Source: Acidobacteriota bacterium
GTDB taxonomy: Bacteria > Acidobacteriota > Vicinamibacteria > Vicinamibacterales > 2-12-FULL-66-21
NCBI GenBank assembly: GCA_031361295.1
Contig: JANMCN010000036.1
Coordinates: 3,716 to 67,715 of the forward strand
Length of the DNA stretch: 64,000 bases
Direction: 5' to 3'
Shown here: piece by piece, positions 1 through 64,000 of the stretch
Numbering within the stretch: position 1 is the first letter of the stretch
Layout: every line of letters starts with the position of its first letter
Position numbers and translations under genes: made by a program
Notes under the pieces: generated by a model
What the model saw: only the letters and a program-made list of their open reading frames with translations
Database searches by the model: none
What the model was told of the DNA's origin: nothing

Positions 1-316
1 CGACATCGGGGTTCGGATGCGCCGTGACGACGAGGGTAGCGGTCGCGGCGAGAAGCCCTTCGGAGTGCGCCTGCTCGAGCAGCCACCCGCCCGTGCGGCC
101 AGGCAGCGAGTAGTCGGTGAGCACGAAGTCGAACGACTCCTCCCGCAACGCGTCGAGCGCCCGCTCGGCAGACGAGCAGGAAGTCACCGCATACCCGGCG
201 ATCTCGAGGAGCGTCGTGAGCAGCTCCCGGATGTCCTTGTCGTCTTCCACGACGAGAATAGCCGCGCCGTCGAACGTGTCTCGGGTTTGAGAGGTGAGCC
301 AGTTCCCGCCCGCCAT
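1..316 (-). CDS. response-regulator receiver-domain protein (3' end cut by window edge)
   Basis: Manual minus-strand translation from the ATG at 316..314 gives MAGGNWLTSQTRDTFDGAAILVVEDDKDIRELLTTLLEIAGYAVTSCSSAERALDALREESFDFVLTDYSLPGRTGGWLLEQAHSEGLLAATATLVVTAHPNPD. It has the acidic pair and the phospho-acceptor Asp context. It is clearly paralogous to the REC half of 1972..2679. It is absent from the ORF track because it is truncated. Confidence 0.75.
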   Translation of the reverse strand, partial: MAGGNWLTSQTRDTFDGAAILVVEDDKDIRELLTTLLEIAGYAVTSCSSAERALDALREESFDFVLTDYSLPGRTGGWLLEQAHSEGLLAATATLVVTAHPNPDV

Positions 317-434
317 GCCTGCCTGCCCCGACGAGTCTCTCATATGCTCCGTCCTGCCGGACGCCTGTCCGGCGACTGAACCGGATGAGAGCAAATACGC
401 TGCCGGGTTTCGGCTCCCCGTAAGTGACAGAACG

Positions 435-470
435 GCGGGGCGTGACCCCGCACCAGGCCGGACGGCCTGG
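435..470 (-). terminator. two adjacent GC-rich stem-loops downstream of kaiC (possible terminator/attenuator)
   Basis: Plus-strand inverted repeats gcgggg-cgtga-ccccgc (435..451) and ccaggccg-ga-cggcctgg (453..470). They lie 60-95 nt after the kaiC stop. There is no clear U-tract. A third hairpin, gccggac-gcct-gtccggc, sits at 356..373. Confidence 0.35.
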
Positions 471-529
471 CTGGTGTGTATTCGGAGTTGACGCCGTGTG
501 TCGCTGATGTCTCAGCGGTCGGCAGTGCG

Positions 530-1975
530 CTACCTGCGGGCGCTGCGCGTGGCCGCGACCTGGTCGGCCGTGAGCTTCGTGATCTTGAGGCCGCCGGACT
601 CAATGTCGAGCGCGTATGGGTTCGGTTCGTGCCCGGAACCGCGCATCTTGATGACGCGTATCCGCCGATCGAGGCTGAAGCCGCCGATCGAATAGTCCAT
701 CGTGACGATCGCGTCGGCGATGGTCGAGAGGTAAGGGGCGCTGTGCTCGGTCACCTCGGACGTGCCGACGGTCTGGGTGATGAGCGCGCTTCGCCCGTGT
801 TCGCGAAGGATCGACGCCACGCCAATCATGAACTGCCGGAATCCTTTCTCGGACGACGCATGCTCGATGGAGGAGATGCTGTCGATGATCACGAGCGACG
901 GCTTCAGTTCCTCGAGCCCCAGCCGCAGATCGACGAGCAGGTCCTCGAGACTCGTGGCCTCGGGATAGCGACAGATCATTGTCAGGTGGCCGCTCTCGAT
1001 CGACGGCTCCATCCCCATCCCGATCGCGCGGTAATTCCGCAGCAGGATCCCGCGTGTCTCTTCGAACCCGTAATAGACGACGCGTTCACCGCGCATGGCG
1101 CCGGCCCTCGCGTAGATGCCGGCGAGCAGTGTCTTGCCGCTGCCGGTCGGACCGCGCACGATGACGATGGAGTTGCGGAGCCAGCCGCCGTGGGTCATCT
1201 CGTCCAGGCCCGCCACTCCGCTCGGATAACGCTCGACGTCCTGCCCGCTGTCGTGCGGCTCCTGCGCGTCGAGCGGGAACACGGCGAGGCCGCGGGTCGT
1301 GATGGCGCACGGGTATTCCCCTTTGTAGTGCGCGCTGCGGCGGTATTTGTTGACCTCGATCGAGCGCCGGCGGCGGCCGCCGTCCACGATGTTCCGCAGG
1401 ATGATCGTCAGGTCGCAGACGTAATCCTCGACCCCCATGGTCGTGAGCTGTCCGTAATCGCTCGGCGCTTCCGCCAGGATGACCGAGGTGACGCCGATCT
1501 TGCGCAACGCGTAAACGAGCTGGAAAAAGTGGCTCCGTAGCGCGTCGGCCGGAGGCCGCGGGCTGAAGAGCGCGGTCGCCGAGTCGATGACGCACGCGCG
1601 CGCGCCGGTCCGGCTCACCAGCGCCTCGAGGCGGTGCGTCAGGCCGGACAGGTCGTATTCGCCCGACACGAGCGTCGGCCCGTCCATCGGCCGCGTGATG
1701 TCGGCAAAGTGCAGCGTGCCCTGCCGAACCGACCGCGAGGTGGCGAGGCCGAGTGAATCACCGCTGTCCTGGAGGTCGCTCGGAGACTCTTCGACGGCCA
1801 CGATGATGGTCGGAACGCCGTCCCGGGCAAGGTTGGACGCGATTTGCAGCCCGACGACGGTCTTGCCGGTTCCGCTCTTCCCCGCAATCAGCGTCGAACG
1901 GCCCTCCGGGATGCCGCCGTGGGTCAGGACGTCCAGCCCGGGGACTCCGGTTTGCAGTTTCTTCAGTGCGCTCAT
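530..1975 (-). CDS. kaiC: KaiC-family double RecA-like ATPase/autokinase
   Basis: 481-aa ORF with two RecA-like halves. Each half has a Walker A box (GKSGTGKT; GPTGSGKT) and a Glu pair (VAVEES; YGFEET). It also carries a YLSTIADAIV Ser-Thr pair like cyanobacterial KaiC S431/T432 and an IKMRGSGH motif. Its start overlaps the upstream stop (ATGA at 1972-1975). Confidence 0.9.
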   Translation of the reverse strand: MSALKKLQTGVPGLDVLTHGGIPEGRSTLIAGKSGTGKTVVGLQIASNLARDGVPTIIVAVEESPSDLQDSGDSLGLATSRSVRQGTLHFADITRPMDGPTLVSGEYDLSGLTHRLEALVSRTGARACVIDSATALFSPRPPADALRSHFFQLVYALRKIGVTSVILAEAPSDYGQLTTMGVEDYVCDLTIILRNIVDGGRRRRSIEVNKYRRSAHYKGEYPCAITTRGLAVFPLDAQEPHDSGQDVERYPSGVAGLDEMTHGGWLRNSIVIVRGPTGSGKTLLAGIYARAGAMRGERVVYYGFEETRGILLRNYRAIGMGMEPSIESGHLTMICRYPEATSLEDLLVDLRLGLEELKPSLVIIDSISSIEHASSEKGFRQFMIGVASILREHGRSALITQTVGTSEVTEHSAPYLSTIADAIVTMDYSIGGFSLDRRIRVIKMRGSGHEPNPYALDIESGGLKITKLTADQVAATRSARR

Positions 1976-2679
1976 GCCTTCGCGTCAACTCCACAGACCC
2001 GCAGCAGGTCCGACAGCACGTCCGTCTCGCGCAGGTTGCCGAGCACCCACATCCGCGGCGCCGGGAACCGCTTCACCAGCGTCGGCGTGAACGCGATGCG
2101 ATCTTCGTCGCCCGCAAACGGTTCGCGCACGAGATCGCGGATCGAGCACTTCACCTGCGTGGCCTCGAACTGGGCGAGCAGCCGTTCGAGGTTCCGGCGC
2201 GCCTGGATCGAGGCCGGCGATGCCGAGCTGATATAGAGCACCAGTTCGACGCGGTAACCTGCGGTGTCCGACTCGATGGTGCTGTCGTGTCCGCTTCGGT
2301 CGCCTGCGGCGACCAGCAGGATACTCCTGACCTGCTCGAGGAACTGATCGAGATCGAGCGGCTTGCCGATGACGGGGATGTCCTCCACGTCGCGCACGTG
2401 CGGATGCGCCGTGACGATGACCGCTGCCGTATGGGCGAGCAGACCGAGGCGGCCCGCCTCCTGCAGCATCCATGCACCCGTGCCGCCGGGCATCGCATAG
2501 TCGCTGAGTACGAGGTTATAACGTGCCTCCTTCAGCCGTTTCAACCCCTCGTGCGCGTTTGCGGCCTCGTCGACGCGGTGACCCTCGAGCTCGAGGGCCA
2601 GCGTGAGCATCTGCCGGAGATCTTCCTGGTCATCGACCACCAGGATGCGTGCCGGGGCGGGCGCCCTCGTCGCCGTCAT
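1972..2679 (-). CDS. receiver (REC) domain - KaiB domain fusion protein
   Basis: Start re-assigned to the ATG at 2679 (MTATRAPAPARILVVDDQEDL). The Arg-rich upstream extension of track ORF 1972..3009 looks non-coding. The N-terminal half is a REC domain (LVLSDYAMPG, VIGKPLD). The C-terminal half is KaiB-like (VELVLYISSASPASIQARRNLERLL...IAFTPTLVKRFPAPRMWVLGNL). Confidence 0.85.
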   Translation of the reverse strand: MTATRAPAPARILVVDDQEDLRQMLTLALELEGHRVDEAANAHEGLKRLKEARYNLVLSDYAMPGGTGAWMLQEAGRLGLLAHTAAVIVTAHPHVRDVEDIPVIGKPLDLDQFLEQVRSILLVAAGDRSGHDSTIESDTAGYRVELVLYISSASPASIQARRNLERLLAQFEATQVKCSIRDLVREPFAGDEDRIAFTPTLVKRFPAPRMWVLGNLRETDVLSDLLRVCGVDAKA

Positions 2680-2877
2680 GCGACCATCCCCCCGATGTCG
2701 CCCTGACGATGGCTGACACCCGGACAGCCGGCCCCAAATGCACCCGCGCCGGCAAGGGGGCGACCGTCCATCATGCAGTGCGGCCCGCACACGCCAGCGG
2801 CGTCGGCGCCCAGTGCGCACCATTGCACGTCGTCGCGCGTCCGCGCCCGGGTCAGACACGTCACCGACGTCCGAAAA

Positions 2878-2893
2878 AGCAAATTTGTTGCCG
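2878..2893 (-). promoter_or_regulatory. candidate sigma-54 (-24/-12) promoter upstream of the REC-KaiB/kaiC operon
   Basis: The minus strand reads CGGCAAcaaatTTGCT versus consensus TGGCAC-N5-TTGCW, with GG and GC at the correct spacing and 2 mismatches. It lies in a short AT-rich patch about 200 nt upstream of the ATG. Alternatively it is a weak hairpin plus T5 terminator for the SDR gene. Confidence 0.3.
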
Positions 2894-2908
2894 GACGGGG
2901 CCGTTGAC

Positions 2909-3649
2909 TCAGCGAACGTGGCGTCCGCCGTCCACCCGCAGGGTTTCGCCGGTGACGAAGTCGGACTGGATGAGGAACGCAACGGCTTTGACGACCTCCT
3001 CCGCGCCACCCCATCGGCCGAGGGGGGTGGACTGCTCGACGGCGGCCTGCTCCTCCGCCGACGTGCCCGGCGGTGGGAGGATGGGGCCCGGCGCGACGGT
3101 ATTCACGAGGATCTGGTCGGCCGCAAGCTCGAGCGCGAGCGCCTCGCTCAGCCCGACGACCGCATGCTTCGCGACGTAGTACGGCAGGTAGCCCTTGTAG
3201 CGCGGCCGGCCGCTCACGGCGACCCAGTCCGAGAAGTTGACGATCCGTCCTCCGCCGGCCGCACGAAGGTGCGGGACGGCCGCATGCGCGCACAGGAAGG
3301 CGGCCTTCAGATCGACATCGATCACCCTGTCCCACGCATCCTCGTCGGTCGCATCGAACGGCACTTCCGCATAAACCGACGCCATGTTGATCAGCACGTC
3401 GAGTCGGCCAAGCGCCGCGGCGGCTGCGTCCACCAGCCTCGCGCACGCGGGACCGTCCGACAGATCGGCGCGAAACAGGAACGCACGGCGCCCGGCCGCG
3501 CGCACCGCGTCGGCGGCGTCCTCGGCCTCGCGGCTCGATCGGTTGTAGGAAAGTGCCACGTCGACGCCGCGCCGGGCCAGATCGAGGGCAATCGCTGCGC
3601 CGATGCGCCTGCCGCCCGTGATCAGCGCGGCGCGGTTGTGAAAATCCAT
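2909..3649 (-). CDS. SDR-family oxidoreductase
   Basis: Start re-assigned to MDFHNRAALITGGRRIGAAIA (Rossmann TGxxxxG). Also has the YxxxK motif (YYVAKHAV) and a C-terminal FVTGETLRVDGG. Confidence 0.85.
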   Translation of the reverse strand: MDFHNRAALITGGRRIGAAIALDLARRGVDVALSYNRSSREAEDAADAVRAAGRRAFLFRADLSDGPACARLVDAAAAALGRLDVLINMASVYAEVPFDATDEDAWDRVIDVDLKAAFLCAHAAVPHLRAAGGGRIVNFSDWVAVSGRPRYKGYLPYYVAKHAVVGLSEALALELAADQILVNTVAPGPILPPPGTSAEEQAAVEQSTPLGRWGGAEEVVKAVAFLIQSDFVTGETLRVDGGRHVR

Positions 3650-3692
3650 GGCTGCCAGGAGGGATCGAACGATCGTGGCCGGTGTGCGCTCC

Positions 3693-4568
3693 TCACACGC
3701 GCGGAAGCGTCTGACGATGGCCGAAGAAGCTGGACCAGGGCGCCTTCGCGCCCATCCTGCGCTCCGCCGTCCGAATGGTGAAGACATTCGGATCGAGACG
3801 GGGGCTCACTTCGTCCCAGTCCAGCGGCATCGAGACCGGGGCCCGCGGACGCCAGCGGACAGAGAACGGCGGCACGATTGTCTGCCCGGCGGCGTTGCGC
3901 ATGGTGTCGAGGTACACGGGCGCGCGCCGGCGGGCCTTGCGTGCCTCGACGGTCACGAGGGCCGGGTACTCGGCCGCCATCTCCGCGGCGATCGCAGACG
4001 CGTAGGCGCGAACCCGATCCTGGAGCGCGCCACGCCGGAGCGGCACGAAGACATGCAGCCCCCGCCCGCCCGACGTCTTCACGTAGGGTTCGAGGCCGTG
4101 GTCCTCGAGCTTGTCGCGCAGCAGAAGCGCCACGCGCGCCGCCGAGCCGAACCCATCGGCGGGATCCAGATCGAACGCGAGCCAGTCCGGCTTGTCGAGC
4201 TGATCAACGCGACTGTCCATCACGTGCATCGCGATGCACCCCAGATTCACGAGCGTGAGCAGCGTCTTGCGTGTGCCGCCGACGATCCACTCCACATCAT
4301 GGCCGGCCGAGGGAGCGGGGATCGACACGGTCGGGATCCCGGCCGGCAGATTGGAGGGCGCCTGCTTCTGGAAGAAGCAGGCCTTCCTCATTCCCTCCGG
4401 GCAACGCTCCAGCGTGACCGCGCGCCCCTTCATCCACGGGACGATCTGGCCGGCAATCCGCGAGTAGAACTGCGCGAGATCGAGCTTGGTCAACCCGTCG
4501 TCCGGCCAGAACGCCTTCGATGGATTGGTGATGACGGCACCGCCCAGCCTGACGCTCGGCGTCGTCAT
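3693..4568 (-). CDS. stand-alone LigD-type primase-polymerase domain protein (NHEJ PolDom)
   Basis: 291 aa. Contains FWPDDGLTKLDL..YY, LAFDLDP, KTSGGRGLHVFVPL and VYLDTMRNAAGQTIVPPFSVR, which are typical of the LigD polymerase domain. Confidence 0.8.
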   Translation of the reverse strand: MTTPSVRLGGAVITNPSKAFWPDDGLTKLDLAQFYSRIAGQIVPWMKGRAVTLERCPEGMRKACFFQKQAPSNLPAGIPTVSIPAPSAGHDVEWIVGGTRKTLLTLVNLGCIAMHVMDSRVDQLDKPDWLAFDLDPADGFGSAARVALLLRDKLEDHGLEPYVKTSGGRGLHVFVPLRRGALQDRVRAYASAIAAEMAAEYPALVTVEARKARRRAPVYLDTMRNAAGQTIVPPFSVRWRPRAPVSMPLDWDEVSPRLDPNVFTIRTAERRMGAKAPWSSFFGHRQTLPRV

Positions 4569-4852
4569 GCATCGCCCGAGCGGTTAGACAGGGAAACCTC
4601 GCAATCGCCGTATTGTGTCATTGAACCGTGGTGAACGGCACAGAACTCGGCGACATGGGGGATCGTCCCGTGAGGACCGTGGATATGTGCGAGACGTGAG
4701 GCTTGGAGAGGCGGGAGATGGTCGAGAGGCGCACGATCGACCGGAAGCGGAACGCGAAGCACCCTGCGAAAGTGCTGACGTTAGCCGCGGATGTCGTCGC
4801 CGGACCATTCCGGCGTGACCTCCTGCGCTCCGCTCCCGGTCCACCGTGCCGG

Positions 4853-4882
4853 GCGGATCCGCGCAGTCGTGCGCGGATCCGC
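4853..4882. terminator. perfect 13-bp inverted repeat (GCGGATCCGCGCA-gtcg-TGCGCGGATCCGC), likely terminator hairpin after the OmpA-family gene
   Basis: Read directly. It starts 11 nt beyond the stop at 4894. On the plus strand it is followed by a T-rich stretch (cgtcttcttt). Confidence 0.45.
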
Positions 4883-4893
4883 ACCCGTCTTCT

Positions 4894-5559
4894 TTAGGTC
4901 AACACCTTGATGACGACGCGGCGGTTCTGCGCGCGGCCGTCGCGGGTCTTGTTCGGCGCGATCGGCTTCTCTTCGCCGTAGCTGATCACGTTGATTTTGC
5001 GGAGCGGCACCTGGTGCTGGTCGTAGAGATAGCGCTTGACCGCTTCGGCGCGCTCGAGCCCGAGCTTGTAGTTCAGGTCTGCCGGGCCGGCGTTGTCGGT
5101 GTGCCCTTCGATTTCGATGTAGGCGCCGTTCGGCTCGCCCTTGAGCTTCTGCACGAGCTGATCGAGATCGGCCTTGGCCTGGTCGGGCATCGTCGCCTTG
5201 CCGAACTTGAACCCGCCCTTGTCTTCGCTGAGCGTCACTTCGTACACGAGGCGCTTGGCCGAGCGCTCGATCTCGTCGGCGCGCGTGTTCACCGCGGCGG
5301 CGGCGGCGCGGGCCTCGGCCGCGCTCTTGTTCGCGGCCTCCGCACGCTGGCCGGCGGCCTGGGCGCGCTGGTCGACCTCGGTGATCTTGCCTTCGTTGGT
5401 GCGGGTGCGCTCCTGGGTCTCCTCGACCGTCTTCGAGAGCGTCTCCACCTTCCCGTTCACTTCTCCGACCTGCGTCTTGACCATCTTCTTGGTCGCGCAG
5501 GCGGTGGTGCCGCCGAGCGCGAGCGCAAGAACCGGTATGGCGAGCACGAGCTTCTTCAT
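4894..5559 (-). CDS. OmpA-family peptidoglycan-associated lipoprotein with coiled-coil linker
   Basis: Signal plus lipobox (LALGGTTAC). C-terminal OmpA_C motifs are present (IEGHTDNAG..., NRRVVIKV). A GGAGGA SD lies 4 nt upstream of the ATG. Confidence 0.85.
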   Translation of the reverse strand: MKKLVLAIPVLALALGGTTACATKKMVKTQVGEVNGKVETLSKTVEETQERTRTNEGKITEVDQRAQAAGQRAEAANKSAAEARAAAAAVNTRADEIERSAKRLVYEVTLSEDKGGFKFGKATMPDQAKADLDQLVQKLKGEPNGAYIEIEGHTDNAGPADLNYKLGLERAEAVKRYLYDQHQVPLRKINVISYGEEKPIAPNKTRDGRAQNRRVVIKVLT

Positions 5560-5646
5560 CTTGTCCTCCGAGCTATGTTTACGACCGTTGATCAGAGCGA
5601 ACGTTGCGCCTCATCCTTTGTCAGGGGCAAAAGGCATTACCAGCAA

Positions 5647-6630
5647 TCAACGTTCCGCGTCTCCGACTGTCCCTGCCACCGTGTAGCCGGCGCGTGCGCG
5701 CACGACCAGATCCCGATCCCGTGTGCGCACCTCGAGCGGCCGCCACCCCGGCACCGTCGACGCCTCGAAGGCCAGCACATACTGATGTCGCAGCTCGTCA
5801 ACAATCTGCCGCGCCGCGACGCTCGCATGCGCAGGAGCGCTGACGGGAAAGAACTCCCCGCCCGTCCAGCGGGCCAGGTTCGACAGCGGCCCGGGCATCT
5901 CGCCATGGCCGTCCTCGCGCGTGTCGTCAATCGGCGACATGACGGCGAGGATATACACCGGCACATCGATGCCGCTCGAAATCGCGGCGACCTGCTCGGG
6001 CGTGAGACGGCTGCGGGTGTCGATCCCGTCCGTGAGCACCACGACGGCGCTCCGCTGAGGAAGACGACCGTTGCCCGACCCCGCGGCGGCGACCACTCGA
6101 GCGGTCTCCGCCACGGCGTCGTACATCGATGTCTGGCCGAACGGCGACTCGACGTGATTCAGCGCGGCTTCGAGCACCCGCAGATCGGAGGTGAAGTCCG
6201 TGACGCGATCCAGACGCGTGTCGAACGAGAATACGGCCGCCTCGTCCATCGGCCGGAGTGCCCCGAGGATCTGCTGCGCGGCCTGTCGTGCATCGACGGC
6301 CTTCGAGCCCACGCGCATGCTGCCGCTGATGTCGAAGAGGACCGCGACCTTCACCGGGCCGTCCGCCTCGGCGCGAAACTCGAGAATAGGCCTTGACCGT
6401 CCCGACTCGGCGACGATGAAGTCGGTCCGGTCCATGTTCGCCACGAACCGTCCCTTGCGGTCCCTGACGACTGCGCTGACCGAAACCACGTCAACCGAGG
6501 AGCGGAAGGTCGAGGGAGCGCGCTCCGGTTCGGTCTGCTGGGCCGGGCTCCCCTGAGCCGCCGCAGGCCGGCTGACCGGAAGCCACGAAATCGCGATGAA
6601 CCCGCCGATAGCCAGCAGACGTCTCGACAT
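5647..6630 (-). CDS. secreted VWA-domain protein (resembles the acidobacterial VWFA-related family)
   Basis: Signal peptide MSRRLLAIGGFIAISWLPVSRPAAAQG. MIDAS motif VAVLFDISGSM. Start set to the ATG at 6630; the track start at 6660 is TTG. Confidence 0.8.
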   Translation of the reverse strand: MSRRLLAIGGFIAISWLPVSRPAAAQGSPAQQTEPERAPSTFRSSVDVVSVSAVVRDRKGRFVANMDRTDFIVAESGRSRPILEFRAEADGPVKVAVLFDISGSMRVGSKAVDARQAAQQILGALRPMDEAAVFSFDTRLDRVTDFTSDLRVLEAALNHVESPFGQTSMYDAVAETARVVAAAGSGNGRLPQRSAVVVLTDGIDTRSRLTPEQVAAISSGIDVPVYILAVMSPIDDTREDGHGEMPGPLSNLARWTGGEFFPVSAPAHASVAARQIVDELRHQYVLAFEASTVPGWRPLEVRTRDRDLVVRARAGYTVAGTVGDAER

Positions 6631-6862
6631 CACCTCAAGAGTCTCCAAAGAACTTGCCAACCACGTAAGCCTCTGGTCCGATGCGGTTTAGCTGTTGAGG
6701 TGTCACTCAGAAGGCACAAAACGGCCGCTAAATTGATGTAACAGTTACCTTAGTTGCTCATTTGCCTGAGGCGTTTCTACACGAATCGATGTGATTCCCG
6801 CCGCACCTGGGCTTTTTGACTCGAACGCCCACGTTGGGCGCGGCTCGGGCTAAAATCTGTCG

Positions 6863-8086
6863 ATGCCTTCCCGCTCAGCGGCCGCGATTCGCGTCAACCC
6901 CCGGATCAGCGGTTTCGTGTATGCCATCCGGAACATCGTCGCGGAAGCCCGGAAAGTGGAAGCATCAGGCCGCAAGGTCCGCTACCTCAATATCGGCGAT
7001 CCGATTGCGTTCGGCTTCCGGACACCGCCGCACATGATCGAGGCGGTCGAGCGCGCCATGCGCGACGGCGAGAACGGCTATGCGCCGTCTGTCGGAATCC
7101 TCGCGGCCCGCGAGGCGGTCGCGGCCGAGTGCGTCCAGCGCGGCATGCCCATGTCGGCTGATCGCGTCGTGGTGACCGCGGGCACGTCTGAAGGGATCGA
7201 GCTGGCGCTCACCGCGATGGCGGGCCCGGGCGACGACGTCTTGATCCCCGTGCCGACGTATCCGCTGTATACGGCAGTGCTCGCCAAGATCGGGGCGCGC
7301 GCGGTGTTCTATCGCACCGATCCCGCCAGGGGCTGGCAGCCCGACGTCGACCACGTGCGCAGCCTGATCACGCCCGCGACACGCGCGCTCGTCGTCATCG
7401 ACCCGAACAACCCGACCGGCGCGACGTACTCGACTGAGGCCCGGCGCGCGCTCGTGAACCTCGCCGACGAACACAATTTTCCCCTGCTTGCCGACGAGGT
7501 GTATGCGGATCTGGCCTTCGACGGTCCGGTCGGCGCCCTCGCGGCGCTGAACCCCGAAGCCCCGGTTATCACGTTCTCGTCGCTGTCCAAAGCGTACCTC
7601 GCGCCCGGGTGGCGGGCAGGCTGGATGGCCGTCGCGGCGACCGCGCGGCTCGACGATGTGCTGGCAGGGGTCAAGAAGCTGGCGGACGGCCGCCTGTGCA
7701 GCACAGGCCCGATGGAGCACGCGATCGTGGCGGCGCTGAACGGCGACCGGACCCATCAGCAGGTGTTCCGCGACGCCTTGCGGGAGCGCGCGACGATCAC
7801 TCACGATCGGCTGAATGCCATCGACGGGATCTCGGTCGTGCGCCCGACGGCGGCGTTCTACGCCATGCCGAAAGTTGCCTTACCCCCCGGCGCGACGGAC
7901 GAGGATTACGTGCTTGGATTGCTCCGGGCGACGGGCGTGCTGTGCGTCTATGGATCGGGCTTCGGCACAGCGCCTGCAGACGGTTTCTTCCGCGTGGTGT
8001 TCCTGGCCTCTCCGCCCGACCTGTCCGCCATTTACGATCTGATTGCCGGCTTCACGCGGGAGTTCCTTGCCAAGCGGAACCCCTAG
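6863..8086 (+). CDS. class I/II PLP-dependent aminotransferase (AlaA/AspC-like)
   Basis: 407 aa. Contains NIGDP, the SLSKAYLAPGWRAGW PLP-lysine motif and VIDPNNPTG. Confidence 0.85.
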   Translation: MPSRSAAAIRVNPRISGFVYAIRNIVAEARKVEASGRKVRYLNIGDPIAFGFRTPPHMIEAVERAMRDGENGYAPSVGILAAREAVAAECVQRGMPMSADRVVVTAGTSEGIELALTAMAGPGDDVLIPVPTYPLYTAVLAKIGARAVFYRTDPARGWQPDVDHVRSLITPATRALVVIDPNNPTGATYSTEARRALVNLADEHNFPLLADEVYADLAFDGPVGALAALNPEAPVITFSSLSKAYLAPGWRAGWMAVAATARLDDVLAGVKKLADGRLCSTGPMEHAIVAALNGDRTHQQVFRDALRERATITHDRLNAIDGISVVRPTAAFYAMPKVALPPGATDEDYVLGLLRATGVLCVYGSGFGTAPADGFFRVVFLASPPDLSAIYDLIAGFTREFLAKRNP

Positions 8087-9131
8087 CGGCGACCCTGCCG
8101 CGCAGCGGGGGCTCGTCCTGTGGACGATCGCCGTCGCGGCGCTGGCCGTGGTGCTGATCTGGTCTGCGTACCTCGTCCGCGGCGTCCTCCTGCTCATCTA
8201 CGTGAGCGGCCTGCTCGCGGTCGGGTTCAGCCCGATCGTGCGTCTCATCGAGCGGCAGAAGGTCCTGCCGATCGGCACCCGGCGCTTCCCCCGCTGGCTC
8301 GCCATTCTCATCCTCTACCTGTTCATCCTCGGCACCCTCACGGGCATCGGATTCATGATTGTCCCGCCGCTCGTCGACCAGGGGCAGCAGTTGTGGACGG
8401 CGGTGCCCGGCATGTTCGACAAGGCGCAGGAATATCTCATCCACAAGGGGCTCCTGCGGGAGCACCTGACCCTGCGGGAGGCGGTGGCGCGCGCGCCGAA
8501 GACCGGGGGCGGCGAAGCGGTCGGCACGGTCATGAGCGCCGTGGTGGGGGTGGTCGGAGGCCTGTTCGGCCTGCTCACCATGCTGATTCTGACCTTCTAC
8601 ATCCTCGTGGAAGCCGACAACCTGCGGGACGGCATGCTGCGGCTCTTCCGTCGCGGCGACCGCGCGCGCGCCGCGGCCGCGAGCCGGGACATCACCGTCA
8701 AGGTCAGCGCCTGGCTAGGTGGCCAGCTGCTCCTTGGGGGGATTATCGGCGGCTCATCCGCAATCGGCCTGTGGCTGCTTGGCATCCCGTTCTTCTACGT
8801 CCTCGCGCTGATTTCCGGCGTCGGTGAGCTCATCCCGGTCGTCGGGCCCATCCTGGCCGCGATCCCCGCGGTGATCGTGGCGGCGACCGTGTCGACGAAC
8901 AAGGTCATCCTGGTCATCGTGTTCTTCGTCGTGCAGCAACAGCTCGAAAATCACATCCTGGTGCCGAAAATCATGGAACGCCAGGTCGGCGTGAGCGCCG
9001 TAACGGTCATCATCGCCCTGCTGATCGGGGGGAAGCTCCTCGGTATCCCGGGCGCCATCCTGGCCGTCCCGAGCGCCGCCATCCTCCAGGTCCTCTTCAC
9101 CGAATTCGCGGCACAACGCGACAGCGCCTGA
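8043..9131 (+). CDS. AI-2E (PerM/UPF0118) family transporter
   Basis: Polytopic membrane protein with a family-typical C-terminal region (ELIPVVGPILAAIPAVIVA...QQLENHILVPKIM). The start is uncertain: the track start is TTG and overlaps the upstream gene. Confidence 0.8.
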   Translation: MPASRGSSLPSGTPSGDPAAQRGLVLWTIAVAALAVVLIWSAYLVRGVLLLIYVSGLLAVGFSPIVRLIERQKVLPIGTRRFPRWLAILILYLFILGTLTGIGFMIVPPLVDQGQQLWTAVPGMFDKAQEYLIHKGLLREHLTLREAVARAPKTGGGEAVGTVMSAVVGVVGGLFGLLTMLILTFYILVEADNLRDGMLRLFRRGDRARAAAASRDITVKVSAWLGGQLLLGGIIGGSSAIGLWLLGIPFFYVLALISGVGELIPVVGPILAAIPAVIVAATVSTNKVILVIVFFVVQQQLENHILVPKIMERQVGVSAVTVIIALLIGGKLLGIPGAILAVPSAAILQVLFTEFAAQRDSA

Positions 9132-9287
9132 CCCGGCGGGCCCCCGTCCGCTCCTCCTCTCCACCAATCCGCGATGTCCACACCTAGCCCAGCGAGACGC
9201 TGGCATCTGCATTGATGGGTTCGGCGGTACCGGCCGCCTGTCGGGCGAAGTAGGTAGGCGTCGGGCTACTTCGAGGAACGGCGAGAG

Positions 9288-9617
9288 GTGGAAATGGGTA
9301 CCCGCGGTGGTACACGACGGAATCTGTTCGGCGACGTCGCCCTGATCATCTTCCTGCTCGCCCAGGCTTCGGACGGCGTCCTCACCTACATCGGGGTGAG
9401 CATGTACGGCCTGCACGTCGAAGGCAATCCCATCATCGGGTGGCTGATGTCCGCGATGGGCGAGGGGCCGGCGCTGGCTACGGCGAAGCTCGCGGCGGGA
9501 TTTTTCGGGATCGCGCTGCACCTCTCTTCCGTCCACAGGGCGGTCGCCGTGCTGGCGGTGTTCTATGTCGCCGTCGCGGTGGTCCCGTGGGTCGCGATCC
9601 TCTTCTATTTGAGCTGA
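9288..9617 (+). CDS. small membrane protein (DUF5658-like)
   Basis: 109 aa with 3-4 predicted TM helices and an EGNP motif (HVEGNPIIGWLM). Confidence 0.55.
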   Translation: MEMGTRGGTRRNLFGDVALIIFLLAQASDGVLTYIGVSMYGLHVEGNPIIGWLMSAMGEGPALATAKLAAGFFGIALHLSSVHRAVAVLAVFYVAVAVVPWVAILFYLS

Positions 9618-9695
9618 CCCCCTCCTTCTCGACTGCCCGTCGTCGCCGATCCCCGTACGGCCGCCCGATCGGGCCGGAGGTTTATACTCGCCCGT

Positions 9696-10877
9696 ATGCG
9701 CAGAGATCCGCTGACGTACCTCGGCGACGAACTCGACTCACTCAAACAGCAGAACCTGTTCCGGCACCTGCGCGTATTAGAAGACGAGCAGAAGGCGCAC
9801 ACGACGTTCGATCACCGGTCCGTCGTGAATCTGTCGTCGAACAACTATCTCGGCCTGACCACGCATCCGCGGCTCCGGGCCGCAGCACTGGCGGCGATCG
9901 AGCGGTTCGGCGTGGGATCCGGATCGGTGCGCACGATTGCGGGGACGATGGAGCTCCACGTCGAACTGGAGCGCCGGCTTGCCTCCTTCAAGAAGGTCGA
10001 GGCGGTCGTGGTGTTCCAGAGCGGCTTCACCGCCAACGCCGGAACGGTATCCGCCATTCTGACGAAGGACGACGTGGTCATCTCGGACGAGTTGAACCAC
10101 GCGAGCATCATCGACGGGTGCCGATTGAGCCGGGCGGCCGTGAAGGTGTTCCCGCACAAGGATGCGGACGCGGCGCGGCGCATCATCAAGGATCTGCCGG
10201 CCGGACAGCGGCGGCTGCTGATTACCGACGGCGTGTTCAGCATGGACGGCGACCTCGGGCCGCTGCCCGCGCTCTGCGACGTGGCGGAGGACACAGGCTG
10301 CATCATGATGGTCGACGACGCCCACGCAAGCGGTGTGTTCGGAGCGAACGGCCGGGGAACCATCGATCATTTCGGCATGCACGGCCGGGTCGACGTGCAG
10401 GTCGGGACGCTCTCGAAGGCGATTGGCGCGCTCGGCGGGTACGTGGCGGGGAATCGCAACCTGATCGAATTCCTCCAGCATCGCGCCCGTCCCTTCCTGT
10501 TTTCGACGTCGCATCCGCCGTCGGTCACGGCCGCGTGCATCGCCGCGCTCGATGTCCTCATCGAGGAGCCGGAGATCATCGAACGTCTCTGGGCGAACAC
10601 GCGTTTCTTCAAGGCCGGGCTCGAGCGCCTCGGGTTCAACACCGGCCCGAGCGAAAGCCCGATCACCCCCGTCATCGCCGGCGAGAGCGCGACGGCGAAC
10701 GCGCTCTCGGACCGGTTGTTTCAGAACGGCGTGTTCGCGCAGGCCATCGGGTTCCCGACCGTCGCGCGCGACAAGGCGCGCGTGCGCACGATCGTCACCT
10801 CCACGCATACCCGCGAGGATCTCCAGTACGCGCTCGACATGTTCGAGAAGGTCGGCCGCGAGCTGAGCCTGGTCTGA
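9696..10877 (+). CDS. kbl: glycine C-acetyltransferase (2-amino-3-ketobutyrate CoA ligase), alpha-oxoamine synthase family
   Basis: 393 aa. Contains SNNYLGL, GSGSVRTIAGT (Kbl-like rather than BioF-like), SDELNHASIIDG and the TLSKAIG PLP lysine. Confidence 0.7.
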   Translation: MRRDPLTYLGDELDSLKQQNLFRHLRVLEDEQKAHTTFDHRSVVNLSSNNYLGLTTHPRLRAAALAAIERFGVGSGSVRTIAGTMELHVELERRLASFKKVEAVVVFQSGFTANAGTVSAILTKDDVVISDELNHASIIDGCRLSRAAVKVFPHKDADAARRIIKDLPAGQRRLLITDGVFSMDGDLGPLPALCDVAEDTGCIMMVDDAHASGVFGANGRGTIDHFGMHGRVDVQVGTLSKAIGALGGYVAGNRNLIEFLQHRARPFLFSTSHPPSVTAACIAALDVLIEEPEIIERLWANTRFFKAGLERLGFNTGPSESPITPVIAGESATANALSDRLFQNGVFAQAIGFPTVARDKARVRTIVTSTHTREDLQYALDMFEKVGRELSLV

Positions 10878-10925
10878 CGTGCCCCCAGCTGCCCGCCGCA
10901 CCACCCGGCCGCCGGACCGCCGCTC

Positions 10926-12152
10926 GTGAAAGCGTCCCGATCGGATCGCGCGCGCGCGCTCTTCGACATCTACACGCGCGATCTGTCGCGGGAGGACCTG
11001 CAGCGCCTGTTCACGCACGACACGCTCGATGCGTATCGGTTCTTCGCGCGGGGCCTGGACGAGGAGCAGTTCGCGGCGCTTCCACCCTGGCAGCGCGTGC
11101 CGCACCGGATCCGGCAGATCTTCGTCGCCTTCACGCTGAAGCTGCCGCCGGCGCGGCGCGCCCTGTACGTGGTGGCACTCCTTGTCGCGCTGCTCGGGAT
11201 CATCCAGCTCTTCAGGGGATTCGCCGCAGTGGCGATTCCGCTCGGACTCCCGTTCATCCAGGTCGCCGTGCTGACGCCGGTCTGGGCCGACGGGACCTTC
11301 GCGCTGATCGTCAGCCTGTTCCTCGTCAACCTGCTCGTGCTCCTCGAAGTCGCCGACCGTCTCTCGCTCAAAGGCGAGCTGGAGGTTGCTCGCGAGATCC
11401 AGCTGGCCATGCTTCCGAGTGGAACATACCGGGCGGCGGACATCGAGATTTGCGGCGTGACACGCCCCGCGAACACCGTCGGGGGGGATTTCTACGACGT
11501 GCTGCCGCTTCGCGACGGGCGGGTGATCGTCACGCTCGGAGACGTGGCCGGCAAAGGCAGCCCGGCGGCGTTGCTGATGGCCCTGCTGCTCGCGGTGCTC
11601 CGGACGCTCGTGGACGAGGAGCTCGAGGCGTCCGCGCTCGCTGAACGCCTGAACGTGCAGATCTGCCGGCACAGCCCGTCGTCGCGTTTCATCACGCTGT
11701 TCTACGGTGTCTACGCGCCAGCCACGGGATCGCTCACATATGTCAACGCGGGACACATGCCGCCGCTCATTCGCCGGCAGGACGGCCGGTACGATCGCCT
11801 GGGCGGCACCGGTGTCGCACTCGGCATGTTCGACGGATCCGTCTTTGGCGCGGTCGAGACGACGATCGGGCCTGGAGAGGCGCTGGTGCTGTACAGCGAC
11901 GGGATTACCGAGGCGGAGAACCCGTCGGGGCACCCGTTCGAGGAGGCCGGGCTCGAAATGGTCGTCGAGCGCCACGCGACCGCGCCGCCAGCGGAAATCG
12001 GCACACGCGTCCTGGCGGCGGTCGCGGAGCACGCCCGGGACTCCCGCTTCACGGACGATCTCACGATTCTCGTCCTCAAGCGCGCGGACCCGTCCGCCGC
12101 GGTGTCTTCATCGGTTGCACCCGCACACCCGGACGTGACCGAATACCGCTAG
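10926..12152 (+). CDS. membrane-anchored PP2C/SpoIIE-family protein phosphatase
   Basis: N-terminal TM helices followed by a SpoIIE domain (GGDFYDV, GDVAGKG, LYSDGITEA, DDLTILV). Confidence 0.8.
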   Translation: MKASRSDRARALFDIYTRDLSREDLQRLFTHDTLDAYRFFARGLDEEQFAALPPWQRVPHRIRQIFVAFTLKLPPARRALYVVALLVALLGIIQLFRGFAAVAIPLGLPFIQVAVLTPVWADGTFALIVSLFLVNLLVLLEVADRLSLKGELEVAREIQLAMLPSGTYRAADIEICGVTRPANTVGGDFYDVLPLRDGRVIVTLGDVAGKGSPAALLMALLLAVLRTLVDEELEASALAERLNVQICRHSPSSRFITLFYGVYAPATGSLTYVNAGHMPPLIRRQDGRYDRLGGTGVALGMFDGSVFGAVETTIGPGEALVLYSDGITEAENPSGHPFEEAGLEMVVERHATAPPAEIGTRVLAAVAEHARDSRFTDDLTILVLKRADPSAAVSSSVAPAHPDVTEYR

Positions 12153-12219
12153 CGGCTTCCGGTGGACGACGGCGTTCACACCCAACCTGCCGACGCGAGG
12201 TCTAAGATGGAGGCTCCGC

Positions 12220-14853
12220 ATGCCTGGACCCCGTCGTTCCGCCGCGCGCTGGCTCCTGCTGCTCCTCGTCGGCTTCTGTCGGGCGGACATCGCGGCCCGG
12301 CAGCCGGCGACGCGGGACGGGATTGCCCCGCTCGTTCGGCAGCTCGAGCACGCGGCCGCAGCCGCCGATGCCCCGGGCATCCTGGCGCTGGGGGCCGCGT
12401 CAATCAGCCGTCCGAGCTTCGAGGAATTCGCACGGTCGATCACCACGCCGGCCCCGACCCGGCTCCTCCTGACCGAGCGCGATCGTGCACCTCTCGAAGG
12501 CGGCGGACAGCGCCTGATTGTCGAAGTGTTCAGCGAGCACGGCATCGAAGCGCGCCTGGGCACCTGGCGCGTCGACGTCCGGCCCGGCGCCGCGGCAGCG
12601 GACGCGTGGCACATCGCCGCCGTCAGCCGGCTGTCCATCGTCACCGGGCTGTACCGCCTGTCGCTCAACCCCGCCAAACAGTACGAGATTCACAACCTCA
12701 CGGTGCACGCGCCCGACCTCGTCGTCGAAATGACGTCCGGACGCGCATTCGTCGCAGAAACCAGTGAAGGGCCGACCGCGCTCGTGCTGCTCGGGCGTGG
12801 ACGCATGCAGTTCACCCCGCCGGATCCCGCCGAGCGCACGCAGATCAAGATTTTCGGAGGAGCCGAATCGCTCGCGGTCGATATCGACACCGCGTTCATC
12901 CGGCTCTATCCCGGTGAGTTCGCTTCACGCGTGGATGGAGGGGCGCTCCGTCCCTGCGCGGTGGACCCGGCCAACCTCCGCGCCGCGACGGCGATCTTCA
13001 ACGCGCACGTCGGCCAGTCGCTGCAGGTGGACCTGAGCGATCTGAGCCACGATCGCTGGTCGCTTCTGCCTTCCCCGGGCGATTTCATCGGAGAACTGCA
13101 TTCCAGGAAGTACGGCACCCTCACGTATACGCGGTCGGGCAGCGAAGCGGAAGACATCACGTTGTTCGATCGCAAGCAGCGCCGCAACATTTCCGTCTAC
13201 GCGTCGCCGGAAAAACTCGCACGCCGGGGCCGCTCGTTCAGTGAAGACAGCACCCTCGACTACGACGTCCTCGCGTATGACATCGACGCGGAGTTCATTC
13301 CCGAGCGCGGCACGGTGGAGGGGCGCGCGACAATCACGCTCCGGATGCTGGCGGAGAGCGCCTCCCTGACCTTCCGCCTGGCCGACACGTTGTCGGTTCG
13401 AGGCATCTATTCCCCCGCGTACGGCCGTCTCCTGCATCTGCGGGTGGTCGGGCAGAACAGCGTGATCGTGAACCTGCCGGCGGTGCTGAAGCCGGGGACC
13501 GAGCTCTCGTTGAGCGTCGTGTACGGCGGACGAATCGCTCCGCAGGTGTTCGATCGGGAAGCCATCCAGGCCGGCGCGGACACGCACGAACCCGTCGTCG
13601 TGCCGATCGAGCAGCGGTGGCTCTTCAGCAACCGGAGCTACTGGTATCCGCAATCGACGGTCACCGACTATGCCAGCGCACGGCTGAGGATCACCGTTCC
13701 GAGCGACTACGAGGTGGTGGCAACGGGAGATCCCCTGGCCGTGCCGGCGCTGCCGGGAGGCCTCCCCGGCGTGGAGACGTCGAAGCGCCGCAAGTCGTTC
13801 GTGTTCGAGGCCCGTGAGCCGTGCCGGTACCTGGCGCTCGTCATCAGCCGGCTCGACCCGATCACCACGTCACGCATAGTGGCGGGCGGGCGCAGTGTCG
13901 TGCTGTATGTCCGGAGCAGCCCACGGCAGGAGGGGCGCGTCCGCGACCTGGCCCAGAAGGCTGCCGGGGTGTTCACGTTCTACGCGTCTCTCGTCGGCGA
14001 CGCACCCTACCCGAGCTTCACGCTGGCCGCCATCGAAAGCGATCGGCCCGGCGGCCACAGCCCGCCGTATTTTGCGCTGCTCAACCAGGTGGTCGTCGGG
14101 TCCACGTTCGTGTGGCGGAGCGATCCCGTCAGCTTCGACAATTACCCGACCTTCTTCCTTGCTCATGAACTGGCGCACCAGTGGTGGGGCCACGCAGTGG
14201 GCTGGAAGAATTACCACGAGCAGTGGATCAGCGAAGGCTTTGCCCAGTACTTCGCCGCGCTCTATGCCGAGAGGGATCTCGACCCTGGCGTGCTGACCAA
14301 CGTGCTGCGGCAGATGCGACGGACCGCGATCGCCGCCTCGAACCAGGGCCCGGTGTACCTCGGCTACCGCCTGGGACATATCCGTGCCGACGAGCGCGTG
14401 TTCCGTTCGATTATTTACAACAAGGCCGCCATGGTCCTCCACATGCTCCGCCGGTTCGTGGGCGACGAGGCTTTTTTCGCGGGCCTGCGCAGGTTCTACG
14501 AGGACTGGAAGTTCAAGAAGGCGGGCACCGACGACTTCCGGGCCGCGATGGAGAAGGCCAGCGGTCGCGATCTGAACCGTTTCTTCGAGACCTGGATCTA
14601 CGGGACGGCCATCCCGAAAGTGAAATTCAGCGCGCACACGAACGCCGGCTCCGCGCTGATCCGGTTCGAGCAGCACGGAGAGCCGGTCGATGTGCCGATC
14701 ACGGTCACCATCGACTATCAGGCCGGCGCGCCCGACCAGGTCGTCGTCGCGCTGGCCGACAGGATTACCGAACGGACGCTGCCGCTCCGGGGGGCCGTCC
14801 GTTCCATCACGGCGAACGCCGACAACGGCGCGCTGGTCGAGATTCTGAAGTGA
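12220..14853 (+). CDS. secreted M1-family zinc metallopeptidase (aminopeptidase N-like)
   Basis: Signal peptide, then HELAHQWWG...WISEGFAQYF (HExxH-X18-E). Confidence 0.85.
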   Translation: MPGPRRSAARWLLLLLVGFCRADIAARQPATRDGIAPLVRQLEHAAAAADAPGILALGAASISRPSFEEFARSITTPAPTRLLLTERDRAPLEGGGQRLIVEVFSEHGIEARLGTWRVDVRPGAAAADAWHIAAVSRLSIVTGLYRLSLNPAKQYEIHNLTVHAPDLVVEMTSGRAFVAETSEGPTALVLLGRGRMQFTPPDPAERTQIKIFGGAESLAVDIDTAFIRLYPGEFASRVDGGALRPCAVDPANLRAATAIFNAHVGQSLQVDLSDLSHDRWSLLPSPGDFIGELHSRKYGTLTYTRSGSEAEDITLFDRKQRRNISVYASPEKLARRGRSFSEDSTLDYDVLAYDIDAEFIPERGTVEGRATITLRMLAESASLTFRLADTLSVRGIYSPAYGRLLHLRVVGQNSVIVNLPAVLKPGTELSLSVVYGGRIAPQVFDREAIQAGADTHEPVVVPIEQRWLFSNRSYWYPQSTVTDYASARLRITVPSDYEVVATGDPLAVPALPGGLPGVETSKRRKSFVFEAREPCRYLALVISRLDPITTSRIVAGGRSVVLYVRSSPRQEGRVRDLAQKAAGVFTFYASLVGDAPYPSFTLAAIESDRPGGHSPPYFALLNQVVVGSTFVWRSDPVSFDNYPTFFLAHELAHQWWGHAVGWKNYHEQWISEGFAQYFAALYAERDLDPGVLTNVLRQMRRTAIAASNQGPVYLGYRLGHIRADERVFRSIIYNKAAMVLHMLRRFVGDEAFFAGLRRFYEDWKFKKAGTDDFRAAMEKASGRDLNRFFETWIYGTAIPKVKFSAHTNAGSALIRFEQHGEPVDVPITVTIDYQAGAPDQVVVALADRITERTLPLRGAVRSITANADNGALVEILK

Positions 14854-14953
14854 CGGGAATTGCGGATTCCAGAGTCTTCGCGTTTTGACCGAAAACATCG
14901 AACCAGACCGGAAATTCGAACCCCAAATCCTAAAACTTATACAATTGGATCTT

Positions 14954-16750
14954 ATGGACACCGTCAATGTGACGATAGACGGCCGGCAGGTCGCGGTCGA
15001 GAAGGGCAAGACCGTTCTCCAGGCGGCCATCGAGAGCGGCATCAGGATTCCCTATTACTGTTACCACCCCGGCCTCGGCATTGACGGCTCCTGCCGTGTT
15101 TGTATCGTCAAGATCGAGAAGATGCCGAAGCTGCAGACGTCGTGCTCGACGACCGTGGCCGAGGGGATGGTCGTCTCCACCGGGACGCCCGACGTCGTCG
15201 AGGCGCGCGCCAGCGTGTTCGAGTTCCTGCTGATCAATCACCCGCTCGACTGCCCGGTGTGCGACAAGGGCGGCGAGTGTCCGCTGCAGGATTTCTCCTA
15301 CAGCTTCGGACCGAACGAGAGCCGGATGGAGTTTCCGCGGCGGGTATTCGACGGCGAAGGGGTGCGCGCCGACGTGGACTTCGGACCCACGCTGATGCTG
15401 AACCGGAACCGGTGCATCCTCTGCACGCGGTGCGTCCGGTTCATGCGAGAGGTCGACACCGACGCGCAGATCACCATTGCGGACCGCGGGTACGGCAGCG
15501 AAATCGCCACATTCCAGGAGGAGGGCGTCCACTCGCTGCTGTCGGGCAACCTGATGGATGTCTGCCCGGTGGGAGCAATCACGACCCGCGATTATCGCTT
15601 CAAGTCGCGCCCATGGGACAACCCCGAGGCCGTTGACACGATCTGCACGCTCTGTGAGAAGGGCTGCAATACCACCGCGTGGATCAAGGCTAAGCCGGAA
15701 TGGGCCAAGGGCGCGCAGCTCATCCGGACCACGCCGCGTTTCAACCCGGACGTGAACGACTACTGGATGTGCGACATCGGCCGGTTCGATTACCGGTGGA
15801 TCGAAGGAGATGAGCGGCTCCAGCGTCCGTTGCTGCGGACCGACGCGGGCGTGCTCGAACCCTCCGACTGGACCAGCGCGCTCTCGAAAATGGCGGCCCG
15901 GATCACGGCGGCGGGCGGGCCCTCCGCCCTCAGGTTCCTCGTGTCCGCCCACGCGTCGCTCGAGGAGCTGTACCTCATCGGCCGGCTCGGTGGCGCCTTC
16001 GGTCTTCCGGAGAACGGCGTGGCGATCAGCTGGCGGTACCGTGAGAAACCCCAGCCGCCGCGCGCGAAGTTCAAGATTTCCCCCGTCGATGCGCCGAACG
16101 TGAACGGGGCGCGGGACCTCGGATTCCCCGTCAAGGCGTCCGCGAAGGGCGAAGCGGACATCGCCGCGTTCCGCGAGGACGTGGAAGCTGGACGCGTGCA
16201 GGCGCTGCACGTCTTCGATCCCGGCCCGGACGGCTACATGGGCGATGTGTCGTGGGTCATCGAAGCGCGGCGCAGCGGGAAGCTGCCGCTGCTCATCGTC
16301 CAGGGCGTGCTGATGACCGCCCTGGCGCAGGCTGCCGACGTCGTGCTTCCCGGGGCCGCGTGGGTGGAAAAGGACGGCGCCTACGTGAATGAGCAGGGCC
16401 GCCTTCAGGCGGGCGCCCGGGTGATCGGTCCGCCGGCCGATGCACAGGAAGACTGGCAGGTGTTCGTGAACATCGGGCTCGCACTCGGTGCAGGGCTCAC
16501 TTACACGAGCAGCGCGGCCGTCCGCAGCGACCTTGCGACGGCGATGGCCGACAACGAGCGCTATGCGGCGCTGGCCCAGCTCGCGTTCGCCCGGCCGGTC
16601 TCGGCGAAGCACTGGCTGCAGGCCTCGAATCCCTCAGAGCGATGGAAGTGGGACGTCATGTTCCAGGATCTGCCTCCGGTGAAGTTCGCAGCGAAGCCGG
16701 TGCCGACCTCCTGGTTCAACGGCCTGCCGGTCACCACGAAAACCGAGTAA
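14954..16750 (+). CDS. NuoG-like NADH dehydrogenase 75-kDa subunit homolog (2Fe-2S + 4Fe-4S + molybdopterin-oxidoreductase-like domain), orphan
   Basis: Start set to MDTVNVTIDGRQV. Cys clusters present: CYHPGLGIDGSCRVC; HPLDCPVCDKGGEC; CILCTRCVRF. No other nuo genes are nearby. Confidence 0.8.
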   Translation: MDTVNVTIDGRQVAVEKGKTVLQAAIESGIRIPYYCYHPGLGIDGSCRVCIVKIEKMPKLQTSCSTTVAEGMVVSTGTPDVVEARASVFEFLLINHPLDCPVCDKGGECPLQDFSYSFGPNESRMEFPRRVFDGEGVRADVDFGPTLMLNRNRCILCTRCVRFMREVDTDAQITIADRGYGSEIATFQEEGVHSLLSGNLMDVCPVGAITTRDYRFKSRPWDNPEAVDTICTLCEKGCNTTAWIKAKPEWAKGAQLIRTTPRFNPDVNDYWMCDIGRFDYRWIEGDERLQRPLLRTDAGVLEPSDWTSALSKMAARITAAGGPSALRFLVSAHASLEELYLIGRLGGAFGLPENGVAISWRYREKPQPPRAKFKISPVDAPNVNGARDLGFPVKASAKGEADIAAFREDVEAGRVQALHVFDPGPDGYMGDVSWVIEARRSGKLPLLIVQGVLMTALAQAADVVLPGAAWVEKDGAYVNEQGRLQAGARVIGPPADAQEDWQVFVNIGLALGAGLTYTSSAAVRSDLATAMADNERYAALAQLAFARPVSAKHWLQASNPSERWKWDVMFQDLPPVKFAAKPVPTSWFNGLPVTTKTE

Positions 16751-16801
16751 ACCGTCGCGGGTCCGCTCGGCGGCTTGCGGGTGAGTCCCGGGTTTCGAGC
16801 G

Positions 16802-17458
16802 CTATTCGACCACGTTGATCAAGTCGACTATGGCGGTATGCCCTTTCGCGGCGGCTCGTGACAGGGGTGTCCGGTCCTCGGCATCGACCACGTGCGCGTC
16901 GGCGCCCCGTGCGAACAGCGCCCGTGCGACGGGTACATACCCCGCTTCGGCCGCGATATGGAAGGGTGTGTGGCCTCCCGCGTCGGCGACGTTCACCTCG
17001 GCGGCAGCCTCGATGAGCCGCAGCGACACGTCGACGTGCCCTCCGGCGACGGCGGCGTGGAGCGGGGTGTTGCGAAGCGCGTTGCGGGAGACGACGTTCA
17101 GGTCGGCTCCGGCGGCCATCAACCGTTCCACAGCCGCCTTCCGGCCGAAGAAGGCGGCGAGGTGCAGCGGCGTCCACCCGTCGTAGGAATAGGTATTGAT
17201 CCCTGCGGCGGGCGGCGCCAGGAACGGCTCGAGGGTGTCCATCTGTCCGAGCGCGGCGGCCGCGAAGATGTCGAGCGGCGCCCCCGCCGCGACGAGCCAG
17301 TCGGCCGCCGCCGCCTGCTTGTGGTACAGCGCGGCCATCAGCGGCGTTTCACCTGAGGCGGCCCGAACGGCGATCAGGCCCGGGTCCGCGGCCAGGAGAC
17401 GTTGCAGTGCCGCGACGTCGCCGCTCCTGGCGGCGTTGAGAAACTCGTCTGTCTTCAT
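16802..17458 (-). CDS. ankyrin-repeat protein
   Basis: Repeated G.TPLH.AA..G motifs. Its ATG overlaps the stop of the upstream kinase gene (ATGA). Confidence 0.85.
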   Translation of the reverse strand: MKTDEFLNAARSGDVAALQRLLAADPGLIAVRAASGETPLMAALYHKQAAAADWLVAAGAPLDIFAAAALGQMDTLEPFLAPPAAGINTYSYDGWTPLHLAAFFGRKAAVERLMAAGADLNVVSRNALRNTPLHAAVAGGHVDVSLRLIEAAAEVNVADAGGHTPFHIAAEAGYVPVARALFARGADAHVVDAEDRTPLSRAAAKGHTAIVDLINVVE

Positions 17459-18366
17459 TTCGAGAGTCTTTCTGCGGCCTGCGCGGTCCGCACTTTCAGC
17501 GCGCCAGGAAGAATCCGCACGTCGACGCGTCCTTCCGCGACACCCGGTTCACCGTCCACGTGGAACTCGATCGGTCCCTCTGCGTCGATCGACGCGCACG
17601 TCACGCGGACCGTGCGCACTCTCGGCGCACGGTGCGCGGTGCCGGTCACGAGGTGCCGGGCGTGCCAGAAGCGGGCCATGACCGAACGTTCCTCGACGAT
17701 CGTGGCGTCCAGCAGGCCGTCGTCCAGCTCGGCGCCAGGCGCGATGCGGGCACCCAGCCCGTACTCGCGGCCGTTCGCGAACGCAATGAGCAGGGCACGA
17801 ACCGCGCACGGATCACCGTCGAGGTGCAGGCGATAGTCGACCGCACCGTAGCGCCACCCTTCGCGGACGCCCAGAAGGAGGTACGGCCACGCGCCGCGCT
17901 TCCCGGCGGGGCGGAGATTGAAGTGGCGGGCCACGCGCGCGTCGAATCCCACGCCGGCGATGTTGAAGAAGGGGCGCCCTGCCATGGTGCCGGCGTCGAT
18001 GGTGCGCGTTCGCCCATCCAGGGCCTCAGCGAGGGCGGCACGCGGATCATGCGGTACACCAAGCGCGCCGGCGAGCCCGTTCCCTGAACCGGCGCGAACG
18101 AGCCCGATCGCGGTATCCGAGTGCAGCACTCCACTGCCCGCTTCGTTCATGGTGCCGTCACCTCCCCAGACGATGACGAGCGGCGCTCCGGCGGCGGCGC
18201 TCGCCGCGGCGAGATCGCGCGCGTGACCGACGCGCTCGGTCACGTGAATCGCCGCGCGCAGACCCCGACGCTCCAGCTCGCTCCTCACGAGCGCGATGCG
18301 ACGCGCACCGGCGGCAGCATCCGCGCCGGCGCCCGAAATCGGATTGATGATCGCGACGATCGACAT
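17455..18366 (-). CDS. diacylglycerol/lipid kinase family protein (YegS/BmrU-like)
   Basis: Start set to MSIVAIINPISGAG. Contains the GGDGT motif (VIVWGGDGTMNE) and GSGNGLA. Confidence 0.85.
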   Translation of the reverse strand: MSIVAIINPISGAGADAAAGARRIALVRSELERRGLRAAIHVTERVGHARDLAAASAAAGAPLVIVWGGDGTMNEAGSGVLHSDTAIGLVRAGSGNGLAGALGVPHDPRAALAEALDGRTRTIDAGTMAGRPFFNIAGVGFDARVARHFNLRPAGKRGAWPYLLLGVREGWRYGAVDYRLHLDGDPCAVRALLIAFANGREYGLGARIAPGAELDDGLLDATIVEERSVMARFWHARHLVTGTAHRAPRVRTVRVTCASIDAEGPIEFHVDGEPGVAEGRVDVRILPGALKVRTAQAAERLSK

Positions 18367-18434
18367 GAACTTTGAAGGCCTCTGACGCGGGAACCTTGCT
18401 ATAGTAACGTCCAACATCGCGTTGTGGAGGTTGC

Positions 18435-19793
18435 ATGAAAAGCCTGGCGTGGCGCCTGACGCTCCTGGGTTTGTTCGTCGCGGCAGCAGGCGTGGCGGCT
18501 TACTACGCGTGGACGGGATCGTCGCGCACGCGGCAGGATGCCCACGCCCTCAGCGCCTTCGAGACGTCGATTGTTGCGGCCGAGCGGGACGTTCTCGACC
18601 TGCGAGGCGCCCAGCAGGGTTACGTGGCCGCCGGACAAGGCGATCAGTTCTGGGCGTCGAAAGTGGACGCCGGCGTTGCGAGGCTTCGAGAAAGCCTGAT
18701 CGCCCTTCGCGCGCAGGCCACCGGCTCGCAGGCGCAGTCCGCGCTCGATTCCGCGTCGAGCGCGATCCAGGATTTCGAGCAGATGGACCACCGTGCGCGC
18801 GAGTACGCGCGAAGCGGCCAGAAACTCCTCGCCTCCGATCTGATTTTTGCCAACGGCTATGAACTGACGGCGGCGGCCTCCTCGGCTCTCGAAGACGCAC
18901 GCCTCGCCGAGCGGCTCCCGTACGAGACGAGCACAGCCGCCCTGGAACGACGTCGGCTCGAAGCCGCCGGCGCCGCGGTGGGTGTGGGGCTCGTCGTCAT
19001 CCTGCTGCTCGTCCCGACGGGCGTGGAACAGGCCGCGAGTCCCGAGATCGCCGCGCAGGCGAGCCCGCGGTTCGACAGGGCTCGTGGGCCGGAGCAGCCC
19101 GCGACGGCCTCGACGGTCGATGAGGAATGGTCCGCGGCCAGAGTCGTGCCGAATCAGGCCGCACAGCGCACGACCGCGTCCGCGGGTCAGACCTCGCGCA
19201 CACGCGCGACGGCAACGGTCGCGCCAGGCGCTCGAAAATCGATCGCGGAACCGGCAGCGCGGGACGCGGCTGGGCCCGGCGCGGCACCGCCCGTCGTCGT
19301 ACCGCCTGGGCCTGCGATCGACCTCACTGGCGTTGCCGCGCTCTGCTCGGATCTCGCGCGCGTCGTCGACACCTATGCCCTTCCCGCCATCCTCGAGCGC
19401 GCGGCGGCCGTCCTCGACGCCCCGGGTATCGTGCTGTGGATCGCGGACCCGGACGGCCAGGAACTGAGTCCGATTGTGACGCACGGTTATCCGCCGCAGC
19501 TGGTGTCGCGCCTCGGCACGATCCTGCGCGATGCCGAAAACGCCACGGCTTCCGCGTTCAGGACATCACTGCTCCAGACAGTGCGGACGGATTCGGTCTC
19601 GAATGGCGCCATCGCGGCGCCGCTGGTGACGCCCGCGGGGTGTGTCGGCGTGATGGCGGCCGAGGTTCGGCATTCCGGAGAAGCGGACGCGGCGAAGCGG
19701 GCGGTCGCCGCCATAGTGGCAGCGCAGCTCGCGACCCTGGTCGGACCCCCGTCGGCGCGCGGTCACGCGCGAGCGGAAGCCGCCGGCGCCTGA
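18435..19793 (+). CDS. two-TM sensor-like protein: periplasmic helical (CHASE3-like) region, Ala/Pro-rich linker, C-terminal GAF domain, no output domain
   Basis: TM helices at the N-terminus and at GVGLVVILLLVP. The C-terminal roughly 150 aa are GAF-like (LPAILERAAAVLDAPGIVLWIADPDG...). Confidence 0.6.
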   Translation: MKSLAWRLTLLGLFVAAAGVAAYYAWTGSSRTRQDAHALSAFETSIVAAERDVLDLRGAQQGYVAAGQGDQFWASKVDAGVARLRESLIALRAQATGSQAQSALDSASSAIQDFEQMDHRAREYARSGQKLLASDLIFANGYELTAAASSALEDARLAERLPYETSTAALERRRLEAAGAAVGVGLVVILLLVPTGVEQAASPEIAAQASPRFDRARGPEQPATASTVDEEWSAARVVPNQAAQRTTASAGQTSRTRATATVAPGARKSIAEPAARDAAGPGAAPPVVVPPGPAIDLTGVAALCSDLARVVDTYALPAILERAAAVLDAPGIVLWIADPDGQELSPIVTHGYPPQLVSRLGTILRDAENATASAFRTSLLQTVRTDSVSNGAIAAPLVTPAGCVGVMAAEVRHSGEADAAKRAVAAIVAAQLATLVGPPSARGHARAEAAGA

Positions 19794-19809
19794 CCGCGGC
19801 GACACCGGC

Positions 19810-20715
19810 TCAGAGCACCCTCGCCGCTCCGCGCGCTGCCCGCCGTTCGATCTTGCCCTTCAGCGTCAGCGCTTTTTTCTGGCGCAGCACGTCTGCCGTG
19901 AACTCGTCGCCGTCCTGCAGCCGTTGGATCCGGCTGCGCAGATCCGCCGGGTCCGAGACCTCGGCGCCATTGAACGCGGTCAGCACGTCACCGGCCTTAA
20001 AACCCGCCGCATGGGCGGCGGAGTTGTCCTCGACGGAGGTGACGAGCACGCCGCGCGAAGCACCGAAGTAGTCAGCCAGCTGGCTCGTGAGTGCAGACAT
20101 CCTGATTCCGAGCCCGGTCTGGGCACGCCACGGAAAGTCTTCAAATCCCGGGACGGGGGGCACGGGCGGGAGAGCCGGAGGACGGGGCGCTGCCGGCGGT
20201 GGTGGCGGAGCAAAGGCGAATCCGTCGCCGAACTCCTGCCCAAGATCCCGCAGGACCCGGGCGGTGTCGAGATTTCCCAGCAGGCGTACGGCGCCGCCCT
20301 CACGCAGCTCCACCCCCACGTCCACTCGATCGCTGCCACGCACCAGCAAAGCAGGGACGCGTCGTCCGGCAGGCGTCTCGTCGACGAGGCGCGTGAACTG
20401 CCGGACGCTTCTCACCCGTTCTCCATCGAACTCGATGATCACGTCACCCTTCCGGATGCCAGCCTTCTCAGCGGGACCACCCGCCACGACGTCGTCGATC
20501 AGCACTCCGCGTGGGACGGCCGTGCTCTTCGCGCCGTCGCGATCGACTTCGCGGACCGAGACGCCGAGCTCACTGCCGCGTCCCGCCAGCACGTCGAGCG
20601 CGCGCGGCACCCGCTCCGCCCGCACCTGTCCGTGAAGCGCGGGCCCGAGCCCCGCCATGAGCACGACGGCAGCAATCGCCGCCCCTGATCGGGCGCCTGA
20701 CTTCCATGATTCCAT
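19810..20715 (-). CDS. secreted tandem-PDZ protein
   Basis: Start set to the ATG at 20715, with GGAGGA upstream. Signal peptide present. Two PDZ-like segments (GVLIDDVVAGGPAEKAGIRKGDVI; GVLVTSVEDNSAAHAAGFKAGDVL). Confidence 0.75.
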   Translation of the reverse strand: MESWKSGARSGAAIAAVVLMAGLGPALHGQVRAERVPRALDVLAGRGSELGVSVREVDRDGAKSTAVPRGVLIDDVVAGGPAEKAGIRKGDVIIEFDGERVRSVRQFTRLVDETPAGRRVPALLVRGSDRVDVGVELREGGAVRLLGNLDTARVLRDLGQEFGDGFAFAPPPPPAAPRPPALPPVPPVPGFEDFPWRAQTGLGIRMSALTSQLADYFGASRGVLVTSVEDNSAAHAAGFKAGDVLTAFNGAEVSDPADLRSRIQRLQDGDEFTADVLRQKKALTLKGKIERRAARGAARVL

Positions 20716-21051
20716 ACATCCTCCGAACAACCGGTCGAACCGTCCAACCCGGCCGCTACCGCGGTCGACTCTCCGGCAGGTGAGACGAAGCCCTTCCCGA
20801 AAAGGTTGAACGTTCGTCCGGCTTCGAGGTCACGGGCGTCCACGGGACAGGACGCGCCCAGGCGATGCGGCCTCGCTTTTGCTCGACAAACGCGGCGGGA
20901 CGGCGCTCGGCCGCAGGCACAGCGTTTGATGGAGCAGTCGTGTCGCGCGGAATCAACGGGGTGCGTAACTCAGGCAGGCGCTGGCATCGCCGCATCCCGC
21001 CGTAAGTCAGTCGATTCCGCGCGGCGCTTCTTTTTTCGGGGAGGGTGTCAC

Positions 21052-21417
21052 ATGGCAAAATCGCTTATGCGTCTCGTCGCACCGTTCGCGCTCATCGCGA
21101 CGCTGTCGGGGTGCGCACTGACCCTCGGACACCCGAGCGTCGCCGAACTCAAATACAACCCGGGCCGGTATCAGAACCGGACCGTATCGATCGACGGCGT
21201 CGTCACCAGCTCATGGGGCGTGCCGCTGATGCCCTTCAAGCTCTACAAAGTCGACGACGGCACGGGGGAAATGACGGTCCTGGCGCAGGGCGGCCGCGTG
21301 CCGACCCGGGGTTCGCACGTGCGCGTGAAAGGTCGCGTCAACGACGTGGCGACGTTCGGAGGCCAGTCGGTCGGGCTGCATCTCGAACAGACCGGCATCC
21401 GCTTCGACAGACGGTGA
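21052..21417 (+). CDS. small lipoprotein, OB-fold-like
   Basis: Start MAKSLMRLVAPFALIATLSGC (lipobox LSGC). A GGGGAGGG SD lies upstream. Confidence 0.6.
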   Translation: MAKSLMRLVAPFALIATLSGCALTLGHPSVAELKYNPGRYQNRTVSIDGVVTSSWGVPLMPFKLYKVDDGTGEMTVLAQGGRVPTRGSHVRVKGRVNDVATFGGQSVGLHLEQTGIRFDRR

Positions 21418-21459
21418 CCGCGCCGGTTCCATCCGGCACTCGGGAGGGATCAGGCGCGC

Positions 21460-23262
21460 CTAGGTCGTGATGCGCACGGCCACCGCGGTCATGTCGTCGT
21501 TGGGTGGCGTCTCCCCCCGCCAGTCGTGCACGGCGGCGAAGATCCCCTCGACGATTCGTGCGGGCGGGAGATCGCGCAGCCTCCCCACGACCTCCAGGAG
21601 GCGCGCGGCGGTGAATTCCTGGCCGCTCTTGTTCATCGCTTCGTAAACGCCGTCGGTGCAAATCACGAAGAGGTCCCCCATGTGGAGGGGGAACGAGACC
21701 TCGTCGTACGTGGAGCCTTGGAACGAACCGAGCGGAACGCCGGGCAGCTCGATCTGCGAGCAGCTGTCGGCGGTACAGCGAATCGGGTACGGCAGGCCGG
21801 AGTTCGCCAGCGTCATGATGCGCCGTTTCAGGTCGAACACCGTGTAGCAGAGCGTGCAGTAATACTCCTCGAGCTGCCGCTGCTGCAGGATCGTGTTGAC
21901 TGACGACAACACGCCTGCGGGGCTCGACCGGTCGGGCAGATACCGCCGCCGGAACGTGCGGCCTCGAATCAGCTCGGCGGCGAACACGCTGTACAGCGCG
22001 GCCGGCACGCCCTTCCCGGACACGTCACCCACCGCGACGACCAGCGTGTGCGATTCCGGGGACAGATAGTCGTGGAAGTCGCCGCCTAGCTCAAGCGCCG
22101 GCGCGAAGGCCGCCGCGACGTCGATGCCCTTGAGCCGCTTCGGCGGCGCCGCGGGCAGCAGGGCCGTCTGCACGCGCTGCGCAAACCGAAGCTCCTTCTC
22201 GAGCCGGTCCTCGTTCGACCGGACCTCCTCGTACAGGCGCGCGTTCTCGATGGCCACGGCGGCCTGGCTGGCCAGCAGCGTGAGAATCTCGACGTCGCGT
22301 TTGCTGAACGCGTCGAGCTCCGGACTCTCGAGGTCGACGACGCCGATGCACCGGTCCTTCAGGAGCAGCGGGATCGCCAGCTCCGATCGGACGTCCGGCA
22401 CCAGCTTGATGTAGCGCGGATCCTGCGACACGTCGGCGACGAGGACCGCCTCGCGGTGCAGTGCCGCGTAGCCCACGAGCCCTTCGCCCAGGCGCAACGG
22501 GGGAACCTGCACCTTCTCGCCGTACTGCACCGCGAGCTTCATCTCGAGCTCGCCGCGCTCTTCGTTCAACAGCAGGATGCCGAACGTGCGGTACTCGATC
22601 AGCCGCTTCGTCGATTGCGCGATCCGTGCGAACAGCTCGTCGGGCGCGAGCACCGACGCGACTTCGCGGCCGATCTCCGCCAGGGTCTCGAACGCTTCGG
22701 CGTCGCTCCGGCTCCGCTCGAAGAGCCTCGCGTTGATGAGCGCGACGGCGACATGCGCCCCGAACTGCCTGACGATGTCGACGTCGCGCGGCGTGAACTG
22801 GTCACGGTTGCGACTGAGGATGTTGAGCGCCCCGATGGGCCGCGACTTGTGCAGCAGCGGCACGACGATTTCCGAGTTCATGCCCGGCACGAACTCGATG
22901 TAGCGGGAGTCGGCGAGCAGGTCGTTGACGAGGAGCGGCTGCTCGCTCGCGACCGCGGCGCCGACGAGTCCCGCACCGAGCTTGAGCCGCAGCGGCTTGC
23001 CGGACTCGGGATACCCCACCGAGTACGCCGACCGAAGCTCGCCGCGCCGTTCGTCGAGGAGGTACACCGCGAAAGCTTCGAACGAAATCAGCCGCCCGAT
23101 CAGCCGCGGAATCTGGTGGAGCAGCTCATCGAGGTCCAGGACACTCGTCACCTGGCGCCCGAGGTCGAACAATGTCGTCAGGAGCTCGTGCTCGGCGTAG
23201 CCCGCCTGGGTGCCCGGCGCCGGTTCGGCGGGTGCCCTGTCCGATGGAATGCCTTGGCTCAC
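21460..23262 (-). CDS. GAF-GAF-PP2C (SpoIIE-type) phosphatase
   Basis: 600 aa with two GAF-like halves. C-terminal GGDFHDY, GDVSGKG, ICTDGVYEA and DDMTAVAV motifs. Confidence 0.85.
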   Translation of the reverse strand: MSQGIPSDRAPAEPAPGTQAGYAEHELLTTLFDLGRQVTSVLDLDELLHQIPRLIGRLISFEAFAVYLLDERRGELRSAYSVGYPESGKPLRLKLGAGLVGAAVASEQPLLVNDLLADSRYIEFVPGMNSEIVVPLLHKSRPIGALNILSRNRDQFTPRDVDIVRQFGAHVAVALINARLFERSRSDAEAFETLAEIGREVASVLAPDELFARIAQSTKRLIEYRTFGILLLNEERGELEMKLAVQYGEKVQVPPLRLGEGLVGYAALHREAVLVADVSQDPRYIKLVPDVRSELAIPLLLKDRCIGVVDLESPELDAFSKRDVEILTLLASQAAVAIENARLYEEVRSNEDRLEKELRFAQRVQTALLPAAPPKRLKGIDVAAAFAPALELGGDFHDYLSPESHTLVVAVGDVSGKGVPAALYSVFAAELIRGRTFRRRYLPDRSSPAGVLSSVNTILQQRQLEEYYCTLCYTVFDLKRRIMTLANSGLPYPIRCTADSCSQIELPGVPLGSFQGSTYDEVSFPLHMGDLFVICTDGVYEAMNKSGQEFTAARLLEVVGRLRDLPPARIVEGIFAAVHDWRGETPPNDDMTAVAVRITT

Positions 23263-23366
23263 TTTCGACGTGCGTCCTTCCGCTGGTGGGAATCCAGATT
23301 ATACTTCCCCGTTATCGAACGCCGGCCGCCGCGCACTCTGGCGGCCCTGGCCCCCTGGCACCCTGC

Positions 23367-23846
23367 ATGAACATCTCGCTGCCCCTCGACTACAGCGCCA
23401 TCGAGCGGATCCTTCCGCACCGCTACCCGTTCCTGCTCGTCGACCGCGTCACGGAATTCGAGCCGGACAAGCGGATCGTCGGGATCAAGAACGTCACGCT
23501 CAATGAGCGGTATCTGGCGCATCGTCCGGGGGAGCTGCCCGTGCTGCCGCCGACGATCCTGACGGAAGCCGTCGCGCAGGTTGGCGCCATCATGATCCTG
23601 GCAAAGCCTGAAAACCGCGAGAAGCTCATCTACTTTGCGGGCATCGAGCGGGTGCGGTATCGGCGTGCGGTGCACCCTGGCGACGTCGTGGTGATCGAAG
23701 CCCACGTCCGCCGGCTTCGGAGCCGGATGGGACTCCTTCGCGGGGTCGCCCGCGTCAACGGCCAGGTCGTGGTCGAGGGCACGATGACGTTCGCGCTCGG
23801 CCCGCGCCACGACGGCACGCAGGCGCTGCAGGGCGATCGGCCCTAG
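23367..23846 (+). CDS. fabZ: 3-hydroxyacyl-ACP dehydratase
   Basis: Start MNISLPLDYSAIERILPHRYPFLLVDRV, followed by PVLPPTILTEAVAQ. Confidence 0.9.
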   Translation: MNISLPLDYSAIERILPHRYPFLLVDRVTEFEPDKRIVGIKNVTLNERYLAHRPGELPVLPPTILTEAVAQVGAIMILAKPENREKLIYFAGIERVRYRRAVHPGDVVVIEAHVRRLRSRMGLLRGVARVNGQVVVEGTMTFALGPRHDGTQALQGDRP

Positions 23847-24595
23847 CGCACCACCATCACGACCAGTCCGATCTTGACCGCGCGCGACGCCCACGATGCG
23901 CCCCTGGCGCTTGGGTGGTAATACCGCCAGGCATCCAGGAACGCCGGGGCGAGCAGCAGCGCGCCGATGACACGTTCGTCCACGCGCGCGGCCGTCGCCA
24001 TGCCGCGCGTGTCGCGCTCGGCGGGGCCCGTTTTCGCGAACGCGGCGCCTGCGTACGCGACGGATGCCAGAACGTTGAACGCAAAAACACCCTTGGCGAG
24101 CGGGGCCCGTTCGCGGCGCAGCTGTGGCCGACGATCGAGCAGCAGCTCGTTTTCCGCATGCTGAACCCAGAAGCCGGCCGACGAGATCGTGAACTCCTGT
24201 CTGGGTGGGAGCCCGTTCCGATGGGTAATCGCGAAGAAGGGCACGCCGTGGAAGTCCACCTTCCGAAGTCCCGGTTTTTCACCGAACGCGACATCGGCGA
24301 TCACATGGCCGATTTCGTGGGTGGCCAGGCCTGTGGCGCCCCCAGCCAGAAAAGATGCAATCCGCTTCCCTGTCGAGTCATCCTGCGGCGGCGGTCTCTG
24401 CGGCACCGACTGAGCCGAGACCCGGCACGCCACCGCAAGTAGCACGAGACAGAGGAGTAAGGGCGGTGGGGGGGGCCGTTTCCGGCCCGCGCTCCGGGCG
24501 GCACAGTGGTTGCTCTGCTGTAAGTCCGTGACATAACACGCCGCCCGAGGGTCGGCGTCAAGGAGAAGGCACATGCTCGAAACGATTGCGATCAT
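23843..24595 (-). CDS. hypothetical secreted/membrane protein with HExxH motif (start uncertain)
   Basis: Signal-like RKRPPPPPLLLCLVLLAVACRVSAQS, then LATHEIGHVIADVAFG. No clean start codon precedes the signal. Candidates are ATG at 24595 or 24574, or GTG at 24445. Confidence 0.45.
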   Translation of the reverse strand: MIAIVSSMCLLLDADPRAACYVTDLQQSNHCAARSAGRKRPPPPPLLLCLVLLAVACRVSAQSVPQRPPPQDDSTGKRIASFLAGGATGLATHEIGHVIADVAFGEKPGLRKVDFHGVPFFAITHRNGLPPRQEFTISSAGFWVQHAENELLLDRRPQLRRERAPLAKGVFAFNVLASVAYAGAAFAKTGPAERDTRGMATAARVDERVIGALLLAPAFLDAWRYYHPSARGASWASRAVKIGLVVMVVR

Positions 24596-24719
24596 CCTTA
24601 TCGTTCTCTGGCTCCTCGGGATGGTCAGCGGCTACACACTCGGGAACTTCATCTACGTCCTGCTGGTCGTGGCGATCGTGCTGTTCCTCGTGCGGCTGAT
24701 CAGCGGACGCCGGGTTTAA
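24573..24719 (+). CDS. 48-aa two-TM membrane protein (lmo0937/DUF5670-like)
   Basis: Hand-found and below the track cutoff. Sequence MLETIAIILIVLWLLGMVSGYTLGNFIYVLLVVAIVLFLVRLISGRRV. An AAGGAGAAGG SD lies 3 nt upstream. Confidence 0.65.
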   Translation: MLETIAIILIVLWLLGMVSGYTLGNFIYVLLVVAIVLFLVRLISGRRV

Positions 24720-25659
24720 GCAGGACGCGCCCGAGACGGGGATGATACGCGGTGAAATCCCCGTCGCGACGGTCGTCCTGCACATGGCGGCGCACCTGGT
24801 GGAGCGTCGCGTCGAGATCGTCCATCGCAGAGAAGATGAACGCCTCGACGCTCATCGGTTCGACGGGAGAACCGTGTTCGCGAGCGCCGTGGTGTGAAAC
24901 GATCAGATGCTCGATGCGGGTCTGCAGGTCGTCAGGAAAACCCTGAATCTGCCGGGCCGCATCGCGCATCAACTGCACGCCCAGGGTGACGTGGCCGATC
25001 AGGTTGCCACGGGTCGTATAGGCCGTCGCGCCGTCGTACGTGAGCTCGTCCAGTTTGCCCAGGTCGTGTAACACGGCGGCAGCCAGCAGCAGGTCGGCGT
25101 CGGCGTCGTACGCGCGGGCGAGCAGCTCGCCGACTTCGGCGAGCTTCACCACGTGCTCCAGCAACCCGGACCGATAGGCGTGGTGGACGGTTAGCGCCGC
25201 CGGCCATACGCGGAGGCGCTCGCGGTGCTGCACGAGTAGACGCGTGAGCAGTTGCCGCAGCCAGGGATTGCCCGCGCGGGCGACCCGCGCTTCGAGCTCC
25301 CGCCACATGTCGTCCACCGGGCGCGGCGAGCACGGTACGCACTCCTCCTCCCGGAACCCGTCCAGGCGATCCTGCGCCGCGTTCACCCGGCGGATCTTTT
25401 CCAGGACGAGCTCGAGCCGTTCGCGATGGCGGTTGCCACGGCCCTGCACCTTGACGAACTCCCCTGCTTCGAACTCCTGCTCGAGCGCCGCCACATCCTC
25501 GAATACCTTGGCGTCGATCTGACCTGAGACGTCCTGCAGGACGATCGACAGGAAGGTTCCGCCGTCGCGCCCTGTCCTGATCTCCTTCCGCGCACACAGA
25601 AAGAAGGACCAGCCAGCCGAGGACTCGTCGAGTTTGTCGATCGATGGGAGGCGGGACAT
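24700..25659 (-). CDS. OB-fold + HD-domain nuclease (YhaM-like 3'-5' exoribonuclease family)
   Basis: Start MSRLPSIDKL. OB-fold region FLSIVLQDVSGQIDAKVF. HD motifs VHHAYRSGLLEH, LHDLGK and SHHG. Confidence 0.8.
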   Translation of the reverse strand: MSRLPSIDKLDESSAGWSFFLCARKEIRTGRDGGTFLSIVLQDVSGQIDAKVFEDVAALEQEFEAGEFVKVQGRGNRHRERLELVLEKIRRVNAAQDRLDGFREEECVPCSPRPVDDMWRELEARVARAGNPWLRQLLTRLLVQHRERLRVWPAALTVHHAYRSGLLEHVVKLAEVGELLARAYDADADLLLAAAVLHDLGKLDELTYDGATAYTTRGNLIGHVTLGVQLMRDAARQIQGFPDDLQTRIEHLIVSHHGAREHGSPVEPMSVEAFIFSAMDDLDATLHQVRRHVQDDRRDGDFTAYHPRLGRVLLKPGVR

Positions 25660-25705
25660 CTGGCGGATGGTACCGGTTCGGAGGGCGGGGTTCAAGACTC
25701 GACGC

Positions 25706-26671
25706 TCAGGCTCCCGACTCGATGTTCAGCGGGCGAGCTTCCGCGTTCGCTGGAAGCACCCTTCGCGAGGACGATGGCTCTTTCAACCGCACGACGGCGA
25801 CGCCGACGAACACGAGGGCTGCGGCAGCCGCCATGCGCCGATCGAACGGCTCCCCCAGGAAGATCACGCCGAGGGCCACGGCAATCACCGGATTGATATA
25901 CGCGTAGAGCGAGACGAATGAGACCGGCAGATGACGAAGGGCGTAGGTGTAGGCGACGAATCCGCCGATCGCTCCCACCGTCGCCATGTACGTCAGCGCC
26001 ACGGCCGTGCGGGGAGTGAAGAAGAGATGCGCCCACTCGCCGCGCAGGGTGCCGGCCGCGAGCATCATCAGTCCGCCGGCGAGCATCTGATACGCCGTGG
26101 TCCCGAGCACGTTATCCGCCCGCCCGTGACGGCGCGAGTACGCCGACCCGAGCGACCAGCCGAACGCGGCAATCTGCAGCGCAATGACGCCCATGAGAAA
26201 TTTATGGCCCGCTCCCCCGTCCAGCTTCAGATCGGGCCAGACAAGGACCAGGATCCCGGCAAACCCAATCAGCAGGCCGAGGATCACTTTGCCGCGGAGA
26301 CGATCGCCATCCGGCAGGCACGCTTCGACGCCGGCCATCCAGAACGGCGAACAGGCAACGAGCACGGCGGCGAGGCCGCTCGGCACCCACTGCTCCGCCA
26401 CGACGACGCCACCATTCCCGAGGCCGAGGAGCAGGAACCCGAGCAGCAGGATGCCTCCCCAGCGCGACGGGGGTGGCAGCCGATGCCCCCGCAGCGCGAC
26501 GAAGGAGGCGAGCAGTGCGCCGGCAATCGTCCATCGCAGGCCGCCCATCAGCGCCGGCGGCATCGTTTCGAGGCTGACACGGATCCCGAGGTACGTCGTC
26601 CCCCAGATGAGGCAGACCATCACCCAGGCCACATAGGCCTGCCGGCGCTGACGCGACGAGGTAGCCGTCAC
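25706..26671 (-). CDS. EamA/DMT-family transporter
   Basis: Predicted 10-TM protein with duplicated EamA halves. Confidence 0.85.
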   Translation of the reverse strand: MTATSSRQRRQAYVAWVMVCLIWGTTYLGIRVSLETMPPALMGGLRWTIAGALLASFVALRGHRLPPPSRWGGILLLGFLLLGLGNGGVVVAEQWVPSGLAAVLVACSPFWMAGVEACLPDGDRLRGKVILGLLIGFAGILVLVWPDLKLDGGAGHKFLMGVIALQIAAFGWSLGSAYSRRHGRADNVLGTTAYQMLAGGLMMLAAGTLRGEWAHLFFTPRTAVALTYMATVGAIGGFVAYTYALRHLPVSFVSLYAYINPVIAVALGVIFLGEPFDRRMAAAAALVFVGVAVVRLKEPSSSRRVLPANAEARPLNIESGA

Positions 26672-27156
26672 GAGATGCTCTCCGGCGCGCGCGTGATGTG
26701 GAGGCGCGATGTTTCTTTCGTCGTTTCAAGCACGATGGTGGTGCGCGTCGACCTGACGCCCGGGATTCGACCCAGGCGTGTCCGCAGGAGCAAACCGAGA
26801 TGCTCGGCATCCCGCGCACGCACTTTCACCAGGTAGCAGTCTTCGCCCGCGACGTGGTGAACCTCGAGGACTTCCGGGCACTCCGCGAGCGATCGCGCGA
26901 CGCTGTCGTCGCCCGGCCCGTGCTCGCTGCGGACGGACACGAACGCCAGCATCCCCTGGTCCAGCGCCCGGGGGTCGAGTTGCGCGACATACCCGCGAAT
27001 GACGCCACGGGACTCCAGCTTCCGGATGCGTTCCTGGATGGCGGAGGGCGCTAGCCCGACCGCGCGGGCGATCTCAACCTGAGTCTCGCGGGCATTAGAC
27101 TGGAGAATATCCAGTATGGACATGTCTATGTCGCTGATTGTTCTGTCCGTGGCCAC
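26668..27156 (-). CDS. Lrp/AsnC-family transcriptional regulator
   Basis: N-terminal HTH (DILQSNARETQVEIARAVGLAPSAIQERIRKLE) plus a RAM domain. 4-nt overlap with the downstream EamA gene. Confidence 0.9.
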   Translation of the reverse strand: MATDRTISDIDMSILDILQSNARETQVEIARAVGLAPSAIQERIRKLESRGVIRGYVAQLDPRALDQGMLAFVSVRSEHGPGDDSVARSLAECPEVLEVHHVAGEDCYLVKVRARDAEHLGLLLRTRLGRIPGVRSTRTTIVLETTKETSRLHITRAPESIS

Positions 27157-27792
27157 TATGGCTGAACTTTATCATGGTTCGGTGGATGCGCAGCCGTGCC
27201 GGGTCCGTGATGGTTTGGCAGCGTCACCATAAGCGCCCCCGCGCCGTTCGACCGATGTCCGTTACGTCGCGGCTTCGCTCCGCCATTAGGTCCATTCCCC
27301 GATTCAATCCGGCACTAATTCTGCTTAACGCCGGGTCGGAACAATCTGCCTCCGGCAATCTGCACTGAAGCCTGACAAATGGCCGACAAAAAATGGAGTC
27401 GGAGTCCGAAATTGCTGCACGACTCCGCTCGATCGCGGAGGAACTGCGGGCACAGAGACTCGCGGCAGTCGGTCGGGCCAAGCCGCCCCGGGACCAGCAG
27501 AGGAGCGAGGCCGCGGAGATGAAGAACGGACCGCGGCCCCGCAAGAGACGCTGATGGCCACCTGCCCGGACTGTCACGGCTTTCTATCCGACACGCATTC
27601 CTGAGTCGGCCGTAGACGGCGCCGTGCGCGCCGTGTGCAGGTCGTTGGCGGCGCCACTGCGGGTGCGGCAATCCTCTCCCTCGTCATGACCGAGAGTGCG
27701 CTGTGGATGGTTTCGGCGGCCGTCGTCGGAGCGCTCGTCGCCGGCGAGATCTGCCGGGAGTGAACTGGTCCGCCTGGCGGCGCTTGTGGCCT

Positions 27793-28587
27793 TCAACGAT
27801 CGACGAACCCGAACGGGCCGTGTCCCATCCAGGCGCCGCCGTCGACAGTAAGAACCTCGCCGGTGATGAAGCTGGCGTGGTCTGAGACCAGAAACGAGAC
27901 CGCATCCGCGATATCGGCGGGCTTTCCCCAGCGACCGAGCGGCACCATGTCCGTGATGCGCTGAACGGCGGCGGGGGAGTTCCAGAGTTGCTTCGCCGCG
28001 CCGGCCGATTCGATCGGCCCCGGGGCGACGGCGTTGACGCGGATGTTATGCCTGGCCCACTCGACCGCCAGCGTCTGCGTCATCGACATGACGCCGGCTT
28101 TCGCCGCGGCGGAATGGACGGTGCCGGCGCTGCCCGTCCACACGTAGTTCGCCAGGATCGAGACGATCGAGCCGCCTCCTCCCCGCGCGATCATGTGCCG
28201 CCCGACGGCCCGCGAACAATAGAAGCTGCCGTTGAGCACGATGCCGACCACGGCGTTCCAGCCGTTGGGTGAGAGATCCTCGGCCTTGCAGACAAAGTTG
28301 CCGGCGGCATTGTTCACCAGGATGTCGATGCGGCCGAAATGCCGGACGACCCGGGTCACCATCTCGTCGACCTGCTCGGGCTTTCGCACGTCCAGCTGGA
28401 TGGCCTGCGGATCGAACCCGGCGTGGCGCAATTCGGCGGTCCCCTGCTCGAGGTGTTCGGCGCTTCGGCTGGCAATCGCGACGAGCGCCCCGAGCTCGCC
28501 GAGGCGGGCCGCGATCGCCAGCCCGAGTCCCGTGCCGCCTCCGGTCACGACCGCCACCCGGTCCTTCAACAGCGAAGAGGTGAGCAT
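27793..28587 (-). CDS. SDR-family oxidoreductase (enoyl/dienoyl-CoA reductase-like)
   Basis: VTGGGTGLG, NNAAGNF, SAAKAG and FITGEVLTVDGG motifs. Confidence 0.85.
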   Translation of the reverse strand: MLTSSLLKDRVAVVTGGGTGLGLAIAARLGELGALVAIASRSAEHLEQGTAELRHAGFDPQAIQLDVRKPEQVDEMVTRVVRHFGRIDILVNNAAGNFVCKAEDLSPNGWNAVVGIVLNGSFYCSRAVGRHMIARGGGGSIVSILANYVWTGSAGTVHSAAAKAGVMSMTQTLAVEWARHNIRVNAVAPGPIESAGAAKQLWNSPAAVQRITDMVPLGRWGKPADIADAVSFLVSDHASFITGEVLTVDGGAWMGHGPFGFVDR

Positions 28588-28678
28588 CGCGTCAGATTAC
28601 CGGTGCGTGAGCCCGTCTGTCCACGCCAGCCCACGAGGTTGTCCGCGTGGACTCGAAGAGCGCCTATAATCGCCCGAC

Positions 28679-30223
28679 GTGCCGAACGGCCCTCGCACAC
28701 CCGCGGCTCCCCCGCCCGAAGCGTTCGCGCGGCTGTTCGAGTCGGTGCACGAAGGCGTCTACATCGGGACCCTGTCGACCGACGCGGCCCGGACCCTGTC
28801 GGCCAATCCGTATCTCAAGCTGATGTTCGGATACGCGGTGGAAACGGCGCAGGACGAAGTGCGGCCGTTCGAGGCCGACCGGTTCGTGGACCCGCAGGCC
28901 CGCGAGGCCTTCCTGGAACGCCTCGACCGGGACGGTGCGATCACCGATTATCTGCTGCGGCTTCGGCGCGCCGATCGATCCCCGATCTGGGTGGAAGTGA
29001 CGGCGCACGCGGAGACCGCCGGCGCCGCCGTGCGGATCGAGGCGCTCATGCGCGACGTCACCGAGCGGAAACGCCTGGAAGACCAGGCGCGGGACTTGTA
29101 CCACCAGCTGCTGCAGGCGGAGAAGCTCGCGGCGCTCGGCCAGACGATTTCCGGCGTTGCCCACGAATTGAACAACCCGCTCGCGACGATCCTCACGTGG
29201 GCCGAGCGGCTCGCGCAGCGATCAGTGGACGACCAGACCCGGCGCGGCCTCGAGACGATCCTGAGCGAGTCCGAGCGGGCGGCCAAGATCGTGCGCAACC
29301 TGCTCACGTTCGCGCGCAAGCGGCACACCACGCGCGCCATGGTCGATCTGAATCAGGTCGTCCGCGAAACCCTCGCCTTGCGGTCGTACGAGCAGCGCTT
29401 GAGCAACATCACGACGATCGAAGCGCTCGCGTCGGGCCTCCCGCAGGTCTTCTCCGATCCGCATCAGCTCCAGCAGGTGCTCCTCAACCTCGTCATCAAC
29501 GCCGAGCAGGCGATGATCAGCGCGAACGGACGCGGCACGCTGGTGCTCCGCTCCTGGCACGACGCCGACCGCGACGCCGTCATTCTCGAGGTGAGCGACG
29601 ACGGGCCGGGTGTTCCCGACGACGTCCAGCCGCGCATCTTCGATCCCTTCTTCACGACGAAGGACGTCGGCAAGGGGACGGGTCTCGGATTGACCGTCGC
29701 GTACGCGATTGTGCAGGAGCACGGGGGCCGCATCACGGTGAAGTCCGGCGCGGGCCGCGGGGCGTCCTTCCACGTCGAGCTTCCGGTAGGCGCCGGGCCG
29801 CTCAAGCCTGCGCTGCCGCGGCCTCCCGAGCTGCCGTCGTTGTCGGACGATGTGGGCGCCGGAGCGGCTGTGCTGGTCGTCGAGGATGAAGCGGCACTCG
29901 GCGCCGCGGTGGCGGAGGCCCTGGCGGATGCGGGCTTCGTGGTGGACCGGGCCGGCGACGGACTCGAAGCGCTCGAGCAACTCCGGGCCCGTGCCTACGA
30001 CCTGATCATCTGCGATCTGAAGATGCCCCGCCTCGACGGCACGTCCTTCCATCGCGAGCTCGAGAAGATCGATCCCGCGATGGCGCGCAAGGTGCTTTTC
30101 GTCACCGGCGACGTGGCGGGCACGGAAGCGGAGCGCTTCCTCGACGAGACCTCGTGCCGGTGGCTCGCAAAGCCGTTCCGGCTGAAGGACCTGCTCCGCG
30201 TCGCGCGGGAGATGCTCGTCTAG
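28679..30223 (+). CDS. hybrid sensor histidine kinase (PAS-HisKA-HATPase-REC)
   Basis: H-box ISGVAHELNNPLATIL. N/G boxes present (NLVINAEQAM, DDGPGV, GTGLGL). C-terminal receiver (VLVVEDE...LIICDLKMPRLDG...KPF). Confidence 0.9.
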   Translation: MPNGPRTPAAPPPEAFARLFESVHEGVYIGTLSTDAARTLSANPYLKLMFGYAVETAQDEVRPFEADRFVDPQAREAFLERLDRDGAITDYLLRLRRADRSPIWVEVTAHAETAGAAVRIEALMRDVTERKRLEDQARDLYHQLLQAEKLAALGQTISGVAHELNNPLATILTWAERLAQRSVDDQTRRGLETILSESERAAKIVRNLLTFARKRHTTRAMVDLNQVVRETLALRSYEQRLSNITTIEALASGLPQVFSDPHQLQQVLLNLVINAEQAMISANGRGTLVLRSWHDADRDAVILEVSDDGPGVPDDVQPRIFDPFFTTKDVGKGTGLGLTVAYAIVQEHGGRITVKSGAGRGASFHVELPVGAGPLKPALPRPPELPSLSDDVGAGAAVLVVEDEAALGAAVAEALADAGFVVDRAGDGLEALEQLRARAYDLIICDLKMPRLDGTSFHRELEKIDPAMARKVLFVTGDVAGTEAERFLDETSCRWLAKPFRLKDLLRVAREMLV

Positions 30224-30250
30224 CGCACGCCCCCGCGCGGCATGGGCATG

Positions 30251-31156
30251 TCAGCGCGCGGCGGCCACCGGCGCCTGCGACGAAGCGCCGGCGGTTCGGG
30301 TGTGACGCCGCGGCGCCGTCGCCACGGGGGCCCGGTATTGCAGCACGACACCGCGGCCTTCCGACAGGTCGGCCTTCGCCATCCGGCGCCGGCGGATCGT
30401 CTGCTGGAACGAGAGAATCGCGGGGCTCACCGTCTCGTCGGCAAAGCACTCTGCACCGAGGGCCTTCTTCAGCCGCGAGACCGCGCGCGCGTGCAGCTGC
30501 GAGACCCGCGACTCGTTCACCCCAATCTCCGCCCCTATCTGTTTCATGGTCGCTTCGGCGTAGTAGTACAGGCCGATCACCTTCCGCTCGCGCGGAGGAA
30601 GCGAGGCGATCGCCGCGCGGATGCGATCGCGCACTTCCTGCTGTTCATAGGCTTTGTCGGGGGCCATGGGCTCGGACGGAACGAGGGCTGCCGGCAGCGA
30701 GGCGTTGTCGACATGATCGCCGGACGAGAGCGGCGACGTGGATTCGATGGTGTTGATGCGGACGATCGTCCGCCCGAGCCGGGCTTCGTCGGATCCGACA
30801 CGCGCCGCGAGGTCCGCCAGCGACGGTTCCGCTCCCAGCTCCCGCCGCAGCTCTTCGCGCGCCGTCTCCAGTTCCCGCCGCTGCCGCCGGACGCCGCGCG
30901 GCCAGGCGTCGCGACGGAGCGCGTCGATCATGGCCCCCCGCACCCGCCGTTCTGCGAAGGTCTCGAACTTGATGCCCCGTCCCTCGTCGAATCGGCAGGC
31001 CGCGTCGATGAGGCCGATCATCCCGTCCTGCACCAGATCGCCGAGCTCGATGGAGTGGGGCATCGAGGCCGCCACGCGCCGCGCGAGCGACTCCACGAAG
31101 GGAAGTCCGGCGGCAATCCGATCCCGATTGTGAGCGGCGAGTGGCTGGCGCTGCAT
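30251..31156 (-). CDS. FliA/WhiG-type (group 3) RNA polymerase sigma factor with C-terminal extension
   Basis: Region 2 (DLVQDGMIGLIDAACRFD), region 4 (ATMKQIGAEIGVNESRVSQLHARAV) and about 65 extra C-terminal residues. Start set to the ATG at 31156, which has a GGAGGA SD 8 nt upstream. Confidence 0.85.
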   Translation of the reverse strand: MQRQPLAAHNRDRIAAGLPFVESLARRVAASMPHSIELGDLVQDGMIGLIDAACRFDEGRGIKFETFAERRVRGAMIDALRRDAWPRGVRRQRRELETAREELRRELGAEPSLADLAARVGSDEARLGRTIVRINTIESTSPLSSGDHVDNASLPAALVPSEPMAPDKAYEQQEVRDRIRAAIASLPPRERKVIGLYYYAEATMKQIGAEIGVNESRVSQLHARAVSRLKKALGAECFADETVSPAILSFQQTIRRRRMAKADLSEGRGVVLQYRAPVATAPRRHTRTAGASSQAPVAAAR

Positions 31157-31211
31157 GACTCGGTTCCTCCAGAGGATTGTGTCTGCCACAAACGGCAGAC
31201 CTTGCCCTAGC

Positions 31212-31226
31212 GCAACCGGGGTGCCA
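31212..31226 (-). promoter_or_regulatory. sigma-54 promoter (-24/-12) for the FliA-type sigma gene
   Basis: The minus strand reads TGGCACcccggTTGC, a match to TGGCAC-N5-TTGC. It lies about 45-55 nt upstream of the ATG at 31156. The predicted leader starts with the hairpin GTCTGCC-N6-GGCAGAC (31181..31200). Confidence 0.6.
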
Positions 31227-31363
31227 CGAGAACACGATCCAAAAGCGAAACCACGCGGAAATAGTCCGCTAGAACTAAGCAGCTGAAATGTAAGGGGTTA
31301 GCGTGTGAACAGGTGTGAAGGAGCGGGCAGATCCGAGCGGAAACGTTGAGCTATTGTGCCATT

Positions 31364-31407
31364 AAATTGACTGTCGTGGCTCGTTGTGTCAAATAAATGA
31401 CTGTCGT
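31364..31407. repeat. two direct repeats AAAT(T)GACTGTCGT spaced 30 bp; candidate enhancer (UAS) for the sigma-54 promoter
   Basis: TGACTGTCGT occurs at 31368..31377 and 31398..31407, 140-180 bp upstream of the -24 element, in a low-GC spacer. Confidence 0.35.
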
Positions 31408-31640
31408 CACGCCTTCGAACGAGTGCGGACTTCCCGTGCGGTCGCCATGGCATCGAGGACGCTCGCGACCACCTGGGAGGCGCGCGCGCGCGTCATCTCG
31501 TCGGCCGCCTTGGCCTCGAGCAATTCCGCGTTCGCCAGGATGATTCCCAGCTGGTTGTTCAACCGGTGAAAGAGCAGTCCGAGGTCGGGCGGTTCGGTCA
31601 CGGACGTCCTCCCGGTTCTGGGGTCGGCGGCCGGAGCCAT
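31407..31640 (-). CDS. orphan DHp-like (histidine-kinase H-box helical hairpin) 77-aa protein
   Basis: In-frame C-terminal part of track ORF 31407..32075. Sequence MAPAADPRTGRTSVTEPPDLGLLFHRLNNQLGIILANAELLEAKAADEMTRARASQVVASVLDAMATAREVRTRSKA. Its H-box resembles VAHELNNPLATIL of the neighbouring kinase. Its ATG overlaps the upstream stop (TGATG). Confidence 0.5.
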   Translation of the reverse strand: MAPAADPRTGRTSVTEPPDLGLLFHRLNNQLGIILANAELLEAKAADEMTRARASQVVASVLDAMATAREVRTRSKA

Positions 31641-31846
31641 CAAGCTTCTTTGCTCGTCAGTTCGCCCGCGCGCCCCGGCTCGCGCCAGAGCGTGTCGACG
31701 AAGATGCGCACCGATCCGCCGGCGGTACGGACGTACTCGACCTTGCCGCTGGCGATCCAGTTGTAAATCGTGCGGCGGCTGACGCCGACCAGCTCGCACG
31801 CCTTCATGATCGAAATCGTCTTGCGATCGGTGATCATCTCTCTCAT
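31640..31846 (-). CDS. excisionase/MerR-superfamily small HTH DNA-binding protein
   Basis: 68 aa. Contains ISIMKACELVGVSRRTIYNWIASGKV. Confidence 0.75.
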   Translation of the reverse strand: MREMITDRKTISIMKACELVGVSRRTIYNWIASGKVEYVRTAGGSVRIFVDTLWREPGRAGELTSKEA

Positions 31847-32062
31847 CGCCAGGCCCGGTACCGACGGGCGTGAGTGGGTTGCCGCATTCGAGGTTCACAA
31901 GCGTTATCGGACGAGCGCGCACGCCGCTGTAGCCTCGAGCGATCGCGCCGACAGGCCATTCGGATCGTTTCAGGACTTCGTGGACACGCGCCGTCACCTG
32001 CTGACCAACGGGTCGGGCTCGGCACGATCGCAGGCGTGGAAAATCCCGTTTCGCGACGCGCA

Positions 32063-32091
32063 TTGACCGCTCCACCGGGGGGTGTCAAAAT
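32063..32091 (+). promoter_or_regulatory. candidate sigma-70-type promoter (TTGACC-N17-CAAAAT) for the bEBP gene
   Basis: Read directly. The -10 element ends 14 nt before the ATG at 32106 and there is no SD, so the leader is short or absent. Confidence 0.3.
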
Positions 32092-32105
32092 GCCGTCGCG
32101 CCTGA

Positions 32106-33506
32106 ATGTCTGACGGCCAGAAGCATCTCCTGATTGTCGACGACGAAAACGCGCTGCGCGAGGCCATCGCGGAGCGCCTCGGGGATCATGGCTTCGTCGT
32201 CGAGCAGGCCGACAGCGGCGAGGCCGCGCTCCAGCGCCTCGCGGAATTCGCCTTCGACATCCTCATCACGGATCTGCGTCTTCCCGGAATCGACGGCCGG
32301 AAGGTCCTGGATGCCGCGCTCGAGCGGTACCCCGAGATCATCGCCATCGTCATCACCGGCTACGGCACGGTGAAGGACGCCGTCGAGGCGATCAAGCAGG
32401 GGGCCGCGGATTTCATCACCAAGCCGTTCCAGTTCGACGCGCTTCTCCACGTGCTGCGATCGGCGCTCGAGCAGCGCCGGCTGAAATCGGAGAATGCCTA
32501 TCTCCGATCGCAGCTCGAAGAGCGATACCGCATTGACGGTCTGGTCGGCCAGAGCCGCATCATGCGCGATCTGTTTCACCTCCTCGAGACCGTCGCGACC
32601 ACGTCGAGCACGGTGCTGATCACCGGGGAGACCGGCACGGGCAAGGAGCTCGCCGCGCGCGCCATCCATCACGCGAGCCCGCGGCGCGCGAACCGGTTCG
32701 TCGCCATCAACTGCAGCGCCATCCCGGAGACGCTGCTCGAAGCGGAGCTCTTCGGACACGTCCGCGGCGCGTTCACGGGCGCGGTCGCGACTCGCCAGGG
32801 GCGGCTCGAACAGGCCCACAAGGGCACGCTGTTCCTCGACGAAGTGGGCACGATGAGCCCGGCGCTGCAGGCAAAGCTGCTGCGCGTGCTGCAGGAGCGC
32901 GAGTTCGAGCGGGTCGGAGACTCGCACACCGTCAAGATCGACGTGCGGGTGATCGCGGCGACGCACTCCGACCTCGCGCGCATGGTGTCGGAGGGGACGT
33001 TCCGCGAAGACCTGTTCTACCGGCTGAACGTCATCCCGGTGCAGTTGCCCTCGCTGCGCGAACGCCGCGACGACGTGCCGCTGCTCGTGCAGCACTTCCT
33101 GCAGAAGCTTGCAACGGAGGCCGGTCGCGGCCATGTCACGGTGTCGCAGGACGCGCTGCGCCGCCTGATGGCCTATCAGTGGCCCGGCAACGTGCGGCAG
33201 CTCGAAAACATCGTCGAGCGCGCCCTCGCATTCAATCACGGACGCGCGCAGCTGGACGTCCAGGACCTTCCGGCGGAAATCCAGAACGGCCCATCGCCCG
33301 TCGATTCGTCGGAGGTCTGGTTTCCCGACGATGGTCTCGACTTCGAGCGGTACATCGAAGGGGTGGAGCTGTCGCTGATCCGGCGATCGCTCGAACGGAC
33401 GCAGGGCAACAAACGCCAGGCGGCCAAGCTGCTGAACCTGAAGCGCACCACGCTCATCGAGAAGCTCAAACGGCTTGAAGCCCCGGCCGCCGCAAAGCTG
33501 CCATAA
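32106..33506 (+). CDS. NtrC-type sigma-54-dependent response regulator (REC-AAA+-Fis HTH)
   Basis: Receiver domain (LLIVDDE, ILITDLRLPG), Walker A GETGTGKE, GAFTGA loop and C-terminal QAAKLLNLKRTTL. Confidence 0.92.
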   Translation: MSDGQKHLLIVDDENALREAIAERLGDHGFVVEQADSGEAALQRLAEFAFDILITDLRLPGIDGRKVLDAALERYPEIIAIVITGYGTVKDAVEAIKQGAADFITKPFQFDALLHVLRSALEQRRLKSENAYLRSQLEERYRIDGLVGQSRIMRDLFHLLETVATTSSTVLITGETGTGKELAARAIHHASPRRANRFVAINCSAIPETLLEAELFGHVRGAFTGAVATRQGRLEQAHKGTLFLDEVGTMSPALQAKLLRVLQEREFERVGDSHTVKIDVRVIAATHSDLARMVSEGTFREDLFYRLNVIPVQLPSLRERRDDVPLLVQHFLQKLATEAGRGHVTVSQDALRRLMAYQWPGNVRQLENIVERALAFNHGRAQLDVQDLPAEIQNGPSPVDSSEVWFPDDGLDFERYIEGVELSLIRRSLERTQGNKRQAAKLLNLKRTTLIEKLKRLEAPAAAKLP

Positions 33507-33514
33507 TCGACCAT

Positions 33515-34678
33515 ATGCCTCCCCGGCACCACTACTGGACGATCATCGTCGACGACAAGCCAACGGCTTTCCGCGCGGCGGAGCAGGAAGAGTTGATGCC
33601 GACGCTGCGTCAACTGCAGGCGCGCCACCCTGATGCGGTCATGAAGTGGTTCGCGCGCGGGCGGCTGTGGGAGTCCCAGGACATCGAACGCGCGGACGCG
33701 GCAGCCCGCCGCCGCCCGCCCGCAGGGGATCGTCGTCCGCCCGCAGGCGATAGACGCGGCCGTGAATGGCGGCCCGGGGGGGAGCACAAGGATCCGCGCG
33801 ACCGCTTCAAAATCCCGCGGGATGAAAAGCGACGGCGCTTCGCCGAGAATCTTTTTCGCGACCGTTCCGAGCCACCGCCACAGACCGCCGAGAAGCGGGG
33901 CGACGACGTTCCGCCGCCGCGAACGTCAATCGATGGGACTCCCCGGGACAATCGCGGCGCAACGCGGCCGTGGAGCCCCGCGGGCGCTCGCGGAGGAAAG
34001 CCCGCCTGGAACCGGGACGGCGCACGGGGAACGAAGCCTGGAAACCGCGAGGGCGACCACGGTGGCAAGCCGCCGTGGAAGCGTGACGGTCGTCCCGCGG
34101 CTCCGGCTTCGAGCCGCGGAGGAGACCGTGGCGCGAAGCCCGCCTGGCCGCGCGGCGAGGCGCGCGGGGACCGCGATCAACAGCGCGGTGGGAGGCCGGA
34201 CTGGAAGCCGGCGCCGTCGACCGACCGGCCCGGCGGCGACCGCAAGCCGTGGGGACGTCCCCCGGGCGCCCCGACGGGACGACCGCCGTGGTCGAAAGAT
34301 CGACCCGCGGGTCGCGACGGCACCTCCGGCAGCCGCCCGCCCGCGGGCGGATGGAAACGGGACAGGCCTGCCGGTGGAGGCTGGAAGAAGGATCGGCCCG
34401 CGCCTGGTGGCTCGTTTCCCAGGGATCGGCCGGATGGAAGTCGAGGCGGCCGGCCACCAGGCCCGCCGCGGCCACGAGACGATGAGCGGGGCGGGAGTGG
34501 ACCTGCCGGTCGGCCGGGCGGCTCAGGCCGGACCGGCGGCGCCGGGCGCCCGGGTGGAATCGGACGTCCGGGAGGGTCCGGCCGTCCCCCGGGCGGGGCG
34601 AATCGATTCGGGCCGCGCCCGCCACGGGGCGGGGGCAAACCGGGCGGCAGCGGCGGCGGTGGAGGCCGCAGCCGGTGA
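33515..34678 (+). CDS. protein with ~60-aa globular N-domain and ~320-aa Arg/Gly/Pro/Trp-repeat disordered tail
   Basis: Starts 8 nt after the bEBP stop. High GC3 in this frame. Repeats of G(K/R)P.W(K/N)RD type. Its stop overlaps the next start (GTGA). Other frames are also open, so the frame choice rests on context. Confidence 0.6.
   Translation: MPPRHHYWTIIVDDKPTAFRAAEQEELMPTLRQLQARHPDAVMKWFARGRLWESQDIERADAAARRRPPAGDRRPPAGDRRGREWRPGGEHKDPRDRFKIPRDEKRRRFAENLFRDRSEPPPQTAEKRGDDVPPPRTSIDGTPRDNRGATRPWSPAGARGGKPAWNRDGARGTKPGNREGDHGGKPPWKRDGRPAAPASSRGGDRGAKPAWPRGEARGDRDQQRGGRPDWKPAPSTDRPGGDRKPWGRPPGAPTGRPPWSKDRPAGRDGTSGSRPPAGGWKRDRPAGGGWKKDRPAPGGSFPRDRPDGSRGGRPPGPPRPRDDERGGSGPAGRPGGSGRTGGAGRPGGIGRPGGSGRPPGGANRFGPRPPRGGGKPGGSGGGGGRSR
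33716..33757 (+). repeat. 2 x 21-bp in-frame tandem duplication (PPAGDRR x2)
   Basis: ccgcccgcaggggatcgtcgt / ccgcccgcaggcgatagacgc, 17 of 21 identical. Confidence 0.7.
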
Positions 34679-35022
34679 TCGCCCACGTGATCCTGTTCAG
34701 CCCCAAACCGGAGCTGACGCTGGAGGCCCGGCGCGACCTGCTCGGCGCCCTCGTGTCGGCGTCGGCCGAGATCCCGTCAATACGATCGTTTCGCGTAGGC
34801 CGACGAGTGAAGCACGGCCTCCCCGGATACGAGTCGCTGATGCGTGACGACTACGACTTCGCCGCAATCGTCGAGTTCGACGACATGGACGGCCTGACGT
34901 CGTACCTCGCGCATCCATCGCACGCAGCGATCGGCCGCCATTTCGTGATGTCCGCCGCGCGTTCACTCGCGTACGACTACGCGCTCGTCGATGCGGCGAG
35001 CGTGGGGCTGCTGATCGACTGA
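34675..35022 (+). CDS. Dabb (stress-responsive alpha/beta-barrel) domain protein
   Basis: 115 aa. Contains HVILFSPKPELT...FDFAAIVEFDD...YLAHPSH. Confidence 0.8.
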   Translation: MIAHVILFSPKPELTLEARRDLLGALVSASAEIPSIRSFRVGRRVKHGLPGYESLMRDDYDFAAIVEFDDMDGLTSYLAHPSHAAIGRHFVMSAARSLAYDYALVDAASVGLLID

Positions 35023-36083
35023 ACCCGGAGCGGGGCATCCACGACGGGCGCCAGGAAGAAGTCTTCGATGATCGTACGCAGGTGGGGGAGCGACTCCGCC
35101 GCGTTGATGGCGATGCGAAGGTGCGACCCGTTGTCGAGACCCTTGGTGTACCAGGAGTTCAACGCGCGCAGCTTGTTGATCACCCACCGATCGTGGCCGC
35201 GCGCGGGAAGAGCCTCACCCCCCAGGGCGGGCTGCGCCGGGGCCGTGTGGCGGAACCCGGCGGCCTCGCCGAGCCGCTCGTGCATCAGTAAGTCGATGTA
35301 GTCGAGCAGGAACTGGCCCCGGTCCGCGGCCGAGACCGCGCGTGGTGCGCGGCCCGCCGCGACGTCCGCGGCCTGCTGAAAAATCCAGGGGTTCCTGAGG
35401 GCTCCGCGACCGACGAGGACGCCGCGGACGCTCGCTCCGCGCATCCGATCGACGACCTGCCCCGGCTCGATACAATCGCCGCTCCCGAACACGGGGATGG
35501 ACACGCCGGCCGCCACGCGTTCGATCAGGTCCCAGTCCGACAGGCCTGAATAGGACTGGGCGGCGGTACGGCCGTGGACCGCGACCGCGGACGCGCCCGC
35601 GTCTTCCACGCGCCTCGCGAGATCGGGCGCATTGATCGCATCCTGATCCCATCCGGCCCGCATTTTCACCGTGACGGGAATCTTCACGGCTCGCGCCATC
35701 GCGCGCACCACGTCGGCGGCGTGCGCCGGTTCGCGCATCAGGCTGCACCCGGCGCTGTGCCGGGCAATCTTGTGGACGGGACATCCCATGTTCACGTCGA
35801 CGATGTCGGCGCCCATCCCCTCGACGATTTGCGCGGCGTCGGCCATCTTCGCCGGATCGCCGCCGAAGATCTGAATCGACACCGGCCGCTCTTCCTCGGT
35901 GTACTCCGCGTACTCGAGAGTGCGATCGATGCCGCGGACGAGCCCTTCCGAACTCACCATCTCGGTGACGACCAGTCCGCACCCGCCCTTCCGCTTCACC
36001 AGCCGGCGGAAGGCAGTGTCCGTCATGCCGGCCATCGGCGCGAGGGCATACGGCTCCGTCAGTTCGATTCTGCCGATTTTCAT
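34977..36083 (-). CDS. dusB: tRNA-dihydrouridine synthase
   Basis: LAPMAGMTDTAFRRL, VDVNMGCP and VTVKMRAGW motifs. The C-terminal tail overlaps the convergent Dabb gene. Confidence 0.8.
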   Translation of the reverse strand: MKIGRIELTEPYALAPMAGMTDTAFRRLVKRKGGCGLVVTEMVSSEGLVRGIDRTLEYAEYTEEERPVSIQIFGGDPAKMADAAQIVEGMGADIVDVNMGCPVHKIARHSAGCSLMREPAHAADVVRAMARAVKIPVTVKMRAGWDQDAINAPDLARRVEDAGASAVAVHGRTAAQSYSGLSDWDLIERVAAGVSIPVFGSGDCIEPGQVVDRMRGASVRGVLVGRGALRNPWIFQQAADVAAGRAPRAVSAADRGQFLLDYIDLLMHERLGEAAGFRHTAPAQPALGGEALPARGHDRWVINKLRALNSWYTKGLDNGSHLRIAINAAESLPHLRTIIEDFFLAPVVDAPLRVQSISSPTLAASTSA

Positions 36084-36128
36084 CGATTCACTTCACCGCA
36101 CGTCTCGCGTGGCGCCGTACGTTGCACG

Positions 36129-36632
36129 TTACTGCGGCCTGACGTCCGCCGCGTCCACCTCGACGCTGACCGCCTGCCCGATCAGGTCCACGGCCAGCAC
36201 GAGCCGCGCGTGTGCGCCCTTGCGAACCAGCCGGCCGACGACGCCCTTGAGCGGACCGTGCACGACCTCCACCATCGTCCCTTCGCGGATCAGCGGACAG
36301 GGATCGAACTGGAGATCGCTTTCGACAATGCGGCGGATGCCGTCGATCTCGAAATCGGGAATCGGCGCGATTTCGCCGTCGAACGCCACGATGCTGACGA
36401 CCCCGGTGCACTTGAGAATGGGGAGACGTTCGCGCCCGTCGAACCGCGCGAAGCAGTACCCCGGGAACAGCGGCCAGTCGACCTTCTTCTTCCGATCCTT
36501 CCAGCGGCTCCACCGCGGGATCGTCGGCAGAAACGCCTCGTACCCCTTCTGCACCAGCTGTTCCCGCACGACCTGCTCGTGCCGCGAACGCGTCCAGATG
36601 GCGTACCAAGGCTCCTTTGAAAGCTGCGTCAT
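36129..36632 (-). CDS. NusG-paralog transcription antiterminator (RfaH/UpxY-like)
   Basis: 167 aa. NGN domain (WYAIWTRSRHEQVVREQL...LFPGYCFARF) plus KOW (GTMVEVVHGPLKGVVGRL). Confidence 0.8.
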   Translation of the reverse strand: MTQLSKEPWYAIWTRSRHEQVVREQLVQKGYEAFLPTIPRWSRWKDRKKKVDWPLFPGYCFARFDGRERLPILKCTGVVSIVAFDGEIAPIPDFEIDGIRRIVESDLQFDPCPLIREGTMVEVVHGPLKGVVGRLVRKGAHARLVLAVDLIGQAVSVEVDAADVRPQ

Positions 36633-36717
36633 CCTTCGCCTTGTTCCGCTTCGGCCTCACATCCGCTGCACACGCGTGGCTGACGTCATGCGCAGAGGAT
36701 CATCCGAGGAGGCCTGG

Positions 36718-37806
36718 TCAGAGCCCGGGCGCGGCCGGCGCCGCGGCGTCCTGCGCCACCTGCTTGTCGTACAGCCGCTTCAGCTCGTCGTTCTTCCACT
36801 CGATGATCGCCTGGCCGCGGACGCGAGAGAGAAACCTGCGCACTTCAACCTGCTGCCGTGCATCGTGGACCTTGTCGGCCACCAGATCGCGCACGCTCTC
36901 GAACGGCTGGGGCGCCGCCGGCTTCAACGTCTCGAGCTTCAGCACCTGGAACCCACGGGGCCCGCGCAGCGGTTCGGTGATGTCGCCGGGCTTCATCTTC
37001 TGAATCAACTGCTGCAGCGACGGCGATACTTCCGTGACGTTGATCGGCCCGATGAGCCCACCGTTCGCCTTCGACGACGAGGCCGACACCTCGGTGGCCA
37101 CCTTGCCGAAGTCTTCGCCTCCGACAACACGCGCGCGCACGGCTGCCGCCTGCTGCGCGACCTCGTCTTCCTTGCCGACGTTCAGCGTCGCCTGCCCACC
37201 TTTGGAAGTCGTCGGCACCTCGAGGAGGATTTCGCGAAACGTGACCGTCGCCGGCTGGACGAACTGGTCTTTGTGGGCGAGGTAGTACTGCCGCGCCTCC
37301 TCCTCCGTGATCGACAGCTTCGACCCGACTTCGTCGCGCTGCACCTGGCCGACGAGGAACTGCTTCTCGACGTTCTTGCGGAGATCGTCCACGCTCATCC
37401 CTTCCTGCTTCAGGGCCGCGTAGAACTTCGTGTCGTCCTGGAGGTTCTGCTCCTTGCGCAGGTTTTCCAGCCAGCTCTTGAACTGCTCGTCACTCAGGTG
37501 GTAGCCCTTCTCCTTTCCCATCTGGAGGAGCAGCAGCTCGTCGATCGCCTCCACCAGCAGCTGCGGCGTGACGTCGTCCATCGCCTTCTTCAGCTGTTCG
37601 CTGTCGTTCGCGATGTCCGCCTTGAGCTCCCCACCGCCGATCCGGGCCCGGATCGCGGCGGTCTGCTTCTCCTCGAGCTCGGTCTGCGTGAGGATGTCGC
37701 CGTTCACCTTCACGAGGACACGCTCGAGAATCTGCGCCCGCATGGGCGCCACGAGCAATCCGAGGAGGACGCCTGTTGCGATCAGCCTGATCTTCATATG
37801 AACCAC
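36718..37806 (-). CDS. SurA-like periplasmic chaperone / parvulin PPIase
   Basis: Signal peptide, SurA N-terminal-like region and a parvulin domain (FGKVATEVSASSSKANGGLIGP). Confidence 0.8.
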   Translation of the reverse strand: MVHMKIRLIATGVLLGLLVAPMRAQILERVLVKVNGDILTQTELEEKQTAAIRARIGGGELKADIANDSEQLKKAMDDVTPQLLVEAIDELLLLQMGKEKGYHLSDEQFKSWLENLRKEQNLQDDTKFYAALKQEGMSVDDLRKNVEKQFLVGQVQRDEVGSKLSITEEEARQYYLAHKDQFVQPATVTFREILLEVPTTSKGGQATLNVGKEDEVAQQAAAVRARVVGGEDFGKVATEVSASSSKANGGLIGPINVTEVSPSLQQLIQKMKPGDITEPLRGPRGFQVLKLETLKPAAPQPFESVRDLVADKVHDARQQVEVRRFLSRVRGQAIIEWKNDELKRLYDKQVAQDAAAPAAPGL

Positions 37807-37838
37807 CTAAACTACTGGAACACAATATCTTAAACGAT

Positions 37839-40800
37839 TTACCGGCCCTCGCTCAACTGGCGCAGCAGGCCCGAAACACGCACGAAGACGCCGTCGTCGG
37901 CCCGCGGGTTCTCGACGGCGGGCCGCATGATCTCGTCTTTCGTAAAGCCCGATGTCACCTCGCCGGCCTGTGCCCGCGCGGCCCACCAGGACCCCCCCGC
38001 CACCGGGTCGGCCCCTTTCCTGGGCCGTTTTTGCGGCAAACCCGGGTCGGCGCGCGCGATCGGCGCCGGGCGTTCGCTCCCGAGAGGCTTCTTGAGGTCG
38101 AGCTTCACGGTGGCCGGTGGAATCAGGGCAATATCCCCGCGATGCTGGACGACCCGGAACAGCCAGGCTGGATCGAGCTTCGCGTCGGCCCTGAACTTTA
38201 GGACGACCACGGCGCCTTCCCGGTCGAGAGACTCGAGGCCGATCCGATCGGCCAGCACGCGGATTGCGGCGTACTCGGCCAGGTTCTGGACGGATTCCGG
38301 CGGCGGGCCATAGCGGTCCCGCACCTCTGCGACGAGCTTGTCCAGTTCATCCTCGGTTCGGACCCCTGCCATGCGGCGATAAACCGTGAGCCGCTGGTTC
38401 ATGTCGGGGATGTAGCGGTCGTCTATCCGCAGGTCGACCCGCAGGTTGACGTTCGCGCGGAGCTCATCCTCGAGCTCCTCTCCCTTCAGCTCCTTGATGG
38501 TCTGTTCGAGGAGCTTCATGTACATGTCGAACCCGACGGCCTCGATATGTCCGCTCTGCTCGCCCCCCAGCAGATTGCCCGCGCCGCGGATCTCGAGGTC
38601 GAGCGCAGCGACCCGGAACCCGCTCCCCAGGTCGCTGAACTCCCGAATCGCGGCCAGCCGCTTCTTCGCGACCTCCGACAGGGAGTCTTCCGGCGGCACC
38701 AGCAGATACGCGTACGCCCGCCTGTCGGATCGACCGACGCGCCCGCGCAGCTGGTAGAGCTGTGACAGCCCGTAGCGATCAGCGCGGTTGATGATGATGG
38801 TGTTCGCGTTGGAAATGTCGAGGCCGTTCTCGATGATGGTCGTCGCCAGCAGCACGTCGTACTTGTGCGCGACGAAGTCCACCATCGCCTTCTCCAGGTC
38901 CTCCTCGGCCATCTGCCCGTGGCCGACGACGACGCGCGCCTCCGGCACGAGCCGCTTGATCAAATCCCCCAGGGAGAAGATCGATTCGACGATGTTGTGA
39001 ACGAAGTAGACCTGGCCGCCGCGCTCGATTTCGGTCCGGATCGCCGACGAGATGACGGCCTGGTCGAACTTGACGACATTGGTCTGGATGGAGAGCCGGT
39101 CTTTCGGCGGGGTCTCGATGATCGACATGTCACGGATCCCCGCGAGCGACATGTTCAGCGTCCGCGGGATCGGCGTGGCCGTCATCGTGAGCACGTCGAC
39201 GCGCTTGCGCATCTGCTTGATGCGTTCCTTGTGCGCGACGCCGAAGCGCTGCTCTTCGTCGACGACCAGCAACCCGAGGTCCCTGAACTCGACGTCCTTC
39301 GAGAGGAGGCGATGCGTGCCGACGATGATCTCGACCTTGCCGGCCTTGAGATCCTCCAGGGTGGCCTTCTGTTCGCCCTTGGTCCGAAAGCGGCTGACCA
39401 TGTCGATGCGGACCGGGAACGCCGCAAAGCGGTCTTTCAGCGTCTTCAGATGCTGGAAGGCGAGCACCGTCGTCGGGGCGAGGACGGCCACCTGCTTCCC
39501 GTCCATGACGGCTTTGAACGCGGCCCGCATGGCCACCTCGGTCTTGCCGTAGCCCACGTCTCCGCAGAGCAGCCGATCCATCGTTCCCGGCGATTCCATG
39601 TCGGCCTTGATGTCTGCGACCGCGGTCTTCTGGTCGGCCGTCAGCTCCCACTCGAATGCGTCCTCGAACTCCTGCTGCCAGTGCGAATCAGGGCTGAAGG
39701 CGTGGCCGGGGACCGCCTTGCGCGCGGCATAGAGCTTCAACAGCTCCTCGGCCATGTCGCGCATGGCCTTCTTGACGCGTGTCTTCGCCTTCTCCCAGGT
39801 CGTTCCGCCAAGCTTGTCGAGCGACGGCCGCGAGGCGCCCGTGTATTTCTGGACGAGATCGAGCCGCTCGACGGGGACGAACAGCTTGTCCTCGCCCGAG
39901 TACCGGAGCTCCATGAACTCCTGCGGCGCGGCACCCACGTCGATCCGCTTGAGGCCGACGAATACGCCGATGCCATGATCCACATGGACGACGAGGTCTC
40001 CCGCCTTCAAATCGCGGAAGTCGGAAAGGAAGGTTCTGGTCGCGGAGCGGCGCCGCTCGTGCGTCTTGCGATCCTCCTCGAAGACATCGGTCTCCGCCCA
40101 GAACTGCAAGCCGGCTTCCGGCAGCCTGAACCCGCGGGACAGGTGGCCCGTCCCCACGAGCACCGACGCCGTCCGGACGTCCTCAGCCTTTTCGATCGGC
40201 GCGGCAAAAATCTCGTAGTCCGCCAGCAATTCGATCGTCCGCTCCGCGAGGCCCGGGGAGTTGGCGATGAACACGATCGTGTCGCCGGCCTGCCGGCCGG
40301 TCCTGATCTCCGCCGCCCACTCGGGCACGCGTCCCGCGAACTGCAGCGCGGGCTGGCAGGCAATGTGGGCCGCCTCGTCGAGTGCCAGCGTCTCGAGCGA
40401 GGTCGCGCCGTCGAGCCAGGTCGCGGCCTCGTCCCACGGAACGATCAGCTCCAGCGGTGCGGGAGCGCGGCTGCCCCTGGCGACGGCTTCGCCGTAACTC
40501 GCGATGATCTGCCCGGTCAGCTTTTCGCCGTGCGACGCGACCGCCTCCGGCTCCGAGACGAGCACGGCGGGTTTGCCGTTGGACCACAGGTAGTCGAATG
40601 CCGTCGCGGAGCGATCAGGGGCCTCGGCGTCGCCGAGCAGTTCCTGCAGCGGTGTCACCGCCGCCTGGCCCAGCCCGTTGGTGGACCGCTGCGTGGCGGG
40701 ATCGTAGCCGCGAATGGATTCGATCGTGTCGCCGACGAACTCGAGCCGGATCGGTTCGCGAGCCCCCGCGGGATAGAAATCCACGACACCGCCGCGGACA

Positions 40801-41366
40801 CAGAATTCCCCCGTCTCGTCCACCGGATCCTGGCGTGTGTAGCCGGCCGCGGCGAGAAGGTCTCCGAGATCCGTGGGCGAGATGTCCTGGCCGGGAACGA
40901 GCGCCATCGCGGTGGCGTCGAGGCGCTCGGGCGCGCTGACGCGCGGGAGGAGCGCCGCCGCCGACGCGACGATCAGCCGGCACCGCCCGGCGGCGAGAGC
41001 GTGCAGGGCGCGGGCCCGCGCCGAGGCGATGTCGAAGTGCGGGGCGAGTCCTCGATAGGGATCCACCTCGTGCGAGGGGAAGGGCAGGACGGTGCGCTCC
41101 ACTTCCGCATCGGAGAGCCCTCCCAGTGCGGCGAAAAAGAAGCGCGCATCCGCCGTCATCGTGTCGACGTCGCCGTCACTGGGTACGACGAGCAGCGTCA
41201 GCCCGCGCTCGGCGGCCGCGGCGGCGAACATCGCCTTCGCGGGCCCCGTGAGGCCGGAGACCTTGCGGGCAGGTACGCCCAGCCTGAGACGGCCGCCGGC
41301 CGACTTGAGGAGGGAGCGAAGCGTCAGCGAGCTGGAGGTATATGAGGACATCGGCGCGGTGTGCAA
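37839..41366 (-). CDS. mfd: transcription-repair coupling factor
   Basis: 1175 aa. Contains the CarD-like KAGDLVVHVDHGIG, DEAD/helicase motifs (GDVGYGKTEVA, VVDEEQRFG) and a TRG region. Confidence 0.95.
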   Translation of the reverse strand: MHTAPMSSYTSSSLTLRSLLKSAGGRLRLGVPARKVSGLTGPAKAMFAAAAAERGLTLLVVPSDGDVDTMTADARFFFAALGGLSDAEVERTVLPFPSHEVDPYRGLAPHFDIASARARALHALAAGRCRLIVASAAALLPRVSAPERLDATAMALVPGQDISPTDLGDLLAAAGYTRQDPVDETGEFCVRGGVVDFYPAGAREPIRLEFVGDTIESIRGYDPATQRSTNGLGQAAVTPLQELLGDAEAPDRSATAFDYLWSNGKPAVLVSEPEAVASHGEKLTGQIIASYGEAVARGSRAPAPLELIVPWDEAATWLDGATSLETLALDEAAHIACQPALQFAGRVPEWAAEIRTGRQAGDTIVFIANSPGLAERTIELLADYEIFAAPIEKAEDVRTASVLVGTGHLSRGFRLPEAGLQFWAETDVFEEDRKTHERRRSATRTFLSDFRDLKAGDLVVHVDHGIGVFVGLKRIDVGAAPQEFMELRYSGEDKLFVPVERLDLVQKYTGASRPSLDKLGGTTWEKAKTRVKKAMRDMAEELLKLYAARKAVPGHAFSPDSHWQQEFEDAFEWELTADQKTAVADIKADMESPGTMDRLLCGDVGYGKTEVAMRAAFKAVMDGKQVAVLAPTTVLAFQHLKTLKDRFAAFPVRIDMVSRFRTKGEQKATLEDLKAGKVEIIVGTHRLLSKDVEFRDLGLLVVDEEQRFGVAHKERIKQMRKRVDVLTMTATPIPRTLNMSLAGIRDMSIIETPPKDRLSIQTNVVKFDQAVISSAIRTEIERGGQVYFVHNIVESIFSLGDLIKRLVPEARVVVGHGQMAEEDLEKAMVDFVAHKYDVLLATTIIENGLDISNANTIIINRADRYGLSQLYQLRGRVGRSDRRAYAYLLVPPEDSLSEVAKKRLAAIREFSDLGSGFRVAALDLEIRGAGNLLGGEQSGHIEAVGFDMYMKLLEQTIKELKGEELEDELRANVNLRVDLRIDDRYIPDMNQRLTVYRRMAGVRTEDELDKLVAEVRDRYGPPPESVQNLAEYAAIRVLADRIGLESLDREGAVVVLKFRADAKLDPAWLFRVVQHRGDIALIPPATVKLDLKKPLGSERPAPIARADPGLPQKRPRKGADPVAGGSWWAARAQAGEVTSGFTKDEIMRPAVENPRADDGVFVRVSGLLRQLSEGR

Positions 41367-41455
41367 CCTTTCATTTTACCGGATTCGGCTGCGGACCGGG
41401 GGCACGGCAGGGCCTGGCGCCTGATTTCGGTGTAACCTTCGTTGCCGGCGTGAAG

Positions 41456-42058
41456 ATGGCCAATGGACGCGATGCGAACGGGCCCTGGCGCGACGGCATG
41501 GCCGGCCAGATCGGCCTGACCGCCAGGACGCGCGATCTGCTGGGAGCTGCCGCGATCGTCATCACGGCGTTCGTCGTCGCACTGTGGCTGTTCAGGTTGT
41601 TCTGGCACCGCGACGCACTCGCCGATCTGACGCAGCAGCCCGGCGGGTGGATGGGCGCGATGGTCATCGTCGCCTGCACCGCCGTCGTCCACGAAATCCT
41701 CCATGGACTCGCGTGGTGCCTGGCCGCTCGTGTGCCGTGGCGCTCGATTTCCGTCCGACCGAGCTGGCGCGTCATGGGCTTCGTCGCCGGGCCTGACGTG
41801 CCCCTCCCGGCGAGGGCGTTCCGTGTCGGTGTGGCCGCCCCCGCGCTGATCCTGGGGGCCATCCCCATCGCGGCAGGACTGTCGGCCGGCCTTGGCCTCC
41901 TCGTCCTGTGGGGCCTCTTTGCTCTTCTGGAATGCTTCAGCGATGCGGCCCTGCTCCTCGCCATCCACACCGTGCCGGCCGGGGCGCTGATGGTGGGTCA
42001 CGAGGAAAAGCTGGGGTGCCGAGTCGTGCTCGGGACTACGGACGCCCGGCGGTCCTGA
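41456..42058 (+). CDS. DUF3267-like membrane protein with HExxH motif
   Basis: Start MANGRDANGPW. TM helices and AVVHEILHGLAW. Confidence 0.6.
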   Translation: MANGRDANGPWRDGMAGQIGLTARTRDLLGAAAIVITAFVVALWLFRLFWHRDALADLTQQPGGWMGAMVIVACTAVVHEILHGLAWCLAARVPWRSISVRPSWRVMGFVAGPDVPLPARAFRVGVAAPALILGAIPIAAGLSAGLGLLVLWGLFALLECFSDAALLLAIHTVPAGALMVGHEEKLGCRVVLGTTDARRS

Positions 42059-42506
42059 TCTTCTCCACGATTGCCGTCGTCGAGTAGCCCTGCTCTACGG
42101 GAATGCGGACCACGCGGCCGCCGCGCGCCTCGACGGTGTCGCGGCCGACGATGGCGTCCTCCGCCCAGTCGGCGCCCTTGACGAGGATGTCGGGCTGGAC
42201 ACGGCGGATGATGTCGGCGGGCGTGTCTTCGGCGAAGACGACCACGGCGTCGACGCACTCGAGCGCGGACAGGATTTCCGCGCGCTCGTCCTGCGAGTTG
42301 ATGGGACGGTTCAGGCCCTTGTTGCGGCGGACCGACTCGTCGGCGTTGAGGCCGATGATCAGCACGTCGCCGAGCGCTCTCGCCGCCTGCAGGTACCGGA
42401 CGTGCCCCGGATGGAGCAGGTCGAAGACGCCGTTCGTGAACACGATGTGCTGTCCGCGACGGCGCTGCGCCTCGACGAATGCGGCCACACCGGCCGGCGT
42501 CGTCAC
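42036..42506 (-). CDS. D-glycero-beta-D-manno-heptose-1-phosphate adenylyltransferase (RfaE domain II-type cytidylyltransferase)
   Basis: IVFTNGVFDLLHPGHVRYL motif. Start inferred at the GTG at 42506; the track ORF extends upstream into wzt in another frame. Confidence 0.75.
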   Translation of the reverse strand: MTTPAGVAAFVEAQRRRGQHIVFTNGVFDLLHPGHVRYLQAARALGDVLIIGLNADESVRRNKGLNRPINSQDERAEILSALECVDAVVVFAEDTPADIIRRVQPDILVKGADWAEDAIVGRDTVEARGGRVVRIPVEQGYSTTAIVEKIRTAGRP

Positions 42507-42549
42507 CCCGCACGTCGAAGAGCGCCGGACGCTCAGCGGGCCCGCCCCG

Positions 42550-43896
42550 TCATTCGCGCTCACCGACTCTGGCGAACGTGAGGGTGTCGGAGAAATCCCA
42601 TTCGTGGCGTGGCCGATAGATGCCCACGTCCTTCGTCCGGGACTTGACCCTGAAGGTGTAGAGGAGACGGTGGTAATCGTACGGATATCCGTCGAGCTTG
42701 TGGACGGCGACGTCGAGCTTGTAGGTGCCTTCGACGAGATCCAGGCTTTCGATGGTGAACCGGGCCTCGGCATCGCCGAACATACGGACGGCCTTCAGCT
42801 CTTCGAGGCTCGTGTTCGTCCCGTAGCAGCAGACGCCTTCCGCGTTGAACAGCCCGATCCCGATCACGAAGTCGTCGACCGCCACCGGCGACCGCAGCGC
42901 GATGCGGACGCTGAGCGGCTGCCCGGAGTGGAAGACGTGCCCGGCCCCTTCCGGGCCGTACAGCTGGACGTCCGTGATCTCGACCTCGCGGGATCCCCAT
43001 CGTCCCTCCGTCGCCCGGAACATATCCGCCGGCCCCTCGGCGGTTCCGATCGGATGGTCGGGAAGCACGGCGCTCGCGGGCTCGTCGGGCGAGACGACGG
43101 ACACCGACTCATGCGCACGGGCATCGCCAGCCGCGAGCTGATGCTCCTCGGTCGTCTCGACCGCGGTGATGTACGCGCCGACCACCCGCTTGGGGTCGCC
43201 CATGGCCTTCAGCTCGCCGCCGTCAATCCACAGCGCCTCGTCGCAAAAGCGTTCGACGAGCCCGAGCGAGTGCGTCACGAGGAGGATTGTCTTGCCGCGG
43301 CGCTTGAACTCGGCGAACTTGTCCAGGCACTTGTGGGTGAACCCCTCGTCGCCGACGGCCAGCACTTCGTCGACCAGCAGCACCTCGGGATCGACATGGA
43401 TCGCCACCGCGAAGCCCAGCCGCATGTACATCCCGGAGGAGTACGTCTTCACCGGCGCGTCGATGAAGTCCTTCATCTCGGCGAACTCGACGATCTCGTC
43501 GAACCGCCGCGTGATCTCGCGCTTGGTCAGGCCGAGCATGATGCCGTTGATGAAGACGTTCTCACGCCCGGAGATCTCCGGGTGAAAACCGGCGCCGAGC
43601 TCGATGAGCGCCGATATGCGGCCGACGACGTCCACCGACCCGGAGGAGGGTTTCGTGATGCCGGCCACCAGCTTCAGCAGCGTGCTCTTCCCGGAGCCAT
43701 TGCGGCCGATCACGCCGAGCGTCCGCCCCTTCGGCACCGAGAACGTGACATCACGGACGGCGGAGAACGTTTCGTCAGGTCGGAGACTCCCGACGAGACT
43801 GCGCGACAGCAGCGCGCTCTTCAGCGTCGAGAACTGCCGCCGCCGGCTGTAGCGACGGTAGACCTTCGAGGCGTTGGTGACGGTGATGGAGTTCAT
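42550..43896 (-). CDS. polysaccharide/O-antigen ABC exporter ATP-binding protein with C-terminal carbohydrate-binding domain (Wzt/TagH-like)
   Basis: Walker A GRNGSGKST, signature YSSGMYMRL, Walker B LLVDE, plus a roughly 190-aa beta-rich C-terminal domain. Confidence 0.85.
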   Translation of the reverse strand: MNSITVTNASKVYRRYSRRRQFSTLKSALLSRSLVGSLRPDETFSAVRDVTFSVPKGRTLGVIGRNGSGKSTLLKLVAGITKPSSGSVDVVGRISALIELGAGFHPEISGRENVFINGIMLGLTKREITRRFDEIVEFAEMKDFIDAPVKTYSSGMYMRLGFAVAIHVDPEVLLVDEVLAVGDEGFTHKCLDKFAEFKRRGKTILLVTHSLGLVERFCDEALWIDGGELKAMGDPKRVVGAYITAVETTEEHQLAAGDARAHESVSVVSPDEPASAVLPDHPIGTAEGPADMFRATEGRWGSREVEITDVQLYGPEGAGHVFHSGQPLSVRIALRSPVAVDDFVIGIGLFNAEGVCCYGTNTSLEELKAVRMFGDAEARFTIESLDLVEGTYKLDVAVHKLDGYPYDYHRLLYTFRVKSRTKDVGIYRPRHEWDFSDTLTFARVGERE

Positions 43897-43902
43897 TCCC
43901 TG

Positions 43903-43930
43903 CTGCCAGCCGCCAGCTGCCAGCTGCCAG
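43903..43930. repeat. 4 x 7-bp tandem repeat CTGCCAG (one CCGCCAG variant)
   Basis: Read directly. It ends 6 nt from the wzt start codon and contains nested CAGCTG palindromes. Confidence 0.85.
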
Positions 43931-44030
43931 ATGCGCGCGTGACGGCGGTGCCCAGCCTGACGTCGGCACTCCCCGCAACACGCTGGACGACCTTGTGAAG
44001 ATCATCCAACCGCGCTGGTCGCGGCTGGGA

Positions 44031-44053
44031 GCCGGAAGCCGGAAGCCGGAAGC
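44031..44053. repeat. 3 x 7-bp tandem repeat GCCGGAA (+GC)
   Basis: Read directly. It begins 6 nt after the wzm stop codon, in gene direction. Confidence 0.85.
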
Positions 44054-44059
44054 TTTGGT

Positions 44060-44848
44060 TCACACTTCCTCCGCGAACGTGTCCCGTAACCGATCGAAGA
44101 TGAAATATCCGAACAGAAAGAATGCGATTGAGATGGCGCCGAGGACGAGGAGCCATCTGAGATGGCCGAAGTCTCCACGAAAGAACAGGATCTCCTGGTA
44201 CGACACCGCCAGGTGCGTGAACGGATTCAGGTTCAGGAACCGCTTGGCGACGGGCGGCGCCTGGAACCACGGGTAGATGATCGGCGTCGCGAAGAACCAG
44301 AACGTCAGGAGGTTCGCCAGGATGTCGCGGATGTCGCGGAAATGCACCGTCAGCGCCGAGAGGATCAAAGCAAAGGATATCGTGAGCACGAGCTGCACGA
44401 ACACGACCATCGGCAGCCAGAGCAGCGTCAGGTGCGGCGGGAGCCGGTAGTACGCCAGGAACGCCGCCAGGATCCCCAGTCCCAGGAAGAAGTGGACCAT
44501 GTTCGCGAGCACGGTCACGATCGGCAGGATTTCCGCCGGGAAGAGCACCTTCTTGATCAGGTTGCCGCCGGAGATGAGGATGTTCGACGACTCCGCGAGC
44601 GACGACGAGAACCATGTCCAGGGCAGGATGCCGCAGAACATGAAGACGACGTACGGCTCGAGTCCGATGTGGGTGCCCGGCATCACGTATTTGAAGACGA
44701 GCGTGTAGACCGTGAGCAGCAGGAGCGGGTTGATGAAGGACCAGAAGAAGCCGAGCACCGAGCCGCGATACCGCGCCTTCAGCTCGCGCGCGACGAGGCT
44801 CTGGATGAGACCGCGGTAGCGAAAGAGTCTCGCGAGGTTATGGAACAT
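44060..44848 (-). CDS. ABC-2 type polysaccharide exporter permease (Wzm-like)
   Basis: 262 aa, predicted 6 TM. N-terminal ELKARYRGSVLGFFWSFINPLL. Confidence 0.85.
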   Translation of the reverse strand: MFHNLARLFRYRGLIQSLVARELKARYRGSVLGFFWSFINPLLLLTVYTLVFKYVMPGTHIGLEPYVVFMFCGILPWTWFSSSLAESSNILISGGNLIKKVLFPAEILPIVTVLANMVHFFLGLGILAAFLAYYRLPPHLTLLWLPMVVFVQLVLTISFALILSALTVHFRDIRDILANLLTFWFFATPIIYPWFQAPPVAKRFLNLNPFTHLAVSYQEILFFRGDFGHLRWLLVLGAISIAFFLFGYFIFDRLRDTFAEEV

Positions 44849-45620
44849 CGATTTCGAGGATCAGCGCCGTGATGTTGTCGGGGCCTCCCGCCTGGTTGGC
44901 CGCATCGACGAGCGCGCGCGAGATGCCGTCGAGCGTCATGCCGGCCTGTCCAAGAATCTCCGCGATGCGGTCGTCCGCGACGACGCCGAACAGGCCGTCC
45001 GAACAGAGAAGGTAGCGCTCGCCGGGGGCGGGGGTCACCTCCGTCACGTCGACCTCGGGATCCTCGCCGCCCGCGAGCGCACGCGTGACGACGTTGCGCC
45101 AGGGATGCTGGCGCGCGGCGCTCGGGGTCAGCGTGCCGGCACGGACCTGCTCTTCCACCCAGGAATGATCGTGGGTAATCTGCGCGAGCGTGCCGTGGCG
45201 CAGGACGTAGACCCGGCTGTCGCCGACGTGACCGACGCTCGCCGAGGTGCGTCCCACGAGCACGGCCGAGGCCGTGGTCGCCATCCCGCGCAGATCGTGC
45301 GAATCGGCAATTGCCGAGGCGATGCGGCGGTTCGCCAGGCGGAATGCCGCTTTGAGGCGATTGGCCTCGAGGCTGAGGGCCGGATCGAATGGGAAGGGCC
45401 ACGTGCGGTTCTTGTCGGCCCCGGCTGTCTCCTCGATGAACGCCTCGATGGCTTCGACGGCCACGCGCGAGGCGACCTCACCGGCGACGTGGCCGCCCAT
45501 CCCGTCGGCGACGACGAACAGGCCGACGTCCGCCCGGGTCGAGTAGCTGTCCTCGTTGCTCGTTCGCCGGAGGCCGGGATCCGTGCTGACCGCCCACGAG
45601 ACCGAATGCGCCGGGGTCAT
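44838..45620 (-). CDS. PP2C-family Ser/Thr phosphatase (Stp-like)
   Basis: TDPGLRRTSNEDS, VADGMGGH and LLCSDGL motifs. It starts 9 nt after the atpC stop. Confidence 0.85.
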   Translation of the reverse strand: MTPAHSVSWAVSTDPGLRRTSNEDSYSTRADVGLFVVADGMGGHVAGEVASRVAVEAIEAFIEETAGADKNRTWPFPFDPALSLEANRLKAAFRLANRRIASAIADSHDLRGMATTASAVLVGRTSASVGHVGDSRVYVLRHGTLAQITHDHSWVEEQVRAGTLTPSAARQHPWRNVVTRALAGGEDPEVDVTEVTPAPGERYLLCSDGLFGVVADDRIAEILGQAGMTLDGISRALVDAANQAGGPDNITALILEIDVP

Positions 45621-45629
45621 GGTCCTGCG

Positions 45630-46082
45630 TCAGCCCTTCACGGCATCCCGGATCCGCCGGGCCGGGCTGCCGGGAACGCGGCTCGATACCTGCAGCCGCG
45701 CCATCGACTTCATCAAGGCCACCCGTGCCCGCTCGTAGTCGATGTCGGACCTGGCGTGGGCGAGCCGTTCCTCCGCACGCCGGCGCGACGCCTCCGCACG
45801 CTCCACGCTGATGTCTTCCGCCCGCTCGGCAAGGCGCGCGAGGATGGTGACACGGTCGGGAAGCACTTCGGCGAAGCCGAACGCGATGGAGAGAAACACC
45901 TTCTCCTGCCCCTTGCGGTACCACAGCTCGCCGACCGCGAGCGCGGCGAGCAGCGGCGTATGGCCCGGCAGCACGCCGAAGTACCCCTCTGATCCCGGGA
46001 TCTCCACCTCGTCCACCTGTTCCTGGACGATGCGCCGCTCCGGGGTGACGATCTGGAGTTCGAGGTGAGCTGGGAGCGCCAT
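45630..46082 (-). CDS. atpC: F-type ATP synthase epsilon subunit
   Basis: 150 aa. Contains LELQIVTPERRIVQEQVDEVEIPGSEGYFGVLPGHTP. Confidence 0.9.
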   Translation of the reverse strand: MALPAHLELQIVTPERRIVQEQVDEVEIPGSEGYFGVLPGHTPLLAALAVGELWYRKGQEKVFLSIAFGFAEVLPDRVTILARLAERAEDISVERAEASRRRAEERLAHARSDIDYERARVALMKSMARLQVSSRVPGSPARRIRDAVKG

Positions 46083-46085
46083 GGG

Positions 46086-47672
<1,587 letters not shown>

Positions 47673-48557
47673 CTACAGCGCCTGCGCGCCCGAGACGACC
47701 TCGATGATTTCCCGCGTGATGGCGGCCTGGCGCACCTTGTTCATGTAGAGCGTCAGCGCTTCGATCATGTCCCCGGAGTTGCGCGTCGCGGCGTCCATTG
47801 CCGTCATCTGCGCCGCATAGAACGCGGCGTGCGACTCCAGGAGCGCACGGAAGATCTGCACTTCCACGTAGCTCGGCAGCAGGTGCGCGAACAACTCCTC
47901 CGGCCGCGGCTCGTACAGATAGTCGACGACCGGCGCGCCCGCCGGCGCGTTCGCCGCGGAGGGAAACGAGCCGCGCGGGATCGGGAGCAGCTGTTCGACG
48001 ACGACATGCTGCACCATCACGGACTTGAACTCGTTGAAGGCGAGGAACACGCTGTCCACCTCGCCGCCGACGAACGCGTCGATTGCCGCACGCGCGATCT
48101 GCTGCGCGTGGTCGAACGTCAGCTGCGCGAACAGGTTCACCTGCTCGTAGACGATCTCGAACGGGCGCCGGGCATAGAAATCACGCCCGCGCCGCCCGAT
48201 GAGGCCCAGCGCCACCTGCCGGCTGCCCTGCTCGACGATGAACGCGCCGGACGCCTTGATGACGTTCGTGTTGAAGCTGCCGCACAGGCCGCGATCCGCG
48301 GTAACCACGAGGAGCAGCGACTTGTGGTTCGCCTTCGGCTCCGCGCGCTCGTCGAGCAGCGGATGGGCCGCCGGATCCACGCGGGACGCGAGGCTGCCGA
48401 GCACGCGGCGCATCTCGGTGGCGAATGGTCGGGCCTGTTGCACGCGCTCCTGCGCGCGGCGAAGCCGCGACGCGGCCACCATCTTCATGGCCTTGGTGAT
48501 CTGCTGCGTCGACTTGACCGCGCGCACCCGCCGCCTGATGTCTATGAGTGAAGGCAT
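47673..48557 (-). CDS. atpG: F-type ATP synthase gamma subunit
   Basis: [32 protein letters not shown] at the N-terminus and [14 protein letters not shown] at the C-terminus. Confidence 0.95.
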
Positions 48558-48588
48558 GATTCTTCAACTATCGGCTGTCCGCCCCCGC

Positions 48589-50118
<1,530 letters not shown>

Positions 50119-50274
50119 GATGTTGTCTCGTCCGGCTGCGCCCCCCGGACGCGGATTGTCCTGTTGTCGTTGAGCGCGGTCGGCGGCGTCACCCGATGCG
50201 GCTCCCGCGGCAGGCCCGCCGTCGGAGGCCCGGGCACTGCCGGGCGGCCCGCTGGACGCGACCCCGGCGCGCGC

Positions 50275-50835
50275 TCAGGTGGCGATCGCCACGAGCGCGT
50301 CTCGCATCTTTTCGAGCTGGCGCGTGACGCTGCCGTCGTACACCGTGCTGCCGATCCGGGTGATGGCCCCGCCGATAATCGAGGCATCGACGCGCGTCTC
50401 GAGATGCACGTCCTCGGCACGTCGTCCCGTCGCCTGCGCCAGCCCGTCGCGGAGCGCGGCCGCGCGTTCCGGCGGCAGGGCGACCGCGGTCACGACCTCG
50501 ACCCTGATCACGTTGGCGTGCTCCAGCAGGCGTGAGCGGTAGGCCGCGACGATCTGGGGGAGGAGCGCCAGCCGGTCGCGATCCGCGAGCAGGCGCAGCA
50601 GCTTGGCGACGGTCGGCGAGGCCGTGCCCGCGCGCAGCAGCAGCTGGTCGACGACCGCGCGCTTCTGTGCCGCCGGGACGCCGGGATTCGACAACACGCG
50701 CTCGAGGCCTTCGTGGCCGGCGACGATCCGCCCGAACTCCTCCAGGTCGCGGCCGGCCTGCTGCACGTCCGATTCCTTCAGCGCCACGTCGAACAACGCG
50801 CGCGCGTAGCGAACCCCGGCCGCCCGGCTCGTCAT
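50275..50835 (-). CDS. atpH: F-type ATP synthase delta (OSCP) subunit
   Basis: 186 aa. Contains RYARALFDVA... and SIIGGAITRIGSTVYDGSV. Confidence 0.9.
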   Translation of the reverse strand: MTSRAAGVRYARALFDVALKESDVQQAGRDLEEFGRIVAGHEGLERVLSNPGVPAAQKRAVVDQLLLRAGTASPTVAKLLRLLADRDRLALLPQIVAAYRSRLLEHANVIRVEVVTAVALPPERAAALRDGLAQATGRRAEDVHLETRVDASIIGGAITRIGSTVYDGSVTRQLEKMRDALVAIAT

Positions 50836-51509
50836 CGGACCTCCCGGAGCTGCGCCGTGTAGCGGTCGACCAGCCGCAACTGATCGTCCGCCGTGATCGA
50901 TTGCCTGATCCGTGTTTCCGCCACGTTCACCGCCAGCTGGGCGGCGTGGGCGGTGAGCTCGCGGCGCGCCACGCGCAGCCGCACCTCGATCTCGCGGCGC
51001 GTCTGTTCGAGCAGCCGCTCACGATCGGCGGCAGCCGCCTGGGCAATCCGGGCCTGCTCGGCCGCCAGGTCCTGCGCGCCCTGCGCCTTGAGCGCCTCGA
51101 GCTCGGCGGGGAGCGTCCGCAACTTGCGATCGATTTCAGCGAGCTGCTCGGTCGCAGCCGCCCGCGTCTCGGCCGCGGTGACGAGATCCTGGCGAATCGC
51201 CGCCGTCCTCGACGACAGGTGCAGGCCGATCGGCCCCTTCAGGAAATACACGAGTACGCCCACCAGGATGCCGAAGTTCGCGAGCTTGGCCACGGACTGG
51301 AGCGGAGTCTGCTCGTGCGGCGCCTCTGTCTCGCCTGGTGCCTCAGCCGCCGCCGCGGGCGTTTCGCGCTGAGCCGCCGCGGCCACCGGCGCGGCCACGA
51401 GCATCAGAAGCAGCCACAGCCACGCCACGCCGCGCGCGAGGCGGAGCAGTGTCTGGCCCTGTTGGCTGGGGGATGTCATAGAGATGGTTACTTCGGAACC
51501 GGTGGTCAA
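50832..51509 (-). CDS. atpF: F-type ATP synthase b subunit with N-terminal signal-like extension
   Basis: TM FGILVGVLVYFL followed by a long coiled coil. An extra N-terminal hydrophobic segment and acidic linker are present. Start is TTG at 51509 (TTGA overlap) or ATG at 51479. Confidence 0.75.
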   Translation of the reverse strand: MTTGSEVTISMTSPSQQGQTLLRLARGVAWLWLLLMLVAAPVAAAAQRETPAAAAEAPGETEAPHEQTPLQSVAKLANFGILVGVLVYFLKGPIGLHLSSRTAAIRQDLVTAAETRAAATEQLAEIDRKLRTLPAELEALKAQGAQDLAAEQARIAQAAAADRERLLEQTRREIEVRLRVARRELTAHAAQLAVNVAETRIRQSITADDQLRLVDRYTAQLREVR

Positions 51510-51934
51510 GATGCCCGACGGCCAAGGATGCGTTCGGCCACGGCCGCCCCGAGCGCATCGGCTTCGGCCTCAAGACCGCGGCGGGCCTGTTCCGCCTCAG
51601 CCGCGAGGCGGGCCGACGCGGCCGCAATGTCGGATTCTGCCTGGGCGCGCGTGCGAGAGAGGGTCTCGGCCCGCTCCTCCATCGCGGCGCGGCGCATCTC
51701 GTCCATCTGCCGGTAGAGCTCGGCGCGGGCGTCGGCCGTCTTCCGCTCGAACTCGGCAGATGCCAGTCGCGCCTGCTGCGCCGACCGCTCGGCAAGCTCG
51801 CGCGCGGACGTCACCGCGCTGGCGCGCGCCTCCATGACCCGCAGCACCGGTTTGAAGAGCAGTCGGTTCAGAAGGGCCGTGAGCAATAGCACGAAAAAAA
51901 TGACCCACAGGACCGACGACGGATCCGGGAGCAC
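51506..51934 (-). CDS. F-type ATP synthase b' subunit
   Basis: Start set to the GTG at 51934, with a GGAGG SD 4 nt upstream. TM VLWVIFFVLLLTALL followed by a coiled coil. Confidence 0.7.
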   Translation of the reverse strand: MLPDPSSVLWVIFFVLLLTALLNRLLFKPVLRVMEARASAVTSARELAERSAQQARLASAEFERKTADARAELYRQMDEMRRAAMEERAETLSRTRAQAESDIAAASARLAAEAEQARRGLEAEADALGAAVAERILGRRAS

Positions 51935-52045
51935 GATACCTCCGAAGTGCGATTCAAGGCCGCTCAGCCGCGCATTTGCGCGGCAACCCAAACATTGATT
52001 TATACCACTCGGGCTGAACCCCGCGCAACGAAGGAAAGACCCGCG

Positions 52046-53077
52046 TCAGACAACCACGATGGCGGCGCCCGCCGCCGCGGTGGCCCGGCCAATCCGGGCT
52101 GACGCGACGCCGGCGGCCGCGAGCGAAGCCACGACGGCATCCGCGTGCACGGGATCGACCGCCAGCAGCAGCCCGCCGGACGTCTGTGGGTCGTAAAGAA
52201 GGTCGATCAGCTCTGGCGCGATCCCCGCCGCGACCGTGACGCGCGTACCGAAATGCTCACGATTCGTCCGCCCGCCGCCGGGGATGTTTCCGTGCACGAG
52301 CGCACGCGCGCCGTCGAGGAGCGGGACCCGGTCGGCCTGCACCTCCAGGGAACAGCGGCTCGACGCCGCCATTTCGGCCGCATGTCCGATGAGCCCGAAG
52401 CCGGTGATGTCGGTGCAGGCATGCACGGCCCCGCCGTGCGCGAGGACCACCTCCGCCGCCGTACGGTTCAGCGTGGTCATCGAACGAACGGCGGCCGCGA
52501 TCGCGTCCTGCGGCGCGCGTGCGAACTTCAGCGCGGTCGCGATGATCCCGGTGCCTATGGGTTTGGTCAGGAGCAGAACGTCCCCCGGCAGGGCGCCCCC
52601 GTTGGCGAGGACGCGGTCCGGGTGCACTTCTCCCGTGACCGCATATCCGAATTTGACTTCCGTGTCCTGCACGGTATGTCCGCCGAGCAGCACGACGCCG
52701 GCTTCGCGGAGCTTTTCGAGGCCCCCCGCAAAAATCTGCTTCAGCACGGCCCGGTCGAGATCGACGGGAAACGCCGCAATCGCCAGCGCGGTCAGCGGCC
52801 GGCCGCCCATCGCGTACACGTCACTCAGCGCGTTCGCCGCCGCGATCTGGCCGTACACGAACGGGTCGTCGACAATCGGCGTGAAAAAGTCGACCGTCTG
52901 CACGAGCGCGCGATGCGCGTCGAGCCGGTACACACCGGCATCGTCCGAGGTCCGATAATCGATGAGGACCCGGTCGTCGTCATTGACGGGCAAATCACCC
53001 AGCACCTGGGCGAGCTCGCCGGCGGCGAGCTTGCTCGCTCAACCGGCGCAGGCGGCGTAGTCGGTCAGACGGCGCAT
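52046..53077 (-). CDS. selD: selenide, water dikinase (selenophosphate synthetase) containing in-frame UGA = selenocysteine
   Basis: Joining track ORFs 52046..53005 and the last 12 codons of 53039..53746 across the TGA at 53041..53039 gives MRRLTDYAACAG-U-ASKLAAGELAQVLGDLP. This aligns with E. coli RLTQYSHGAGC17GCK20ISPKVLETIL, placing Sec at the Cys17 position with Lys20 conserved. Confidence 0.85.
53013..53031 (-). other. candidate SECIS-like hairpin 3' of the selD UGA
   Basis: AGCUCGCC-GCC-GGCGAGCU, an 8-bp perfect stem beginning 7 nt after the UGA. An alternative fold is GCGAG-CAAG-CUCGC immediately after the UGA. Confidence 0.4.
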
Positions 53078-53148
53078 TCTCTCCTCGGGTCTCCTGGTTT
53101 CAGCTCTCGGGTTCTCGGCCTGCGTGGGTCGGTTCCGGTCGCGCCGCG

Positions 53149-54006
53149 TCACGGCTCCGTCAGGGCTTCGTAGAGGCGGTTCAGTTCCTCTTCCGATGCG
53201 AAATCGATCTCGATGGTTCCCCCTTTCCGTTTGCGCGCGATTCGCACCCGCGTGCCGAGCGTGAAGCGCAGGCGTTCTTCGGCGGCGCGTGTGTGAACGT
53301 CCTTTTCCACAGCCGCCGGCGTTTCGGCCGCCGGCTGCGACTGCTTCTTGACGAGCGCTTCCGTCTCTCGCACCGACAGGCCCCGGGCGATCACGTCCCG
53401 CGCGAGACGCAGCTGGGCGGGCTCGTCGGCGAGAGCGAGCAGCGTGCGGGCATGCCCCATCGACAGGGCGCCCGAGCCGAGGTGCGCGCGGATTTCCTGG
53501 GGCAGCTTCAGCAGGCGCAGAACATTCGCCACCGACGATCGCTCCTTGCCGACCGCGTCCGCGATCTGTTCCTGCGTCAGCTGGTACTCGTCGGCCAGAC
53601 GCCGGTACGCCGTGGCCTCTTCGATCGGGTTCAGGTCCTCGCGCTGGATGTTCTCGATGAGCGCCACGGCGAGCAGGCGCTCGTCCGGGACGTCCCGCAC
53701 CACCACGGGCACTTTGAGCAGGCCGGCGCGCTGCGACGCGCGCCACCGCCGCTCGCCGGCCACGATCTCGTAGCCTCCGTCGGCCTTGCGCACGACGATC
53801 GGCTGGATGATGCCGTTGGCGCGGATGGACCGGGCGAGCTCCTCGATCTTCTCCTCGTCCATCGTCGTGCGCGGCTGAAACCTGTTCGGGCGGAGCAGGT
53901 CGCTGTCGACGTCGAGGCTGCGGTCGGCGGCGGCCGGGGCCGGCGGAAGCGTGTCGGGAATGAGGGCGGACAAGCCGCGCCCAAGTGCGGGTCGCTTTTC
54001 AGCCAT
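53149..54006 (-). CDS. parB: chromosome partitioning protein ParB (Spo0J)
   Basis: Start MAEKRPALGRGLSALIP. GERRWRA box and HTH QEQIADAVGKERSSVANVLRLL. Confidence 0.92.
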   Translation of the reverse strand: MAEKRPALGRGLSALIPDTLPPAPAAADRSLDVDSDLLRPNRFQPRTTMDEEKIEELARSIRANGIIQPIVVRKADGGYEIVAGERRWRASQRAGLLKVPVVVRDVPDERLLAVALIENIQREDLNPIEEATAYRRLADEYQLTQEQIADAVGKERSSVANVLRLLKLPQEIRAHLGSGALSMGHARTLLALADEPAQLRLARDVIARGLSVRETEALVKKQSQPAAETPAAVEKDVHTRAAEERLRFTLGTRVRIARKRKGGTIEIDFASEEELNRLYEALTEP

Positions 54007-54808
54007 GGGATTGCTCCGTGCCGGCGGTGATGGGGGCGCCGTCGCGCGCGAGCACCTCGCGCGCCAAGGCGAGATAGGCCTCCGCGCCGCGTGATTTGAC
54101 GTCGTAGACAATCGCGGGGAGCCCGTGGCTGGGCGCCTCGCCGAGCCGGATGTTCCGCGGGATGACGACATCGAAAACGCGTGCCTCGAAAAACGCGCGA
54201 ATGTCGCGGGCGACCTGCTGCCCCAGGTTCGTCCGCTCGTCATACATCGTCATCAGCACGCCCGCGATGTCGAGCGACGGGTTGAAGGCTGCCCGCACGC
54301 GGCGCAGCGTGGCGACGAGATCGGCGAGCCCTTCGAGCGCGAAGTACTCGCAGTTGAGGGGAATCAGCACCGCATCGGCGGCGACGAGCGCGTTGAGCGT
54401 GAGGAGCCCGAGCGACGGCGGCGTGTCGATGAACACGTAGTCGAACTCCGGCCGCAGCCGATCGAGGACCCGGCGCAGCCGCAGTTCGCGATGCGGAAGC
54501 GACACGAGATCGATCTCGGCCCCGGTGAGATCGCGGTCGGCCGGGATGAGCGAGAGCCCGGCCACACTGGTCGACAGCAGGAAGGCGGAGGGGTCGTCTA
54601 CGTCCGCGGTGAGCGCCTGATACACCGTGCCCGCGGCGGCGGTCTGCCCCTTGAGCCCTACACCGCTCGTGAGATTGGCCTGTGGATCCATATCGACGAG
54701 CAACACCCGCTGGTCCGCCAGGGCCAGGGAGGCTGCCAGATTGATGGCCGTCGTGGTTTTGCCGACGCCGCCTTTCTGATTGGCAACTGCGCGAATGCGG
54801 GCATTCAT
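53999..54808 (-). CDS. parA: chromosome partitioning ATPase ParA (Soj)
   Basis: Start MNARIRAVANQKGGVGKTT (deviant Walker A). 8-nt overlap with parB. Confidence 0.92.
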   Translation of the reverse strand: MNARIRAVANQKGGVGKTTTAINLAASLALADQRVLLVDMDPQANLTSGVGLKGQTAAAGTVYQALTADVDDPSAFLLSTSVAGLSLIPADRDLTGAEIDLVSLPHRELRLRRVLDRLRPEFDYVFIDTPPSLGLLTLNALVAADAVLIPLNCEYFALEGLADLVATLRRVRAAFNPSLDIAGVLMTMYDERTNLGQQVARDIRAFFEARVFDVVIPRNIRLGEAPSHGLPAIVYDVKSRGAEAYLALAREVLARDGAPITAGTEQSHG

Positions 54809-55118
54809 TAGGTCGAATAACCTACAATGTCGAGTGACGACGAGGTGGTGGAAGAAGCATAGCGCTCGCTCGGTCAGCCGCGCAACGAAAACCAAAGGGA
54901 GGCACCTGACCTCAGCTGGGCCCTCCAGTTGCGACCTCAGCACTAGCAGGCGAGGATCCGTGGACTCGCACCCCTGTTAGAAAGTCGGTAACCCTCAGAT
55001 TCAGACATCAGTCGTCTTCGGCATGTGCATGTTCGTACCTTGAGGTCGTAGTCGCCTGGCGCGTGCGGAACTCAAGTAGAGCTTGCCTGGCGCTGCCGAC
55101 ATACCGAGAACTTCGCGA

Positions 55119-55134
55119 TGTTCCACGTGGAACA
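55119..55134. promoter_or_regulatory. parS centromere site
   Basis: TGTTCCACGTGGAACA is a perfect 16-bp palindrome matching consensus TGTTNCACGTGNAACA. It lies 10 nt downstream of the rsmG stop and upstream of parAB. Confidence 0.85.
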
Positions 55135-55143
55135 CTCTAGAAG

Positions 55144-55788
55144 CTAGAAAGCGGTCTTTTGAAGAATGGTGAGCCGGCTCTGCAGGGAATCGACGAGCGG
55201 ATACGTGTTCACCCAACGCAACATCGGCACGGACTGCGGTTCTTTCGGACCGCCCGGCCCCCGAAACATGAACATCGAACCGCCAGGCCGAAGGAACGCC
55301 TGCAGCGTCATCAAACTTCGCGGCTCGACCCGAACCGCCCGCAAGGACAGCACGGTTACCGACTCGTGCAGCTCGGGACGAGCGAGGAGCTCCTCAAAAC
55401 GGCTAGTCTCCACCACGGTGTCGCTCAATTCCAAGGTGCGGATCGCCTCGCGCAGGAACGCGGACTTTCGAGCTTTGACTTCCACCATCGTCAGGACGGA
55501 CAGGGGAGACGCCAGCTTCAGCGGGATGGCTGGGGAGCCACCTCCCGAGCCGACATCCATGAGACGCAGGTCGGCTGTGGGGAGATGGCGGGCGGCCAGA
55601 ATGGGCTCCAACAGGAGGCGGTCGATGGCCTCGTCCGGATCGTCCAGTGCAGTGAGATTGATCTTGCGATTCCAACGCGCGAGCAGTTCGTAGTACGTGA
55701 GCAGCCGCTCGGAGAGCTCATCTGACAGGAAAATACCCGAGCGGCCCGCACGCCGGCTCAAACGAGTCCTGAGATCGCGCGCTGCCAC
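55144..55788 (-). CDS. rsmG: 16S rRNA (guanine527-N7)-methyltransferase
   Basis: 214 aa. Contains WNRKINLTA and MDVGSGGGSPAIPL. Confidence 0.9.
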   Translation of the reverse strand: MAARDLRTRLSRRAGRSGIFLSDELSERLLTYYELLARWNRKINLTALDDPDEAIDRLLLEPILAARHLPTADLRLMDVGSGGGSPAIPLKLASPLSVLTMVEVKARKSAFLREAIRTLELSDTVVETSRFEELLARPELHESVTVLSLRAVRVEPRSLMTLQAFLRPGGSMFMFRGPGGPKEPQSVPMLRWVNTYPLVDSLQSRLTILQKTAF

Positions 55789-55800
55789 CTCGTCAGATTA

Positions 55801-57642
55801 TCAGACAGCGGTGGAAGTGCGCGCGTGCTGAATGCAGCTGGCGATGAGGGCCACGGCGGCAGGTGTCACGCCGGGGATGCGCGAGGCGTGGCCGAGTGTC
55901 GCTGGCCTGATATGGGAGAGGCGTTCGACCATCTCACGCGAGAGGCCGGGGATACCTGTGAACACAAACCCGGCAGGGATCGCGCGGGTCTCCTGCTTCC
56001 GCTGGCGTTCGACGGCCAGCGTCTGTCGTTTGAGGTAACCCTCGTACTTGAACTCGGTCTCGACGCTGGCGATGTCAATCAGCGCGTCGTGCGAATCCGT
56101 GACCAATGACAGCTGCCCGGACGCCTGCAGCGCCTCCAGACGGACATCCGGATGTTTCAACGCTCTGGCGGCAGGGATCCGCTCGCCCCCCGAAACGGTT
56201 ACGGCCGCGCGATTGACCACGAGGCAGTTGTGCTGGAAACGGTCCAGACGCCTCGCAAATCTCTCCCAGCGCAGGTCGTCCACCAGACCGCACGCCCGGC
56301 CGCGCGTCGTCAATCGAAGATCCGCGTTGTCGACCCGCAGCAGCAGGCGATGTTCGGCCCGCGACGTGAACATACGGTACGGTTCCAGGCATCCCTTGGT
56401 GGTGAGATCGTCGACGAGAATCCCGATGTACGCCTCGCCCCGTCCGAGGACGAACGGCACGTCCGCGTCGAAACGTGCGGCGTTGACTCCGGCGATGAGC
56501 CCCTGGGCGGCCGCCTCCTCGTAGCCGGAGGTGCCGTTGATCTGGCCAGCCAGGAACAGCCCTCGCACCCTGCGGGTTTCGAGCGACGCGCGCAGCTCCG
56601 TCGGCTGGATGAAGTCGTACTCTACGGCATATCCCGGACGCAGCACCTCCGCGGATTCGAGCCCGGGCAGCGCATGAACCAGGTCCGCCTGCACGTCCGC
56701 AGGCAGGCTCATCGAGAATCCGTTCACGTAGACTTCGTCCACGTCCAACCCCTCCGGCTCCAGAAAAATCTGGTGCCTGTCGCGGTGGGGGAAACGCATG
56801 ATCTTGTCTTCGAGCGATGGACAGTACCTGGGTCCAATTCCGCGGATCTGCCCGTTGAAAAGCGGAGACTGGTCGATGTTCCGGCGCACCAGGTCGTGGA
56901 CACGTTCCGTCGTGTGCAGCAGGTGGCAGGCGATCTGAGGCCGGTCGATGGCATCGGTGAGAAACGAGAACGGGGCGGGCGGGTCATCGCCGTGCTGGGG
57001 GACGAACGCCGAAAAATCGATGCTCGCGCGGTGGAGACGAGGCGGCGTGCCGGTTTTGAGTCGGCCCCACTCGAATCCGAACGCCTTGAGCGACTCCGCC
57101 AGGTCGTGTGACGGAGGCTCGCCGATCCGGCCGGCCGGCCGCTGTTCGCGACCCACATGGATCAGACCGTTGAGAAAGGTGCCCGTCGTGACGACCAGGG
57201 CCCGACACCTGAACCGCTGGCCGTCCTCCAGCTCGAGGCCCGTGATTCCGGACGAGTCGGCCAGGATCCGCCCTGCGCGTCCAAAAATCCAGTGGATGCC
57301 AGGCTCCGCCCCCAGCGCCTCTTTGACCCACGCTGAATACCCGCGCTTGTCCGCCTGCGCGCGCGGCGACCAGACGGCAGGCCCCCGGCTCGTGTTGAGC
57401 ATCTTGAACTGGATGCCCGTCGCGTCGATGGCCTTGGCCATCAGCCCGCCCAGCGCGTCGATCTCCCGGACGAGATGCCCCTTGGCGGTTCCGCCCACCG
57501 CCGGGTTGCACGGCATGTGCGCGACCGTCCCGTCCGACAGCGTGCAGATCCCGACGGTCCGGCCGAGCCGCGCCGCGGCCCACGCCGCCTCGACCCCCGC
57601 GTGGCCCGCGCCGATAACGATGACGTCGAAGCCACTTTGCAT
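55801..57642 (-). CDS. mnmG: tRNA uridine-5-carboxymethylaminomethyl modification enzyme
   Basis: 613 aa. Contains [16 protein letters not shown] and [16 protein letters not shown]. Confidence 0.95.
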
Positions 57643-57648
57643 TGCAAA

Positions 57649-59001
57649 CTACTTTCCGATGCAGAACCGATCGAAGATGGCGTGCAGGACGTCGTCCGGC
57701 GTCCTCGCGCCCGTGACCTCCTCGAGACAGGCGCGCGCCTCGCTCACGTCGGCCGCCACGAACTCTTCGGGAGTTCCGCCCGCGGCCGCCGCGGACGCCC
57801 GGCCGAGCGCCGCACGCGCCCGGGTCAACAGTTCGACGTGCCGCATGTTCGTGATCGCCGGTATGTCGCGCAGCCGTTCGCCGCCGGCCAACGCCATGAC
57901 CATCGCGGCGCGCAACGGGTCGAAGCCCGCCCCGGTGCCCGCCGAAACGGACACGACCGGTCCCCCGAGCGCACGAGGATCCCACGCCGCCGGCAGGTCC
58001 GACTTGTTCCGGACTACGACGCGGCGCCCGACCGTCGTGCTCGACAGCAGCGCCTCATCATCGGCCGAGAGCGGGCGGGAGCCATCGAGCGTCACGATGA
58101 CGAGATCCGCGACCTGCCGGGCGGCATGGGCGCGCGCGATGCCCTCCGTCTCGACGGCGTCCACCGGTGCGGCGCGCAGCCCAGCGGTGTCGACGAGTGT
58201 CACCGCGATCCCGTCCAGATCGAGCACCTCGGTCAGGAGATCGCGCGTGGTGCCGGGGATGTCCGTCACGATCGCCCGCCCCGCACCGGCAAGGCGGTTG
58301 AAGATGCTGGACTTGCCCGCGTTCGGTCGGCCGAGGATGACGACCTGCGCGCCGTCGCGCACGAGGCGGCCGCGGGCGGCCTCGGCCAGCAGTGCGTCCA
58401 TTGATCGCCCGATCTCGTCGATCTCGATCGCCGCACGGCCCGGATCGATGAAGTGGTACCCCTCGTCCGCGAAATCGAGGGACGCTTCGAGTCGCGCGCT
58501 CATCTCGAACAGCGCCGTGTCGATCGCCGCGATGCGCGCCGTCAGGGTGCCCTCGAGCTGATCGAACGCCGCGCGGGCCTGCAGCGGCGTCACCGCATCG
58601 ACCAGGTCGTGCACCGCCTCCGCCTGCACCAGGTCGATGCGCCCGCGCAGGTACGCGCGGAAGGTGAACTCGCCCGGCTCGGCCAGCCGCGCGCCGGCCT
58701 GCACCGACGCCTGCACGATCCCATGAAGCAGAACGGGGCTGCCGTGCGCGCTGATTTCGAGCACGTCCTCGCCGGTGTACGAGTGCGGAGCGGGGAAGAA
58801 TGTCAGCACGGCGCGGTCGAACGCCGTCGCGTTGGCGATGATCCTCGACAGCGTCGCGCGCCGCGGCTCGAGCGCGGCCTGGCGGCCGGAAATACTGGCC
58901 GCGATCCCCAGCGCCCCTGGGCCGCTGACGCGGACCACGCCGATCCCGCCTCGACCCGCGGGCGTGGCAATCGCCACGATGGTGTCGTCGGGATTGAACA
59001 T
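57649..59001 (-). CDS. mnmE: tRNA modification GTPase
   Basis: Start MFNPDDTIVAIATPAGRGGIGVVRVSG. G1 motif GRPNAGKSS. C-terminal CIGK. Confidence 0.93.
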   Translation of the reverse strand: MFNPDDTIVAIATPAGRGGIGVVRVSGPGALGIAASISGRQAALEPRRATLSRIIANATAFDRAVLTFFPAPHSYTGEDVLEISAHGSPVLLHGIVQASVQAGARLAEPGEFTFRAYLRGRIDLVQAEAVHDLVDAVTPLQARAAFDQLEGTLTARIAAIDTALFEMSARLEASLDFADEGYHFIDPGRAAIEIDEIGRSMDALLAEAARGRLVRDGAQVVILGRPNAGKSSIFNRLAGAGRAIVTDIPGTTRDLLTEVLDLDGIAVTLVDTAGLRAAPVDAVETEGIARAHAARQVADLVIVTLDGSRPLSADDEALLSSTTVGRRVVVRNKSDLPAAWDPRALGGPVVSVSAGTGAGFDPLRAAMVMALAGGERLRDIPAITNMRHVELLTRARAALGRASAAAAGGTPEEFVAADVSEARACLEEVTGARTPDDVLHAIFDRFCIGK

Positions 59002-59086
59002 TTTCGGCGGACTTGCTTCGCGGTGGTCGACTCCAGCTGTGACGCCCATGCGTCCCGGAGTTACAGGGGCCGTGCCCAGGCTGGCT

Positions 59087-59542
59087 TCAGAGCCGCGGCC
59101 TCACCGAAATAATGACGGTCTTCATCACCGCATCGCCGATGCTCTCCGACGACATCTGCGGATCCTCTGCGACGGTCAGGTGCACGAGCCGCCGCGAGTA
59201 CGGGTTGAGCGGGCCCATCTCCTGGGACGCCCCCGACGTCTTCGCCTTTTCCATCATGAAGCGGGCCATCTGCCGCAGTTCCGCGTCCTTCGCCTTGCGG
59301 TAGTCCATGCAGTCGACGACGAACGAGCGGTCGTCCTGCAGCTCGCGTCGGAAGGCGGTGTTCACGATCTGCTGCAGCGCGTCGAGCGCCTCGGCCCGTT
59401 TGCGCAGCAGCGCCTCGCTGCCTTCGCCCGAGATCTCGACGCGAACGCTGTCGGGCGTGTCCACGATCGCGACGTCCGCGGCGATTCCCATGGCGGCCAC
59501 GGTCTGGCGCGTGAACTCGAGGACGCGATCCTGCAGCTCCAT
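59087..59542 (-). CDS. jag: Jag/KhpB-like KH + R3H RNA-binding protein
   Basis: In-frame C-terminal 151 aa of track ORF 59087..60256, starting MELQDRVLEF. R3H region GPLNPYSRRLVHLTV. Its ATG overlaps the yidC stop (TGATG). Confidence 0.85.
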   Translation of the reverse strand: MELQDRVLEFTRQTVAAMGIAADVAIVDTPDSVRVEISGEGSEALLRKRAEALDALQQIVNTAFRRELQDDRSFVVDCMDYRKAKDAELRQMARFMMEKAKTSGASQEMGPLNPYSRRLVHLTVAEDPQMSSESIGDAVMKTVIISVRPRL

Positions 59543-61269
59543 CACTTCTGCTCCTTCGCCTGATCCGTCTTGCCGCCGCCGGCGTTCTTGACCCGGCGCT
59601 CCGCCGGTGGCCGTACGGTGCGCTGCGCGGCCGGCCCGATCAGCCGGTTGGTGAACGCCTGCTGCCCGATCGCCCACAGGTTGCTCGTCGTCCAGTAGAG
59701 CACGAGGCCGCTCGGCGCCCAGATGAACATCGCCATGAAGATGATCGGCATGAACATCATCATCTTCTGCTGCATGGGGTCGGCCGTGGACGGCGTCATG
59801 CGCGTCTGCACGAACTGCGTGAGGCCCATCAGGACGGGCGTGATGAAGAGCGGATCGTGCACCGAGAGGTCGTGAATCCATCCGACGAACGGCGCGCCGC
59901 GGAGCTCGATGGCGACCGAGAGCATGGAATAGAACGCGAAAAGAACCGGCAGCGTGAGCAGCATCGGCACGCAGCCGCTTGCGGGATTGACCCCGCGCTC
60001 GCGGTAGAGACTCATCATCTCCGTGTTCATTTTCTGCCGCGCGGGATCCGTCACCTTCAGCTTGGCGTACCGATCCTGGATGGCCTTCACCTCCGGCTGG
60101 AGCTCCTGCATGCGCCGCATCGACACCACGCTCTTGTGGCGCAGCGGGAACATCGCGAGGTTGATGAGGACCGTCAGGAGGATGATCGACCATCCGTAAT
60201 TGCCGACGAGGCCGTCCACCCATTTGAGGGCGTGCAGGAGCGGGACGACGAGCCACGCGAGGTACCCGAAATGAATCGACCGGACCAGGTCGCGATCGAC
60301 CGCCGCCAGCACGTCGAAGTCCTTGGGGCCGGCGAAGAAGCGCACATTTCTCGGCGAGGACCCCACCCGTACCGACCAGTCGATGAAGTGGGCGACGGTG
60401 TTCTCGGGACCAGGGACCGGCACCGCGAGCTGCCCGTAATCCAGATGGAGCGGCTGGGCGGGTCCGACAATCGCCGTCAGGAAATAATGGTCGTCCACGC
60501 CAGCGAATCCGAAAACGCCGTCCTGCGAGGCGCTTGCAGCCACCTTGGCGGCGGCAATCCGGCTGACGCTGCCGTCCCGGTAGAAAATCGGCTGTGGTGG
60601 AGGGTTATACGTTCGCGAGCTGGCGACCACCCCGCTGCCGAGCGAGGGTCCCCAAAGCACCGTCGGAACGAGCTCACGGTCCCCCTGCGACACGGTCGCG
60701 GAAAAGCTGATGACGTAGGGAGAGCCTGGCGCGAACGAAAACTCTTTGTGGGCGGTCAGACCATTGGCGTCCTGGTAATCGAACGCGAGGCCGGCGGGCG
60801 CGGAGGTCACCCTGACCTCGGTCGTGCTGGGTTTGAAAAGGGCCTCGGCCAGCGTCGCGCTGATCGCGGGATCCTGGACCGACAGCGTGAACGGACGGGC
60901 GGACCCGGCGGGGACGTTGGGTGGAATCAGCTCCAGCGGTTCCCGGGAGGCATTCTGATATTTCTTGAGACGCCAGCTTTTCAGCGCACCGCCCCGCGTC
61001 GTGAACACGGCGGTCACCGACTCGTTGTCGAACGTAATATCGCGCTCGGTCGTGTCAGCGACGAGCGTGGTCACACTGGGAGCGGCGTGTGCGGGGGCTT
61101 TCGCGGCGTCGTCCGAAGAGGGCACCGCCGGCCCCGTCGCGGGAACGGCTGGTGCGGCCCCCGTCGCGGTCCCCGGTTTCAGCTGCGGTTTAGGCGGCGG
61201 GTACAGGGCCTGGTAGCCGTAAAGGACGACGAACGACAGGATGACCGCGAGAAGAACGCGTTTTTCCAT
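59542..61269 (-). CDS. yidC: membrane protein insertase
   Basis: 575 aa. N-terminal TM, periplasmic domain and a conserved 5-TM core (GWSIILLTVLINLAMFPL). Confidence 0.93.
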   Translation of the reverse strand: MEKRVLLAVILSFVVLYGYQALYPPPKPQLKPGTATGAAPAVPATGPAVPSSDDAAKAPAHAAPSVTTLVADTTERDITFDNESVTAVFTTRGGALKSWRLKKYQNASREPLELIPPNVPAGSARPFTLSVQDPAISATLAEALFKPSTTEVRVTSAPAGLAFDYQDANGLTAHKEFSFAPGSPYVISFSATVSQGDRELVPTVLWGPSLGSGVVASSRTYNPPPQPIFYRDGSVSRIAAAKVAASASQDGVFGFAGVDDHYFLTAIVGPAQPLHLDYGQLAVPVPGPENTVAHFIDWSVRVGSSPRNVRFFAGPKDFDVLAAVDRDLVRSIHFGYLAWLVVPLLHALKWVDGLVGNYGWSIILLTVLINLAMFPLRHKSVVSMRRMQELQPEVKAIQDRYAKLKVTDPARQKMNTEMMSLYRERGVNPASGCVPMLLTLPVLFAFYSMLSVAIELRGAPFVGWIHDLSVHDPLFITPVLMGLTQFVQTRMTPSTADPMQQKMMMFMPIIFMAMFIWAPSGLVLYWTTSNLWAIGQQAFTNRLIGPAAQRTVRPPAERRVKNAGGGKTDQAKEQK

Positions 61270-61278
61270 TAAATATTG

Positions 61279-61533
61279 CTATCTGGCGTCAGTCCGCGCA
61301 CCTGGGACCTGATCCACGCCGGAGGCGCCAAAGGGATTGCAGCGCACCAGCCGGCGCACTGCCATGACGGATCCACGGACGACGCCGTGACGAGTGACCG
61401 CTTCCGCCGCGTAGTCGGAACAGGACGGGAAAAACCGACACGCACCGGCAAACATCGGGGAGAACGCGACCTTGTACGATCGCAGGAGTCCGAGCGCGAC
61501 GCGTTGCCCAACGGACAGCTCAGCGGGTGGCAT
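61279..61533 (-). CDS. yidD: membrane protein insertion efficiency factor
   Basis: CRFFPSCSDYAAEAV motif. Confidence 0.9.
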   Translation of the reverse strand: MPPAELSVGQRVALGLLRSYKVAFSPMFAGACRFFPSCSDYAAEAVTRHGVVRGSVMAVRRLVRCNPFGASGVDQVPGARTDAR

Positions 61534-61900
61534 CGGGGAGTGGTGGGAAGCGGGCCGCGCATCGCTTCAGCGCGCCGCGAAGGTCCAGCTCGAGACTTGC
61601 GTAGGCCGCGTCGAACAGTTCCCGGCGGGGAATCACGACGACGTCGAACCCCGCGGCGCCGGGTCCGGGCTCGCTACTGCGCCTGAATATCTCTCGAATC
61701 AGTCGTTTAGCGCGATTTCTGCGAACAGAATCACCCAGTTTGCGCGAGGCCACGATGCCCAGTCGGCGAGTGCCCTGAGCATTGGGCGCCATCAGGACGG
61801 TCAGATAACGCCCCTTCATTCGGAGTGAGAGGTCGAACACCCGCTTGAATTCCCCCCGGCGACGGACCCGGCGGGCCTTCGTGAAGCGCTCGGTCGACAT
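61520..61900 (-). CDS. rnpA: RNase P protein component
   Basis: 126 aa. Contains RLGIVASRKLGDSVRRNRAKRLIRE. Confidence 0.9.
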   Translation of the reverse strand: MSTERFTKARRVRRRGEFKRVFDLSLRMKGRYLTVLMAPNAQGTRRLGIVASRKLGDSVRRNRAKRLIREIFRRSSEPGPGAAGFDVVVIPRRELFDAAYASLELDLRGALKRCAARFPPLPDATR

Positions 61901-61931
61901 GGCGGTTCCTGGCGGAGAAATCCGCGACCGG

Positions 61932-62075
61932 CTACGTGGAGGAGACGGTGAGGCGCTTGCGGCCCTTTGCGCGACGGCGCTTGAGCACCAGTCGGCCGTT
62001 CTTGGTCGCCATGCGCACGAGAAAACCGTGCGTGCGCTTGCGGCGCCTCACGTTGGGCTGGAAAGTCACACTCAT
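61932..62075 (-). CDS. rpmH: 50S ribosomal protein L34
   Basis: Hand-translated, 47 aa and below the track cutoff: [47 protein letters not shown]. Confidence 0.92.
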
Positions 62076-62239
62076 GGTCGGATCCCTTGCAACGAATAGA
62101 TACCCTAGAGAAACTTAGATATTACCGATCGCCGGCGTCTGTTGTCAATCGTCCGGCCCCCTTCTGGGGGTTTGTCGCGGGTCCAATCCGTGTGTTACAG
62201 TCGCCGTCCTTGCGAGTGCCGTAGGGTCTCCCCCCGAAG

Positions 62240-62271
62240 TTTTCCACAACTGTGGAAAAAACTGTGGAAAA
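62240..62271. promoter_or_regulatory. cluster of three identical DnaA boxes (TTTTCCACA) in the rpmH-dnaA spacer
   Basis: TTTTCCACA at 62240..62248 (forward). TGTGGAAAA at 62251..62259 and 62263..62271 (reverse). All fit TTWTNCACA. Confidence 0.7.
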
Positions 62272-62447
62272 GCACAGATTTGCCGTCGTGCCTGGACGAA
62301 CGCTCGGCTGTCCGGACGTGAGTTCCGGTCAGAGACTCAAAATACGGCCTGATTTCGCGTTTCCCTGAGAAAGTGCGGGCCTCAGGGAATGACTCTCCCC
62401 GTGAGGCGAAGGTCCTGGAAAGCTCCACAAACAGACAGCAGGCCACC

Positions 62448-63827
62448 ATGACGGGCAGCAGCATCTGGGACCAGGTCCTCGCTCGCATCGAGACCAAGGT
62501 CAACCGTCACATTTTTTACACCTGGTTCAAGCCGACCGCATTCGTGGCGGACGACGGGCTCCTGCTGCGCATCCGGGTCCCGAACGGGCTGTTCCGCGAC
62601 TGGCTCACGAAACACTACGCGGCCGTGCTGGACGAAGCGCTGGGCGAAATCGATCGCAAGGGCACCACGGTGACCTTCGTCACCGAGGAGTTGCCACGTC
62701 CGCTCGCCTCGCGGAAGCCAGGCTCGGAACCCGTTGCCCTGCCCGCTCTGACGCCCTCAGCCGCCGAAGCCGTGACGGAGACGGCGGAACCCGAAGTCGA
62801 GGAGGCTCCGTCCGGCAGCCTGGCTCCCCGCTACTCGTTCGAAACGTTCATCGTCGGTTCGTCGAACCAGTTTGCCCACGCCGCGTGCCGCGCCGTCGCC
62901 GAGGCGCCGTCCCGCTCGTACAACCCGCTTTTCATCTACGGGGGGGTGGGGCTCGGCAAGACACACCTGATGCATGCCATCGGTCACTACGTGCTCAACC
63001 ACCTAAAAACGCTGAAGCTCACCTACATCTCGTCCGAGCGGTTCATGAACGAGATGATCAACGGCGTCCGCTACGACCGCGTGCTCGACTTCCGCGAGCG
63101 CTACCGCAGCGTCGATGTGCTGCTCGTGGACGACATCCAGTTCCTCGCCGGCAAGGAAGGAACCCAGACCGAATTCTTCCACACGTTCAACGCGCTGTAC
63201 GACTCGCAGAAACAGATCGTCATCAGCAGCGACCGTCCGCCCCATGAAATTCCACAACTCGAAGAGCGTCTGCGCTCCCGGTTCGAATGGGGCTTGATCG
63301 CCGACATCCAGCCTCCCGACCTCGAGACGAAGGTCGCCATCCTCAAGCGGAAGGCCGAGTCGGAGGGCGTGCCGCTGCCGGACGACGTGGCGCTGTACAT
63401 CGCGGGGAAGATCAAGTCGAACATCCGCGAGCTCGAGGGATCCCTCATCCGACTCGTCGCCTATGCGTCGTTGACGGGACGGGAAATTTCGCTCGGACTC
63501 GCGCAGGACGTGCTGCGGAACGTCCTGCAGCACGACGAGCGCGCGGTCACGATCGAAGGCATCCAGAAATACGTCTCGGACTATTACCAGCTGAAGCACG
63601 GAGAACTGAAGTCGCGCAACAACTCGAAATCGATTGCGATGCCGAGACAGATTGCGATGTATCTGTGCAAGAACCTGACGAACGCGTCGCTGCCGGAAAT
63701 AGGGAAGAGCTTCGGCGGCAAGCATCATTCGACGGTGATCCATTCGATCCGGAAGATCGAAGCGCTTCGTCAGAGCGACGGAAATTTCAACACACTTATC
63801 AACACCTTCCTCGAGTCCTTTCGTTAA
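62448..63827 (+). CDS. dnaA: chromosomal replication initiator protein
   Basis: Start set to MTGSSIWDQVLARIE. Walker A GGVGLGKTHL. The C-terminal DNA-binding domain ends SFGGKHHSTVIHSIRKIE. Confidence 0.95.
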   Translation: MTGSSIWDQVLARIETKVNRHIFYTWFKPTAFVADDGLLLRIRVPNGLFRDWLTKHYAAVLDEALGEIDRKGTTVTFVTEELPRPLASRKPGSEPVALPALTPSAAEAVTETAEPEVEEAPSGSLAPRYSFETFIVGSSNQFAHAACRAVAEAPSRSYNPLFIYGGVGLGKTHLMHAIGHYVLNHLKTLKLTYISSERFMNEMINGVRYDRVLDFRERYRSVDVLLVDDIQFLAGKEGTQTEFFHTFNALYDSQKQIVISSDRPPHEIPQLEERLRSRFEWGLIADIQPPDLETKVAILKRKAESEGVPLPDDVALYIAGKIKSNIRELEGSLIRLVAYASLTGREISLGLAQDVLRNVLQHDERAVTIEGIQKYVSDYYQLKHGELKSRNNSKSIAMPRQIAMYLCKNLTNASLPEIGKSFGGKHHSTVIHSIRKIEALRQSDGNFNTLINTFLESFR

Positions 63828-63848
63828 CGAAAGCGCGGGGAAGAGCGG

Positions 63849-63919
63849 TTTTGCACAGCTCGCCTCGCGTGGTGCTGCGGATGAAGTGTGCGCCCAGCGG
63901 AGCGGCCCGGTTATCCACC
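63849..63919. promoter_or_regulatory. additional DnaA-box-like sites downstream of dnaA
   Basis: TTTTGCACA (63849..63857) fits TTWTNCACA. TTATCCACC (63911..63919) is one mismatch from TTATCCACA. No gene start is seen in the last 170 bp. Confidence 0.45.
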
Positions 63920-64000
63920 GCCGCCGTCCGGAAAACCCACCATCGACGCGGCCGCGTGTGCACAGTCTAAGTAACAGAACGGCAAGGGTTAACCGTCCGT

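Follow-up and report, generated by a model that had tools for sequence, protein, structure and literature searches.

A conserved five-gene cassette in Vicinamibacterales with a predicted enhancer-fed sigma-54 promoter ahead of a FliA/WhiG-family sigma factor gene

The stretch of DNA analyzed here (64 kb, hereafter the window) comes from an Acidobacteriota bacterium and contains a FliA/WhiG-family (sigma-28) sigma factor gene surrounded by four other genes (Table 1). We compared the locus with those of 80 species of Vicinamibacterales (Acidobacteriota subdivision 6) that have sequence upstream of the orthologous sigma gene, taking flanks of 6 kb on each side. Vicinamibacterales is an order of abundant soil bacteria. 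An NtrC-type activator gene is followed divergently by the genes for an excisionase-type (Xis/BldC-like) HTH protein and a 77-aa protein, which lead into the sigma gene, and a hybrid histidine kinase gene is convergent with the latter. The synteny of these five genes is kept at every locus with sufficient flank; relatives share 65-92% identity with the sigma factor of the window and mostly 80-99% with its HTH protein. Synteny in this region also extends into the housekeeping neighbors Dus, SurA, and SDR, and gene order alone is therefore weak evidence for functional linkage. The sequence elements, their geometry and conservation, and the protein family assignments were observed directly, and the cassette elements as a set are real and far beyond chance. 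We interpret the locus as a self-contained five-gene regulatory cassette that is kept order-wide in Vicinamibacterales.

Table 1. Features of the cassette, with positions counted from the first nucleotide of the window (strand as read; a dot marks dyad sites).
Feature	Position	Strand	Remarks
Hybrid histidine kinase (PAS-HisKA-HATPase-REC)	28679..30223	+	Pfam domains; convergent with sigma gene
FliA/WhiG-family (sigma-28) sigma factor, 301 aa	30251..31156	minus	core residues 1-234, tail 235-301
Shine-Dalgarno GGAGGA	31165..31170	minus	8-nt spacer to ATG at 31156
Perfect 7-bp hairpin GTCTGCC-N6-GGCAGAC	31181..31200	minus	opens predicted leader
Sigma-54 -24/-12 element TGGCACCCCGGTTGCG	31211..31226	minus	predicted start near 31201
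T-rich block TTTCGCTTTTGGATCG	31235..31250	minus	directly upstream of -24 element
Conserved TAA...N18...TTA block	31272..31302	minus	midway between enhancer and promoter, about -100 to -78
Proximal enhancer palindrome, minus GTCAATTTAATGGC	31358..31371	.	GTCAA-N4-TTGAC, centered near -166
Distal enhancer palindrome GTCAAATAAATGAC	31388..31401	.	30 bp upstream of proximal, centered near -197
Helical 77-aa protein	31407..31640	minus	motif FHRLNNQLGIILANAELLE invariant; start overlaps HTH stop (TGATG)
Excisionase-type (Xis/BldC-like) HTH protein, 68 aa	31640..31846	minus	nearly invariant across the order
Sigma-28-type promoter CTACAG-N15-TCCGATAA	31904..31932	minus	aimed at HTH and 77-aa protein operon
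Sigma-70-type promoter TTGACC-17-(TG)tCAAAAT	32063..32091	+	for activator gene; ends 14 nt before ATG
NtrC-type sigma-54 activator (REC, AAA+ with GAFTGA, Fis-type HTH)	32106..33506	+	divergent from HTH operon

The sigma factor narrowly passes the NCBIfam FliA_WhiG model TIGR02479 (194.9 bits vs. a cut-off of 189.6, a margin of about 5 bits) and does not reach the FliA and WhiG equivalog models of NCBIfam. Its closest solved structures in the PDB are WhiG (6pfv) and FliA (6pmi). About 65 residues extend past the FliA/WhiG core, in agreement with the original prediction of a FliA/WhiG-type sigma factor with an additional C-terminal tail of this length. The tail is predicted to be disordered, with pLDDT values below 50 save in a predicted helix at residues 243-262, and contains the conserved islands PAILxFQQ, GVVLxY, and a C-terminal AAAR.

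Pfam assigns the activator a receiver domain (Response_reg, 5.8e-27), which has the acceptor Asp, a Sigma54_activat domain (9.7e-73) with the GAFTGA motif, and a C-terminal HTH_8 domain (2.4e-9). It falls below every cut-off of the NCBIfam NtrC, AtoC, and ZraR equivalog models and is thus not AtoC, NtrC, or ZraR proper. The domain searches and a scan of the window bear out the earlier description of this divergent gene as the only bEBP in the 64 kb. The activator is syntenic at all loci with enough upstream flank, with a near-invariant HTH recognition helix, and a sigma-70-type promoter ahead of its gene was found independently by a consensus scan (strict pattern in 51/76 loci). Wherever the downstream flank of a locus extends far enough, the hybrid histidine kinase gene is found at this place; the kinase is a candidate sensor of the cassette.

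The HTH protein matches Pfam HTH_17 (36.3 vs. 27) and NCBIfam excise (41.3 vs. 28.8), as well as the Xis structure 4j2n (E = 7e-4). It does not reach the BldC subfamily model (23.5 bits vs. 77), and its match to PDB entry 6ama, which we take to be BldC, is weak (E = 0.78). The 77-aa protein is present in 77/80 loci, and searches of Pfam, NCBIfam, and the PDB returned no family match, nor a match to any FlgM model. Its FHRLNNQL motif aligns to the H-box of the neighboring kinase (His162; pairwise E = 3e-5 over 27 residues), and on this 27-residue pairwise match the protein is perhaps a phosphorelay component. Profile searches against Pfam and the PDB gave it no phosphotransfer match, and a single-sequence structure model is one long helix with no hairpin.

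Upstream of the HTH gene, the motif CTAcAG-N15-TCCGATAA is present with fixed spacing in 76/76 loci having this intergenic region. It occurs once per locus, is the sole occurrence in the window, is found nowhere else in about 1 Mb, and does not appear in shuffled sequence. The sigma-28 consensus is TAAAGTTT-n11-GCCGATAA (PMC2859248), and the motif fits the TAAA-N15-GCCGATAA type, with a -35 part (CTAcAG) that is off TAAA at one position and a spacer one base longer than that of E. coli. We infer that this promoter is used by the cassette's sigma factor, which seems to activate the pair of small genes next to its own, and the presence of the promoter before the HTH operon at all 76 loci suggests a feedback loop. 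No terminator-like site was detected from this promoter through to the sigma gene, so it may also read into the sigma gene. Neither this promoter nor the sigma-70-type promoter of the activator was part of the original prediction.

The sigma gene is preceded by the -24/-12 core that had been proposed on the minus strand at 31226..31212, TGGCACcccggTTGC (= TGGCACCCCGGTTGC), and this core is the sole exact TGGCAC-N5-TTGC in the window. Chance alone would yield about 0.15 exact matches per window, and at least one arises in 15% of window shuffles. The GG and GC doublets are exactly 10 nt apart and aimed at the sigma gene, whose ATG follows 55 nt after the element. All 80 species (80/80) have GG-N10-GC ahead of the sigma ortholog, where base composition gives an estimated expectation of about 0.02 per locus. 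The family consensus is TGGTAYC-N3-GTTGCG-N-T, in which otherwise unconstrained flanking positions are also kept. Across relatives the element lies 12 to 178 nt from the ATG, whereas the spacing between element and enhancer stays constant. Out-group sigma genes without the cassette do not have the element in front of them. The GGAGGA Shine-Dalgarno sequence was likewise found where it had been placed before the ATG at 31156, and relatives keep GGAGG or GGAGA. The T-rich block next to the element recurs as TTCGCTTTTTGATCG in many relatives (T-enriched columns -24 to -6 relative to TGG). The TAA...N18...TTA block comprises the best-conserved columns between enhancer and promoter, and is possibly an IHF-type bending site, with a loose fit to WATCAANNNNTTR.

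There is no rpoN within the 64-kb window. A second canonical sigma-54 promoter, TGGCAC-N5-TTGCT, precedes the gene for a small membrane protein in 30 or more relatives, with CGGCAC..TTGCT as the version in the window; GTCAA-N4-TTGAC palindromes were not found upstream of it. Together with the GAFTGA activator, this second conserved promoter lends indirect support to sigma-54 being in use. Since the window has two sigma-54-type promoters and one activator, sigma-54 promoters in this genome do not always have an activator gene next to them.

Farther upstream of the sigma gene, two direct repeats at an enhancer position had been described, AAATTGACTGTCGT at 31364..31377 and AAATGACTGTCGT at 31394..31406. 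The two copies, their 30-bp spacing, and their position are upheld, but the signal kept among relatives consists of two inverted repeats, GTCAA-N4-TTGAC, so that each presumed direct repeat was a half-site plus its flank; the flank CTGTCGT is absent from most relatives. Allowing up to two mismatches over 14 bp, two such palindromes occur in 54/80 loci and one in 21/80, compared with 0.09 sites in shuffled regions. Of the 57 loci with two or more sites, 54 have them spaced 29-33 bp apart. The distance from the proximal palindrome to TGG clusters at 144-150 nt (about 147) and, in a subclade, at 134-137 nt (about 136), the two clusters differing by about one helical turn. Two dyad sites at a fixed, phased distance from the -24 element are, judged by their geometry, the classic NtrC-type enhancer layout. 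Synteny and the near-invariant recognition helix point to the neighboring activator as the protein that would bind them. The HTH protein or another factor could alternatively occupy these palindromes.

The hairpin that had been noted at the start of the leader is present (minimum free energy of -15.8 kcal/mol), while its status as a conserved structure is weakly supported. Folding across 67 leaders gave a mean z of -0.7, RNAalifold found no consensus structure among the relatives' leaders, and the leaders of 11 relatives are too short to contain the hairpin. Most relatives have some GC-rich hairpin at this leader position.

A Pfam scan of the roughly 50 genes in the window revealed no flagellar or chemotaxis gene, and none was found in the 6 kb on either side of the sigma gene in the 80 relatives. 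Three SpoIIE/PP2C-family phosphatase domains occur in the window; these belong to general signaling phosphatases and do not mark sporulation genes. The original prediction that the 64 kb hold no flagellar, chemotaxis, or sporulation gene is thus sustained. Sigma-28 relatives with non-flagellar roles have already been documented, namely WhiG2 in Actinomycetota (PMC12871210), which makes the absent flagellar context less exceptional than was first implied. The core of that prediction, an enhancer-fed sigma-54 promoter driving a FliA/WhiG-type sigma factor beside its likely activator in a non-flagellar setting, is supported by the element in 80/80 species, the paired sites, and the synteny.

From these observations we infer a mechanism whose binding partners, transcription starts, direction of phosphate flow, and sign of feedback are all read from comparative sequence. 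The activator would be made from its own sigma-70-type promoter and, once phosphorylated on its receiver, would bind as dimers to both palindromes (-166 and -197). The phosphodonor is likely the convergent hybrid histidine kinase, perhaps acting via the 77-aa H-box-like protein. The activator would then oligomerize and, through a DNA loop over the conserved A/T-containing block, open the sigma-54 promoter at 31226..31211, from which the sigma gene would be transcribed. The sigma factor would in turn recognize CTAcAG-N15-TCCGATAA, which lies 750 bp ahead of the sigma gene, and transcribe the HTH and 77-aa protein genes, and it may also transcribe its own gene by read-through. The outcome would be a sigma-54-triggered, self-reinforcing switch with a wider regulon that is not evidently flagellar. 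Taken as a whole, we consider this six-step mechanism reasonably probable.

An ordinary flagellar hierarchy is an unlikely alternative that nonetheless has several points in its favor. The cassette would then be a regulatory tier comparable to FlrA/FlrC acting on FliA, with the structural genes elsewhere and the 77-aa protein as a FlgM-like anti-sigma factor. The sigma factor does belong to the FliA/WhiG family, its homologs are annotated by JGI as flagellar operon sigma factors, and a sigma-54-dependent fliA with a sigma-28-dependent flgM is textbook in Vibrio (PMC6504787). A small-protein gene under a sigma-28-type promoter adjoining the sigma gene also follows the FlgM pattern. However, searches with FlgM models did not pick up the 77-aa protein, flagellar and chemotaxis genes are absent from the window and from the 6-kb surroundings in 80 genomes, the cassette lies among syntenic housekeeping genes, and its proteins are unusually conserved. 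In addition, two type strains in culture, Vicinamibacter silvestris and Luteitalea pratensis, are described as non-motile. Sigma-28 clades without a flagellar role exist as well (PMC12871210).

It is also possible, with a rather small probability, that the sigma-54 promoter is real and its partner is not the adjacent activator. The palindromes would then be operators of the Xis/BldC-like HTH protein or of another regulator, and the neighboring activator would serve a promoter elsewhere. Binding of the activator to the palindromes is a prediction, the HTH protein is as well conserved as the palindromes, and a single activator accompanies two sigma-54-type promoters in the window. Yet two phased dyads about three helical turns apart, at a constant distance of over 100 bp from a -24/-12 element downstream, form the standard bEBP layout, the synteny and recognition helix of the activator argue for a local role, and the second sigma-54 promoter lacks these palindromes. 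Very improbable, in our estimation, is that TGGCAC-N5-TTGC is a chance or non-promoter sequence and that the sigma gene is transcribed only by read-through from the upstream sigma-28- or sigma-70-type promoters. One exact match per 64 kb is indeed not rare, given the shuffles, and no terminator lies between the upstream operon and the sigma gene. Against this stand the doublet in 80/80 species with its conserved flanking bases, the enhancer distance that stays fixed as the ATG distance varies, and the absence of the element at out-group sigma genes without the cassette.

The proposed activator-driven switch resembles known systems in its parts. At E. coli glnAp2, two strong dyad NtrC sites (half-site TGCACC/GGTGCA) lie about 32 bp apart, near -108 and -140, with the -24/-12 promoter over 100 bp downstream, and NtrC is a REC-AAA+-Fis HTH response regulator. 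The cassette has similarly paired dyads about 30 bp apart and more than 100 bp upstream, with a regulator of the same architecture that is predicted to bind them. It differs in its half-site (GTCAA/TTGAC), in the position of the site centers, and in its target, a sigma factor gene as opposed to nitrogen assimilation. The best solved relative of the cassette's sigma factor is a WhiG (6pfv), and Streptomyces WhiG (WhiG2 clade) is a sigma-28-family factor with a developmental, non-flagellar regulon (PMC12871210). Unlike in Streptomyces, no RsiG-like anti-sigma factor was seen at the cassette, and the phylum differs. To our knowledge, WhiG is not sigma-54-dependent and Streptomyces lacks sigma-54. 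The 68-aa HTH protein is of the excisionase/MerR-like type, as is BldC, and has the same length, although it stays under the BldC subfamily cut-off.

In Chlamydia, which has no flagella, the sigma-28-family factor RpsD controls late genes, and the genome also has sigma-54 and an NtrC-type activator (bioRxiv 10.1101/322701). To that extent Chlamydia resembles the present case, a sigma-28-family factor in a genome that probably also uses sigma-54 with an NtrC-type activator; this lineage is not a relative, and no comparable cassette is known from it. For the chlamydial sigma-28 gene, we are not aware of any report of an upstream sigma-54 promoter. The closest parallel in wiring is Vibrio cholerae, in which fliA expression depends on FlrA and sigma-54, and sigma-28 drives the anti-sigma gene flgM together with the class IV genes (PMC6504787). 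In both systems, as far as the cassette can be predicted, a FliA-family sigma gene is under a sigma-54 promoter served by a bEBP, and its product acts in turn at the sigma-28 promoter of a small regulatory gene. By contrast with V. cholerae, none of the 81 loci has flagellar or chemotaxis genes close to the cassette, the activator of the cassette has a receiver domain, its sigma factor carries the predicted disordered tail, and the genes predicted to be under sigma-28 control encode an Xis/BldC-like HTH protein along with a 77-aa protein that bears no relation to FlgM, all within a compact five-gene unit. Overall, sigma-54/activator-to-sigma-28 wiring is of an already known kind, and it is the five-gene setting with no flagellar gene nearby that differs.

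Each sigma gene considered here, whose product is a FliA/WhiG-family (sigma-28) factor of 301 aa in the window, is compared together with its neighbors in the cassette, i.e., the genes for an NtrC-type activator, a 68-aa Xis/BldC-like HTH protein, a 77-aa protein, and a hybrid kinase. The original prediction placed a sigma-54 -24/-12 element upstream of the sigma gene, and this element is found where it was described, as the only exact TGGCAC-N5-TTGC match in the 64 kb, although 0.15 such matches are expected by chance per window and one match alone is not rare. The ATG at 31156, with GGAGGA 8 nt 5' of it, and the 7-bp hairpin (31181..31200) likewise match the original description. As a conserved RNA, however, the leader hairpin was rejected: RNAalifold gave no consensus for 26 leaders, the z-score was only -0.7, and there was no Rfam match.

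The promoter was judged by its conservation. Among GTDB species genomes we found 510 relatives of the sigma protein, and the best 80 of the 510 (65-92% identity), nearly all labelled as Vicinamibacterales or Acidobacteriota MAGs, were used as loci; the 3 that carry other labels are taken to be mis-binning. The intergenic region 5' of the sigma gene was collected from these 80 orthologous loci in different species, together with the window, and searched with the pattern NGG[CT]A[CTG]-N5-[TC]TGC. The resulting GG-N10-GC element is present in 80 of the 81 upstream regions, which is every region with usable upstream sequence, and occurs exactly once per region with a single exception among the 80, against a chance expectation that we estimate from base composition to be about 0.02 per region. 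Positions that the pattern leaves free are also kept, including the first T (77/80), the G before TTGC (73/80), and the T three bases after it (64/80). The canonical TGGCAC of the window is TGGTAC or TGGTAT in the majority of relatives. Depending on the locus, the element lies anywhere from 12 to 178 nt from the ATG, a variation expected of promoters and not of translational signals.

Predicted promoter and enhancer elements, with associated genes, in window coordinates
Feature	Sequence	Position	Strand	Remarks
Activator gene		32106..33506	plus	
HTH protein gene		31640..31846	minus	
77-aa protein gene		31407..31640	minus	
Sigma gene		30251..31156	minus	
Hybrid kinase gene		28679..30223	plus	
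Sigma-54 -24/-12 element	TGGCACCCCGGTTGC	31226..31212	minus	
Proximal enhancer palindrome	GTCAATTTAATGGC	31358..31371	minus	From aligned upstream regions
Distal enhancer palindrome	GTCAAATAAATGAC	31388..31401		From aligned upstream regions
Sigma-28-type promoter	CTACAGCGGCGTGCGCGCTCGTCCGATAA	31932..31904	minus	Conserved motif in divergent region
Sigma-70-type promoter	TTGACC-17-CAAAAT with TG extension	14 nt 5' of activator ATG		Consensus scan, independent find
Second sigma-54-type promoter	CGGCACAGTGGTTGCT	24499..24514	plus	58 nt 5' of 46-aa protein gene
46-aa hydrophobic membrane protein gene	MLETIAIILIVLWLLG...	24573..24713	plus	

Alignment of the upstream regions shows the conserved signal to be a palindrome, GTCAA-N4-TTGAC, in two copies. 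The direct repeats originally proposed as activator sites, two copies of AAAT(T)GACTGTCGT spaced 30 bp apart, do exist, but the conserved unit is the pair of palindromes: each repeat comprises one half-site of a palindrome plus a CTGTCGT flank that is absent from most relatives. Allowing up to 2 mismatches, there are two sites in 54 loci, one in 21, and three in 3, compared with 0.09 in shuffled regions, and the palindromes are 29-33 bp apart in 54 of the 57 loci having at least two sites. In most loci the proximal palindrome starts 144-150 nt upstream of the TGG; a subclade has 134-137 nt, one helical turn less. With the GG set at -24, the palindrome centers lie near -166 and -197, and such paired palindromes upstream of a -24/-12 element are the standard layout of an NtrC-class enhancer, as which we predict them to act. 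Between palindromes and promoter, conservation peaks in a TAA...TTA block (about -100 to -78), possibly an IHF-type bending site, and a T-rich block directly abuts the -24 element. Between the enhancer and the A/T block there is also a direct repeat, TTCACAC-N3-TTCACAC (31303..31322, minus strand), with a 10-bp period, often represented in related loci by TTCAC...(T/G)CAC, and another regulator may bind here.

A second sigma-54-type promoter in the window precedes a gene for a 46-aa membrane protein, and the canonical TGGCAC-N5-TTGCT is found before this gene in at least 30 relatives, indicating that these genomes do carry sigma-54 promoters. No GTCAA-N4-TTGAC sites occur upstream of it; there is instead a different conserved block, ..GCGCAACC..CACAGCAGTAAG.. 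The palindromes are therefore specific to the promoter of the sigma gene.

Synteny was examined by tblastn of window proteins against the 80 loci. All loci with sufficient flank share one gene order, in which the activator gene is divergent from the HTH and 77-aa genes, these are followed by the intergenic region and the sigma gene, and the hybrid kinase gene is convergent. The activator combines a receiver with a GAFTGA-bearing AAA+ domain and a Fis-type HTH, the recognition helix of which hardly varies; it is the single sigma-54 activator in the window, in agreement with the original prediction. A gene for a 387-aa protein (33515..34678, plus strand) starts 9 nt past the activator stop, probably shares a transcript with the activator gene, and occupies the same position in most related loci; its conserved N-terminal ~110 aa belong to no Pfam family and precede a long Arg/Gly/Pro-rich low-complexity tail.

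The 68-aa HTH protein belongs to the excisionase type and is almost invariant. Translational coupling is suggested by the overlap of the start of the 77-aa protein gene with the HTH gene stop (TGATG). For the 77-aa protein there is no Pfam or NCBIfam match even at E = 10 and no PDB relative by sequence or profile search, and homologue searches return solely close hypothetical proteins of 77-78 aa. From its sequence alone AlphaFold builds one long helix, which makes a fold search meaningless. However, its invariant FHRLNNQLGIILANAELLE aligns with the H-box around His162 of the adjacent kinase. A hybrid kinase can reach a second receiver only through a His-containing intermediary, which makes a role of the 77-aa protein in a phosphorelay attractive, albeit unproven; a FlgM-like anti-sigma is an equally open alternative.

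The sigma factor clears the cut-off of the NCBIfam FliA_WhiG model by a small margin (194.9 bits against 189.6), and its best matches among solved structures are WhiG (6pfv) and E. coli FliA (6pmi), each aligned over residues 18-234. The family assignment made earlier holds, as does the extra C-terminal tail noted with it, an extension that is present in 81 of 81 proteins (80 loci and the window). An AlphaFold model built with 32 sequences has pLDDT <50 over residues 237-301, with a single helix at 243-262, and therefore no docking of the tail could be inferred. Conserved islands (PAILxFQQ, MAK, GVVLxY, and a terminal AAAR) stand amid variable sequence, a pattern that looks like short linear motifs in a disordered regulatory region and could be a partner-binding site or degron. 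Out-group sigma factors from other lineages (46-57% identity) are encoded in non-flagellar housekeeping contexts and lack both the cassette and the sigma-54 promoter with its GG-N10-GC element; they help to date the cassette but do not inform its function. These nearest FliA/WhiG-like sigma genes beyond the cassette-bearing clade (loci L203, L205, L208, and L210) lie on low-GC contigs among housekeeping genes such as those for aspartyl-tRNA synthetase, RNase H-like, and ribosomal proteins, with no flagellar genes nearby; at L205, three sigma genes follow one another.

New here is a sigma-28-type promoter within the cassette. The divergent region between the activator and HTH genes contains CTA[C/T/A]A[G]-N15-[T]CCGATA[A/C] in 76 of 76 loci, at fixed spacing and directed at the HTH operon. 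Compared with the published sigma-28 consensus, TAAAGTTT-n11-GCCGATAA (PMC2859248), it matches 7 of 8 bases in the -10 part and TA-A in the -35 part, and its spacer exceeds that of the consensus by one base. Each locus has a single copy of the motif, with no further match in the rest of the window or across ~1 Mb of related loci (0 in shuffles). E. coli-type FliA promoters (TAAA-N14-16-NCCGATA) are absent from the window, where the remaining CCGATA[AT] matches lie inside genes. The simplest reading of the motif would be that the sigma factor transcribes its own neighbors and closes a feedback loop, the sign of which depends on what the 77-aa protein does. No terminator-like sites were found between this promoter and the sigma gene, so read-through into the latter is possible. 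Among rejected candidates, 120 metagenome-contig matches to CTACAG-N16-TCCGATAA were mostly low-GC chance matches without an orthologous site, the conserved spacer before TCCGATAA being N15, and the sole high-GC lead, a PilZ-like ORF in locus L133, has the wrong spacing and is disregarded. The sigma-70-type promoter before the activator is kept under a strict pattern in 51 of 76 loci; TTGAC/GTCAA there were rejected as activator sites for autoregulation, as they fit the -35 hexamer with an extended -10 and their partner half-sites are missing.

Overall, these sequence patterns make the cascade wiring itself, whatever its output, reasonably probable. The window (67% G+C; about 50 genes annotated by Pfam) holds origin-proximal housekeeping genes (ATP synthase, parAB, gidA, mfd, and surA), a KaiC/KaiB-like pair, and several PP2C phosphatases, and no rpoN. 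The KaiC-like ATPase (530..1975, minus) adjoins a receiver-KaiB fusion protein (1972..3009, minus); in an acidobacterium, the two might form a clock-like or stress-signalling pair. The three PP2C/SpoIIE-family phosphatases (10926..12152, plus; 21460..23262, minus; 44838..45620, minus), one with two GAF domains, suggest that partner-switching or Ser/Thr signalling is much used; no cognate anti-sigma/anti-anti-sigma genes were noticed. A 167-aa NusG-domain paralogue (36129..36632, minus), between the SurA and Dus genes and kept there in many related loci, might serve as an antiterminator with a specialised role.

Few soil bacteria are as abundant, or as poorly understood, as the Vicinamibacterales, whose gene regulation is almost uncharted. 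The cultured type strains Vicinamibacter silvestris and Luteitalea pratensis have been described as non-motile; a literature search on flagella in the order gave nothing decisive. It is possible, though doubtful, that the cassette is a self-contained switch for lifestyle or development, independent of flagella and peculiar to Vicinamibacterales. The hybrid kinase would then signal through a free-standing H-box helical protein of a new type to the activator, and this phosphorelay would fire the sigma-54 promoter. The tailed sigma factor so made would lock itself on via its own upstream operon and deploy the BldC-like DNA-binding protein. If true, a soil lineage that ranks among the most abundant would have arrived at a WhiG/BldC-like circuit on its own. 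Five conserved proteins and three precise conserved DNA motifs (the sigma-54 promoter, its enhancer, and the sigma-28-type promoter) make a testable circuit, and the sigma-28-type motif is directly usable for regulon prediction in complete genomes.

The geometry of the enhancer resembles that of NtrC at glnAp2. The predicted wiring is like that of the Vibrio flagellar hierarchy, in which a bEBP and sigma-54 drive a FliA-family sigma factor that in turn drives a small regulator from a sigma-28 promoter (PMC6504787). That the cassette is itself an ordinary flagellar hierarchy seems unlikely to us, and no flagellar or chemotaxis genes were found by Pfam among the window's annotated genes. The cassette departs from known systems in three respects, namely its context, its targets, and the sigma tail. 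Since sigma-28 relatives with non-flagellar regulons are on record in Actinomycetota (PMC12871210), this departure is a matter of degree; if its regulon is non-flagellar, the cassette would add one more independent case in which the flagellar sigma family was turned to a different programme, here under sigma-54 control.

Follow-up and report, generated by a model that had tools for sequence, protein, structure and literature searches.

Profile comparison indicates that the 77-residue product of a minus-strand gene (31407..31640), here called mini-DHp, is a free-standing dimerization and histidine-phosphotransfer (DHp) hairpin of the HisKA type. It is a paralogue of the corresponding domain in the adjacent hybrid histidine kinase and appears to have lost the catalytic ATP-binding domain. 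All coordinates refer to the window, the whole 64-kb stretch of DNA from a soil acidobacterium that was analysed. The gene belongs to a cassette that is conserved across Vicinamibacterales, and its products form a conserved, unannotated family that is confined, as far as seen, to this order. We tentatively propose that mini-DHp is a receiver-directed phosphatase or phosphoryl drain, induced by a cascade and feeding back on it, a reading that we regard as plausible, if short of probable.

An earlier note on this DNA had called two adjacent minus-strand open reading frames, one for a 68-aa helix-turn-helix (HTH) protein (31640..31846) and one for the 77-aa product, and both are present, with the stop codon TGA of the HTH gene and the start codon ATG of the mini-DHp gene overlapping by one base (TGATG, 31638-31642). 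A database search returned 6669 relatives of mini-DHp, the best 120 of which are 76-86 aa long; clustering the family at 50% identity gives 278 clusters, and none of the best 150 exceeds 182 aa. Codon differences from orthologs number 560, 281 and 1539 at positions 1, 2 and 3, and 1190 synonymous changes were counted against 675 non-synonymous ones, indicating purifying selection. The worry that the reading frame is poorly conserved or not a real gene is dispelled by this codon pattern and by the length-constant relatives. The window mini-DHp itself has no Pfam match (E<=1) and no NCBIfam match.

The overlap with the HTH gene (ATGA, TGATG or GTGA) recurs in most close relatives, while distant ones have a gap of 5-80 nt instead. 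A second conserved start lies 11 codons ahead of the conserved His, which in the window is GTG 31601, preceded by GGAGG. The start is at this position in about 55 of 85 loci, and NCBI annotates a 65-aa form of one cluster member. Mini-DHp is therefore possibly a 64-aa protein, and of the translational coupling proposed earlier the one-base overlap stands, but the coupling is perhaps looser than first thought.

For the single chain, AlphaFold2 predicts two helices (residues 20-43 and 48-76; core pLDDT 96-99) and a disordered tail for the remainder, the same two-helix hairpin that had been suggested for the 77-aa product. A wide hydrophobic stripe on helix 1, read from the sequence, would suit a bundle. 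The chain stops after helix 2, and HATPase_c was not found in it, which agrees with the absence of an ATP-binding domain noted before.

The likeness of its H-box to that of the neighbouring hybrid kinase, remarked on in the earlier note, exceeds chance. With hhalign, the mini-DHp family aligned with the DHp of orthologs of this kinase over 38 columns at a probability of 93.5% (P 2.2e-7), His on His, whereas controls with the reversed DHp (P 0.3) and with the sigma, HTH and bacterial enhancer-binding protein (bEBP) alignments (P 0.045-0.7) were negative. When the family HMM was run against all six-frame open reading frames of the window, only the neighbouring kinase was picked (18.8 bits). Pfam HisKA gave weak matches in 19 of 70 relatives at a lax threshold (best E 8e-4), and every other Pfam family was matched by at most 4 of the 70. 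The family profile found no kinase DHp at E<=10 and nothing significant among PDB sequences; the top match fell on the C-terminal helix in a GAF domain and did not involve a DHp, and the sole histidine-kinase entry listed (5dfx, E 0.66) was matched near its C-terminus (residues 183-203 of 215). Foldseek against the PDB ranked the GacS DHp first, though not significantly (E 0.42), with every match at E>=0.42. Since a helical hairpin is too simple to discriminate, the DHp entries found by Foldseek are compatible with the assignment and do not prove it. The profile and structure searches point, by hhalign, to a HisKA-type DHp and leave the Spo0B and ChpT families, to which a likeness had been suggested, unmatched.

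Mini-DHp is also distinct from an HPt domain (PF01627), having two helices only and no Pfam match to this family. HPt domains form monomeric four-helix bundles that span some 110 residues or more and carry an HxxKG-type site. A literature search found no papers on stand-alone DHp proteins.

The putative phosphorylation site of mini-DHp, His25, lies in the motif LLFHRLNNQLGIILANAELLE and is aligned by hhalign with the phospho-accepting His of the kinase. Its absence from orthologs had been raised as a possibility; its equivalent is kept in 135 of 137 relatives. The residue after the His (H+1; n=131) is Arg in 105 members, Gln in 16 and acidic (Glu) in 1. H+4 is Asn in all 131, H+3 Asn is nearly invariant across a family that diverges to about 45% identity, and H+5 is never Pro. 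HisKA kinases depend on the acidic H+1 residue for their kinase activity alone and on the H+4 Thr/Asn for their phosphatase activity alone (PMC3510030), and the His makes a chemical contribution to the phosphatase reaction (PMC7005713). With Arg or Gln at H+1 and the acidic residue lost, mini-DHp therefore looks kinase-dead. The DHp hairpin, the lack of an ATP-binding domain, the paralogy and the selection on the His point to receiver-directed phosphoryl chemistry as its natural function. The alpha1 specificity positions H+7, +8, +11, +12 and +15, read from the alignment, differ between mini-DHp and the kinase, so the two need not share a partner.

The partner gene encodes an excisionase-type (MerR-like winged-helix) HTH protein that matches PF12728 HTH_17 (36.3 bits, cut-off 27) and TIGR01764 excisionase (41.3 bits, cut-off 28.8). 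It may, as the earlier note suggested, tie the system to DNA binding. Among solved structures the closest is mycobacteriophage Xis Gp37 (4j2n, E 7e-4), and BldC is a weak match. Like Xis and BldC, the protein consists of a winged-helix domain of some 65 aa and lacks any effector or dimerisation part. Unlike Xis, it is chromosomal, syntenic and conserved order-wide, with no integrase or phage context, and at 23.5 bits it falls far under the BldC model cut-off of 77. The protein is 66-95% identical across loci, and its gene is conserved above that of mini-DHp in almost every locus. PHROGs returned only generic excisionase/HTH matches for this gene. In PADLOC a generic HTH match was all that came up, and Rfam yielded no match. 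TTCACAC direct repeats, considered as HTH sites, are conserved in close relatives only and show no overall enrichment. Two HTH-mini-DHp fusions (P0136, P0142) were considered as Rosetta-stone evidence and rejected as artefacts, since they occur only on error-prone long-read contigs with broken neighbouring genes.

The flanking genes reported before, a hybrid kinase ending in a receiver and a receiver-containing bEBP, were both confirmed, but a sigma-factor gene between the mini-DHp gene and the kinase gene had been missed. In the five-gene cassette the bEBP gene is divergent from the HTH, mini-DHp and sigma genes, which run in this order towards the convergent kinase gene. The hybrid kinase (28679..30223, plus strand) has a PAS-HisKA-HATPase_c-REC architecture by Pfam (HisKA 54.3, HATPase_c 92.8 and Response_reg 75.9 bits) and the H-box VAHELNNPLATILTWAERL; its best NCBIfam matches are EspC, CckA, AtoS and ZraS, all under the equivalog cut-offs. 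The sigma factor (30251..31189, minus strand) is of the FliA/WhiG family (TIGR02479 FliA_WhiG, 194.7 bits, cut-off 189.6), scores below the WhiG and FliA equivalog cut-offs, and contains Pfam Sigma70_r2 and Sigma70_r4. Its open reading frame begins at GTG 31189, and the likely start is ATG 31156, which follows GGAGGAA; orthologs in many loci align from residue 12 of the reading frame. The NtrC/AtoC-type bEBP (32106..33506, plus strand) combines a receiver (Response_reg, 94.5 bits), a sigma-54 AAA+ domain (Sigma54_activat, 243.8 bits) and HTH_8, and its best NCBIfam matches, AtoC and NtrC, are both under the equivalog cut-offs.

Five-gene synteny was found in 80 genome loci and also in members that are 48-55% identical, even where the outer flanks differ. 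Wherever a locus is long enough, the bEBP gene is syntenic without exception; the kinase gene, which converges on the sigma gene, is so in essentially all loci that reach it. As for the HTH-mini-DHp neighbourhood, whose conservation was a check suggested at the outset, the two genes were never seen apart in 89 loci. No divergent mini-DHp member was found in another gene context, all readable ones keeping the same cassette.

Ahead of the sigma gene lies a sigma-54 (-24/-12) promoter sequence, TGGCACCCCGGTTGC (31212..31226, minus strand), which is the single match to TGGYAY-N5-TTGC in the window; 80 of 82 loci have TGG[CT]-N8-TGC in the corresponding position. The sequence features of a sigma-54 promoter are present together, namely GG-N10-GC (as TGGCAC-N5-TTGC), enhancer sites and a bEBP. 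Two palindromes lie upstream as putative bEBP enhancers (UAS), a promoter-proximal one, GTCAATTTAATGGC (31358..31371), and a promoter-distal one, GTCATTTATTTGAC (31388..31401), 30 bp from the first. In 82 intergenic regions between the mini-DHp and sigma genes, G[TC]CA-N6-TG[AG]C occurs at 138 sites against 1.8 expected, and 57 loci have exactly two copies, which precede the -24 element by about 148 and 178 nt. Full palindromes also occur in the spacer between the bEBP and HTH genes in 37 of 79 loci (51 sites against 1.7 expected). In the window, a putative sigma-70-like promoter in front of the bEBP gene, found by consensus scan (TTGACC-17-CAAAAT, 32063..32091, plus strand), overlaps a half-site, GTCAAAAT, similar to the enhancer palindrome. 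By position and precedent, the palindromes probably belong to the bEBP and not to the HTH protein.

The HTH-mini-DHp operon is preceded by a FliA/WhiG-type promoter, TACA-N16-TCCGATAA (31904..31931, minus strand), about 58 nt upstream of the HTH start. It is the sole match in the window to TA[ACT]A-N14-18-CCGATA and the only conserved promoter upstream of the operon. CCGATA is found ahead of the HTH gene in 79 of 79 loci, with a spacer that is not conserved, and the C, T and A of CTA occur in 73, 71 and 69 of the 79 loci at a fixed spacing. The FliA/WhiG consensus is -35 TAAA and -10 GCCGATAA (PMC8325347). We infer, again from position and precedent, that this promoter is read by the adjacent sigma factor. 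With the sigma gene apparently driven by sigma-54 and the operon by a FliA/WhiG-type promoter, mini-DHp appears to be an output of the bEBP and not a prerequisite for it. There is no conserved intrinsic terminator after the mini-DHp gene, so transcription may run on into the sigma gene.

What the data show are the DHp homology, the residue conservation, the predicted hairpin fold, the synteny and the promoter and enhancer footprints, and from these we envisage the following three-tier cascade. The phosphorylated NtrC-type bEBP would bind the two palindromes, which lie some 150 and 180 nt ahead of the sigma-54 promoter, and, with sigma-54, switch on the FliA/WhiG-family sigma, which would in turn transcribe the HTH-mini-DHp operon from the TAcA-N16-tCCGATA promoter. 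Mini-DHp, presumably dimerised as a four-helix bundle, may then dock on the receiver of the bEBP, of the kinase or of both, where His25 and Asn29 would either remove the phosphoryl group as a phosphatase does or take it back by reverse transfer. The outcome would be delayed negative feedback on the cascade. Covariation of mini-DHp with the HTH protein, sigma factor, kinase and bEBP across 54 non-redundant cassettes mostly reflects a split between two clades (Asn/His at position 37), and with this phylogenetic signal no partner of mini-DHp can be named.

As for the chemistry, the H-x-x-x-[T/N] residue of the phosphatases CrdS, HK853 and EnvZ domain A is invariant in mini-DHp, which, like phosphatase-only HisKA mutants (PMC3510030), is without the kinase-specific acidic residue. 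CrdS, HK853 and EnvZ supply domains of full kinases or laboratory truncations, whereas mini-DHp is a natural stand-alone gene. For the isolated EnvZ DHp, dephosphorylation of OmpR~P was first reported, as cited in PMC8971529, but one later cellular test detected no phosphatase activity (PMC8971529), and this speaks against a feedback phosphatase. The near-invariant His would suit a forward relay as well. As for the circuit, HrpR/HrpS and sigma-54 turn on HrpL, and HrpL in turn HrpV/HrpG, in Pseudomonas syringae, where the small protein HrpV acts on HrpS as a negative regulator (PMC3105312, PMC4145663). The cassette would resemble this system in that a bEBP turns on an alternative sigma gene via a sigma-54 promoter, and differs in that HrpL is an ECF sigma factor and the cassette sigma is of the FliA/WhiG type. 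PspF/PspA and FliA/FlgM are further circuit precedents. HrpV, PspA and FlgM are each made by the regulon that they restrain; the three proteins are unrelated to mini-DHp and not DHp-like.

A forward relay, in which phosphoryl groups would pass from the kinase receiver through mini-DHp to the bEBP receiver, was the reading of the earlier note; we now consider it unlikely. Mini-DHp would then be a minimal Spo0B/ChpT-like phosphotransferase and its sigma-dependent expression a positive feedback, as is known for relay components in Bacillus sporulation. Compatible with this are a hybrid kinase with a complete receiver and no HPt domain, a complete bEBP receiver, the DHp-type fold and H-box, and the retention of the His. 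The H+1 residue recalls the basic residue beside the His of HPt domains; Spo0B and ChpT retain an acidic residue after the His, where mini-DHp has Arg or Gln. Spo0B (Bacillus), ChpT (Caulobacter) and PhyT (Sphingomonas) share with it a HisKA-like hairpin, a conserved His and the lack of kinase activity; they act on receiver domains, and ChpT partners a PAS-HisKA-HATPase-REC hybrid kinase (PMC3433190, PMC5898713, PMC9981736). All three, however, have a C-terminal CA-like alpha/beta domain, whereas mini-DHp ends with about 60 structured residues; in Pfam and NCBIfam the window protein matches neither the Spo0B nor the ChpT family, and neither is among the 25 Pfam families listed for 70 relatives. 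CckA-ChpT-CtrA is a precedent (PMC3433190, PMC9981736) and the kinase partly matches CckA models, but its receiver carries the motif FVTGD, not the CckA-type FxSGY (PMC9981736). The kinase and bEBP receivers are 35% identical overall (32 of 60 positions in the alpha1-containing half), which counts in favour of the relay; their alpha1 helices have similar cores but differ in the exposed residues, which are Ala/Gly in one and Arg/Glu/Arg/His in the other. The kinase core and the bEBP, in addition, best match the directly transferring AtoS/AtoC, ZraS/ZraR and NtrB/NtrC pairs, so no shuttle is obviously needed. The relay is further disfavoured by the FliA/WhiG-type promoter, which places mini-DHp, unlike Spo0B and ChpT, apparently downstream of the bEBP, the very regulator to which it would have to pass phosphate.

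Mini-DHp could instead act on the kinase as a decoy, the alternative given in the earlier note, or as a pseudo-substrate, blocking autophosphorylation through a mixed bundle with the kinase DHp or as a dead-end H-box in the catalytic domain. The DHp of that kinase is its nearest detectable relative, with core alpha1 positions, loop length and the motif D[DE]xTR in common, and the Arg at H+1 would make a non-phosphorylatable look-alike. The best covarying position, at residue 216 of the kinase where DHp alpha2 ends, is only marginally above background. The top, non-significant Foldseek match is to the GacS DHp of the RetS-GacS complex (PDB 7n0e), in which a DHp hairpin inhibits another kinase by bundle formation, although RetS is a full multidomain kinase-like protein. 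A pure decoy would have no need of a solvent-exposed His with H+3 and H+4 Asn near-invariant across the order, and we think it improbable. An anti-sigma hairpin holding the adjacent FliA/WhiG-type sigma, like FlgM on sigma-28 or RsiG on WhiG and with the HTH protein as a possible modulator, seems less probable again. The mini-DHp gene does lie directly upstream of the sigma gene with no terminator between them, seemingly under that sigma's own type of promoter, as flgM is, and the gene order recalls rsbV-rsbW-sigB. Small helical homodimeric partners of non-flagellar WhiG-type sigma factors exist, such as actinobacterial RsiG (PMC8325347). The c-di-GMP-binding RsiG motif E(X)3S(X)2R(X)3Q(X)3D, however, is found in 0 of 138 mini-DHp members, even in relaxed form; no FlgM or RsiG match appeared in Pfam (E<=1), among PDB sequences or among the Foldseek matches listed, and the significant likeness is to the kinase H-box, which an anti-sigma factor has no known reason to keep. 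Least likely in our view is a two-protein transcription factor in which the hairpin serves as the dimerisation module of the monomeric HTH protein, maybe under the control of His phosphorylation, with the pair acting on the cassette promoters. MerR-type proteins join such an HTH to an antiparallel coiled coil, and the two genes overlap or are closely spaced throughout the family and never separate. Their co-translation is equally expected of two independent feedback factors, and covariation of the HTH protein with mini-DHp does not stand out.

Beyond the preferred reading of mini-DHp as a feedback phosphatase or phosphoryl drain, a wider claim seems rather doubtful to us, namely that a DHp hairpin of ~60 residues, as a homodimer with one His and one Asn and with neither a catalytic nor a CA-like domain, is a whole signalling protein that moves or removes phosphoryl groups on receivers, and forms the self-limiting or self-reinforcing last tier of a cascade from sigma-54 to a FliA/WhiG-type sigma in non-flagellar soil Acidobacteriota. 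In its boldest form, the phospho-His of the hairpin may also control the co-translated HTH protein, which would then be a phospho-histidine-regulated transcription factor.

Vicinamibacterales is an abundant soil order whose regulation has hardly been studied. Its described members are, to our knowledge, non-motile, and the cassette therefore likely adds a FliA/WhiG-type sigma factor that is used outside flagellar control. The cassette offers a fully specified, testable circuit, comprising a kinase, a bEBP, enhancers, a sigma-54 promoter, an alternative sigma factor with its promoter and two feedback proteins. Should the hairpin by itself dephosphorylate receivers or shuttle phosphoryl groups between them, no natural part of two-component signalling would be smaller than mini-DHp. 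It would reveal which functions a DHp performs without a catalytic domain, on which the laboratory truncations of EnvZ are still contradictory, and would lend itself to synthetic circuits as a compact, orthogonal phosphatase or shuttle.

The 77-aa ORF on the minus strand at 31407–31640 encodes a candidate stand-alone dimerization and histidine-phosphotransfer (DHp) domain, here called mini-DHp. The window protein gave no match to Pfam or NCBIfam, and HisKA, matched weakly by 19 of 70 relatives (best E = 8e-4), was the only Pfam family matched repeatedly. AlphaFold2, run with the 70-sequence alignment, predicted two helices (residues 20–43 and 48–76, pLDDT 96–99), in agreement with the two-helix hairpin proposed in the earlier note, and the family motif is LLFHRLNNQLGIILA[NH]AELLE.K..D...RARA.QVV. 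The resemblance of the H-box to that of the neighbouring hybrid kinase, also proposed there, was borne out by a sensitive profile search. Comparison of the family with the DHp of orthologs of this kinase using hhalign gave a probability of 93.5% (P = 2.2e-7) over 38 columns spanning helix 1 and the loop, and it put His25, the putative phospho-site, on the phospho-accepting His of the kinase. Negative controls gave P = 0.3 (reversed DHp alignment) and 0.045–0.7 (sigma, HTH and bEBP alignments), and the full-length kinase alignment was matched exactly at residues 156–195. Since the family HMM picked only the neighbouring kinase (18.8 bits) from all six-frame ORFs of the window, and the family profile found no kinase DHp among PDB sequences at E ≤ 10, mini-DHp looks like a paralogue of this kinase type more than a generic DHp. 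Foldseek returned nothing significant, as expected of a hairpin; DHp domains (GacS, ERS1, CpxA, ZraS, RetS) were frequent among the non-significant matches listed. Judged by profile and predicted structure, mini-DHp is a DHp hairpin.

The ORF is a real, conserved gene. Poor conservation, a possibility raised in the earlier note, is contradicted by the 6669 relatives in a large protein collection (the best 120 being 76–86 aa and nearly all unnamed or labelled hypothetical) and by an excess of third-position codon differences from orthologs (560/281/1539 at positions 1/2/3; 1190 synonymous against 675 non-synonymous changes). At 50% identity the family forms 278 clusters, the best 150 of which are all ≤182 aa, so that no full kinase occurs among those 150. 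All 80 loci from species-representative genomes belong to Vicinamibacterales or unclassified Acidobacteriota bins. Three genome records titled ‘uncultured Bifidobacteriaceae bacterium’ (L061, L063, L075) carry a Vicinamibacterales-type cassette at 64–80% protein identity and are probably mislabelled bins. The protein may be 64 aa long, because there is another conserved start 11 codons ahead of the His (GTG 31601 in the window, preceded by GGAGG); residues 1 to 13–19 are variable and predicted to be disordered. The frame is also open for 222 codons upstream through the HTH gene (31407–32075, minus strand). Long open frames across other genes occur in GC-rich DNA, and over-long gene calls of this kind occur in the database (P0127, P0172). 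Two HTH–mini-DHp fusions, P0136 (L084 5001–5444) and P0142 (L085 5001–5549), are almost certainly frameshift artefacts, as they lie on long-read contigs with fragmented bEBP and kinase genes.

Mini-DHp belongs to a five-gene cassette. A PAS-HisKA-HATPase-REC hybrid kinase (28679–30223, plus strand), a REC-AAA+-HTH_8 enhancer-binding protein (bEBP; 32106–33506, plus strand) and the one-base overlap (TGATG) of mini-DHp with the 68-aa HTH ORF (31640–31846, minus strand) are where the earlier note placed them; the note left out a minus-strand sigma gene (30251–31189) between mini-DHp and the kinase. By sequence, the HTH protein is an excisionase-type winged-helix protein (HTH_17, 36.3 bits, cut-off 27; TIGR01764, 41.3 bits, cut-off 28.8), with mycobacteriophage Xis as its best solved relative, and the 312-aa ORF encodes a sigma factor of the FliA/WhiG family (TIGR02479, 194.7 bits, cut-off 189.6). 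The true sigma start is likely ATG 31156, preceded by GGAGGAA; orthologs align from residue 12 of the ORF in many loci. The sigma factor has a C-terminal extension of ~60 residues past region 4 (30251–30440, minus strand), as the Pfam and NCBIfam models reach only to about residue 245 of the 312. In some relatives (L081, L087), the convergent sigma and kinase genes share ~175 nt.

Conservation of the HTH and mini-DHp neighbourhood extends to the whole cassette: the order bEBP ← → HTH, mini-DHp, sigma ← kinase holds in practically every long-enough locus of the 80. It also holds for family members no more than 48–55% identical to the window mini-DHp, with different outer flanks. No family member was found in another gene context, so phyletic patterns point to no one obligatory partner. 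A possible sixth member is a 387-aa ORF (33515–34678, plus strand) that begins 9 nt past the bEBP stop codon and keeps this position in most related loci. Its N-terminal segment (MPPRHHYWTIIVDDKPTAFRAAEQEELMPTLRQLQARHPDAVMKWFARGRLWES...) is conserved and leads into a long Arg/Gly/Pro-rich low-complexity tail; the ORF gave no match in Pfam or PADLOC. A GAF-GAF-SpoIIE (PP2C) phosphatase (21460–23262, minus strand), of a type frequent where sigma factors are controlled by partner switching, is encoded 7 kb from the cassette. Of 89 related loci, 6 have one no more than 5 kb away (also L087 5353–7137 and L085 9697–10549).

The conserved non-coding DNA points to a regulatory circuit that was missing from the earlier note, whose observation of the locus otherwise held. 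Between the mini-DHp and sigma genes lies a predicted textbook sigma-54 promoter, TGGCACCCCGGTTGC (31226–31212, minus strand), the sole match of its kind in the 64-kb window; 80 of 82 loci have TGG[CT]-N8-TGC in the corresponding position. Two putative enhancer palindromes (31358–31371 and 31388–31401; consensus cGTCAA-N4-TTGACg) lie ~148 and ~178 nt upstream, in what appears by sequence to be the classical bEBP enhancer arrangement. The 82 spacers contain 138 such palindromes against 1.8 expected, with exactly two copies at fixed distances in 57 loci. In 37 of 79 loci similar palindromes lie close to where bEBP starts, and full copies 10–30 nt upstream of this start in more distant loci suggest that bEBP autoregulates. 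In the window, a predicted sigma-70-like promoter of the bEBP gene (32063–32091, plus strand) overlaps a palindrome-like half-site, GTCAAAAT (32082–32094). Two TTCACAC direct repeats 10 bp apart (31319–31313 and 31309–31303, minus strand), between the palindromes and the sigma-54 promoter, might be bound by the HTH protein; they are kept in close relatives only, with no enrichment over all loci. Upstream of the HTH gene, a predicted FliA/WhiG-type promoter, TACA-N16-TCCGATAA (31931–31904, minus strand), the one match of its type within the window, fits the FliA/WhiG consensus (–35 TAAA, –10 GCCGATAA; PMC8325347). CCGATA is kept in 79 of 79 loci and CTA nearly so at a fixed distance (C 73, T 71, A 69 of 79), with a freely varying spacer. 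Neither a terminator after the mini-DHp gene nor a known RNA family in the region was found. Position and precedent suggest that the adjacent sigma uses this promoter and that bEBP binds the palindromes. Read most simply, the circuit is a three-tier cascade, in which the kinase would act on bEBP, bEBP with sigma-54 would turn on the FliA/WhiG-type sigma, and the latter would transcribe HTH and mini-DHp, perhaps also its own gene via read-through.

Mini-DHp agrees with a HisKA DHp in structure and in most catalytic features; it scores under the Pfam threshold and lacks the kinase-specific residues. Among 131 relatives with a recognisable H-box, H+1 (counted from the His) is Arg in 105, Gln in 16 and acidic in one, H+3 is Asn in 126, H+4 is Asn in all and H+5 is never Pro. 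Thr/Asn at H+4 is needed for phosphatase and dispensable for kinase activity (PMC3510030), and the His participates chemically in the phosphatase reaction (PMC7005713); the hairpin therefore has the sequence signature of a kinase-dead module still able to act on receivers. The His, whose absence from orthologs had been considered earlier, is nearly invariant. In one member, P0265 (L089 188–439), on a single 1.3-kb contig with the usual neighbours, Asp replaces it (LLLDRLNSQLG); this may be an error in the sequence or a naturally occurring phosphomimetic.

We tentatively favour mini-DHp as a cascade-induced, receiver-directed feedback element, although this reading is still somewhat less than an even bet. 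A presumed dimer would dock on the receiver of bEBP and/or the kinase, where Asn29 and His25 would remove or withdraw the phosphoryl group. This reading is preferred because the H-box appears kinase-dead and phosphatase-competent, mini-DHp seems paralogous to the DHp of its cognate kinase and apparently lies downstream of bEBP, the kinase and bEBP resemble the directly transferring AtoS/AtoC and ZraS/ZraR pairs, and the same feedback logic recurs elsewhere (HrpRS/HrpL/HrpV, PspF/PspA, FliA/FlgM). In the first of these, HrpRS with sigma-54 activates HrpL, and HrpV is a negative regulator (PMC3105312, PMC4145663). The kinase and bEBP receivers share 35% identity; their alpha1 cores are alike and the exposed residues differ. 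Inter-protein covariation picked up nothing beyond a phylogenetic division into two clades.

The forward relay through mini-DHp put forward in the earlier note shares the DHp-type hairpin resembling the kinase DHp, and that part stands; as an interpretation the relay is outranked by feedback and seems unlikely. The kinase receiver looks functional, the kinase has no HPt domain, the mini-DHp His is nearly invariant, and there are known cases of positive feedback on the components of a relay, all of which speak for it. A decoy for the kinase, the other earlier suggestion, is more doubtful. That mini-DHp is an anti-sigma factor is improbable, the RsiG motif being found in 0 of 138 members and no FlgM signature in mini-DHp, and least probable of these readings is that it serves the HTH protein as a subunit for dimerisation or regulation.

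Among known proteins, the DHp-type phosphotransferases Spo0B, ChpT and PhyT come closest. A CA-like domain is common to all three, and an acidic H+1 is retained in Spo0B and ChpT; mini-DHp lacks both features and is thus not placed in this group. Its fold and chemistry are familiar from known systems. As far as our literature search reached, a natural DHp-only signalling protein is unreported, as is a sigma-54 → FliA/WhiG cascade in this dominant, probably non-flagellar soil lineage. An isolated EnvZ DHp was first reported as a phosphatase and showed no activity when later tested in cells (PMC8971529). Mini-DHp represents an uncharacterised family of minimal DHp proteins that spans the order and sits inside a well-defined, testable cascade, and could answer whether a bare DHp works alone.

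Follow-up and report, generated by a model that had tools for sequence, protein, structure and literature searches.

The selD locus and its genomic neighbourhood

The window, i.e. the whole stretch of 64,000 nucleotides that was analysed, has a G+C content of 67% and includes, at 53149..63827, the neighbourhood of the chromosomal origin. The dnaA gene (62322-63827) is found on the plus strand while yidC, mnmE, mnmG, rsmG, parA, parB, selD, atpF', atpF, atpH, atpA, atpD and atpC are encoded on the minus strand. The selD gene has parB on one side and, on the other, the operon for the F-type ATP synthase, atpF'FHA(G)DC (~45630-51991), in which an ORF of 297 codons occupies the atpG position between atpA and atpD. 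This parB-selD-atp placement is common to Vicinamibacterales relatives whose SelD is of the Sec-type (in-frame UGA) or of the Cys-type (cysteine codon at the same position). The features of selD that are relevant to its decoding are listed in Table 1.

Table 1. Features of the selD gene and of its 5' region (positions in the window)
Feature	Coordinates	Strand	Description
Full-length selD CDS	52046..53077	minus	343 codons + stop; one in-frame UGA, predicted to encode Sec at residue 13
Second AGGAG	53096..53092	minus	upstream of the selD ATG
Shine-Dalgarno-like GAGGAG	53086..53081	minus	3 nt 5' of the ATG; read from the sequence, putative function
Start codon ATG	53077..53075	minus	from the sequence; in relatives 2-4 codons ahead of the conserved LT motif
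In-frame TGA (probable Sec codon)	53041..53039	minus	same alignment position as E. coli Cys17 and as the Cys in Cys-type orthologues
Hairpin H1, AGCUCGCC-GCC-GGCGAGCU	53031..53013	minus	8-bp stem, -13.2 kcal/mol, starts 7 nt after the UGA
Hairpin H2, UCGCCCAG-GUG-CUGGGUGA	53013..52995	minus	8-bp stem, -11.2 kcal/mol; GUG loop at 53005..53003
GTG (Val23 codon)	53005..53003	minus	start used by ORF and gene callers, giving a truncated product of 319 aa; coincides with the H2 apical loop
ORF of the program-made list	52046..53005	minus	opens at the GTG
Genuine selD stop, also TGA	52048..52046	minus	from sequence and translation

Three other genes of the window are unrelated to selD: a KaiC-like double-ATPase gene (530..1984, minus strand), a gene coding a stand-alone LigD primase-polymerase domain (3693..4583, minus strand) and a gene for an ankyrin-repeat protein (16802..17548, minus strand). 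In the segment 33479..34850 the G+C content is unusually high at all three codon positions of several frames that overlap on the two strands (GC2 0.72-0.79); its longest minus-strand ORF, of doubtful coding status, has no Pfam match.

The gene product is a full-length selenophosphate synthetase

The gene at 52046..53077 encodes a full-length selenophosphate synthetase (SelD; selenide, water dikinase). The minus-strand translation of 52046..53137 reads ...PEER-MRRLTDYAACAG-*-ASKLAAGELAQVLGDLPVNDDD... and is open to the stop. The peptide MRRLTDYAACAG is followed by the in-frame TGA and by ASKLAAGELAQ, which joins the listed ORF that opens at the GTG. The joined product of 343 residues has a full-length match above the curated cutoff to the SelD equivalog (TIGR00476 / PF00586+PF02769): TIGR00476 scores 363 bits (cutoff 125), residues 3-309 covering profile positions 1-308, and NF002098 scores 313.5 bits (cutoff 299). 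As position 1 of TIGR00476 falls at residue 3, the family model needs the part of the protein encoded 5' of the TGA.

A phmmer comparison with proteins of solved structure, in which the TGA codon was entered as Cys, aligned residues 3-340 with E. coli SelD (3u0o, E = 1.5e-64). The motif RLTDYAACAG-[U]-ASK matches E. coli RLTQYSHGAG-C17-GC-K20, Lys16 corresponding to Lys20, and SelD of Aquifex aeolicus (2yye) aligns in the same amino terminal loop. Without read-through of the UGA, the protein would lack the catalytic Cys/Sec and the Lys found three residues further on, within the Gly-rich loop. The Cys and the Lys of this loop are essential in E. coli SelD. A preliminary description of this DNA, made from the sequence, had proposed that the two frames join into one SelD, that the TGA falls on the catalytic Cys17 with Lys20 conserved, and that alignment of the 343-aa product to SelD families would be a suitable check. 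The profile scores and the alignment to 3u0o bear out both proposals, and the positions that had been assigned to selD are all correct on the minus strand.

The in-frame TGA is conserved among related loci

The comparison set consisted of 80 related species-level genome loci, 79 of which include the selD amino terminus. In every one of these 79, the corresponding codon is TGA. These loci cover Vicinamibacterales, Blastocatellia/Pyrinomonadaceae, other Acidobacteriota, Thermodesulfobacteriota/Syntrophia and Clostridia, the closest ones being metagenome-assembled genomes (MAGs) of Acidobacteriota/Vicinamibacterales with SelD identity up to 83%. The ten codons 5' of the TGA display coding periodicity, with entropies of 0.50, 0.34 and 0.94 at codon positions 1, 2 and 3, respectively (42 Vicinamibacterales-like sequences). 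The constancy of the codon in 79/79 loci and this periodicity show that the TGA placement is not due to chance. The window gene thus has the hallmark of a Sec-type SelD, namely a UGA at the Cys position of homologues (Cys in P0058, P0075, P0079 and P0098) that is kept among its orthologues. UGA is an ordinary stop codon in the window, where it terminates selD itself, parB and yidC, among others. A genome-wide reassignment is therefore excluded and the internal selD UGA requires a local signal.

A lone in-frame stop in one isolated sequence would most simply be read as a sign of a pseudogene or as a sequencing or assembly error for TGC or TGT. The same TGA is, however, found in 79 independently assembled genomes, the remainder of the gene is intact (GC3 0.83, strong family scores) and the RNA structure downstream of the codon is under selection (see next section). 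The comparative data effectively refute this explanation, to which we attach next to no probability.

Two hairpins downstream of the UGA are under selection

Folding of 61 nt beginning 4 nt before the UGA yields two adjacent hairpins, H1 and H2 (Table 1), with a z-score of -3.0 relative to shuffled sequences. They were compared to the bacterial SECIS model of Zhang & Gladyshev, which places the loop 16-37 nt from the UGA (summarised in PMC13188914). The check was strict: the four criteria of the published model were applied and only perfect stems were accepted. H2 (52995..53013) fits this model on all four counts, with a spacing of 33 nt and the loop G-U-G. H1 departs from it in spacing alone: at 15 nt, its loop is too close to the UGA by 1 nt. 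Among Sec-type sequences a hairpin in the H2 zone passes the strict check in 63/80 cases and any qualifying hairpin is found in 67/80. A qualifying hairpin is found in one of four Cys-type lineages and in none of the other three.

Covariation was assessed in a gap-free alignment of 54 columns and 61 distinct sequences. The two-hairpin structure is 81% paired, compared with 23-39% for every control in which the pairing partners were slid. In H2, 86.9% of cells are paired and five of the seven pairs show compensatory changes on both sides, across phyla, as in the replacement of C-G by U-A or A-U at columns 33/43. Vicinamibacterales, Blastocatellia and Clostridia all have the G-U-N loop of H2 in one common register, 33 nt downstream of the UGA. 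H1 is 76% paired in the register of the window because the hairpin of other lineages at this place is found in shifted registers. RNAalifold gave no consensus structure for the full mixed alignment of 61 sequences, since H1 registers differ among lineages and some of these are devoid of H2. Within clades it recovered H1 and H2 in 38 Vicinamibacterales-like sequences and in 9 Clostridia, and solely an H1-type hairpin in one other Acidobacteriota group and in Thermodesulfobacteriota. Once the lineages devoid of H2 had been taken out, H2 was also recovered in a combined set of Vicinamibacterales, Clostridia and Blastocatellia.

Synonymous sites provide a further measure of constraint. Across 42 sequences the third positions of the ten stem codons have a mean entropy of 0.47 bits versus 1.08 bits for 151 conserved codons in the rest of the gene (Mann-Whitney p = 1.2e-4). 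Third positions within the loops vary freely (1.47 bits for Ala17 and 1.72 bits for Val23), the Val23 codon being GTG, GTC, GTT or GTA among relatives. Both hairpins are under selection. A search of the whole window against Rfam at gathering threshold identified no SECIS family, and a permissive search of 52900..53120 gave chance-level matches only (P35, NRF2_IRES, mir-658). A promoter and terminator scan around selD revealed nothing exceeding the expectation from shuffled sequences.

The preliminary description had singled out the 8-bp hairpin that follows the TGA, i.e. H1. This hairpin is real and conserved, with constrained synonymous sites, but it misses the model spacing by 1 nt and the adjacent H2 had been overlooked. 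H2 is the probable SECIS element, either alone or combined with H1, in view of the fit of H2 to the model, its conserved G-U loop and its covariation in a fixed register across phyla.

Cys-type orthologues provide a natural comparison

Four Cys-type orthologues (P0058, P0075, P0079, P0098) are 68-69% identical to the window SelD. They carry TGC in place of TGA and their amino terminus is identical or nearly identical, P0075 reading MKRLTDYAACAG-C-ASKLAAGELAQVLGDLP. Their genes share the (mnmE-mnmG-rsmG-)parA-parB-selD-atp synteny as far as the contigs reach. The Cys-type locus L081 codes for the peptide MKRLTDYAACAG-C-ASKLAAGELAQVLGDLP, the same as that of the window from the Cys onward. Its synonymous changes GGC->GGG, CTC->CTT, GCC->GCG and CTG->CTC break pairs in both hairpins, and they affect stem sites that are invariant or nearly so in Sec-type sequences. 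Overall, three of the four Cys-type lineages have synonymous changes that degrade the hairpins downstream of the codon. This pattern is compatible with conversions of Sec to Cys, which are reported for SelD (PMC1794560).

Note that the Cys-type loci L081-L087, of identical synteny, coexist with a Sec-type majority in the clade. One of them, L083, retains a remnant of the H2 hairpin and looks like a recent Sec-to-Cys conversion. The occurrence of Sec-type and Cys-type orthologues in a common synteny offers a clean natural comparison for the study of SECIS constraints.

Most annotated SelD proteins appear truncated at a false start

Among the best 120 protein matches to the joined product, 115 are 314-320 aa long with a query coverage of at most 93%. 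P0001 (99% identical) and P0119 (345 aa) begin with MLGDLP..., at the false GTG start. About 116 of these 120 proteins appear to lack the amino terminus, like the listed ORF, a truncation that is directly seen for P0001 and P0119 and is deduced from length and coverage for the other short entries. The remaining four are full length and have Cys at the TGA position. The expectation, voiced in the preliminary description, that automated annotation would truncate this gene was thus well founded.

In an alternative reading, translation begins at the GTG at 53005, or at another downstream start, and a SelD of 319 aa without its amino terminus is functional, the upstream frame and its TGA being non-coding. 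This is the start chosen in the ORF list and in public gene calls, and an N-truncated Aquifex SelD was crystallised (2zau, 311 aa). Several observations argue against such a start. The 12 codons 5' of the TGA are conserved as protein, their variation being biased to third positions, and the same amino terminus is found in the Cys-type orthologues, which are full length. The GTG forms the apical loop of H2, a conserved hairpin, and among relatives this Val codon varies freely at the third base. The product would furthermore be devoid of the Gly-rich loop that bears the Sec/Cys and the Lys. We consider initiation downstream of the UGA extremely unlikely. Public entries that start after the UGA would therefore lack the catalytic loop of the full-length enzyme. 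The main value of the result is practical: correcting these selD calls marks the lineage as probably Sec-decoding and gives reason to look again at ORFs split by a UGA in other parts of these genomes.

Selenocysteine machinery

ARAGORN detected no tRNA at all in the 64-kb window and hence no tRNA-Sec. Pfam and NCBIfam searches with ~50 ORFs of the window identified no selA, selB, selU/ybbB, yedE/F or other selenium genes, and selA, selB and tRNA-Sec were likewise not found within ±6 kb of selD in the Acidobacteriota loci. The Sec-type selD of Lachnospiraceae locus L051 is followed by selA and by genes coding a selenium-associated LysR regulator, an SclA-like desulfurase/lyase and YedE, and by tRNA-Sec; selA and tRNA-Sec also adjoin the Sec-type selD of Lachnospiraceae locus L054. 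The order selD(Sec)-selA-LysR(Sec-metabolism)-SclA-like-YedE-tRNA-Sec forms a compact selenium island in these bacteria (L051, 7036..12408, and L054). When the Lachnospiraceae SelA, LysR and YedE were compared by tblastn to all fetched loci, matches were found in Clostridia loci only, while SclA matched Clostridia and, weakly, the Terriglobia locus L069 (27% identity, E = 1.4e-11).

The association of the UGA and hairpins with the Sec machinery is demonstrated in these relatives and, by analogy, would extend to the source genome. The organism is probably Sec-decoding. Acidobacteria are on record as having selenoproteins, with four proteins from three families (PMC1794560).

The window was also scanned for further ORFs that are split by a UGA and have a coding composition on either side of it. 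The scan, whose filter on upstream GC3 was not passed by selD itself, returned only in-frame TGA codons at ordinary gene boundaries and one site in a mirror frame. An ORF on the plus strand (14849..16750) is NuoG/formate-dehydrogenase-like, with 2Fe-2S and 4Fe-4S domains and a partial molybdopterin domain that matches only the end of the Pfam profile. It was considered as a Sec candidate and rejected because it ends in TAA, and nothing in it points to a Sec codon.

The internal UGA might alternatively be read without Sec machinery, either by a near-cognate tRNA (Trp or Cys) or through local reassignment, the hairpins merely stimulating read-through. It speaks for this possibility that Cys is functional at this position in orthologues and that no Sec machinery was found in the window. 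The UGA is nevertheless kept in 79/79 loci with no drift to TGC or TGT, and the G-U signature of the loop together with its spacing is that of a SelB-dependent bacterial SECIS (PMC13188914). Clostridial relatives with the same H2 have selA and tRNA-Sec next to selD, and the selenoproteins known from Acidobacteria (PMC1794560) likewise argue against Sec-independent decoding, which appears very unlikely. Taken together, translation from a downstream start, read-through by another tRNA and a defective or misread gene account for only a small remainder of the probability.

Proposed decoding of the selD UGA

SelB- and SECIS-dependent insertion of Sec at codon 13 of full-length SelD is, judging from sequence comparison, very probable. 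Translation would begin with the ATG at 53077. Once the UGA is in the ribosomal A site, SelB·GTP·Sec-tRNA(Sec) would be recruited by a stem-loop of the coding sequence immediately 3' to it. The recruiting RNA is most likely H2, whose apical loop G-U-N follows the UGA at a distance of 33 nt. In that case H1 would serve as a spacer or lower helix and be unwound by the ribosome; alternatively, H1 itself may be the binding site. After Sec insertion, translation would proceed to the TGA stop.

A more specific version of the H2 assignment is that SelB binds H2 while H1 is a spacer or lower helix selected separately, the pair constituting a tandem-hairpin SECIS architecture specific to SelD. We advance it tentatively and regard it as rather doubtful. 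If true, standard predictors designed for a single hairpin describe the SelD element only in part.

Comparison with known systems

No families of bacterial selenoproteins are more widespread than FdhA and SelD, and in each of them conversions of Sec to Cys are documented (PMC1794560; PMC13188914). SelD ranks second and is frequently misannotated (PMC1794560, PMC13188914, PMC13326102). The presence of Sec at the catalytic site of SelD in this soil acidobacterium is well supported: it is a real but ordinary example of a known, often mis-annotated selenoprotein, and it leaves the understanding of selenium biology unchanged.

Sec-containing SelD proteins from clostridia and deltaproteobacteria are listed in PMC1794560; others are those of Haemophilus influenzae and of Aquifex aeolicus (Sec13; structures PDB 2yye/2zod solved as Cys variant). 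The window SelD has in common with Sec-containing bacterial SelD the assignment to TIGR00476, a probable Sec in an amino terminal G-U-[AG]-x-K loop and a coding-region stem-loop directly after the UGA. They also share a self-referential logic, in which the enzyme that makes the Se donor would itself need Sec. The present case differs in belonging to an uncultured Vicinamibacterales lineage that is not explicitly described in the cited literature, in the origin-proximal parB-selD-atp context of the gene, which is not part of a sel operon, and in having two adjacent constrained hairpins after the UGA instead of one.

The RLTxY...AG-[C/U]-xxK motif and Lys20 of E. coli SelD (Cys17, 3u0o) are kept in the window protein. 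Unlike the window gene, E. coli selD uses a Cys codon (TGC) and needs no recoding. The closest parallel for the RNA is the SECIS of E. coli fdhF, and the consensus bacterial SECIS, in that a stem-loop closely follows the UGA within the coding sequence. H2 agrees with the consensus in every respect: its loop of 3 nt starts with G-U, its stem has 8 bp, the spacing is 33 nt and the folding energy is -11.2 kcal/mol. The H2 apex CAG-GUN-CUG resembles the fdhF apex GCA-GGUC-UGC. In contrast to fdhF, the H2 loop is ~14 nt farther from the UGA and no bulged U is evident. H1 is found at a position like that of the fdhF minihelix, yet it has a GCC loop and a spacing of 15 nt.
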